Of a DNA stretch of 64,000 bases, positions 1 to 64,000 are shown piece after piece. The translations under genes and the position numbers were made by a program. The notes under the pieces are model-generated. The model saw nothing but the letters and a program-made list of their open reading frames with translations. It was not told the origin of the DNA and made no database searches. The DNA lies in the NCBI RefSeq assembly GCF_004010195.1, contig NC_057759.1, forward strand, positions 1-64,000. The letters are read 5' to 3'. This DNA comes from Chiloscyllium plagiosum (lineage: Eukaryota). The first letter of the stretch is position 1. Each line of letters starts with the position of its first letter.

Positions 1-144
1 GGAGACACAGGGATGAAATTAGAGGGTTTTTAAAAAAATCACGAGTGGCATTGAAACTGTAAATAGACATGGAGTTTTCCCTGGGGTGGGGGCAAGGCAA
101 AGAGTTAAGATTTAAAAGGGACCCATTTCCCTCGGACTAATGCA

Positions 145-310
145 CCTAACACTGTGGGCAATTTAGCATGGCCAATTCACCTGACCTATACATCTTTGGA
201 CTGTGGGAGAAAACCCACAGAGAACGTGCAAACTCCACACGGTCACCCAAGGCTGGAATCGAACCTGGGACCCTGATGCTGTGAGGCAACAGTGCTAACC
301 ACTGAGTCAC
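145..310 (-). mobile_element. Partial, diverged HE1-type SINE
   Basis: gggcaatttagcatggccaattcacctgacc...agtgctaaccactg. Confidence 0.8.
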
Positions 311-511
311 TTGGACAGAAGGCCTCCTGTCTTCTAAACTCCTAAAGTTTAGGGATTTGTTCACAGAATTTGGAATCAATCGTGCTCCAGAGTGAGAGAG
401 AAACCCGAAACCATTTCTTTGACGTGAAGTTCCTATGTTAATTTGGTCTGTTCTTTCTTCAGTTGAAGATGACAAATGAAGACAATTCATGCCTGTCACC
501 AGAAGGAACTT

Positions 512-676
512 CTATCTTTCACCAGCAGGGGCAGCAGAGTTCTGTGACTCACTCCTCCGAATGTTCTGGTAGATAGACGAGCCATTATTTTCCTGCTTTC
601 TGGCACCCGCATCTTGGACCCTTGTCCTTTCAAGGTGTATTAACGATGCGTAAGTCACATGACTGTCAGTCTCCCT
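512..676 (-). CDS. Last coding exon of the immunoreceptor: RETDSHVTYASLIHLERTRVQDAGARKQENNGSSIYQNIRRSESQNSAAPAGER*
   Basis: Acceptor ttgtcttttctcttgtag|AGG, phase 0; open to TAG at 514-512; ITIM VTYASL and ITIM-like SIYQNI. Confidence 0.8.
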   Translation of the reverse strand, partial: RETDSHVTYASLIHLERTRVQDAGARKQENNGSSIYQNIRRSESQNSAAPAGER

Positions 677-779
677 CTACAAGAGAAAAGACAATGTCTT
701 AATCCAAGGCTCATTGCATTTTCTGACCATTTCTGCAATTGTCCTTAAACAAAGGGGCTGATGGACAGGAAATTGAAGC

Positions 780-2240
780 AGGAATATTGGCCACATGGCC
801 CTTCCATCCTCCTCCAATGGGATTGCCCAAATCAGTCTCCTATTTCCCACTTTCTCCCTTTAGCCTCCAAGTACTCTACCCAAATCATCCTTGAACAACA
901 TTCAATGTTCTGGCCCTGATTGCTTTCTGTGGTAGAGAATTCCACAGTCTCCCCATTCTCTGGGTGAAGACATTTCTCCTCATCTCAGCTCTACAACCTG
1001 TCTCCTTTAGACTATGACCCCTTGGTTTGGAACTCCTCCCCATTACTTCTGTTAGGGGGAACATGCTTCCTGTTTTTACCCTGTTGGAATTGGATAGGTT
1101 TCCTTCCACCCCCAATCTTCCAAACTCTAGTAAGTATAATCCTAACTAATTCAGTCCTTATTTGTTAGTCCTGCCATCTCAGGAATCAGTCTGAGGCAGT
1201 GAAGAAGGCAGTCATTTATTAAAAATAATTAGAACTGAATAAAGGTTACTTTCCCACTTTGAGACCCAACCACCCCACTGTAAGCCTGGAGTTACTTACA
1301 GTCAAAGTCAAATAGCACCAAAACAGGCCCTTCAATCCAATAGTCCATTCTGAACATAATCCCAAACTTCATTGGTTCCACGTGCCTGCGGTTGTCCTAT
1401 ATCCTTTCAAAAATATCTTAATCATGTACTTATCTAAATGGCTTTTAAATATTATAAATTGTGTCTGTATCCATCACTTATTCTGCAAATTCATTCTACA
1501 CACAAATCACTCTGTAAGAAAAAGTGTCAATTATGTCTGTATAAAATCTCTCTCCTCTCAACTTAAAAATGCCCTCTAAATTTGAAACCGCCCACAACTG
1601 CCATTCACCTTATCTATGCCCCTCATTATTTTATAAACATCTATAAAGTCACCTCTTAACCTCCCACACTCCAGTGAAAAATGTCCCAACTTATCAAACC
1701 CCTCCTTATAACTCAAACCTTCAATTTCCAACAACATCCAAGCAAATTGCTTCTGAACCCTTTCCAGCTTAATAATTTCATTCCTATAACAAGGAGACCA
1801 GAACTGGATACAATACTCCAGAACAGACCTCACCACCATCCTGTTTAACCTCAATAGGATATCCCAAATTCTATACTCAAAAGTCTGAGCAATAAAAGCA
1901 AGTATGCTAAACGCCTCCTTAACCTCCCTATCTATATATGGTGCAAACTTCAGAAATCCCCAACGTTCATCAACACCATCAATGGCTCTACTTTTAATTG
2001 TATAGGTCCTGTCTTGTTTGTTTTACCAAAATGCATTACTTCACATTTATCCAAATTTGACACCATCTGCCACTTTCAGCCCATTGACCAATTAATTTGT
2101 GATATTAGATAACCTTCTTCATTATCCACTATATTACTAACCCTGGTGTCATCTGCAAACTTTCTAACTATGCTTTCTATATTCTCATCGAAATCATATA
2201 TATAAACAAGAAACAAAAATGGACTCAGTCTTCCTGGACA
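780..2240 (-). mobile_element. Degenerate CR1 3' fragments (two pieces)
   Basis: LEYCIQFWSP, RLRGDFIDVYKIM, KFADDTRV, VFTQRMGRLWNSLPQ. Confidence 0.85.
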
Positions 2241-2924
2241 CTGAAGCTCTCTATGACGCTGCTTGAAGTTCAAGATCGTGGACCTTAAATGATCAGGTGG
2301 CACTTACTACCAGTCTTTAAAAGCGGCAACTTGTCCATCCAGCTGCATCTGGGTCATTACAATTTGGGTCTGAACACTTTAGTGATGAGTCAGAGCAGTA
2401 GTAGACAAAGAAAAGAAAGCATATGCTTCACCAGATCTCACTAACTGTTCAGAGAATCTGCCAGTTCAGTTGCATAAAGAGCAACAGCAAAAATGTATTA
2501 TCCTGAGTAAATGACATCCTTGCATTGAGGGAGAGCTGATGACACTTTAGTGATGATTGGGTCCAGTTGCTACAAATGTCCTTGATCTCAGCTGTCTACA
2601 GAACACTTTGAGACATGCATTGTTCTGCAGAAAGTGTTAGTTGCATAAAGCTTACAGTAGCTGCCAAGATTAAATAGTCACTGTCGGCTCATGTTTATAT
2701 TTATCAAGCCATGATTTCTGAGCCCTTAGCGCCATTCCTTGTTATGTGTCCATCTTGCATTGCAGCCACCCAGTAGATTAACATATTATGATAGGTATTC
2801 TATTGACAGGTCATTTGTCTCCAGTGGCACACCAGGCATTACAGAATAGATAACACAGGAAAGCCAGATTGGGTACATATTTCCTTCGATCAAGGACATC
2901 AATTTTCTTGAAAACATATACAGT

Positions 2925-3250
2925 CGTAGGATGTGTGTGTGACTGGCTGGGCCAACATTTATTGCCCATCCCTAATTGCCAATAGGGCAGTTAAGAGTCA
3001 GCCACATTGTTGTGTTGTCTGGAGTTATATGTCGGCCAGACTGGGTAAAGATGACAGAATTTCTTCCAAAGAGGACTTTAGTGACTCAGATGGGACTCTG
3101 TCCTGTCAATGGTCTTTATTGGATTCTAAATGCAAGACTTTTATTGAATTCAAATTCACCCCCTTGCCATGGCAGGATTTGCACCCAGGTCACTGGAACA
3201 TCACCTGGGAGTCTGTATAAATAGGCTAGCAATAATACCATTCAGCCCTG
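2925..3250 (-). mobile_element. Old SINE/LINE 3' relic (SacSINE/DeuSINE-like); related pieces at ~6725-6920 and ~61975-62165
   Basis: Shared motif ttattgcccatccctaattgcc...tctggagtcacatgcaggccaga in all three places. Confidence 0.5.
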
Positions 3251-3349
3251 ACCTTAACTTACTAGATCAGAGAGCTAGTTGGGTGTTTGTAACATGGTTC
3301 ATTTGATCACATCCACTTCTAATGATTAATAGATGTGGTTCTATGTCAT

Positions 3350-4930
3350 GCATTAGTTAAATTGAAGTCAATACTTATTATTTAATTGGAGAAAGACTGC
3401 AGAAAGCTGCACACCTAAGGATTTGGGAGTCCTCGTCCGAGAATCTCAAAACAAAAGCTATTGTCCAAGTTAAGCAGGTCATAATAGCCTTTATTTCAAA
3501 GGGAATGGAATATAAAAGTCAGGAGACTTTACTTAAACTATACAAGGCACTAGATATACCACATCTGTGATACAGTAATCAGTCTTAGGCCTTCATATTT
3601 AAGGAGAGATAGGCTTGGCATTGGAGGTAGTCCAGAGAAGGTTCACATTCTCCCCGTGTCTGCGTGAGTTTCCTCCGGGTGCTCTGGTTTCCTCCCACAA
3701 TCCAAAAATGTGCAGGTTAGGTGAATTGTCCAACCTAAATTGCCTGTAGTGTTAGGCTTTATTCCTGATGAAGGGCTTTTGCCCGAAATGTTGATTTTGC
3801 TGCTCCTTGGATGCTGCCTGAACTGCTGTGCTCTTCCAGCACCACTAATCCAGAGAAGGTTCAGTCAGTTGATCCAGATATAGAGGACTGTGTCTTGAGG
3901 AAGGGTTTGGGTAGGTCTAGCCTGTCCTCATCTGGTGTTTAGAAGAAAGAAAGGCGACCTTATTGAAGATTCTCAAATGACTTTACTTGAGGAGAGATGC
4001 AGATCAAGGTTGTTTCCCCCCGTGTGGAAGAGTCTGGGACCAGACAAGTATCAAATCAGAATGTGGCAGGCCGAGGAAGGGGAAAGGGGGTTTGTCGCCC
4101 ATTGAAGACTGAAACGAGGAATTTCTTCTTTTCAAGGGGAAACAGTCTGTTGAATTCTTCACTGCAGAGGGCGGTCAAGGTTAGGTCGTGAAGTATATTC
4201 AAGGCTGAGATTTTTAATCAGGAAGAGGAATTGAAGGTTATGTGATGAAAGTGAAGTTGAGGATTATCAAATCAGCTGCACTAAGTGGAGCAGACCTTAA
4301 GGACCTGTTGCCACTCCTACGTCTGATCATTTTAATGGACTTGGGGAAGAATAATGCGTCTCAGACATAGATGATAAGTGCAGGATCCTACAATCCCACA
4401 ATCCTGGCAGGGCAGGTTAATAGTTAAGAAGGCATTCAGGACACTTCCCTTTATCAGTCGAGGTATAGATTATAAGAGCGGGTAGGTGATATCAGAACCG
4501 AACAGGATTTCGGTGAGGCCACCGCTAGATAACTATAGGAAAGGATGTGATTGCAGTGGAGGGGGTGCAGAGCAGATTCACGGCGATGTTGCCTGGGATG
4601 TGTCACATTTCAGCAATGAGGAGAGGTTGGATAAGCTCGGATTGTTCTGTTGGAGCAGAGAAGGTTGAGGGGTGACCTGATAGAGGTGTATGAGACTGTG
4701 AGAGACACATAGCTGTAAGGCACGTTTCCAATGGGTAAAGGAATCAGTAAGCAGAGGTCATGGATTTAGAGCTAACAGGGGATTTGCAGATAATATTATT
4801 TGTCCAGAGGATGGTGGGCTATCTGGAACTGACTGCCTCTAAAAGTGGGAGATACAGAAATCCTCGTTACATCAAAGAAATATTTAGATGTACAACTGCA
4901 TTGCCATAGCTCCCAGAGGATAAGGGTGAA
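3350..4930 (+). mobile_element. Degenerate CR1 3' fragments with small SINE and Penelope-end inserts (~3640-3855)
   Basis: Decayed RT C-terminal and 3' region motifs (e.g. gagaaggttgaggggtgacctgatagagg). Confidence 0.7.
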
Positions 4931-5021
4931 AAAGCAAAAAAGTGAGAGTTTTGCTTTCAGACCTTTGCTGATAAGAACCGCTTCTTGTCCTGTAAAGGTC
5001 TATGAAGTAACGAGAACTTAC

Positions 5022-5047
5022 TGATTCTCTTCTTTCCCTGATGTAAC
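5022..5047 (-). CDS. Cytoplasmic micro-exon of the immunoreceptor: (G)YIRERRES
   Basis: Long pyrimidine tract tttttcttttctggttgtttctccag| and donor TCA|gtaagt; 26 nt, converts phase 1 to phase 0 exactly as needed to join the flanking exons. Confidence 0.7.
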
Positions 5048-6027
5048 CTGGAGAAACAACCAGAAAAGAAAAAGATTTTAGTGCACAATATGGCTAGGGA
5101 TTGCATTTTCTGTCTCCTTTGGCATTGTGTATCAGTTAAGAAAACGGGGTACACGAGCAGAGGCAGCTGGGCAGTATATGTGCACAGATGACTGAAGGTG
5201 GCAGGACAGGGAGAGAGCGTGGTTACTAAAGCACACAGCATCCAAGAACAGGAGGTGATGTTGAATTTGTACAAGGCACTTGCTGGACATCAGCTAGAAT
5301 ATAGGTGCAGCTGTGTTTACCAAATTATAGAAAAGATATGAATGCATCTCAGTGAGAGAGAGAGCACCGAAGCAGTTTTGATTTTATTTATTGTTGTCAC
5401 ACGCACAGAAACACAGTGAAAAATTTTGTTTTGCATGCTCCACAGGCAGATCATAAAATACAAAGTGCATCAGGGAAACAGAACAGAATGCAGAATACAG
5501 TGTTAAAGCTGTAAGGAAGGTGCAATCAACATTAAAATTTGAGAGGTCATTTCAAAAGTCTGATAACAGCGGGGAAGAAGGTATTCTTTTTCTGTTGTTA
5601 TCTATATTCAAACTTCTTCAGAAGTAATAGAGTGTAGCCAGGCTGAGAGGACTCTATGATTATGTTGGCTGCTTTCCTGAGGCAGTGGGAAATGTAGGTG
5701 GAGTCAGTGGATGGAAAGTTAGCTTGTGTGATAGAGTTACAAGAACCAGGTACCAGGGACGATAACCTCCAACGATGACGATACTGAAAGACTATGCTCC
5801 CTTGGAGAAGCAGAGAGAGAGGGATGTGTTCAAAATCACGAGCAGGGGTTGGACAGAGTCAATAGGGAGAAGCTGTTCCTGCTGACAAGAGGAACAAAAC
5901 TGAGAGTGAGTGGGTGGGGGACTCATAGATTTATGGAAACAAAGCAATTTGGGGAAGAAACATGAAGAATAAACCTTTTCACCCAGCGAGTAGTTTGGGT
6001 GTAGAGTACACTGCCTGGGCCACCTTT

Positions 6028-6347
6028 GTGGGCGGCACGGTGGTACAGTGGTTAGCACTGCTGCCTCGCAGCGCCAGAGACCCGGGTTCAATTCCCGCCT
6101 CAGGCGACTGACTGTGTGGAGTTTGCACGTTCTCCCCGTGTCTGCGTGGGTTTCCTCCGGGTGCTCCGGTTTCCTCCCACCATCCAAAGATGTGCAGGAT
6201 CAGGTGAATTGGCCATACTAAATTGCCTGTAGTGTTAGGTAAGGGGTAAATGTAGGGGTATGGGTGGGTTTCGCTTCGGCGGGTCGGTGTGGACTTGTTG
6301 GGCCGAAGGGCCTGTTTCCACACTGTAATCTAATCTAATCTAATCTA
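6028..6347 (+). mobile_element. HE1-type tRNA-derived SINE with (TAATC)n tail
   Basis: GTGGTACAGTGG A-box-like head, GGTTCAATTCC B box, CR1-like 3' end gggccgaagggcctgtttccacactgtaatc. Confidence 0.9.
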
Positions 6348-7744
6348 AAAAAAAATGTGTTGGAGGTAGGTTCAATGGGGAAGGGGAGTTGGACAGAAAT
6401 GGGCTGCACAAGGGTTTGGGAAGAAAGGCACAAGGGGCTACATTTATGTCAAGCTGTGAAGAAAGAAGTTGGTTTCAGTCAGTCCCAACATACCCACACT
6501 ATCTGATACATTCAATTCCAGATATCCCTGGAGGAGTACAGGTATGCTTGACAAAGCCTTTGTGATAGGCGGAGATGTGTTGGACTACGTTATCTCACTG
6601 AAAGAATGCATCACAGATTAAGGGAATGATGAAGTTCGGTAAGGAATCTCATATGACTTTGAACAGCACTGCAGACCAATGACCGGATTCTGTGTCTATG
6701 TGCAGTAAAACAACAACGGACTGGACCCACCATTTACTGCTCCCATCCCTAATTGTTTCCGAGGAAAGTTCGGTGTTAACCACATTGTTGAGAGTCTGGA
6801 GTCACATGCAGGACCAGACTAGATAGGGAAGGAGATTTCTCTCTCTGAAGGACACCAGTGAACCAGATGGGTTTTTGTTCTGATTTATAATATCACAGTT
6901 TCACGCTCACTGTTAGTAAGACAAAGTTAAAAATCTTTGGGACACTAGCTACCTGATGAAGGAGCAACACTCTGAAAGATGTTACTTTAAAATAAACCTG
7001 TTGGATTCTACACTGATGTTGTGAGACTTTTAACTTTGTCCATCCCAGTCCAATACTGGCACTTCCTCATCATGTTGGTAAGGTGATCGCTTGGTTTGCG
7101 GGTGATGCAAAAATAGATGGGATTGCAAGTGGTGAGTATGCCATGAAAATGGGGTTCAGTGAATGGGCAAAAAACATTGAATATAACATGCAGAAATATA
7201 AGGTGATGCAGGAAGAACAGAGGAGTTGAAGATTATTTAAGCTATGAGTCTGAGGGATTTGACAGTCCTCATCCGTGAATTACAAAAAGCTAGTGTTTAA
7301 ATTCAGCAGGTGAGACCCGATCATATGATTAAGGAGCAGAATTAGGCCCATCAGGTCTCCTCTGCCATTCGATCATGGATAATATCTTTCTCAATCCAAT
7401 CTTCCTGCCTTCTACCCATAACCATTGATCCCCTTATTAATCAGAATCTATCCATCTCTGTCTTAAAGACACTTCATGACTTGATCTCCACAGTCCTCTG
7501 TCGCAGTGGGTTTCACAGACTGACCATCTTCTGGCTGAAGAAATTCCTCCTCATCTCTGTTCTAAAGGGTCGTCCATTCGACGATTGTGCCGTTACGTCC
7601 TTGTCTCTCCTACTCGTGGAAACATCTCCATGTGCACGCTATCCAGGCCTCTCAGTATTCTGTAAGTTAATTGATCACCCCACATCCTTCTAAACTTCAT
7701 CAAGAACAGACCCAGAATCCTCAACTGCACCTAATTTGACAAGT

Positions 7745-10700
7745 TAGGAAAGGTGAGGTCACCCTGTTAGGAGTCTTTTACAGGCCTCCTAATAGTCCTA
7801 GAATCATTGAAGAAAGGATTGGGAAGGTGATTCAGGAGATGAGTGACAGTAATAGGGTGGTTGTTATGGGGGACTTTAACTTTCCGATTATTGATTGGGA
7901 AAGCTATAGCTCAAGTTCGTTAGATGGGACAGTGTTTGTTCAATGTGTGCAGGAGAGTCTCCTGACACAATATGTAGACAGGCCAACAAGAGGTGAGGCC
8001 ATACTGGATTTGGTTCTGGGTAACGAACCAGGCCAGGTGTTAGAATTAGAGGTAGGTGAGCACTTTGGGGATAGTGACCATAATTCGGTGATTTTTACAC
8101 CCGTGATGGAGAGGGATAAGTGTGTACTACAGGGCAAGAATTATAGCTGGGGTAAGGGAAATTATGATGCGGTGAGGCATGACTTAGGATGTGTGGCTTG
8201 GAAAAGTAGACTCCAAGGCAAGAGTGTAAATGATATGTGGAACTTGTCCAAGGGGCAACTATTGAGTGTCCTTGATAATTATGTACCTGTCAGGCAGGAA
8301 GGAAAGGGTCGTGCGAGGGAGCCGTGGTTTAATAAGGAATTGGAATCCCTTGTTAAATGGAAGAGGGCAGCCTATCTCAAGATGAGACGTGAAGGTTCAA
8401 TTGGGGCGATTGAGAGTTATAGGGTAGCCAGGAAGGACCTGAAGAGAGAGCTAAAAGCAGCAAGGAGGGGACATGAAAGGTCCTTAGTCGGTAGGATTAG
8501 GGAAAACCCTAAGGCTTTCTATAGGTATGTTAGGAATAAAAGAATGACTAGGGTAGGAATAGGTCCAGTCAAGGATAGTAGTGGGAAGTTGCGTGTGGAG
8601 GCGGAAGAGATTGGGGAGACACTGAATGAATACTTTTCTTCAGTATTCACTCAGGAACAGGGCATTGTCGATGAGAATACTGAGGCACAAATAAGTAGAA
8701 TGGATGGCCTTGAGGTATGTAGAGAAGAGGTGTTGGAAATCCTGGAAAAGGTGAAAATAGATAAGTCCCCTGGGCCTGATGGCATTTATCCTAGGATTCT
8801 CTGGGAAGCAAGGGAGGAGATTGCAGAGCCATTGGCCTTAATTTTTATGTCCTCTTTGTCTACAGGAGTAGTCCCAGAAGACTGGAGGATAGCAAATGTG
8901 GTTCCCTTGTTCAAAAAGGGGAGTAGGGATAACCCTAGTAACTATAGGCCGGTGAGTCTCACTTCTGTTGTGGGCAAAGTCTTAGAGAGAATTGTAAGGG
9001 ATAGGATTTATGAACATCTGGATAGGAATAATGTGATCAAGGATAGTCAGCATGGTTTTGTGAAGGGCAAGTCGTGCCTCACAAACCTTATTGAATTCTT
9101 TGAAAAGGTGACGAAGGAGGTTGATGAGGGGAAAGCGGTAGATGTGGTATATATGGATTTTAGTAAGGCGTTTGATAAGGTTCCCCATGGTAAGCTACTT
9201 CAAAAAATACGGAGGTATGGCATTGAGGATGAGTTGGAGGTTTGGATTAGGAGTTAGCTGGCTGGAAGAAGACAGAGGGTAGTAGTTGATGGCAAAGGTT
9301 CATCTTGGAGTGCCGTCACTAGCGGTGTTCCACAAGGATCTCTTTTGGGACCATTGCTGTTTGTCATTTTTATAAATGACCTGGAAGAGGGGTTAGAAGG
9401 TTGGGTGAGCAAGTTTGCGGATGATACAAAAGTCGGACGAGTTGTTGACAGTGAGGAAGNNNNNNNNNNNNNNNNNNNNNNNNNNNNNNNNNNNNNNNNN
9501 NNNNNNNNNNNNNNNNNNNNNNNNNNNNNNNNNNNNNNNNNNNNNNNNNNNNNNNNNNNNNNNNNNNNNNNNNNNNNNNNNNNNNNNNNNNNNNNNNNNN
9601 NNNNNNNNNNNNNNNNNNNNNNNNNNNNNNNNNNNNNNNNNNNNNNNNNNNNNNNNNNNNNNNNNNNNNNNNNNNNNNNNNNNNNNNNNNNNNNNNNNNN
9701 NNNNNNNNNNNNNNNNNNNNNNNNNNNNNNNNNNNNNNNNNNNNNNNNNNNNNNNNNNNNNNNNNNNNNNNNNNNNNNNNNNNNNNNNNNNNNNNNNNNN
9801 NNNNNNNNNNNNNNNNNNNNNNNNNNNNNNNNNNNNNNNNNNNNNNNNNNNNNNNNNNNNNNNNNNNNNNNNNNNNNNNNNNNNNNNNNNNNNNNNNNNN
9901 NNNNNNNNNNNNNNNNNNNNNNNNNNNNNNNNNNNNNNNNNNNNNNNNNNNNNNNNNNNNNNNNNNNNNNNNNNNNNNNNNNNNNNNNNNNNNNNNNNNN
10001 NNNNNNNNNNNNNNNNNNNNNNNNNNNNNNNNNNNNNNNNNNNNNNNNNNNNNNNNNNNNNNNNNNNNNNNNNNNNNNNNNNNNNNNNNNNNNNNNNNNN
10101 NNNNNNNNNNNNNNNNNNNNNNNNNNNNNNNNNNNNNNNNNNNNNNNNNNNNNNNNNNNNNNNNNNNNNNNNNNNNNNNNNNNNNNNNNNNNNNNNNNNN
10201 NNNNNNNNNNNNNNNNNNNNNNNNNNNNNNNNNNNNNNNNNNNNNNNNNNNNNNNNNNNNNNNNNNNNNNNNNNNNNNNNNNNNNNNNNNNNNNNNNNNN
10301 NNNNNNNNNNNNNNNNNNNNNNNNNNNNNNNNNNNNNNNNNNNNNNNNNNNNNNNNNNNNNNNNNNNNNNNNNNNNNNNNNNNNNNNTTCTATGTTCTAT
10401 GTTCTATGTTCTATGTTCTATGTTCTATGTTCTATGTTCTATGTTCTATGTTCTATGTTCTATGTTCTATGTTCTATGTTCTATGTTCTATGTTCTATGT
10501 TCTATGTTCTATGTTCTATGTTCTATGTTCTATGTTCTATGTTCTATGTTCTATGTTCTATGTTCTATGTTCTATGTTCTATGTTCTATGTTCTATGTTC
10601 TATGTTCTATGTTCTATGTTCTATGTTCTATGTTCTATGTTCTATGTTCTATGTTCTATGTTCTATGTTCTATGTTCTATGTTCTATGTTCTATGTTCTA

Positions 10701-10768
10701 TGTTCTATGTTCTATGTTCTATGTTCTATGTTCTATGTTCTATGTTCTATGTTCTATGTTCTATGTTC
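7745..10768 (+). mobile_element. Young 5'-truncated CR1-clade LINE (HER1-like) ORF2 with endonuclease end and RT; gap inside; (TTCTATG)n tail
   Basis: 476-aa ORF with VMGDFNFP, GDSDHN, KSPGPDGIYP, NYRPVSLTSV, YMDFSKAFDKV; one TAG at 9255; then GPLLF..KFADDTK. Confidence 0.95.
10388..10768 (+). repeat. (TTCTATG)n microsatellite, about 54 copies, expanded CR1 3' tail
   Basis: Perfect heptamer run; the same motif ends the CR1 copies at ~15430 and ~53045. Confidence 0.95.
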
Positions 10769-11810
10769 TTAAGTCCTTCATCTTGGGATCATTCTTGTGA
10801 ACCTCCTCTGATCCTCCTATAAGGCCAGTACATTCCTTCGATACAGGGCCTAAAGCTGCTCATAATATTTCAACTGCAGTCTGACCAGATGCTTATACAG
10901 CAGCAGCAGTAGATCCCTGCTCTTGTATTCTAGCCCTCTTGAAATGAATTCTAGCATTGCATCTGACTTCATAACTGCCAACTGAAACTGCCTATTAACC
11001 TGCAAAGAATCTTGAACTAGCACTCCCAAGCCACTTTATGCTTCAGATTTCCCTAGTCTTTCCCGAAAATCGACTGCCTCTTCTCACCAATGTGTGTCGG
11101 GAAGGCAAATGGAATGCGGCCTTTATTTCGAAGAGAGGGCAGTATAAAAGTGGGGGTGCTTCTACTAAAACTGTCCAAGTCACTAGTCAGACCATACCTG
11201 GGATAAAGGTTTGGAGGTCCGTATCTGAGGAATGATAAGTTGGGGATTGGAGGCAGTTCAGAGAAGGTATGATCCCAGCTACAGTCCGTCTAATGAGGAA
11301 CTAGTTTGGACCTGTCCAATGAAGGTGTAGGTTGGGATTGTCCTGATTGGAGTTTAGAAGCAGAGGCAACTTTATTGAAGATTCTTCGAGGGACTTGACA
11401 GGGGAGATTCAGAGAGACGTTGTGTCCCCTTGTAAGGGTGAATCTAGGATCAAAGGGCATTGTCTCAGAACAAAGGAGGCACCCATTGAAGATGGAGGTG
11501 AGGAGGAATTTCTTCATGCCAAGGAGAACGAATCCATGGAATTCCTTATATCAGAGGACAGTCGAGGCTGGATCATGAAATATATTCAAGGCTGAGATTC
11601 TTAACCGGAAAGGAACATTGAGGACTATGGGGAGAAAATAAGAGTTGAAGATAATTAGATCAGCCACAATCTTGTTGAACAGTGGAACAGACTTGATGGG
11701 CTGAATGACCTAGTTCTGATCCTATAGTCGTATGGAGCCCATTCCTAGAAGATATAATCTTGTGTTTCCTTTCTGACAGAGCAATGCAAAGCTATTTTGA
11801 AACATTTTAC

Positions 11811-11876
11811 CTTCTTCTTTCCTCTTTGCTTGAACAACAGAGTACACAATATCGCCAGAAGTGGAGCCACTGACAT
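11811..11876 (-). CDS. Cytoplasmic exon 1 of the immunoreceptor: (D)VSGSTSGDIVYSVVQAKRKEE, ITIM IVYSVV
   Basis: Acceptor ttgttctttgtttcag|AT and donor AAG|gtaaaa; 66 nt, phase 1/1, in frame with the TM exon; matches ITIM consensus (I/V/L/S)xYxx(L/V). Confidence 0.85.
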
Positions 11877-12506
11877 CTGAAACAAAGAACAATATTTTTA
11901 AGTTTCGAGAAATAACTCGTGCAGGATTCTGGAGATCTGAGACCAATACAGAGCAGTGGAGAAACTCAGCAGGTCTGGCAGCATCTGTAGGGAGAGAGAG
12001 AACTCGTGTTAATTTTTCAGATCCAGTGTGAAACTCCATCAGAATGAAGGAGGGAGAGGTGGAAAGGTATTGGAATCAATGCTCTGACCGACGAAAGCAA
12101 ACATGCCAAACATCTTGTTAACCACCCTGCCTGCTTGTGATGTTACTTTCATAAAACTATGTAACTAAACCCCTAGGTCTCTCTGCTGATTAAGACTACC
12201 CAAGCCCTTACTATTATGTGTATAAGTCTTGCCCTTCTGTGTTTTACCAAAATACTTGAACTTGCATTTACTTTCCACTCCTCAATCCATTGACCAAATT
12301 GATTGAGGTTTCTTAGTAATCTTGCATAATCTTCCTCACTGCTGACTCGACCACCAATTTTGGTGCTATTTGCAAATGTACAGACCATGCTTCCCAAATC
12401 ATATATATGACAAACAACAGCTGACCAAGCACCAATCCCTACTTTTACCAGCAGCTGTACAAGGAAACGTTCCCTTTGTCTCTCACGTGCTCTGTCACAA
12501 ACTGAC

Positions 12507-12650
12507 CTCTGCTGGGTTGGGAATTGGAGATGTCCTGAACTCGTTCTTTCTGACGGAGTTTGCAAATAGCAAACAGAAGCAGGAAAGTGATGAGGAGAAC
12601 AGCAGCAACAGCAAAACCTCCAACCAGCAAGGCAAAAATCACAAGGGGAT
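12507..12650 (-). CDS. Transmembrane exon of putative inhibitory immunoreceptor: (D)PLVIFALLVGGFAVAAVLLITFLLLFAICKLRQKERVQDISNSQPSR
   Basis: Acceptor ctttgtctgtgttccag|AT and donor GAG|gtcagt; 144 nt, phase 1/1; about 25 uncharged hydrophobic residues followed by basic stop-transfer KLRQK. Confidence 0.85.
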
Positions 12651-12819
12651 CTGGAACACAGACAAAGTCACTAAATTTAACATGCTCGGTGACAAAGTAG
12701 GGAACTGATTCTATTCAAATAGCAGAGCATGCTGGGAGGGCCAGATGCATAAGGGTTAGTGTACGTAGAACCTCAACTGATTTTAGTTATGATAGTATAA
12801 AAGTAGCTGAACGAACTTT

Positions 12820-15436
12820 TCATGAGGACTCGTCTACTGAGGTAGTGTGAGCTGAGGTTAGAAACGGGAGATAAGAGGTCATACTGCTTCGAGTTTTTTT
12901 ATAGGCCTCTGCAGAGTTCCAGGGAGGTGGAAGAGAGGTTACCAAAATTATTCTGGAGAGGAGTGAAAGGAACAAAGTGGTCATTATGGGGGACTTTAAC
13001 TTCCCCAATGTTGACCGGATATGCTTTAACTCTAGTATGTCGGATGGATCAGTTTTATCCACTGTGTACAGGAGGGTTTCCTGACACAGTATGTCGAAGG
13101 GCCACACTGGATCTGGGGCTTGGTAATGAGCCAGGCCAGGTGTTTGGTTTAGTTGTAGGTGAACATTTTGGAGAGAGTGACCATAATTCAGTTATGTTTA
13201 GTTTAGCGATGGAAAGGGATAGGTACATGCCACACGTTCTGAGTTATTGACGGGGTAAGGGCAATTATAATGCAAGTAGGCAAGAATTAGGATGCATAGA
13301 ATGGGGTAGCAAAATGCAGGGAATGCAGACAATGGAAATGTGGAGCTGGTTTAAGGAACAGATATTGTGTGTCCTTGATAGGCATGTCCCTGTCAGGCAG
13401 GGAAGAAGTGTTAAGGTAAGGGAACTGTGGTTTACTACAGAAATTGCATTTCTTGTTAAGCAGAAGAAGGAGGCTGATGTGTTGATGAGGCAGGATGGTT
13501 CAGGTGAGGTGATGGGGAGTTACAGATCCACTAGGAAGGATTTAAAGGGAGAGTTAAGAAGAGCAAAGAGAGGACATGAGCAGTCTTTAGCCAAAAGAAT
13601 GAAGGAGAACCCGAAAGCTTTCTACAGGTACATGAGGAATAAAAAAATGACTAGCGTAGGAATAAGGCCAGTCAAAGACAGAAGTGGGAAGTTGAGTGTG
13701 AAACCCTGTGGAGATCGGAGAGATGCTAAACGAACATTTTTCATCAGTGTTCACTCAGGAAAAGGAGAATATTGTAGAGGACAAGAATGAAGTACGAGAT
13801 ATTAGACTAGAAAGGATCGAGGTTAGTTACAAACAGGTGTTAGCAATTCTAGAAGGAGTGAAAGTAGATAAGTCCCCTGGCCCAGATGGGATTTATCCAA
13901 GGATTCTCTGGGAAGCTAGGGAGGAGATAGCAGAGCCTTTGGCTTTGATATTTGAGTCATCATTGTCTACAGGTTTAGTACCAGAGAACTGGAGGATTGT
14001 AAATGTTGTGCCCTTGTTCAAGAAGGGCAGTAGAGGTGACCCAGGTAATTATAGACCATTGAGCCTTGCATCTGCTGTCGGAAAAGTTTTGGATAGGATT
14101 ATAAGAGATAGGATTTATAATCATCGAGCAAGCAGCAATTTGATTTCAGATAGTCAACATGGTTTCATCAAGGGCAGGTTGTGTCTCACAAACCTCATTG
14201 ATTTTTTTTGAGAAGGTGACCAAGCATGTAGATGAGGGTGGGGCAGTTGATGTGGTATACATTGACTTCAGTAAAACCTTTGATAAGGTTCCACATGGTA
14301 GGCTGTTGGAGAAAATGCAGAGGCACGGGACTGAGGGCAATTTAGCAGTTTGGATTAGAAACTGGCTTTCTGAAAGAAGGCAGCAAGTGGTAGTTGATGA
14401 AAAATATTCAGCACGGAGTCCAGTTACTAGTGGTGTGCCACAAGGATCTGTTTTGGGACCAGTGCCATTTGTGTTTTTTTTATAAATGACTTAGATGCAG
14501 GCATAGGTGGATGGATTAGTAAATTTGCAGATGGCACTAAAGTCGGTAGAGTAGTGGACAGTTTGAAAGAATGTTACAGATTGCAGGTGGACTTGGATAA
14601 ACTGTAGAACTGGGCTGAGAGGTGTCAAATGGATTTCAGTGCAACTAAATGTGAGGTGATTTACTTTGGGAAGAATAACAGGAAGGCAGAGTACTGGGTC
14701 AATAGAAATATTCGTGGTAGTGTGGATGTACAGAGGGATCTTGGAGTCCATGTACATAGATCCCTGAAAGTTGTCACCCAGGTTGATAGTGCTGTTAAGA
14801 AGACATACAGCATTTTAGACTTCAGTGGTAGAGGGATTGAGTTCCAGAGCCACAATATCATGCTGCAACCAGACAAAATGCTAATGCGACCATACTTGGA
14901 ATATTGTGTACGGTTGTGGTCTCCATATTTCGGAAAGGATGTGGAAGCATTGAGAAAGGTGCCGAGGAGATTTACCAGGATGCTGCCTGGTCTGGAGGGA
15001 AGGTCTTATGAGGAACAGCTGAGAGACTTGGGTCTGTTCTCGTTGGCAAGAAGAAAGCTAAGAGGGGCTTTGATAGAGACACACCAAATGATCAGAGGAT
15101 TAGATAAGGTAGACAGTGAAAGTCTTTTTCCGAGGATGATGATGTTAGCTTGTATGAGGGGGCATAACTATAAATTTAAGGGTGATAAATTTAAGACAGA
15201 TGTCAGAGGCAGGTTCTTTACTCAGAGAGTGGGTAAGGGTGTGGAATGCCCTACTTGCTGATGTAGTCAACTCAGCCAAGATAATTAAGTCACATTAGGG
15301 AGATTTAAACAATCCTTGGGTAAGCACATGTATGATAATGGAATAGTGTAGGGGGATGAGCTGAGAATAGTTCACAGGTCGGTGCAACATTGAGGGCCGA
15401 AGGGCCTGTTCAGCGCTGTATTGTTCTATGTTCTAT
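12820..15436 (+). mobile_element. CR1-clade LINE ORF2, frameshifted, with 3' tail
   Basis: ORF pieces GESDHN, KSPGPDGIYP, DFSKTFDKVPH, GVPQGSVLGP, YLEYCV; ends ttgttctatgttctat. Confidence 0.93.
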
Positions 15437-18400
15437 ATCTGGCCCAGTTTAGGATGTGGCCCAGTGTGACATCTAACCTCGTTTAGGATAAGGCCCAACT
15501 AAGGATGAAGTCCAGTTTAGGTGAGGCCAAATTTACAAAGGGGCCCACTTTACATTTGGGCCAAGTTTACAATCTGAACAAAATGTGTGGGAGGTTCCCC
15601 TTACAGTGAGGCCCAGTTTAGGCTGAGGCCTAGTTTGGGATGTGGCCCAGTTTAGGGTGTGGCCCAGTTTGGAATATGGCCTAGCTTAGTTTGAGGCCCA
15701 GTTTAGGGTGAGGCCCACTTTGGGATGTGATCTAGTTTAGCGTGAGGCCCAGTCTCAGATGTGACCCAGTTTATGTTGATGCCCACTTTGGGAATGTGGC
15801 CCAGTTTGGAGTAAGTCCAAATATAGGATGTGTCCAAACTATAATGAATGCAGTTTGTGATGTGGCCCAGTGTAGGGTGAGGCCTAGTTGGGGATGTGGC
15901 CCAGCTTAGGCTGAAGCCCACTTTGGGATGTGGCACAGTTTAGGGTGAGATCGAGTTTGGGATGTGGCCCAGTTTAGGGTGCTGTCCATTTGGGGCTGTG
16001 GCCCAGTTTAGATTGAGGCCCAATTTTAGATGTGTTACAGTTTAGGGTGAGGCCCAGTTTGGGATGTGGCCCAGTTTAGAATGAGACCCATTTTGGGATG
16101 TGGCCAATTGTAAGTGTGTGGCCCAATTTGGGATGTAGCCCAGTTTAGGGTGAAGCCCAGTTTGGAATGTGGCCCAGATTAGGGTGCAGCCCAAATTGGG
16201 ATGTGGCCCAGTTTAGGATGAGGCCATGTTTGGAATGTGGCCCAGGTTAGGGTGTGGCCAAAATTGGGATGTGGCCCAGTATAGGATGAGGCCCTGTTTG
16301 GAATGTGGCCCAGGTTAGGGTGCGGCCCAAATTGGGATGTGGCCCAGTTTAGATTGAGGCCCAGTTTTAGATGTGTTACAGTTTAGGGTGAGGCCCAGTT
16401 TGGGATGTGGCCCAGTTTAGAATGAGACCCATTTTGGGATGTGGCCAATTGTAAGTGTGTGGCCCAATTTGGGATGTAGCCCAGTTTAGGGTGAGGCCCA
16501 GTTTGGAATGTGGCCCAGGTTAGGGTGCGGCCCAAATTGGGATGTGGCCCAGTTTAGGATCAGGCCATGTTTGGAATGTGGCCCAGGTTAGGGTGCGGCC
16601 CAAATTGGGATGTGGCCCAGTTTAGATTGAGGCCCAGTTTTAGATGTTTTACAGTTTCGGGTGAGGCCCAGTTTGGAATGTGGCCCAGGTTAGGGTGCGG
16701 CCCAAATTGGGATGTGGCCCAGTTTAGGATGAGGCCAGGTTTGGAATGTGGCCCAGGTTAGGGTGCGGCCCAAATTGGGATGTGGCCCAGTTTAGGATGA
16801 GGCCCTGTTTGGAATGTGGCCCAGGTTAGGGTGCGGCCCAAATTGGGATGTGGCCCAGTTTAGATTGAGGCCCAGTTTTAGATGTTTTACAGTTTCGGGT
16901 GAGGCCCAGTTTGGAATGTGGCCAATTGTTAGTGAGTGGCCCAATTTGGTAAGTTGCCCAGTTTAGGTTGAAGCACAGTTTGTGATGTGCCTCTGTTTAG
17001 GGTGAGGCTCAATTTGGGATGTGTCCAGTTTTGGCTGAGTCCCACTTCAGGATGAGGCCCAGTTTAAGATGAGGTCCAGTTTACTATGAGGCCTGGTTTG
17101 GGATGAGACACACTCTTGGATGAGGCCAACTTTAAGTTGTGGCATGGTTTATAGTGAGTCCCAATTTAGGATGGGCCCAGTCTCCGATGAGGCTCAATTT
17201 TGGATGATATCCAGCTTCGTATGAGGTGCAGTTTAGAATGAGATCCAGTGTAATATCTGGCCCAATTTAGGATGAGGTCAAGTGTGACATCTGGCCCTGT
17301 TTAGAATGAGACACAATGTAGGATGAGGTCAAGTTTACGAATACGTGCACTTTACATTTGGGCCAAGATTACAATCTGAAAACAAAAATTTCTGTGAGGC
17401 TCACCTTACAGTCAGGCCCAGGTTGGGAGTGGCTCAATTTATGTTGATGCCCAGTTTAGGATGTAGCCTAGTTCAGGGTGAAGCCAGTTTGGTATCCGGC
17501 CCAGTTTAAGGTGAGATCCAGTTTGAGCTGTGGCCCAGTTTAGGTTGAGGCCCAGTTTGGAATATGGCCTGGTTTAGGGTGAGGCCCAGTTTGGAATGCA
17601 GCCCAGTTTAGCGTGAGGCCCCATTTTAGGATGTGGCCCAGTTTAGGTTGAGGCCCAGTTTGGAATATGGCCCAGTTTAGGGTGAGGCCCAGTTTGGAAT
17701 GCAGCCCAGTTTAGGGTGAGGCCCCATTTTGGGATGTTGCCCAGTTTAGGTTGAGGCCCAGTTTGGAATATGGCCCAGTTTAGGGTGAGGCCCAGTTTGG
17801 AATATGGCCCAGTTTAGGGTGAGGCCCGGTTTGGAATGTGGCTCAGTTTAGAGTGAGAATTCAGTATGAGATGTGACCCAGTTTAGGGTGAGGCCAACTT
17901 TGGGATGTGGACGAGTTTAGTGTGAGGCCAGGTCTCTGATGTGGCCCAGTTTAGATTGAGTCCCAGTTTGGGATGTGGCTCAGTTTAGAGTGAGATACAG
18001 TTTGGGATGTGATCTAGCTTAGGCCGATGCTGAATTTGGGATGTGGCCTAGTTTAGTGTGAGGCCTAGTCTCGGGTGCGACCCAGTTGGGGATGAGGCTC
18101 AGTTTCGTGTGAGGCCTAGCATAGAATGTGTCCCAGTCTATAATGAAGCTCAGTTTGTGATATGGCCCAGTTTAGGGTGAGGCCCAGATTGAATGTGGCC
18201 CAGTTTAAGATAAGACCTCATTTGGGATATGGCCCGGTTTAGGGTGAGTCTAGATTAGAGTGTTGCTGGAAAAGCACAGCAGGTCAGACAGCTGATGAAG
18301 GGCTTTTACCCAACCATCGATTTTCCCGCTCCTCGGATGCTGCCTGACCTGCTGTGTTTTTCCAGCAACACTAATCTAGACTCTAATCTTCAGCATCTGA

Positions 18401-19759
18401 AGTCCTCAATTTCACCCATTTTAGAGTGAGGCCCAATTTGGGATGTGGCCCATTTTAGGCTGAGTCCCAGTTCAGGATGAGGCTCGGTTTATAGAGGTGC
18501 AATTTGGTTGTGGCCCAGTTTAGGTTGAAGCCCAGTTTTGTATGTGGTACATTTTAGGGTGAGGCTCAGTTTGGGATGTGGCCTACGGTAGTGTCATACC
18601 CAATTTGGGATGAAGCTCAGTTTAGTTTGAGGATAGTTTGTCATGTGGCTAAGCTGAGGGTGAGGCCTAGTTTGAGATGTGGCCGAGTTTAGTGTGAGGC
18701 CCAATTTGTGATGTGGTCCAGTTTAGGATGAGGACCAGTTTAGTATGAGGCTTGGTTTGTGATGAGACACACTTTTGGATGAGGCCCAGGTTAAGTTGTG
18801 GCCAGGTTTATAGGGCGTTCCAATTTAGGATGGGCCCAGTCTCCAATGAGGCACAATTTAGATTGACACCCAATGTAGAATGAGGCGCGGTTTAGGATGA
18901 GGCCCAGTGTAATATCTGGCCCGATTTAGAATAAGACCCAGTGTGACATCTGGCCTAGTTTTAGACGGGGGCCACATTTAGGATGCGGTTCATTTTATGA
19001 AGAGACCCACTTTACATCTGGTCCAAGTTTATGATCTGAAAAACATTTGTGGGAGGCTCACCTGACAGTAAGACCCAGTTTGCGATATGGCCCAGTTAAG
19101 GTTGAGGCACAGTTTGGGATGTTTCCCCGTATTGAGTAAGATTCAGTTTGGGATGTGTCTAGGTTTACTTTGAGGCCAAGTTTGGGCTATGGCCCAGTTT
19201 AGGGTGAGGCTCCATTTGGGATGAGGGACAGTTTAAGGCGAGGCCCAGTTTAGGATGACGCCCTGTCTTTGATGTGGCCCAGTCAAGGGTGAGGCCCAGT
19301 TTGGGAAGTGACCCAATTCAGGATGAGGCCCACTTTGGGATGTGGACGAGTTTAGTGTGAAACCCCAATTAGGGATTAGGCCCAGTTTAGTGAGAGAACC
19401 AGTTTGGGGTGTGGCTCAGTGTAGGGTGAGGCCCAGTTTGGGATGTGGCCCAGTTTAGGCTGAGTCCCAGTTCAGGATGAGGCCCAGTTTAAGATGAGGT
19501 TGATTTTAGTATGAGACCTAGTTTGGGATAAGACCCACTTTTGGATGTGGCCCGGTTTAAGTTGTGGCATGGTTTCTACTCAGTCCCAATTTAGGATGGG
19601 TCCAATCTCCGATGAGGCGCAATTTTGGATAGCACCCAGCTTCGTATGAGGCACAATGTAGGATGAGGCCCAGATTAATATCTGGCACAATTTAGGATGA
19701 GGCCAAGTGTGACATCTGGGCTCTGTTAAAATGAGGCCCAACGTAGGATGAGATCCAGT

Positions 19760-20142
19760 CGGGATGGGCCCATTCACCGCTGCCGATTCGCCTCCGCCGA
19801 TTAGCCACTGCCCTTTCACCGCCAAGGACACTTCGCCACCATCCTTTGGCTGCTCAGGATGATTCACCACCGCAAGTGTTTGTAACTTATTTTTATGTAT
19901 AAACCAATAAAATGATATTTATTTCACCTTTTTTATCAATATGTACTATGTTGTTGTATAAATAAAGGGGACTGAGAAGTATGAAAGAACACGTGAGAGG
20001 GAAAACAATCACTGCATATATATATTTCCGATTGCGAATACTCTCAAGAGGTCAATCGACCTCATTGGCAAACGCTGGTGGCGAACCCGGCAGTGGCTAA
20101 TCGGTGGCGGCGAATGTGCCACGGCGAATCGTCACCAACCCA
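19760..20142. mobile_element. Non-autonomous DNA transposon (MITE) with ~65 bp imperfect TIRs, inserted in the satellite
   Basis: Left end cgggatgggcccattcaccgctgccgattcgcctccgccgattagccactgcc versus reverse complement of right end tgggttggtgacgattcgccgtggcacattcgccgccaccgattagccactgcc; AT-rich core; flanks gatccagt / ggtccagt. Confidence 0.85.
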
Positions 20143-22957
20143 GGTCCAGTTTAGGATGAGGTCAAGTTTACGAATGGGTGCACTTTACATTTGGGCCAAA
20201 TTTATAATCTGAAACAATATCTGTGTGTGGCCCACCTTACAGTGAGCTCCAGGTTGGGATGTGGCCCAGTTTAGGGCTTAGCCTAGTTCAGGGTGTGGCC
20301 CAGTTTGGGATGTGGCCCAGTTTAGGGTGAGACCCAGTTTGGGATGTGGCCCAGTTTAGGGTGAGGCCCAGTTTGGAATGCAGCCCAGTTTAGGGTGACA
20401 CCCAGTTTGGGATGTGGCCCTGTTTAGGGTGAGGCTCCATTTGGGATGTGACCCAGTTAAGTTTGAGATCCTGTTTCAAAATTGGCCCAGGTTAGTTTTG
20501 GCAAAGTTGGGATGTGGTCCAGTTTAGGTTGAGGCCCATTTTGGAATGTGGCCCAGATTAGGGTGAGGCCCAGTTTTGGTTGACGACCACTTTGGGCTGT
20601 GGTCTAGTTTAGTGTGAGGCCCAGTCTCGGATGCTGCCCAGTTTAGGTTGAGGCCCAGTTTGGAAGGTGGCACAGTTTAGGGTAAGATCCAGTTTGGGAT
20701 GTGGCCCAGTTTAGGGTAAGGCCCTGTTTGGAAAGTGGCACAGGTAATTGTGAGGACAAAGTTGGGATGAGGCTCAATTTAGGGAGAAGCCCAGTTTGGG
20801 ATGTAGCCCAGTTTAGGGTGAGTCTAGTTTAGAGTGGTGCTGGAAAAGCACAGTACGTCAAGCAGCATCAGAGGAGCAGGAAAATCGATATTTCAGGCAA
20901 AAGCTCTTTATCATCATTCCTGATGAAGGGATGTTGCCCAAAACATCGATTTTCCTGCTCCTCAGGTGCTCCCTGACAGTGTTGTGCATTTCCAGCAACA
21001 CTCTAACCTTGACTCTGATCTCCTGCATCTGCAGTCCTCACTTTTGCCCAGTTTGGGGTGAGTCCCAGTTCAGGATTAGGCCCAGTTTAGGGTGAGGCCC
21101 AGTTTTGGATGTGGGACAGTTTAGAGTGAGGGCCAGTTTATGATGTGGCCCATTTTAATGTGAGACCCAGTTTGGAATGTGGCCCAGTATAGGAGAAGGT
21201 CCATTTTGGGAGGTGGCCTACATTAGCGTGAAGATCCAATTTAGGATTAAGCCCAGTTTAGTTTGAGACCCAGTTTGTCATATGGTTCAGCATAAGCTGA
21301 GGCCCAGTGTAATATGTGGCCCAGTTTAGGGTGAGGTACACTTTGGGATGTATCCTATTTCAGGGTGAGGCCCAATTTGGGATGAAGCCCAGTTTAGGGT
21401 GAGGCCCAGGTGGGATGTGGCCCAGTTTAGGAAAAGGCCTTGTTTGGCATGTGGTCCAGTTCAGAATGAGGCCCAGTTTAAGGTGAGGTCCAGTTTAGGA
21501 AGAGGCCTGGTTTTTGATGAGACCCACTTTTGGATGAGGCCCAGTTTATGTGGTGCAAAAGTTTATAGTGAGTCCTAATTTAGGATGGGCCCAGTCTCCG
21601 AAGAGGCTCCATTTGGAATGTCACCCAGCATAGAATGAGATGCAGTTTAGGATGAGTCCCAGTGTAATATCTGGCCCAATTTACAATGAGACCCAGTGTG
21701 ATATTTGGCCCAGTTTAGTATGAGGCACAGTTTAGGAAGAGGTCCAGTTTAGGATGAGGTCAACTTTACGAATGGGTGCACTTTACATTTGAGCCAAAAT
21801 TACTAACTGAAAAAAAAATTGTGTGAGACTCACTTTACAGTGAGGCCCAGGTTGGGATGTTGCCCAGTTTATGTGGATGCCCAGTTTAGGATGTAGCCTG
21901 GTTCAGGGTGATGCCCAGTTTAGAATCTGGCCCAGTTTCGTGTGAGATCCAGTATGGGCTGTGGCCCAGTTTAGGGTGAGTCTCACTTTGGGATGTGGCA
22001 TCATTTAGGGTGATCCTCAGTTTGGATTTGGCACAGATTAGGGTGAGGCCCTATTTGGGATGAGACCCAGTTTAGGTTGAGGCCCTGTTTCAACAGTGGC
22101 CTAGTTTAGAGTGAGGCCCAGTTTGGAATGTGGCCCAGTTTTGGCTGAGGTCCAATTTGAGAGGTGGCTTAGTTTTAGTTGAGGTCCAATTTGGGATGTG
22201 ACCTAGTTTAGTGTCAGATCCAGTCTCGGATGTGGCCCAGTTTAGGGAGGGATCCGGTTTGGGTTATAGCTCTGTTTAGAGCGAGATCCAGTTTGGAATG
22301 TGATACAGTTTAGGGAGAGGCCCAGTTGGGAATGTGGCCCAGTTTATGGTGAGGCCCAGTTGGGAAAGTATCCCAGTTTAGGGTGATGCCCAGTTTGGAA
22401 TGTCACCCAGTTTAGGGTGAGACCCAGTTTGGAATGTCACCCAGTTTAGGGTGAGATCCAGATGGAATATCACCCAGTTTAGGGTGAGACCCAGTTTGGA
22501 ATGTGACCCAGTTTCGGGTGAGGCCAGTTAGGAATATATCCCAGTTTAGGGTGAGGTCCAGTTTGGAATGTGGCCCAGTTTAGGGTGAGACCCAGTTTGG
22601 AATGTGGCCCCATTTAGAGTGAGAACCGTTTGGAATGTCACCCAGTTTAGGTTGAGGCCCAGTTTGGAATGTGGCCCAGTTTATGGTGAGGCCCAGTTTG
22701 GAATGTGGCCCAGTTTAGGGTGAGGCCCAGTTTGGAATGTGGCCCAGTTTAGGGTGAGGCGCAGCTGGGAATGTGTCCCAGTTTAGAGTGAGCCACAGTT
22801 TGGAAGGTGGCCCAGTTTAGGGTGAGGCCCAGTTTGGAATGTGGCCCAGTTTATGGTGAGACCCAGATTGAAATGTGGCCCAGTTTAGGGTGAGGCCCAG
22901 TTTGGAATTTGTCCCAGTTTAGGGTGAGGCCCAGTTTGGAATGTGGCCAAGTTTATG

Positions 22958-23555
22958 GTGAGGAGAAAATGAGGACTGCAAATGCTGGAGAACAGAGCTT
23001 AAAATTGTTGCTGGAAAAGCACAGCAGAGCACGCAGCATCCAAGGAACAGGATAATCGACGTTTCGGGCATGACCCCTTCCTAAGGAATGAGGAAAGTGT
23101 GTCCAGCAGGCTAAGTTAAAAGATAGGGAGGAGGGACTTGGGGGAGGGGTGTTGGAAATGTGATAGGTGGAAGGAGGTCATGGTGAGGGTGATAGGCCGG
23201 AGTGGGGGTGGGGGCAGAGAGGTNNNNNNNNNACCTGCATGTCCTTGGTGGAGTGGGAGGGGGAGATGAAGTGTTGAGCCACGGGGTGGTTGGGTTGGTT
23301 GGTCCGGGTATCCCAGAGGTGTTCTCTGAAACATTCCGCAATTAGGCGGGCTGTCTCCCCAATATAGAGGAGGCCACATCGGGTGCAGCGGATGCAGTAA
23401 ATGATGTGTGTGGAGGTGCAGGTGAATTTGTGGTGGATATGGAAGTGTCCCTTGGGGCCTTGGAGGGAATCTTTGAGAGAAAGTGAGGGCAGGAGATGCT
23501 GGAGATCAGAGCTGAAAATGTGTTGCTGGAAAAGCGCAGCAGGTCAGGCAGCAGT
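22958..23555 (-). mobile_element. Penelope-like 3' fragment and terminal repeat inside the satellite
   Basis: Minus-strand YCIRCTRCGLLYIGET-like GIY-YIG segment plus the gctggaaaagcacagc terminal motif. Confidence 0.75.
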
Positions 23556-24204
23556 TTCTGGTGAGACCCAGTTTGGAATGTCACCCAGTTTAGGGTGATG
23601 CCCAGTTTGGAATATCACCCAGTTTAGGGTGAGATCCAGTTGGCATGTCACCCACTTTAGGTGAGATCCAGTTTGGAATGTCACCCAGGTTAGGGTGAGA
23701 CCCAGTTTGGAATGTGTCCCAGTTAAGGGTGAGGCCCAGTTTGGAATGTGGCCCAGTTTAGTGTGAGGCCCAGTTTGGAATGTGGCCCAGTTTATGGTGA
23801 GGCCCAGTTTGGAATGTGGCTCGGTTTAGGGTGAGGCCCAGTTTGGAATGTGGCCCAGTTAAGGGTGAGCCTCAGTTTGGAATGTCACCCAGTTAAGGGT
23901 GAGGCCCAGTTTGGAATGTGGCCCCGTTTAGTTGAGGTCCAGTTTGGAATGTGGCCCAGTTTATGATGAGGCCCAGATTGGAATGTCACCCAGTTAAGGG
24001 TGAGGACCAGTTTGGAATGTGGCCCAGTTTAGAGTGAGTCCAAGTTTGGAATATGGCCCAGGTTAGGGTGAGGGGCAGCTGGGAATGTGTCCCAGTTTAG
24101 AGTGAGACACAGTTTGGAATGTGGCCCAGTTTAGGGTGAGGCCCAGTTTGGAATTTGTCCCAGTTTAGGGTGAGGACCAGTTTGGAATGTGGCCCATTTT
24201 GTGG

Positions 24205-25062
24205 TGAGGAGAAAATGAGGACTGCAAATGCTGGAGATCAGAGCTTAAACTGTTGTTGAAAAAGCACAGCAGGTCAGGCAGCATCCAGGGAATAGGAGAA
24301 TCGACGTTTCGGGCATGAGCCCTTTAGATTAGATTAGATTAGATTACAGTGTGGAAACAGGCCCTTCGGCCCAACAAGTCCACACCGACCCGCCGAAGCG
24401 AAACCCACCCATACCCCTACATTTACCCCTTACCTAACACTATGGGCAATTTAGTATGGCCAATTCACCTGATCCTGCACATCTTTGTGACTGTGGGAGG
24501 AAACCGGAGCACCCGGAGGAAACCCACGCAGACACGGGAAGAATGTGCAAACTCCACACAGTCAGTCGCCTGAGGCGGGAATGAGGAAAGTGTGTCCAGC
24601 AGGCTATGATAAGAGGTAGGGAGGAGGGACTTGGGGGAGGGGCGTTGGAAATGTGATAGGTGGAGAGAGGTCAAGGTGAGGGTGATAGGTCAGACTGGGG
24701 TGGGGGCGGAGAGGTCAGGAAGAAGATTGCAGGTTAGGAAGGCAGTGCTGAGTTCGAGGGATTTGACTGAGACAAGGTGGGGGGTGGGGAAATGAGGAAA
24801 CTGGAGAAATCTGAGTTCATCCCTTGTGGTTGGAGAATTCCTAGGCGGAAGATGAGACGCTCTTCCTCCAACCGTTGTGTTGCTATGGTTGGAGGAATCC
24901 AAGGACCTGCATGTCCTTTGTGGAGTGGGAGGGGGAGTTGAAGTGTTGAGCCACGGGGTGGTTGGGTTGGTTGGTTTCGGGTGTCCCAGAGGTGTTCTCT
25001 GAAACGTTCTGCAAGTAGGTGGCCTGTCTCCCCAATATAGAGGAGGCCACATCAGGTGCAGC
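24205..25062 (-). mobile_element. Second Penelope-like fragment in the satellite, containing an HE1 SINE
   Basis: Paralogous to 22958-23555, with the same left junction tggtgaggagaaaatgaggactgcaaatgctggaga. Confidence 0.75.
24324..24580 (-). mobile_element. HE1-type SINE, 5' truncated
   Basis: Near-identical to the reverse complement of 6028-6347. Confidence 0.88.
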
Positions 25063-28000
25063 ATTTTCAGTTAAGGGTGAGCCCCAGTTGGGATTGTATC
25101 CCAGTTTAGGGTGAGGCCCAGTTTGCAATATGGCCCAGTTTAGGGTGAGGCCCAGTTTGGAATGTGACCCAGAAGAGGGTGAGGCCCAGTTTGGAATGTC
25201 ACCCAGAAGAGGGTGAGGCCCAGTTTGGATTGTGGCCCACGTAAGGGTGAGGCCCAGTTTGGAATTTGTCCAAGTTTAGTGTGAGATCCGTTTGGAATGT
25301 CACCCAGTTTAGGTTGAGGCCCAGTTTGGAATGTAGCCCAGTTTATGGTGAGGCCCATTTTGAAATATGGCCCCGTTTAGTTGAGGCCCAGTTTGGAATG
25401 TGGACTAGTTTATGGTGAGGCCCAGTTTGGAATATGGCCCCGTTTAGTTGTGGCCCAATTTGGAATGTCACCCAGTTAAGGGTGAGGCCCAGTTTGGAAT
25501 GTGGCCCAGTTTAGGGTGACGCCCAGTTTATGGTGAGGCCCAGTTTGGAATGTGGCCCCATTTAGTTGAGGCCCAGTTTGGAATGTGGCCCAGTTTAGTT
25601 GAGGCCCAGTTTGGAATGTGGTCCAGTTTATGGTGAGGCCCATTTTGGAATGTGGCCCCGTTCAGATGAGGCCCAGTTCGGAATGTGGCCCAGTTTAGTT
25701 GAGGCCCAGTTTGGAATGTGGCCCAGTTTATGGTGAGGCCCAGTTTGGAATGTCACCCAGTTAAGGGTGAGAGCCAGTTTGGAATGTGGCCCAGTTTCGG
25801 GTGAGACCTAGTTTGGAATGTGGCCCAGTTATGGGTGAGGCCCAGTTTGGAATGTGGCCCAGTTAAGGGTGAGGCCCAGTTTGGAACGTGGCCCAGTTTA
25901 GGGTGAACCACAGTTTGGAATGTGGCCCAGTTTAGGGTGAGGCCCAGCTTGGAATGTGTCCCAGTTTAGGGTGAGGCCAAGTTTGGAATGTGGCCCAGTT
26001 TAGGGTGAGACCCAGTTTGGAATGTGGCCCAGTTAAGGATGAGCCCCAGTTTGGAATGTCACCCAGTTAAGGGTGAGGATCAGTTTGGAATATGTCCCAG
26101 TTTAGCGTGAGGCCAAGTTTGGAATATGGCCCAGTTTAGGGTGAGGCGCAGCTGGGAATGTATCCCAGTTTAGAGTGAGCCACAGTTTGGAATGTGGCCC
26201 AGTTTAGGGTGAGGCCCAGTTTGGAATGTGGCCCGGTTTAGGGTGAGGCCCACTTTGCAATGTGGTCCAGTTTCGGGTGAGGCCCAGTTTGGAATGTGAC
26301 CCAGTTTCGGGTGTGGCCCAGTTTAGAATGTGACCCAGTTTGGAATGTGGCCCAGTTAAGTGTGAGGACCAGTTTAAAATGTGTCCCAGTTTAGGGTGAG
26401 GCCAAGTTTGGAATACGGCCCAGTTTAGGGTGAGGCGCAGCTGGGAATGTATCCCAGTTCAGAGTGAGCCACAGTTAGGAATGTGACCCAGTTTAGGGTG
26501 AGGCCCAGTTTGGAATGTGGCCCAGTTTAGGGTGAGACCCAGTTTGGAATGTTACCCAGTTTCGGATGAGGTCCAGTTTGGAATGTGACCCAGTATCGGA
26601 TGAGGTCCAGTTTGGAATGTGGCCCAGTTAAGGGTGAGGCCCAGTTTGGAATGTGGCTCAGTTTAGGGTGAGGCACAGTTTGGAATGTGACCCAGTTTAG
26701 GGTGAAGCCCAGTTTGGAATGTGACCCAGTTTAGGGTGAGGCCCACTTTGGAATGTGACCCAGTTTCGGGTGCGGTCCAGTTTCGAATGTGTCCCTGTTT
26801 AGGGTGAGGCCCAGTTTGGAATGTGATCCAGTTTCGGGTGAGGCCCAGTTTGGAATGTGACCCAGTTTAGGGTTAGCCGCATTTTGGAATGTGGCCCAGT
26901 TTAGGGTGAGGCCCAGTTTGGAATGTGTCCCAGTTTAGGGTGAGCCCCAGTTTGGAATGTGACCCAATTTAGTGTGAGTGCCAGTTTGGAATGTGACCCA
27001 GTTTAGGGTGCGGCCCAGTTTGGAATATGTCCCAGTTTAGGGTGAGGCCAAGTTTGGAATGTGGCCCAGTTTAGGGTGAGACCCAGTTTGGAATGTGGCC
27101 CAGTTAAGGCTGAGCCCCAGTTTGGAATGTCACCCAGTTAAGGGTGAGGATCAGTTTGGAATATGTCCCAGTTTACCGTGACGCCAAGTTTGGAATAGTT
27201 TAGGGTGAGGCGCAGCTGGGAATGTATCCCAGTTTAGAGTGAGCCACAGTTTGGAATGTGGCCCAGTTTAGGGTGAGGCCCACTTTGCAATGTGGTCCAG
27301 TTTGGAATGTCACCCAGGTAAGGGTGAGGTCCAGTTTGGAATGTTATCCAGTTTCGGATGAGGTCCAGTTTGGAATTTGACACAGTTTCGGATGAGGTCC
27401 AGATTGCAATGTGGCCCAGTTAAGGGTTAGGCCCAGTTTGGAATGTGACCCAGTTTAGGGTGAGGCCCAGTTTGGAATGTGACCCAGTTTCGGGTGAGGC
27501 CCAGTTTGGACTGTGACCCAGTTTGGAATGTGGCCCAGTTAAGTGTGAGGACCAGTTTGAAATGTGTCCCAGTTTAGGGTGAGACCCAGTTTGGAATGCG
27601 GCCCAGTAAAGGGTGAGGCACAGTTTGGAACGTGGCCCAGTTTTGGGTGAACCACAGTTTGGAATGTGGCCCAGTTTAGGGGGAGGCCCAGTTTGGAATG
27701 TGTCCCAGGTTAGGGTGAGGCCAAGTTTGGAATGTGGCCCAGTTTCGGATGAGGTCCAGTTTGGAATGTGACCCAGTTTTGGATGAGGTCCAGTTTGCAA
27801 TGTGGCCCAGTTTAGCGTGAGGCACAGTTTGGAATGTGACCCAGTTTAGGGTGAGGCCCAGTTAAGTGTGAGGACCAGTTTGAAATGTGTCCCAGTTTAG
27901 GGTGAGGCCAAGTTTGGAGTATGGCCCAGTTTAGAGTGAGGCGCAGCTGGGAATGTATCCCAGTTCAGAGTGAGTCACATGTTTGGAATGTGACCCAGTT

Positions 28001-30941
28001 TCAGGTGAGATCCAGTTTGGAATGTGACCCAGTTTCCGAGGAGGTCCAGTTTGGAATATGGCCCAGTTAAAGGTGAGGCCCAGATTGGAATGTGGCCCAG
28101 TTTAGGGTGAGGCCCAGTTTGGAATGTGACCCAGTTTAGGGTGAGGCCCAGTTTGGAATGTGACCCAGTTTCGGGTGCGGTCCAGTTTCGAATGTGTCCC
28201 TGTTTAGGGTGAGGCCCAGTTTGGAATGTGACCCGGTTTCGGGTGAGGCCCAGTTTGGAATGTGACTCAGTTTAGGGTTAGCCTCATTTTGGAATGTGGC
28301 CCAGTTTAGGGTGAGGCCCAGTTTGGAATGTGTCCCAGTTTAGGGTGAGCCCCAGTTTGGAATGTGGCCCAGATTCGGGTGAGGTCCAGTTTGGAATGTG
28401 GCCCGGTTTAGGGTGAGGCGCAGTTTGGAATGTGGCCCAGTTTAGGGTGAGACCCAGTTTGGAATGTGGCAGAGTTATGGGTGAGGCCCAGTTTGGAATG
28501 TGGACCAGTTAAGGGTTAGGCCCAGTTTGGAACGTGGCCCAGTTTAGGGTGAACCACAGTTTGGAATGTGGCCCAGTTTAGGGGTAGGCCCAGTTTGGAA
28601 TGTGTCCCAGTTTAGGGTGAGGCCAAGTTTGGAATGTGGCCCAGTTTAGGGTGAGACCCAGTTTGGAATGTGGCCCAGTTAAGGAATAGCCCCAGTTTGG
28701 AATGTCACCCAGTTAAGGGTGAGGACCAGTTTGGAATATGTCCCGGTTTAGCATGAGGCCAAGTTTGGAATATGGCCCAGTTTAGGGTGAGGGGCAGCTG
28801 GGAATGTATCCCAGTTTAGAGTGAGCCACAGTTTGGAATGTGGCCCAGTTTAGGGTGAGGCCCAGTTTGGAATGTGGCCCAGTTTAGGGTGAGGCCCACT
28901 TTGCAATGTGGTCCAGTTTGGAATGTCACCCAGGTAAGGGTGAGGCCCAGTTTGGAATGTTATCCAGTTTCAGATGAGGTTCAGTTTGGAATGTGACTCA
29001 GTTTCGAATGAGGTGGTGTTTGCAATGTGGCCCAGTTAAGGGTGAGGCCCAATTTGGAATGTGGCCCAGTTAAGTGTGAGGACCAGTTTGAAATGTGGCT
29101 CAGTTTCGGATGAGGTCCAGTTTGCAATGTGGCCCAGTTAAGGGTGAGGCCCAGTTTGGAGTGTGGCCCAGTTTAGAGTGAGTGCCAGTTTGGAATGTGA
29201 CCCAGTTTAGGGTGAGGCCCAGTTTGGAATGTGACCCAGTTTCGGGTGAGGCCCAGTTTGGAATGTGACCCAGTTTCAGGTGAGATCCAGTTTGGAATGT
29301 CACCCAGTTTAGGGTGAGGACCAGTTTGGATTGTGTCCCAGTTTAGCGTGAGGCCAAGTTTGGAATATGGCCCAGTTTAGTGTGAGGCGCAGCTGGGAAT
29401 GTATCCCAGTTTAGAGTGAGACACAGTTTGGAATGTGACCCAGTTTAGGGTGAGGCCCAGTTTGGAATGTGGCCCAGTTCAGGGTGAGACCCAGTTTGGA
29501 ATGTCACCCAGGTAAGGGTGAGGCCCAGTTTGGAATGTTACCCAGTTAAGGGTGAGGACCAGTTTGGAATATGTCCCAGTTTAGCGTGAGGCCAAGTTTG
29601 GAATATGGCCCAGTTTAGGGTGAGGCGCAGCTGGGAATGTATCCCAGTTTAGAGTGAGCCACAGTTTGGAATGTGACCCAGTTTAGGGTGAGGCCCAGTT
29701 TGGAATGTGACCCAGTTTCGGGTGAGGCCCAGTTTGGAATGTGACCCAGTTTCAGGTGAGATCCAGTTTGGAATGTGACCCAGTTTCGGATGAGGTCCAG
29801 TTTGAAATGTCACCCAGTTTAGGGTGAGGACCAGTTTGGAATGTGTCCCAGTTTAGCGTGAGGCCAAGTTTGGAATATAGCCCAGTTTAGTGTGAGGCGC
29901 AGCTGGGAATGTATCCCAGTTTAGAGTGAGCCACAGTTTGGAATGTGACCCAGTTTAGGGTGAGGCCCAGTTTGGAATATGGCCCAGTTTAGGGTGAGAC
30001 CCAGTTTGGAATGTGGCCCGGTTTAGGGTGAGGCCCAGTTTGGAATGTCGCCCAGTTTAGGGTGAGACCCAGTTTGGAATGTGCCAAGTTATGGGTGAGG
30101 CCCAGTTTGGAATGTGGCCCAGTTAAGTGTTAGGCCCAGTTTGGAACGTGGCCCAGTTTAGGGTGAACCACAGTTTGGAATGTGGCCCAGTTTAGGAGTA
30201 GGCCCAGTTTGGAATGTGTCCCAGTTTAGGGTGAGGCCAAGTTTGGAATGTGCCCAGTTTAGGGTGAGACCCAGTTTGGAATGTGGCCCAGTTTAGGAAT
30301 AGCCCCAGTTTGGAATGTCACCCAGTTAAGGGTGAGGACCAGTTTGGAATATGTCCCAGTTTCGCGTGAGGCCAGTTTGGAATATGGCCCAGTTTAGGGT
30401 GAGGGGCAGCTGGGAATGTATCCCAGTTTAGAGTGAGCCACNNNNNNNNNNNNNNNNNNNNNNNNNNNNNNNNNNNNNNNNNNNNNNNNNNNNNNNNNNN
30501 NNNNNNNNNNNNNNNNNNNNNNNNNNNNNNNNNNNNNNNNNNNNNNNNNNNNNNNNNNNNNNNNNNNNNNNNNNNNNNNNNNNNNNNNNNNNNNNNNNNN
30601 NNNNNNNNNNNNNNNNNNNNNNNNNNNNNNNNNNNNNNNNNNNNNNNNNNNNNNNNNNNNNNNNNNNNNNNNNNNNNNNNNNNNNNNNNNNNNNNNNNNN
30701 NNNNNNNNNNNNNNNNNNNNNNNNNNNNNNNNNNNNNNNNNNNNNNNNNNNNNNNNNNNNNNNNNNNNNNNNNNNNNNNNNNNNNNNNNNNNNNNNNNNN
30801 NNNNNNNNNNNNNNNNNNNNNNNNNNNNNNNNNNNNNNNNNNNNNNNNNNNNNNNNNNNNNNNNNNNNNNNNNNNNNNNNNNNNNNNNNNNNNNNNNNNN
30901 NNNNNNNNNNNNNNNNNNNNNNNNNNNNNNNNNNNNNNNNN

Positions 30942-33900
30942 CAGGGAAAAAGCAGAGAACAAGGTAGGACTGATCAATTAAACTGCATTTATTTCAATGC
31001 AAGCGGTCCAACAGGGAAGGTAGATGAACTCAGGGCATGGTTAGGAACATGGGACAGGCATATCAAAGCAATTACAAAAAATGGCTCAGGGATGGACAGG
31101 ACTGGCAGCTTAACATTCCAGGAAACAAATTCCACAGGAAGGACAGAAAGGTAGGCAAGAGAGGAGGGGGGAGTGGTGTTTTTAATAAGGGATAGCATTA
31201 CAGCTCTACTGAGGGAGAATATTCCCAGAAATGCATCCAGGGAAGTTATTTGGGTGGAACTGAGAAATAAGAAAGGGATGATCACCTTCTTGGAATTATT
31301 TTATAGACCCCCCCCCCCCCCCCCCCCCTAATAGTCAGAGGGAAATTAAGAAACAAACTTGCCAGGAGATCTCGGTTATCTGTAAGAATAATAGGGTGGT
31401 TATGGTAGGGGATTTTAACTTTCCAGACCTAGATTGGGACTGCCATAGTGTTAAGGGTTTAGATGGAGAGGAACTTGTTAAGTGTTTAAAAGAAAAATTT
31501 CTGAATCAGTATATGGATGTACCTACGAGAGAAGTTGCAAACCTTGACCTACTCTTGGGAAATAAGGAAGGGCAGGTGACTGAGGTGTCAGTGGGGGAGC
31601 ACCTTGGGGCCAGCAACCATAATTCTATTAGTTTTGAAACAGCGATGGAAAAGGACAGGCCAGATTTAAAAGTTGAAGTTCTAAATTGGAGAAAGGCTAA
31701 TTTTGATGGTATTAGGCAAGAACTTTCAAAAGCTGACTGGGGGCAGATGTCCACAGGTAAAGGGATGGCTGGAAAATGGGAAGACTTCAGAAATGAGATA
31801 ACAGGAGTGCAGGGAAAGTATATTCCTGTTAGGGTGAAAGGGAAGGCTGGTAGGTATAGGGGATGCTGGATGAACTGAGAAATATGAAAGAGATGATCTC
31901 CTTATTGGGATTGTATTGTAGACCCCCTAAGAGTCAGAGGGAAATTGAGAAACAAACTTGTAAGGAGATCTCAGCTATCTGTTAGAATAACAGGGTAGTT
32001 ATGGTTGAGGATTTTAACTTTCCAAACATCGACTGGGACTGCCATAGTGTTAAGGGTTTAGATGGAGAGGAATTCCTTAAGTGTATACAAGACAATTTTC
32101 TGATTCAGTATGTGGATGTATCTACAAGAGAAGGTGCTAAACTTGACCTACTCTTGGTAAATAAGGCAGGGCAGGTAAGAGAGGTGTCAGTGGGGGAGCA
32201 CTTTAGGGCCAGCGACCATAATTCTATTTGTTTTAAAATAGTGATGGAAAAGGATAGACCAGATCTAAAAGTTGAAGTTCTAAATTGGAGAAAGGCCAAG
32301 TTTGACGGTATTAGGCAAGAACTTTCGATAGATGATTGGAGGCAGATGTTCGCAGGTAAGGGGACGGCTGGAGAATGGGAAGCCTTCAGAAATGAGATAA
32401 CAAGAATCCAGAGAAAGTACATTCCTGTCAGGGTGAAAGGGAAAGCTTGTAGGTATAGGGAATGCTGGATGACTAAAGAAATTGAGGGTTTGGTTCAGAA
32501 AAAGAAGGAAGCATATATCAGGTATAGACAGGATAGATCGAGTGAATTATTAGAAGACTTTAAAGGAAGTAGGAGTATACTTAAGAGGGAAATCAGGAGG
32601 GCAAAAAGGGACATGAGATAGCATTGGCAAATAGAATTGAGAATCCAAAGGGTTTTTACAAATATATTAAGGAAAAAAGGGTAACTAGGGAGAGAATAGG
32701 GCCCCTCAAAGATCAGCAAGGCGGCCTTTGTGTGGAGTCACAGAAAATGGGGGAGATACTAAATGAATATTTTGCATCAGTATGTACTGTGGAAAAGGAT
32801 ATGGAAGATATAGACTGTAGGGAAATAGATGGTGACGTCTTGCAAAATATGCAGATTACAGAGGAGGAAGTGCTGGATGTCTTGAAACGGTTAAAGGTGG
32901 ATAAATCCCCAGGGCCTGATCAGGTGTATCCGAGAACTCTGTGGGAAGCTAGAGAAGTGATTACGGGGCCTCTTGCTGAGATATTTGTATTATCGATAGT
33001 CATAGATGAGGTGCTGGAAGTCTGGAGGTTGGCAAATGTGGTGCCACTCTTTAAGAAGGGTGGTAAAGACAAACCAGAGAACTATAGACTGGTGAGCCTG
33101 ACCTCAGTGGTGGGCAAGTTGTTGGAGGGAATCCTGAGGGAAAAGAAGGGCCTGTGCCCGAAACGTCGAATCTCCTGTTCCCTGGATGCTGCGTGATCTA
33201 TATTGACTTCAGTATGGTGTTTGACAAGGTTCCCCATGGGAGACTGATTAGCAAGGTTAGATCTCATGGAATACAGGGAGAACTAGCCATTTGGATACAG
33301 AACTGGCTGAAAGGTAGAAGACAGAGGATGGTGGTGGAGGGTTGTTTTTCAGACTGGAGGCTTGTGACCAGTGGAGTGCCACAAGGATCGGTTCTACTTT
33401 TTGTCATTTACACAAATGATTTGGATGCGAGCATAAGAGGTACAGTTAGTAAGTTTGCAGATGACAACAAATTTGGAGGTGTAGTGGACAGCGAAGAGGG
33501 TTACCTCAGATTACAACAGGATCTTGACCAGATGGGCCAATGGGCTGGGAAGTGGCAGATGGAGATTAATTCAGGTAAATGCGAGGTGCTGCATTTTGGG
33601 AAAACAAATTTTATCAGGACTTATACATTTAATGGTAAGGTCCTAGGGAGTGTTGCTGAACAAAGAGACCTTGGAGTGCAGGTTCATAGCTCCTTGAAAG
33701 TGCAGTCACAGGTAGATAGGATAGTGAAGAAGGCGTCTGGTACGCTTTCCATTATTGGTCAGAGTATTGAGTACAGGAGTTGGGACGTCATGTTGCGGCT
33801 GTACAGGACATTGATTAGGCCACTGTTGGAATATTGCATGCAATTCTGGTCTCCTTCCTATTGGAAAGATGTTGTGAAACTTGAAAGGGTTCAGAAAAGA

Positions 33901-34082
33901 TTTACAAGGATGTTGCCAAGGTTGGAAGATCTGAACTACAGGGAGAAGCTGAACAGGCTGGGGCTGTTTTCTCTGGAACGTCAGAGGCTGAGGGGTGACC
34001 TTACAGAGGTTTACAAAATTTTGAAGGGCATGGATAGGATAAATACACAAAGTCTTTTCCCTGAGGTTGGAGAGTCCAGCAT
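30942..34082 (+). mobile_element. CR1-clade LINE ORF2 with tandem duplication of the endonuclease region
   Basis: Two successive GDFNFP..(S)DHN..RWCW-type segments (31396-31878 and 32001-32621), then RT (GVPQGSV, KFADD, LEYCMQFWSP). Confidence 0.93.
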
Positions 34083-34334
34083 GGTTACATATTTCCTGTT
34101 CGGGGAGAGAGTCTAGGATCTGTTGTATCACTGAGATATTTAGTTTCAATTTGTACCAAGATATTGTTGGTGTTTTTTTTTGTGAAAGAGTTTTATTCCG
34201 CATGTCAGTCCATTTCTGTCTGATAATTTTCATTCCAATATGCAACACAACAGCATGTCATCTCCTTTCTCATCAAAATCAGAATCACTGATATGGTACA
34301 GCTCAGAAGCAGACCATTCAGCCTATTGTGTCTC

Positions 34335-35752
34335 TTATGCAGGCCAGGCCTCTAGAAATTCTCTGGCATGTCTTTGCTTAGCCTGTCCCAGGATAGATGT
34401 GTTGTCCCAGTCGAAATGGTGTTTTTTCTCATCCATGTGTAGGGCTATGAGGGAGAGAGGGTCGTGTCTTTTTGTGGTTAGCTGGTATTTGTGTATCCTG
34501 GTGGCTAACTTTCTTCCTGTTTGTCCTACAAACGGTTTGTGGCAGTCCTTGCATGGAATTTTGCAGATGACGTTGGTTTTGTCCATGGGTTGTACTGGGT
34601 CTTTTAAGTTTGTTAGTTTTTAGATTAGATTACATTACAGTGTGGAAACAGGCCCTTCGGCCCAACAAGTCCACACCGACCCGCCGAAGCGAAATCCACC
34701 CATACCCCTATATTTACCCCTTACCTAACACTACGGGCAATTTAGCATGGCCAATTCACCTGACCCTGCACATCTTTTGGACTGTGGGAGGAAACCGGAG
34801 CACCCGGAGGAAACCCACGCAGACACGGGGAGAACGTGCAAACTCCACACAGTCAGTCGCCTGAGGCGGGAATTGAACCCGGGTCTCAGGCGCTGTGAGG
34901 CAGCAGTGCTAACCACTGTGCCACCGTGCCGCCCACGGTGTTTGAGAGTGTTGGTGGGTTTGTGTGCTACTAGGATTCTGAGGGGTCTTAGTAGTCTGGC
35001 TGTCATTTCTGAAACTTCTTTGATGTTTGGTAAGGTGGTTAGGGTTTCTGGCTGTGTTTTGTCTGCTTGTTGTGGTTTGTTCTTGAGGAATCTGCGCACT
35101 GTATTTTTTGAGTATCCTTTCTTCTTGAATACTTCGTATAAGTGGTTCTCCTCTGTTTTCCGAAGTTCGTCTGTGCTGCAGTGTGTGGTGGCTCGTTGGA
35201 ATAGTGTTCTGTTACAGCTTTGTTTCTGTGTGTTGGGATGGTTGCTGGTGTAGTTGAGTATTTAGTCAGTGTTTGTCGGTTTTCTGTATACACAGGTTTG
35301 TAGTTCTCCGTTGTCCTTTTTTTTCTACTATGATGTCCAGGAATGCGAGTTTGTTGTCGGTTTCTTCCTCCTTGGTGAACTTTATACCTGTGAGGGTGTT
35401 GTTGATGATGTTAAATGCCTCTTCTATATTGTTTCGTTTTGTGATGACAAAGGTGTCATCTACATAGCGGACCCAGATTTTTGGTTTGATGATTGGTAGG
35501 GCTGTTTGTTCTAGTCTTTGCATCACTGCTTCTGCTGTGAATTCTGATAGCGGAGATCCCATGGGTGTGCCATTGGTTTGTTTGTAGACGATGTTGTTGA
35601 AAGTGAAGTGGGTGGTGAGGCACAGGTCCACCAGCTTCATGATGTTTTCGTTGGTAATGTGATTGATGGTGGTTGGTGTGTGTGTGATGGCCTCTTCTAA
35701 AAGTCTGGTAAGTGTTTCCTTTGCCAGGTCGATGTTGATGGAGGTGAACATC
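34335..35752 (-). mobile_element. Penelope-like element (RT plus GIY-YIG endonuclease), split by a SINE
   Basis: YKQTNGTPMGSPLS, WVRYVDDTF, LAFLDI; GIY-YIG-like NVICKIPCKDCHKPFVGQTGRKLATRIHK..REFLEAW. Confidence 0.92.
34620..34936 (-). mobile_element. HE1-type SINE
   Basis: Near-identical full-length copy. Confidence 0.9.
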
Positions 35753-37619
35753 TGTGCTGTCGGCCTCTCCCTCTCTGACAAAGGATCTGTAGGTAGAAAT
35801 AATTTTGAATGTAACATTTTCTGTTACTTGCAATGTCAATGGAACTGCAAGGCGGTTAGACATTGTAACAGGTGTCAGGATGGTGTATGTTTTGAAACTC
35901 ATCATAAGTCACAGAGAGATAGACAGTGTGTGCGTGTGTGTGTGTGGCGGGGGGGGGGGGCAACATTTGGTTACGTACCTACACAGTAATCATTCTATGT
36001 CAGGCTTTGACAGAGAATGTGCATTTGGAATTCATATTATTTGATTGCTGTGTCTATATACATGACAAAAGATTCCTGAGAGCTGTAATGTTTCCTTCAA
36101 TATAAATTTGTACTCTATTTATTTTACATATGGTTGCCCAAAGTAATCGTATCAGCTATTGTCACCTTGATTGTAACATTATAAAGATTGGTGGACCTGT
36201 GGGTAGTGTAGAAGCTTGTTAAAGGATACAGCAGGATATGGCCTGAAAAAAATATGGCAGGTTGAGTTTAATCTGGCAAAGTGTAAGATGCTGGACTTTG
36301 GGAGATCAAATTTTAAGTGAAGGTTATACAGTAAATGGCTGGACTCTGAAAGTAGTTGATGTACAGAAGGATCTTGGGGTTCAAGTCTCTAGCTCCCTGA
36401 AAGTGGCCATGCAAGTAGATAGGGTGGTATCTCGAAGAAGGTGTCTGGCATGCCTGCCTTATTGATTGGGACATTGAGTACAAAGGTCAGGATGTCATAT
36501 TGCAGCTTTATATGACTTCAGTTAGATCATACTCAGAGTATTGTGACAAAAGATTAATTCTGTCCTTCTCAGATACTGATAGCTGAAATGTTTCCTTCAA
36601 TATCTGTACTCACGATCTACTTCATATACGGTTGTTCAAACTAACAGCATCGTCTATTTGTTAACCTTTATTGTAACGTGAAAGTATCCTTCAAAAAGTT
36701 CAGAATCCATGAGAACAGCCTCAAATTGGATTTCTGTCACATGAACCACTCTTTCTCTCACACCCATACACACATTCATGCAGACCCTCTCTCATCCACA
36801 CACCTCCCCTCATACACATACGCACACCCCCCCCACACTCTCACCCATGCACACACCCAACCTCAAGCTGACACCATCACACTCATACATACACTTTATG
36901 AAGCATGCGCACACAAACACTTTCACATATGCACTCACACGCTCGCTTTTTCACACACACACACACATCTATGGGGTGAATTTGCAGATACATTCTATTT
37001 TGCTCAAAAAAAGCACAATCTGCAGGCAGTCAGTCCATGTAATATTTTATATATTCCTACTTTGGCAATAGAACCAGTCTGACTCAAGATTGTGATACAG
37101 ACCGACTCTAACCTCACACATTTAATACATTGTTTGAGTTGAGATGTCACCCTTTTTAAAATAAAACTTGATGTCATCTTGAGAATGTGACTTAAAAGAA
37201 GTTCTGGAATGTATATATTAATGAACTGAAACCTGCAACCCATTCTAAAAGATGAAAGACTTTACAATCCAGATTTGTTCAATATATCATTTTAGTTGCA
37301 CGACACTGTAATCTTTTGCAATAGATTCTGTGTCTCATGATCCTGTTTCACAGCTACCTGATAAAGGAACAGCGCTCTGAAAGCTAGTACTTCCAAATGA
37401 ACCTGCTGGACTATAATCTGATGTTGCGTGATTTTTCAATTGTGGTCGCCACATTACAGGAAGGACGTGGAGGATTTAGAGAGGGTGCAGAAGAGGTTTG
37501 CCAGATTGTTGTCTAGAGGGTATGAGCTATAAAGAGAAGCTAGAAAAACCTGGGTAGTTTTCTTCTGAGCTGCAGAGGCTGAAGGCAGACTTAACAGAAG
37601 TCTATAAAATTTTTGACAA

Positions 37620-38175
37620 GAGTTGTAGCTCAGGTTGAGGTTCTGGATCCAGGTTTTCTTGCTGGGCTAGAAGTTCCGTTTTCAGATGTTTTGTCACCGT
37701 TCTAGGTAACAATATCAGTGAGCCTCCGGGTGAAGCACTGGTGGTATGGCCCGCTTTCTATTTATGCGTCCACTACATTGGGCAAACAGGCAGAAAACCC
37801 ACCACAACTAGCCACAAAAAGACATGACCCACTCTCACTAGCATCTTTACATACAGATGAGGAAGGACACCACTTAGACTGGGAAAACACATCCATCCTT
37901 GGAAAGGCCAAACAGAGACACACATGAGAATTCCTAGAAGCATGGTATTCCAACCAGAATTCCATCAACAAACACATTGACTTGGATCCAATTTACCAGC
38001 CCCTGAGAAAATGAACAGGCAATGCCATCACCAACCCAAGGAAACCTACACATAAATAGAAAGTGGACCATACCACCAGTGATTCATCCAGAGGCTCACT
38101 GATGATGTTACCTAGTGTGGTGATGCAACTTTTGAAAACAAACCTTCCAGTTCAGCCAGCAAACTTATATCCAGA
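37620..38175 (+). mobile_element. Penelope-like 3' fragment with inverted terminal repeat, inserted in a CR1 fragment
   Basis: QLATKRHDPLSLASLHTDEEGHHLDWENTSILGKAKQRH, matching the 34335 element; ends are inverted copies; agaagtctataaaatt occurs on both sides. Confidence 0.75.
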
Positions 38176-50502: not shown

Positions 50503-52654
50503 ATGTGAGATCCCATGTGGATCTGTCAGAATCTGCAAAGAAATGTAAAGTGGATGGTGATTCTGTTCCTGTCAGTCTGACTGAGGGAGATGTGTTTTGT
50601 GTCTGTGATACAGAAAGTGACTGTGGTATTGGCTCGGTTTCCTTTAGCTCGTTGTTGTGATTATGTGGGAGTGGAAGGGTGTGTTTGCAGCTCAGCATGT
50701 CTGTTTCTGGTCCTCTGTACGGGCTGGAATTAACGCAGAACTTGTCACTTTGTGAAAAAAAAACTTCAATCCATTTGAAATAATGATTACAGTTGTTGTC
50801 AAGTTACACGATCAACTGGAACCTGACCAGGTGTTTTCTACCCTTGGGGTTGATGTAACTCGTTCTCAATTGCACGGAGTTGAAGAGAAATGAAAAGAAA
50901 AAGTTTCAACGTAATATTTTTCTTGAGTCACGAGTTGAGTCACGTCTTGACTGTGGGATGGATATATTTCTGAGACCTTGACTTATATTGTGTGCTTTGC
51001 AAGTACCTGCAGTGTAACTGAACCACGTCGCTGCACTTTTCATTTAGGCGTTTTGCAGTCTCATGTAGGGATTTATAGAATTTCTCAGTCTTACGCGAAT
51101 ACCTGTTAACCAGCAACTGTTAGCATGCTATATATGTGTCACTTTAACTTTGTATCTGTCGTGTCCTCATTTACACATTTGACATTAACTCAACACCTGT
51201 CCACTGAGGCTCTGGTCCTCTGTGTAATAGTCAATTAGTGTTACTTCAAGAGAAGTTTTAATCAGTAGCCATCAAACACTGATGTAAGCGGTAAAACATT
51301 ACACGATTTGCCAGACACTTAGAAATATTCCTCCAATCTGTGTCCCTAGGAGAAAGTGAGGATTGCAGATGCTGGGATCAGAAGCTTATGCCCAAAACGT
51401 CGAGATGAAAGACTCGAAACATCGATTCTCCTTCTCCTCAGATGCAGCTTGACCTGCTATGCTTTTCCAGCACCGCACTCTCGACACCAATCTGTGCCCG
51501 TCTATTTCTGGGGTGTATTTTTGTAAACATTATTTCACAGTCTTTACATGTCAGTATGTTACTGGACTGTAACTTGTTGTTTTACCCTGTAGGTGTCATC
51601 CAATGACATAAGTATGTGTTTCATGTCGTACCTACAATTTTGAATGTACGAGATACCACTCTGGACAGACTCAGGTAGGACTCACTACCCTCCACTCTCA
51701 TACCCTATGAAAATCAATTTCTGCAAATTGAAGTTGAGTTTGTAATTCTAACTCCAGCATTTCAATAAGGAATAACTCTTTGTACATTGTTACCGACAAT
51801 ATCTGCAATGTCACTGCTGATGTTACATTGTTTCGTACTAGTTTATAGCTAATCAATAGTTGTATTATATCCTAACAATTTATTACTTTGCAAGTGACTC
51901 AGTATTTCATTCTGTAACTGCCAGTTTGTTGTTTCTAATCTTGTGTTTATTCAGTTTCAGTCAATCACAGGCATGTCAGAGAGCAAATATCTCAACATCT
52001 CAAAGTTTCTGACGAAATGGATGGTTAATCTTTTTTCACTCCAAGCCTGGTATGTCTCAGTAACTTATAACTGAATCAATTAGTATGTGATCTAATTGAT
52101 TCAGTTACAGATCAGTAAGTTACAGATAAAGTGCATGGTGAATGATGCCTCCCAATTCCTGTCATGCAGATAGTGTCTTTGCTGTAGTTATTAATTTCTT
52201 TCAGGCTTGTGTCACTTTAAATATCTCAGAGCAGAAGACCATTAGAAGCATGAGAAGTCTGTGGCATTTTCATCTGCCTGTGTGTACTCTGTCATGAGAA
52301 CAGATCACGAAGGCTTTAGTTATGATCTCTTCATCTCATTTTGATGTTTAGTACCCATAACCAAAGACTCTTATGTATCAAAAAAGATATATGGCTACAT
52401 TAGCATAAATTAAGCTGATAACCCAACCCGAACTGCTTTCCGTGAAACAGAACAAGGGGAGAATGTTCTACATTTCTTTCTGAGACAGAAAGCTTCCTGC
52501 TCAAAACTGTGTCCCTTACTCTGGATTCTCTCATGAGCAGTGACAATTTCCCAGCATTAACTCTGTCAACTCCCTTCAGATCATTTTCTTTTGCCCTAAA
52601 GGTCATACATTGTTCTTCAAATCACCAGTGAGAATATGCCCAACCATTTTATAC

Positions 52655-54790
52655 TAACAATGAGAGCCGATATATCAATCTACAGCTCTAAGTTTCTGCA
52701 ATGTGAATATGAGAGTGCAGGTATCACTCTGTCCCAGTAAGATTCTGCTATGCGCATACTTGAGTGGAGTTATCACCCTATACCTTTTGGTTTCTACTGT
52801 GTGAATATGTCAGTTTTTGCTCTGTGAATGTGATAGTTTAATTATCAATCTGTCCATGTCTGCTTCTGCATTGTTGAAATGTGAACATAGTTATCAATAT
52901 CTACCTGACATCTTCTGCTAAGTGAACATGTGGGGTCCGTATTGAAATATACTTGTCGCTTTCAGTGACACAAATGCATGAGTGTAGTTATCAATCTTTC
53001 CCTGTCAGTTTCTGCTTTGTGAATGTATTGATGTAGTTATACATCTAGAACATAGAAGAATACAGTGCAGTACAGGTCCTTTGGCCCTCGATGTTGCGCC
53101 GATCCAAGCTCACCTAACCTACACTAGCCCACTATCCTCCATATGCCTATCCAATGCCCGCTTAAATGCCCATAAAGAGGGAGAGTCCACCACTGCTACT
53201 GGCAGGGCATTCCATGAACTCACGACTCGCTGAGTAAAGAACCTACCCCTAACATCTGTCCTATACCTACCACCCCTTAATTTAAAGCTATGCCCCCTCG
53301 TAATAGCTGACTCCATAAGTGGAAAAAGGTTCTCACGGTCAACCCTATCTAAACCCCTAATCATCTTGTACACCTCTACCAAGTCACCCCTAAACCTTCT
53401 TTTCCCCAATGAAAACAACCCCAAGTNNNNNNNNNNNNNNNNNNNNNNNNNNNNNNNNNNNNNNNNNNNNNNNNNNNNNNNNNNNNNNNNNNNNNNNNNN
53501 NNNNNNNNNNNNNNNNNNNNNNNNNNNNNNNNNNNNNNNNNNNNNNNNNNNNNNNNNNNNNNNNNNNNNNNNNNNNNNNNNNNNNNNNNNNNNNNNNNNN
53601 NNNNNNNNNNNNNNNNNNNNNNNNNNNNNNNNNNNNNNNNNNNNNNNNNNNNNNNNNNNNNNNNNNNNNNNNNNNNNNNNNNNNNNNNNNNNNNNNNNNN
53701 NNNNNNNNNNNNNNNNNNNNNNNNNNNNNNNNNNNNNNNNNNNNNNNNNNNNNNNNNNNNNNNNNNNNNNNNNNNNNNNNNNNNNNNNNNNNNNNNNNNN
53801 NNNNNNNNNNNNNNNNNNNNNNNNNNNNNNNNNNNNNNNNNNNNNNNNNNNNNNNNNNNNNNNNNNNNNNNNNNNNNNTCTGCAATCTCCTCCCTTGCTT
53901 CCCAGAGAATCCTAGGATAAATGCCATCAGGCCCAGGGGACTTATCTATTTTCACCCTTTCCAGAATTTCCAACACCTCTTCCCTTCATACCTTAAAGCC
54001 ATTCATTCTACATAATTGTGACTCAGTATTCACATCAGCAACAATGTCCTGTTCCTGAATGAATACTGACGAAACGTATTCATTCAGTGTCTCCCCAATC
54101 TCTTCAGCCTCCACACGCAACTTCCCACTACTATCCTTGACTGGACCTATTCCTACCCTAGTCATTCTTTTACTAATCTGTACTAATGAAGGGGCTTTTC
54201 ACCAAAACGTCAATTCTCCTGCTCCTTGGATGCTTCCAGACCTGCTGTGCTTTTCCAGCATCACACTTTCTAGTCTAATCTCCATCATCTACAGTCCTGA
54301 CTTTTGCCCATCCATCTGTACCTGTCAGTTTCTGATCTGTGAATATGGAAATGTAGTTATTGATCTGTCCATCAGTTTCTCCAATTTGAATATGACAACC
54401 TATTTATCTATTTCTCCCGGTGAGTTTCTGTGATGTGAAGATGACAGTCCAATTATCTATCTGCCCCTGTCAGATTCTGCTGTGAGAATATGAGAGTGTC
54501 ATTACCAGTCTCTACCTGTCAGCTTTTGCTATGTGAATGTGATGTTAGTTATCAATCTGCCTCATTCGGTTCTAGGTGAATGTAAGAATGTAGTTATTAT
54601 AAACCTGTGAGATTCTGCTCTGGGAATATGTGAGTGTATTATCAAAATGTACCTGTCTGTTTCTGCAATGTGAATGTGTTTGTGCAATCATCAGTCTATC
54701 CCTGACAGCTTCAACCATATGTATGGATGAGTGCATCTGTACCTGAAAGTATCTGTACCTGTCAGTTTGTGTTCTGTGAATAAATGAGTG
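52655..54790 (+). repeat. Diverged ~45-50 bp minisatellite (gtgaatatgagagtgtagttatcaatctgtccctgtcagtttctgcta), split by the CR1 at 53045-54175
   Basis: Recurring gtgaat..gtagttatcaatct..ctgtcag..tctgc units on both sides of the LINE; about 2 units also at ~39085-39190. Confidence 0.75.
53045..54175 (-). mobile_element. Young CR1 of the same subfamily as 7745-10768, gap inside
   Basis: Identical KSPGPDGIYPRILWEAREEIA segment; 3' tail ttctatgttct. Confidence 0.92.
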
Positions 54791-54897
54791 TACGTACACA
54801 TTTGTCTCTGTTTAACATGACACTTGCAGAAACTGCAGGAGCTCTTTTTACTTCAAATCTCTGTTGCTCAACATGAATAAGATTTCATCTATTGCGA

Positions 54898-55220
54898 TCA
54901 GCAGGGTGGCATAGTGCTGCCAGGAATGCAGATTCAATTCCAGCCTTGGTTCATTACGTGGGAGCAGTTTGCATGTTCTGCCCATGTCTGCATGGGTTTC
55001 CTCTGGGTGCTCCAGTTTCTTTGCATGGTCCAAACATGTTTAGGTTTGCTGGATTAGCCATGGTAAATTGTCCTGTATTATTCAAGGATGCACAGTGTCA
55101 GTGGGTTAACTACAGTAAATGTGGAGTTATGGGGTCTACATCTGGATGGGATCCACTTTGGTGAGTTGTTGCTGGGGGATGGGCCAAATGAACTCTATCT
55201 GCATCAGAGAAATTCTATGT
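54898..55220 (+). mobile_element. Old diverged HE1-like SINE
   Basis: tttgcatgttctgcccatgtctgcatgggtttcctctgggtgctccagtttc core. Confidence 0.7.
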
Positions 55221-58200
55221 ACTGTAATTGAAAGTAAGACTTTTAAAATACCATTTTCAGTCTCTGATAGCGTAAAGCAGTTTGGATAATTTCCACAACT
55301 TTTATTCTATGGTACAGGTTATGATTGTAAGTTATATTCTGAATGTGCATTTTGAACTTATTGTTCACGTTTATAACAAGACCACTTTATAAGGGCTTTT
55401 TGCATTCTGTATACAATAACCTTTGGGGATCTGTCTAAATGTGTACCTTTTCATATTAATATTTAATTTTCCTTTGGAGCACTTGAAACAAAGTATTCAT
55501 TCAGTCATTTTGTATGAGATGTGTTCTGTTTTCATTTTGTGGAAACAAATTAAATTGCAATATTTGTTTCAATCTGATTCTTGGCATGCTAGCTAATTCC
55601 TTCAGTTTGGACAAACGGAATTGATACATGAATTATGTACAGTCATAGAGTCAGACAGCAAGTTTAAACCATATGAGATAATTGGAGGAATAATTAGCCT
55701 GAATACTTATTTACTACTTTCCCTATTGAAGTGGAATATATTGTTAGCATTCAATAGGTTCAGTATTTCCAAATAAACAAGTGGAGTTTACTTTTTGACC
55801 AATGTGATACTATGCATTAAAATTCTATAGGAAGTTATCTTATACACTGGGACTGGCGTACTTCACTCTTACCTTTCCTGTTTAATTTAAGGAAACGGTA
55901 GCTCTCCCAACCATGATATCCTAATAGGCTTGATTTTTCTATTTTTGCCTACGGACCTATTAACCTGACAATATTTCTGTGTTTTGCAAATTATTCTGTA
56001 CCCACTGTGTATGGCACCATCTCACTCTTTGTTGTGTCCAGAAACCATCAGTTTCCTTTAAGTCCTTCATTACATAAATAAGGACAATAACTGGTGCAGT
56101 CTGCAACTATTTGTTCTTCTCTGTGAATGCAGAACTAATCTTGTTTCTTCCATTCACTTGTACGGTTCACAGACTGTCAACAGATTAGAGCCATGTTGTC
56201 TGGTGAAATACTTGGAAACTAAAAATTAATGCTGACTACTTGGGCTGTTGTGTACATGCACTGATTTTATGTATAAAAATGATTTTTGAAAGAAACAGTT
56301 GTTATGATACAGGAAGGATGCCCACACTCGATTGATCCTGCTTCAATCTTCCTGCATTGTGCTACTGAGCAGTTTAAATGTTTACTGTTAAATGGACAGC
56401 CAGTTAGCAAAGGAGAGTTTTCAGTTCATGTTTCCTGAAGTGAATGGGAAAGATCTTATTTTCTTTGACTGTATCTGTAGGATTCACAGACAAGTGAAAC
56501 CACAGCACATTGTCACAGAACGGATCTGTGCTGTTCTTCAGAGTCAAGAAGGTAAAAGCAATGGACCTTTGCACCTCTGATAGTGTAGAGTCTAATTGGG
56601 AGTAGTGATACCAGAGAGTCACACAGTTATACGGCACAGAAACAGATCCTTTGGTCCAAGTTGTTCAGCTGACCAGAGATCCTAATCTGACCCTGTCCCA
56701 TTTAAATTAAGAATCTCAACACCAGGTTATAGTACAACAGGATTATGTGGAAGCACTGGCTTTCAGTGATGAAGGAGCAGTGCACTGAAAGCTAGTGCTT
56801 CCAAATTAACCTGGTGTACGACAAATTGGAGTTGTGTGATTCTTAACTTTGTCCACCCCAGTCCAACACTAGCACCTCCACATCATGGCTAGTCCTACTT
56901 ACCAGCATTTGGTGAATATCCATCAAAACTGTTCCTATTCTTGTATATATCCTGGTGCCTATAAAAGGTTGTAATTGTACCCACCACCTCCACTTCCTCT
57001 TGTAACACATTCCATACAAGCACCATCCTCTATGTGATAAAGTAACTCTACAGGCCCTTTTAAAATCTATTTTCCACAATTCAAACCTGTGCCGTCTTTT
57101 TTGCACTCATCCACATTTGGAAAAACACCTTGGCTATCACCATATCATGCCCCTCGTGATTTTCTCAACCTGTACAAAGTGCACACCTCATTCTCAGACA
57201 GTCCAGGGAACAAAGCAACAACCTGTTCAGCCTCTCCCCCTAACTCAAAACCTCCAGTCCTGGCAATGGAACTTCCTGATGAGAGTAGTGCAGTTGACAT
57301 GGTTTACATGGACTTCTGTAAGGCCTTTGTCGAAGCATAACCCTTGACCGGGGAGGAAAGACTAGGCAGGCAGCATTCAGGCAAGTGGTAGGTGCTTATT
57401 CAAGCAGAAATGGGTTAGTCGATATCATGTTCCTAACCAGGCCTTCCCTGTTAGGCCTTTTGCATTGAAAATAATGCAGTTTAGTTTATCAGTCCTGCCT
57501 TGTTCTCGGCTTTGTCCCTGCCTGCCTTAACTGTTTGACTGACCTTTGTTCTCAACAGTACCAGTTTCAGATTGATCTCTTTCCTCACAATCTCCCTGGG
57601 TCCCACCCCCACCTTACTAGTTTAAATCCTCCCAAGCAGTTCTAGCAAACCTACCTGCCAGTATATTAGCCCCCTTCCAACTTAGGTGCAACCTGTCCTT
57701 CTTGCACAGCTCTTTTCTTTACTCAGAGTAATTGAGGCGTGGAATATTCTGCCTACAACTGCAGTAGACTTGCCAACTTTAAGGGCTTTTAAATGGTCAT
57801 TGGATAAACACATGGATGAAAATGCAATAGTGTACTGCGCTGTCATGTTCTAAGTTCTATTATCTCACTAAATCTTTTGTACTCTTGTTTCAAATTACGA
57901 TTATGTGATTGCATTGAGTATTTGAGAGAATGGTATTGAGTTTCTTGCATTTTTTTTCAGATTTCATAGGAATGCAGGGCTATTTGGAGAAGATGAAAGC
58001 TAATTTGAAACAATGGCGCACAAGATGCCTTTTTTATGAAGATAAGAGTCATTAAAAAAATCTGTTCCTGCAAGTTGGAGAAATGGAGAATGATGTTGTG
58101 ATAAAGGTGGGGATGGCAGCTCCTCTGCCATCATGATACATTGATGGAAATGGAATGCTGTCTGAATGGGAGTGGAATTGTTAGCTGGATGTTTCTGACT

Positions 58201-58564
58201 GCTGCAGACCACAATGAGTTCATGGGAGAGTGATATTCATTTCGATTTTCTGTTGCCTGCAGTGTATATGGAACTCCATAACTGTTAATCCTGCTCTGCA
58301 GTTATGATGGTTGTATTTTGAACTAATGCTCAATTAGTCAGTTGCTGTGTCGGTGTGTGTGTGCCTACAGTAATTATTCTCTATGGTCAGGAATAAAAAC
58401 AAATTCCTGGAGAAACTCAGTTCTAAATAAGTTACTGGCCCCAAAATATTAACTCTGTTTTCTCTCCACACATACTGTCAGACATGCTGAGTTTTTTTTC
58501 AGCACTTTCTCCTTTTGTTTGCAGCCTCTAGCATCTGCAGTTTTATTTGTCAGGCTTTGGCACA

Positions 58565-58877
58565 GTGGGTGGCACAGTGGTTAGCACTGCTGCCTCACAG
58601 TGCCTGAGACCCAGGTTCAATTCCCGCCTCAGGCGACTGACTGACTGTGTGGAGTTTGCACGTTCTCCCTGTGTCTGCGTGGGTTTCCTCCGGGTGCTCC
58701 GGTTTCCTCCCACAGTCCAAAGATGTGCAGGTCAGGTGAATTGGCCATGCTAAATTGCCTGTAGTGTTAGGTAAGGGGTAAATGTAGGGGCATGGGTGGG
58801 TTGCGCTTCGGCGGGTCGGTGTGGACTTGTTGGGCCGAAGGGCCCGTTTCCACACTGTAATGTAATCTAATCTAATC
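58565..58877 (+). mobile_element. HE1-type SINE
   Basis: Near-identical full-length copy. Confidence 0.9.
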
Positions 58878-59204
58878 AGAATGGGTGTTTGGAATTCACA
58901 TTATTTAATTATCATGTGACTATATATGACAACTATTCATTAAAGGGTTAACTCTGTCCTGCCCAAACACTAATAAACTTAATAACACAGTTTCATCCTG
59001 TAAATTGGTGACTTTTGTCTGGTTTCCTTCTATCTCTGTATTTAACATCTGTGTTATATATGGTTTTTGAAATGATGTTACAGTCTGATTTTCTTTATCA
59101 TCTTGATTTTAACTTTAAAAATGTCATATTAAATGTAGATTTAATGCCTTTGCTGGGCATCTATTTCAGGTAAGAATTCTGAAAAATGGTGTAAATATCA
59201 ATGG

Positions 59205-61870
59205 ACTTGATAATATTAGGAAGAACTTTCAAACTTTGATTGGCAGCAGATGCTCGCAGGTAAAGGGATGGCTAGAAAATGGGAAACCTTTAAAAATGAG
59301 ATAACAAGAGTCCAGAGACAGTCTGTTCCTGTTAGGGTGAACGGCAAGTCTGGAAAGTGTAGGGAATGTTGGATGATGGAGAAATTGAGGTTTTGGTCCA
59401 GAGAAAGGAGGAAACATATTTCAAGTATAGACAGCAGAGATCAAGTGAATCCTTAGAAGAGGAAAAGGCAGGAGTATAATTAAAAGGGAAATCAGGAGGG
59501 CAAAAAGGGGAAATGAGATAACTTTGGCAAACAGGGTGAAGGAAAATGCCAAGGGATTTTATGAATACATTAAGGACAAAAGGGTAACTAGGGAGAGAAT
59601 AGGGCCCCTCAAAGATCAACAAGGCTGCCTTTGTGTGTAGCCACAGAAGATGGGGGAGATACTAAAAGAGTATTTTGCATCACTGTTTACTGTGGAGAAG
59701 GACATGGAAGATATAGAATGTGAGGAAATAGATGGTGACATCTTGAAAGATGTCCATATTACAGAGGAAGAAGTACTGGATGTCTTGAAATGCATAAAGG
59801 TGGATAAGTCCCCAGGACCTGATCAGCATATCCTAGAACTCTATGGGAAGTTACCAAAGTGATTGCTGTGTCCCTTGCCGGGATATTTTTATCAGGATAG
59901 TCACAGATGAGGCGTCAGAAGACAAGAGGTTGGCTAACATGGTGATACTATTTAAGGAAGGTGGTAAGGAAAAGCCAGGGAACTTTATGCTGGTAAGCCT
60001 GCCATCGGTGTTGAGCAAGATGTTGGAAGGAATCCTGAGGGACAGAATTTATACGTATGTTGAAAGGCAAGGACTGATTTGGGACAGTGAACATGGCTTT
60101 GTGTGTGGGAAACCATGACTCACGAACTCAATTGAGTTTTCTGAAGAGGTAACGAAGAGGATTTCCCCATGGGAGACTGGTTAGCAAGGTTAGATCTCAC
60201 TGAATACAGGGAGAACTCGCCTTTTGGATACAGATCTGGCTCAAAAGGTAGAAGACAGAGGGTGGTAGTGGAAGGTTGTTTTTCAGACTGGAGGCCCGTG
60301 ACCAGTGGTGTGCTATAAGGATCAGTGCTGTATCCACTACTTTTCGTTGTTTATATAAATGATTTGGATGTGAGCATAGGAGGTACAGTTAGTAAGTTTG
60401 CAGGTGACACCAAACTTGGAAGCGTAGTGGACAGCGAAGATTACCTCAGATTACAATGGAATCTTGATCAGATGGGCCAATGGGCTGAGAAGTAGCAGGT
60501 GGAGTTTAATTCAGATAAATGCGAAGTGCTGCATTTTGGGAAAACAGATCTTAGCAGGACTTATACACTTAATGGTAAGGTCCTAGGGAGTGTTGCTGAA
60601 CAAAGAGACCCTGGAGTGCAGGTGCATAGTTCCTTGAAAGTGGAGTCGCAGGTAGATAGGATAGTGAAGCAGGCGTTTTGTATGCTTTCCTTTATTGGTC
60701 AGAGTATTGAGTACATTTTGCAGCTCTACAGCACATTGGTTCAGCCACTTTTGGGATATTGCATGCAATTCTGGTCTCCTTCCTATCAGAAGGATGCTGT
60801 TCAGAAAAGACCTACAAGGATGTTGCCAGGATTTGAGCTAGAAGGAGAAGTTGAATAGGCTGGGGCAGTTTTCCCTGGAGCATCGGAGGCTGACGAGTGA
60901 CCTTATAGAGGTTTATAGAACCATGAGGGGCATGAATAGGAGAAATACACAAAGTATGTTCCCTGGGATGGGGGAGTCCAGAACAAGAGGGCACAGGTTT
61001 AGGGTGAGATGGAAATGATATAAAAGAGACCTAAATGGCAAGGTTTTCATGCAGAGGGTGGTAGGCGCATGGAATGAAATGCCAGAGGAAGTGGTGGGGG
61101 CTAGTACAATTGCAAATTTTTTAAAAGTATCTTAATTCATATACGAATAGGAAGGATATGGACTGGATGCTGGCAGGTGGACTAGATTGGGTTGGAATAG
61201 CTGGTCAGCATGGACAAGTTGGACCGAAGGGTCTGTTTCCGTGCTGTACGTCTCTTTGACTCAATGATTGATGAGAGTAGAGCGATGGACATGATCTATG
61301 TGGGCTTCAGTAAGACGTTTAACAAGTTTCCACATTGTAGACTGGTTAGCAAGGTCAGATCTCATGAAAATCGGGGAGAACTAGCAATTTGGACACAGGA
61401 TTGGCTTGAACGTGGAAGACAGAGGGTGGTGGTGGAGGGTTACCTTTCAAACTGGAGACCTGTGAGCAGTGGTGTGCCACAAGGATCGGTGCTGGGTTCA
61501 CTGTTTTTCATTACTAATATGAATGATTTGAATGTGAACATAAAAGGTTTGCAGATGGCACGAAAATTGGCATAGTAGTGGACAGCAAAGAAGGTTCCCT
61601 CAGAGTACAACAGGATCATGATCTGATGGGCCACTGGGCTGACCAGTGGCAGATGAAGTTTCATTCAGATCAATTTGAGGTGCTTCATTTTGGAAAGGCA
61701 CATCAAGGCAGGGGTTATACACTTAATGCTAAGGTCCTGGGGAGTAATGCTGAACAAAAAGACCATGGAGTGCAGGTTCATAATTCCTTGAAAGCAGAAT
61801 CTCTGGTTGATAGGATACTGCAGAAGGCATTTAGTATGCACTTCTTTATTGGTCTGAACATAGAATATAG
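59205..61870 (+). mobile_element. Degenerate CR1 ORF2 (59205-61265) followed by a second RT fragment
   Basis: KSPGPDQ, KCEVLHFG, YCMQFWSP, GVPQGSVLG. Confidence 0.9.
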
Positions 61871-64000
61871 GGGTTCTGGATTAGTGGTGCTGGAAGAGCA
61901 CTGCAGTTCAGGCAGCATCCAAGGAGCAGTAAAATCGATGTTTCGGGCAAAAGCCCTTCATCATTCCTGATGTCCATGAATCTATTGTTGATTGCCAGAA
62001 AAACTCATCTGGTTTAGTAATGTCCTTGAATGAAGGAAACTGCTATCCTTCCCTTGTCTGGCCTGCATGTGACTCCAGACCCACATCAATGTGGCTGCAT
62101 AGATAGTTAGGGATGGGCAATAAATTCTGGCCGAGTCCGTGATGCCCCCATCCCATGAATGAATTAGAAAAATATTCTGTGACTGTGATTCAATCTGTGA
62201 TAATAGTGTTTAGGGTGTTGAGATTGGGCCCTAATCTCTTATGCATTTTGTGACTTATGATTAAATCACAGAATTGGTACAGCCATTCAGCCTGTTGTGT
62301 CTGCACTGGGACATTCTATTCTTATTCGGTTCTTCATAAGAGTTTCCACTAATTGTTGGGATTCTAATCGTCTTTCACTCACTGCCAGTGTCTCGGTGTA
62401 AATGCCAATTTGAGATTAGTTCTGCAGTTATCGGCCTTTGAATACCTATTGTGCCAGTTTTGCTCTGTGTGCAACAGTGATGAGTCGAGTATGTGGATGC
62501 CATTCTCTTTCTATGTTCAGTTGTGTTTTTTCAGCAGGGTGTAGGATAAACCCATTCAATATTTGATAAACCTGTGTGATTGAGGGATTAATGTTGGTTC
62601 AATACTTATCTTTGCCAAGAATCTGAATTTTACTGTATTCAATCTCAGTTTTCTTTTTATATTTTGTGCATGCAGTAGTCTTTGGCAGTTGCTGTTGGGC
62701 ACTGCAATAATGTAACATCTAATACTAACATCTTCTGAAGTGATTAATTATTTGGTCAGTCAATTTATGACTGCCCATATCTGGAAGTAATTGTGGGCCT
62801 AAATTGTACTTTTTCCCTTTTACCATTAACTGGCTGAGTGAGAGTGAGGTTTCTGTTGTGCTGCCAATCTGTATCACTTTGAAGAGTGGTACTGGCCTAT
62901 ATAACACCAACATTGTCTGTATGTCTCTGTGATTCCAGTTCCACAAGTCATAACTTGATACACTTTATAAGGTGAGTTTAATGTCTTATCAATCAGTGTT
63001 TCATACATTAAACAAAATATGGAAATGCTTCTGCATTAGTCAGGCCCTCAACCAGAATGGGAGCGTGCATAAAGCCTGAGTGAGAATGAAAGAGACAGAG
63101 ACAGACACAGATGTGTATGTACGTATGTGAATGAACATTTAGCATCTTCTCTAGAAGCATCCTCTGTCGTTCAGGCTTGACCAAGAGGTTCATTTGAAAT
63201 TTACATTGTTTGATTATTGTCTTTATACAGGACAACTTTTTATCAAAAGAATAATTTTGTTCTGCTCAGTTACTCCAACTTTGCTTCTATATCTGAACTC
63301 AATATCTACTTCATATATATATTATATTTGTTATAACAATGTAACAGCATGATCAATTTGTTCATATTGATGTAATTTAAAAATACCAAATCTATGTATG
63401 GATTTAATGCAGGTCATTAAATGTATATTTATTATAAGCATACAGTCTAAACTGCTTATAATCTTATGAATGATAATTGGCTTTGAATAATTGGAATTTG
63501 CCATCACTGAGGTGGTATGCACTGAGAAGAGGGCAAAATAATATAGATTTATATATCGTCAGTTGTGTTTAACTCTTGGATTGAATCTCAATGTGTGTCT
63601 GACTCAATCCACTCAGACAGAGGAAAGGACATTCTCCTCTCTTACAATGATAACATACCTGCTGGGTGTGAGAAGCAGCTGGTCACACTTGGATTGGTCC
63701 ATCAAATATTTGCCTGGAGAAAGACAAAAAGAAGAGAGCTCCTGTACATCACTAGCAGCCAAGTAGGAAGATGTCAAATGACCAAAGCAATATTCAGGTC
63801 ATGATCATTATAGTTCTTTGTTTCTCCATCCCTTTGAGAAAGCGGTGGTGAGCCACCTTCTGGAACAGCTGTTGTCCATGTGCTGCCCACAATGCCATGA
63901 GCACAGAGTTCCAGGGTCTTGATCCAGTGACAGTGAGAGAAAGCGGTTTTATTTCCAAGTCAGCATGGTGAGTGCCTTAGAGGGGAACTTGTCCGATATC

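Follow-up and report, generated by a model that had tools for sequence, protein, structure and literature searches.

Does the start of this bamboo shark contig encode a working inhibitory immune receptor, or only the remains of one? The window analysed here comprises 64,000 nucleotides of Chiloscyllium plagiosum (contig NC_057759.1, called C50 below, positions 1 to 64,000), in which a first-pass annotation made from the sequence had joined four minus-strand exons into the transmembrane (TM) and tail part of such a receptor. We were able to re-derive all four exons with their splice sites, phases and peptides (Table 1). Each is preceded by a pyrimidine tract and an AG acceptor, and the first three end in a GT donor. 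The spliced frame runs over 132 codons plus a stop with no methionine codon (ATG), and in the last exon the stop of the full-length copy is read through, which adds 12 residues before the next stop.

Table 1. Features of the window (positions counted from its first letter)
Feature	Position	Strand	Description
Last exon	512..676	-	165 nt, phase 0/stop, ends in TAG; ITIM-like VTYASL and YxN motif SIYQNI
Tail exon 2	5022..5047	-	26 nt, phase 1/0
Tail exon 1	11811..11876	-	66 nt, phase 1/1; ITIM-like IVYSVV
TM exon	12507..12650	-	144 nt, phase 1/1; uncharged helix; 87-93% identity to six paralogous TM exons
Deletion site	12662..12663	-	29-31 nt, seen only in the window copy out of four compared; 12 nt upstream of the TM acceptor
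LINE-type reverse-transcriptase remnant	12760..15440	+	at the breakpoint beyond which the last-Ig-to-TM intron of full genes is no longer matched
17/34-bp satellite	15441..30386		about 15 kb, in the expected place of the Ig exons
Assembly gap	30442..30941		500 N, on the upstream side of the TM exon; the reason for considering mis-scaffolding
Histone H2A remnant	48586..48705	-	promoter-like region, last 39 codons, 3' end only
Histone H2B gene	49958..50338	-	intact, 126 aa; part of a duplicated histone/FCRL unit

These exons are not chance products, since they match paralogues, their boundaries are conserved and shark FcR/FCRL-like models follow the same exon order. The TM exon has seven matches in the genome including itself, all of them on C50 and the six others at 88-93% identity in this search, and the last exon has ten; boundaries lie at equivalent places in the paralogues, whose gene models share the junctions of the window. 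Homologous proteins, the absence of which had been named as an argument against the gene, were found: a database search with the last exon gave six candidates, five of them shark FcR/FCRL-like models with 81% identity and identical exon order. A shark genome and an Ig-superfamily tail of inhibitory type had been read correctly from the letters, and the gene had been called hidden, which is true of the window copy but not of its paralogues, already modelled in RefSeq. The tail had also been described as a triple ITIM. Two ITIM-like motifs stand, but the third tyrosine fits a YxN motif better. YQN is kept in 20 of the 28 shark relatives listed (the other eight have no TM, are short-tailed or are differently tailed), but its flanks vary (S, D, E or G at -2; I, V or F at +3), so that two ITIMs and one YxN motif describe the predicted tail better than three ITIMs.

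The family could be fixed through the ectodomains of full-length paralogues, which bear out the FCRL-like assignment of the first-pass annotation. Full-length shark relatives align domain by domain with FCRL5 (best PDB match, E 1e-45, four collinear domains), followed by FCRL4 (5e-15), and in a per-domain search the best matches of shark D1 are FcgRIII/FCRL5. A tree of 115 domains from 17 proteins, built with no non-FCRL outgroup, contains clades for D1 (0.93), D5 (0.96) and D4 (0.87); the first shark Ig domain falls with tetrapod D1 and the last with tetrapod D5, a D4-type domain is also present, and domains 2 and 3 fall into a poorly resolved D2/D3 group. As expected of an FCR/FCRL family, the tyrosine-motif tail lies on exons separate from the uncharged TM, and this tail signature is common to bird, turtle, frog and rodent FCRL models. 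Taken alone, homology of the shark family to FCRL seems highly probable to us.

It is improbable that the family only resembles FCRL proper and is instead a sister lineage of PECAM-1-, LITR- or LRC-like Ig receptors, an idea left room by the missing outgroup and by the leader. The signal peptide is split over exons of 31 and 30 nt (copies B and C), and the second leader exon has 30 nt in both copies measured, whereas a passage in PMC7940838 gives exactly 21 bp as the rule for FCR/FCRL genes. According to a passage in PMC2413239, however, only a fraction of Xenopus XFL genes obey this rule, so that the 30-nt exon lowers but does not exclude homology, and we file the family as FCRL-like. Some members of a neighbouring subfamily are named PECAM-like by RefSeq, and proxy markers for synteny with CD5L/KIRREL1, SLAM/CD2, DUSP23 and IGSF9 gave no clear signal: PRCC had no match, none of seven S100 matches lies on C50, and the single zeta/gamma family match is on contig C12; nor were FCRL-linked markers seen in 20 sampled 10-kb stretches of C50 between 7.0 and 8.05 Mb. 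Against a sister lineage stand, besides the FCRL5 match and the shared tail signature, the 55 PDB matches (E <= 1e-6), among which there was no PECAM-1, CD22, LILR or KIR chain. LILR and KIR were also absent from the best 60 of 122 D1 matches, and the earlier qualifier 'LRC-like' finds no support. Moreover, D1-, D4- and D5-type domains are present, whereas LITRs lack D3-D5 according to PMC2413239 in the section concerned.

The 5' half of the gene is missing from the window copy. No leader or Ig exon was found upstream of its TM exon within 104 kb (window plus 40 kb): tblastn with four Ig domains gave zero matches over this stretch, phmmer over the upstream part of the window reached a best E of only 0.3, and regex scans for Ig exons above the TM exon gave none. 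Leader exons matched the window copy at 24 of 42 bases at best, while full copies score 37-42. In a genome-wide search (a stricter first look) the nearest matching Ig exon on C50 was at 2.25 Mb. Homology to full copies stops at 12759, about 110 bases above the TM exon, where a LINE remnant begins, which we take to be CR1. Two sister copies, at 6.43 and 6.38 Mb of C50, have this remnant too, and the breakpoint is common to three copies. Sister copy F (C50:6428k) is collinear with window positions 10857-15450 at 90.5%; beyond this part it continues with the same satellite, here at C50:6430939-6435860 on the upstream side, and then with a decayed H2B 9 kb above the TM exon, with no N gap. In sister copy A, one GT donor and the third tyrosine are gone. 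This sister has a decayed Ig exon 2.9 kb above its TM exon, which looked like another ectodomain but was rejected: it is a member of a second subfamily, all 18 copies translated are broken, and nothing in the window matches it.

The headless copies show no purifying selection. Private changes amount to 24 nonsynonymous and 2 synonymous in five headless-clade sequences versus 6 and 7 in the full-length copy C (Fisher p = 0.003), although these counts are small and fast evolution is possible in immune receptors; the window copy by itself (8 and 1) is not significantly different from C (p = 0.07). Its dN/dS is 1.27 against copy A, 1.07 against F and 0.53 against C, and within the headless clade exon divergence (0.07-0.08) is close to that of introns (0.060-0.065). 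The window copy retains its open frame, three tyrosines and all seven splice dinucleotides, for which the neutral chance since the split from F or A is about 0.2. As upstream leader and Ig exons, an ATG and purifying selection are all lacking, the working receptor gene implied by the first-pass annotation is not supported. We infer that no protein is made from this copy; among database proteins of at least 96 aa none carries its last exon (best 81%). Reads were mapped to window positions 10780-15400. On the TM exon there were only diverged contigs: one from read set X1 spans it with 17 differences in 146, and one from X2 connects it with tail exon 1. Our guess is that both are RNA of a paralogue or relative. 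X10, sampled to about 2%, gave no depth on the TM exon, and in X11 nothing mapped on 10780-15400.

How did the copy arise? We think it probable that it is the TM-plus-tail half of a shark FCRL-like gene and likely dead, that a break associated with a LINE produced this fragment, and that segmental duplication copied it afterwards. It is unlikely that the gene is complete and working, its Ig exons split off solely by mis-scaffolding at the 500-N gap, even though the assembly is fragmented (101,977 contigs), the gap does lie upstream and the reading frame is intact. The genome has similar numbers of D1 (10), TM (7) and last exons (10), and near several Ig exons there is no tail. D1 exons at C50:3.95, 4.00 and 5.01 Mb, all tail-less, form one clade with 87-91% mutual identity (an out-of-register row at 5.227 Mb is left out of the identity table) and similar depth, and these three could be displaced 5' halves. 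However, TAA stops occur in two of them, the gap-free sister F has the same order of LINE, satellite and histone, intron homology never restarts past the LINE, and the selection data do not suit a working receptor. Even less likely is that the headless module lives on as an inhibitory adaptor without ectodomain, with a new first exon in the upstream LINE, satellite or histone-linked DNA and adaptive amino-acid changes. Its open frame and splice sites, its presence in three copies and a nonsynonymous share (24/26) slightly above neutral (p = 0.06) would suit such an adaptor; the in-frame ATG is absent, no candidate first exon was found, sister A is broken, a private deletion lies beside the TM acceptor and the database contains no such protein. 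Under the dead-fragment reading, the LINE-associated break would have left TM and tail without leader, Ig exons and ATG, and a later segmental duplication would have copied this headless piece inside a cluster of FCRL-like and histone genes that spans about 7 Mb. We presume that the histone linkage resembles the human FCGR1A locus.

Taken by itself, the window copy is ordinary debris from an immune gene cluster with fast turnover. The intact relatives are more important, since reviews deny sharks such genes: passages in PMC4016189 (2014), PMC5742104 (2017) and PMC13337447 (2026) state that cartilaginous fish have neither FCRL nor any Fc receptor, and the last asks how they achieve Fc-type phagocytosis. 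In contrast, an FCRL-like family is auto-annotated in 12 sharks; our search, with most subscription journals outside it, found no published characterisation. The intact paralogues are predicted to be type I receptors on leukocytes, probably B cells, where ligand engagement would lead to phosphorylation of two putative ITIMs and thereby to putative recruitment of SHP-1/SHP-2/SHIP, while the terminal YxN may bind Grb2-type partners. The cluster would likely shift the family's origin to the jawed-vertebrate ancestor, and it supplies concrete proteins for antibody-binding tests. It might even be that sharks possess a genuine multi-megabase FCRL cluster with D1-D5 types, paired inhibitory and arginine-TM activating forms, and rapid turnover by birth and death, that FCRL is older than bony fish and that shark IgM, IgW or IgNAR have their missing Fc receptors among the intact members, a wider proposal that we consider rather doubtful.

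Among known systems, human FCRL5 and FCRL4 (PDB 9loc, 9mbz) and FCRL3 share with the shark paralogues a 31-nt first exon in a split leader, collinearity over four Ig domains, a phase-1 TM exon with uncharged TM, and a tail that is spread over several exons, carries two ITIM-like motifs and has YxN(I/V) at its end; they differ in the second leader exon (21 against 30 nt), and the window copy consists of TM and tail only. The RefSeq bamboo-shark models P0001-P0009, named 'high affinity IgG Fc receptor I-like' or 'FCRL4/5-like' (examples of models so named are XP_043539744.1, XP_072422780.1 and XP_060712762.1), have the same four 3' exons and junctions, P0001 corresponding to exons of copy C at C50:5.12-5.17 Mb. 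They begin with a leader, have 3-4 Ig domains and terminate directly behind YxN; leader and Ig domains are both absent from the window copy, whose frame runs on for 12 more residues. The Xenopus XFL genes, as described in part of PMC2413239, are likewise a large expanded FcR-like family with gene fragments, with inhibitory members that combine uncharged TMs and multi-exon tyrosine tails, and with short-tailed members bearing arginine at the TM start. Activating XFL TMs carry an NxxR motif and bind FcR-gamma according to the same source, while the four short-tailed shark models have the arginine without the exact motif, and no FcR-gamma was recognised with the zeta/gamma family search. Teleost LITRs also combine ITIMs with a YxN Grb2-binding motif in an Ig-receptor tail and, according to a passage in PMC4810170, share only D1/D2 with FcRs, to which the shark family adds D4/D5-type domains.

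Four minus-strand exons, which the first-pass annotation had joined into a hidden spliced gene (window positions 512 to 12650), were found at the positions that it gives; their acceptors are AG, their donors GT, and their phases run 1/1, 1/1, 1/0 and 0/stop. Its junctions are those of the paralogous bamboo-shark gene models named FcgRI-like and FCRL4/5-like. The observation is confirmed; its interpretation as a triple-ITIM inhibitory receptor is partly supported. The spliced exons encode a frame of 132 codons that closes with a stop and contains no methionine. The window occupies the opening 64 kb of contig C50 (8,079,144 bases) in assembly G000. Paralogues keep the same exon boundaries, and in the assembly the transmembrane (TM) exon has seven matches, every one on contig C50, and the last exon ten, seven of them on C50. 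A database search with the last exon gave six candidates, five of them bamboo-shark models named FcgRI-like or FCRL4/5-like (81% identity). The protein model P0001 matches the exons of a full-length copy, C (C50:5.12-5.17 Mb). In its full layout the gene has leader exons of 31 and 30 nt, up to four Ig exons and then the same four 3' exons.

Neither of the leader exons and no Ig exon was found in the window and the next 40 kb, the nearest of the matching Ig exons on C50 (53 matches among 84 scored, in a stricter first look) being at 2.25 Mb. Homology to the full copies stops at 12759, where a LINE remnant starts, and does not resume beyond; above the remnant lie a satellite of 15 kb, a gap of 500 N, further LINE DNA and histone genes. 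Two sister copies from the same clade (called 'headless' here), A at 6.38 Mb and F at 6.43 Mb, show 92-95% identity and have the breakpoint in common with the window copy. F is collinear with window positions 10857-15450 and then runs into the same satellite; a decayed H2B follows, 9 kb from the TM exon on the upstream side, and no N gap interrupts this sequence. Since this gap-free copy carries breakpoint, satellite and decayed H2B, at least one member has truly lost the 5' half, and the loss is older than the duplication. At 5.39 Mb, a fourth copy is also without Ig exons upstream, and the window copy has a private deletion of 29-31 nt adjoining its TM acceptor.

Without leader or Ig exons upstream and without constraint, the window locus is likely to be a dead fragment rather than the receptor gene originally proposed. 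Its dN/dS is 1.27 against A (131 codons) and 1.07 against F (78 codons), comparisons in which exon divergence equals intron divergence, and 0.53 against C. The headless clade, which comprises the window copy, both sisters and two last exons that are unplaced, has 24 private nonsynonymous changes and 2 synonymous ones; C has 6 and 7, respectively (p = 0.003). Taken alone, the window copy has 8 and 1 (p = 0.07 versus C). In sister A one donor site is gone, as is the third tyrosine, and the stop ending the frame of C is gone from the headless clade. However, frame and splice sites survive in the window copy, an outcome with a chance of about 0.2 under neutrality, and there is a similarly deep clade of three D1 exons without tails, which also speaks against a dead fragment. 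Two of these three contain stops, and the D2 match of the third contains a TAG that may be a stop inside the exon. Decay is frequent in this region, where six of ten D1 exons are broken. The window copy retains the structure of the 3' end, is truncated and duplicated, and lacks constraint. Quite probably a LINE-associated break took away the 5' half of the gene, whereupon the TM-tail module would have been copied together with neighbouring DNA and would now be drifting.

On C50, paired-type receptors form a cluster that evolves by birth and death. For a second FCRL-like subfamily, of the type of model P0133, there are at least 70 exon matches (all 70 scored, out of 264 candidates); C50 holds 54, spread from 0.22 to 7.08 Mb. 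Many of its exons have open frames, and RefSeq names it PECAM-like or FCRL2-5-like; for one of its Ig exon types there are 40 scored DNA matches, and all 18 that were translated are broken. The compact gene in stretch L094 is a third receptor type on C50; its PDB matches, FceRI-alpha (E 4e-6) and CEA, are weak. Another copy on the contig has D1, D2 and D3 and, of the tail, exons 2 and 3 alone; its sequence is gap-free but lacks D4, TM and tail exon 1, and a splice from D3 straight to tail exon 2 would keep the phase. Histone genes are interspersed in the FCRL-like cluster. The last residues of P0070, a whale-shark FCRL D1 model, resemble the antisense frame of the window's H2A promoter region, which hints that histone and FCRL fragments may be interleaved in whale shark too. 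A seven-TM receptor frame on C50 looks GPR139-like.

Locations of features in the window and elsewhere in the assembly
Feature	Location	Remarks
Intact H2B	window 49958-50338	adjoins H2A remnant
H2A remnant	window 48586-48705	promoter-like region and 3' end kept, first two thirds gone
17/34-bp satellite	window 15441-30386 (~15 kb); C50:6430939-6435860 in sister F (5 kb)	strong GC skew
Further histone genes	C50:70.4 kb, 73 kb, 96.5 kb, 5.358 Mb, 6.468 Mb	
D1-D3 with tail exons 2 and 3	C50:5415126-5438612, minus	
Compact receptor gene	L094 (C50:7250001-7260000), minus 3527-9147	four or more Ig-like exons plus a TM-like frame
Seven-TM receptor frame	L092 7656-8588, minus (C50:7.158 Mb)	311 codons
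TCR zeta/FcR-gamma TM family	L088 (G000:C12:49769721-49769807)	single match to PF11628

As to the FCRL/LRC-like family first suggested, the FCRL-like part holds: across four domains, the shark model P0003 (514 aa) can be aligned to human FCRL5 (E 1e-45) and FCRL4 (5e-15). The LRC part finds no support, LILR and KIR, like PECAM-1 and CD22, being absent among its 55 PDB matches. Relatives occur in ten shark species (among 23 matches), with two more species among named representatives. In a domain tree without outgroup (115 Ig domains, 17 proteins, 82 columns, FastTree; the cutting rule missed a few domains), shark first domains group with tetrapod D1 (0.93), membrane-proximal domains with D5 (0.96) and the extra domain of long shark forms with D4 (0.87); domains 2 and 3 are unresolved inside D2/D3. 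Passages of PMC7940838 give 21 bp for the second leader exon of FCR/FCRL genes, whereas the shark exon has 30 nt and so departs from this defining feature; in excerpts of PMC2413239 the 21-bp rule applies to merely a fraction of Xenopus FcR-like genes. Of the proxy markers for synteny, PRCC had no match, none of seven S100 matches lay on C50, and the zeta/gamma family had its one match on C12. With domains that are alike and a leader exon that differs in length, we call the family FCRL-like and very probably homologous to FCRL.

Among 28 listed shark relatives, which represent nine species and include many isoforms, 20 retain VTYA(S/T/Q)L and YQN, and 19 of these 20 also have the first tail motif. 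Of the proposed triple-ITIM tail, motifs 1 and 2 are ITIM-like; the third is variable at position -2 (S, D, E, G) and for that reason fits a YxN Grb2-type site better than the ITIM consensus. YxN is described as a Grb2-type binding site in part of PMC4810170, and in LILRBs ITIM phosphorylation recruits SHP-1/SHP-2/SHIP (extracts of PMC4825776). By analogy, phosphorylated ITIMs of the intact paralogues would recruit SHP-1/SHP-2/SHIP, and Grb2 would bind at YxN.

The available text of PMC4016189, PMC5742104 and PMC13337447 describes cartilaginous fish as without FCRL. The shark FCRL-like family contradicts this repeated claim, the window locus being minor alone. We found no characterisation of the family in the open literature, though subscription papers may have one; the family is known from automatic annotation and is apparently unstudied. 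Four of its models (P0021, P0025, P0026, P0033) have an arginine at the TM start and tails of 10-45 aa, sharing both features with activating Xenopus members, for which sections of PMC2413239 report a TM-start arginine and short tails; it is possible that they are activating partners. FCRL models of sturgeon, frog, turtle, bird and rodent have the same tail layout as the shark proteins, with two ITIM-like motifs and a terminal YxN.
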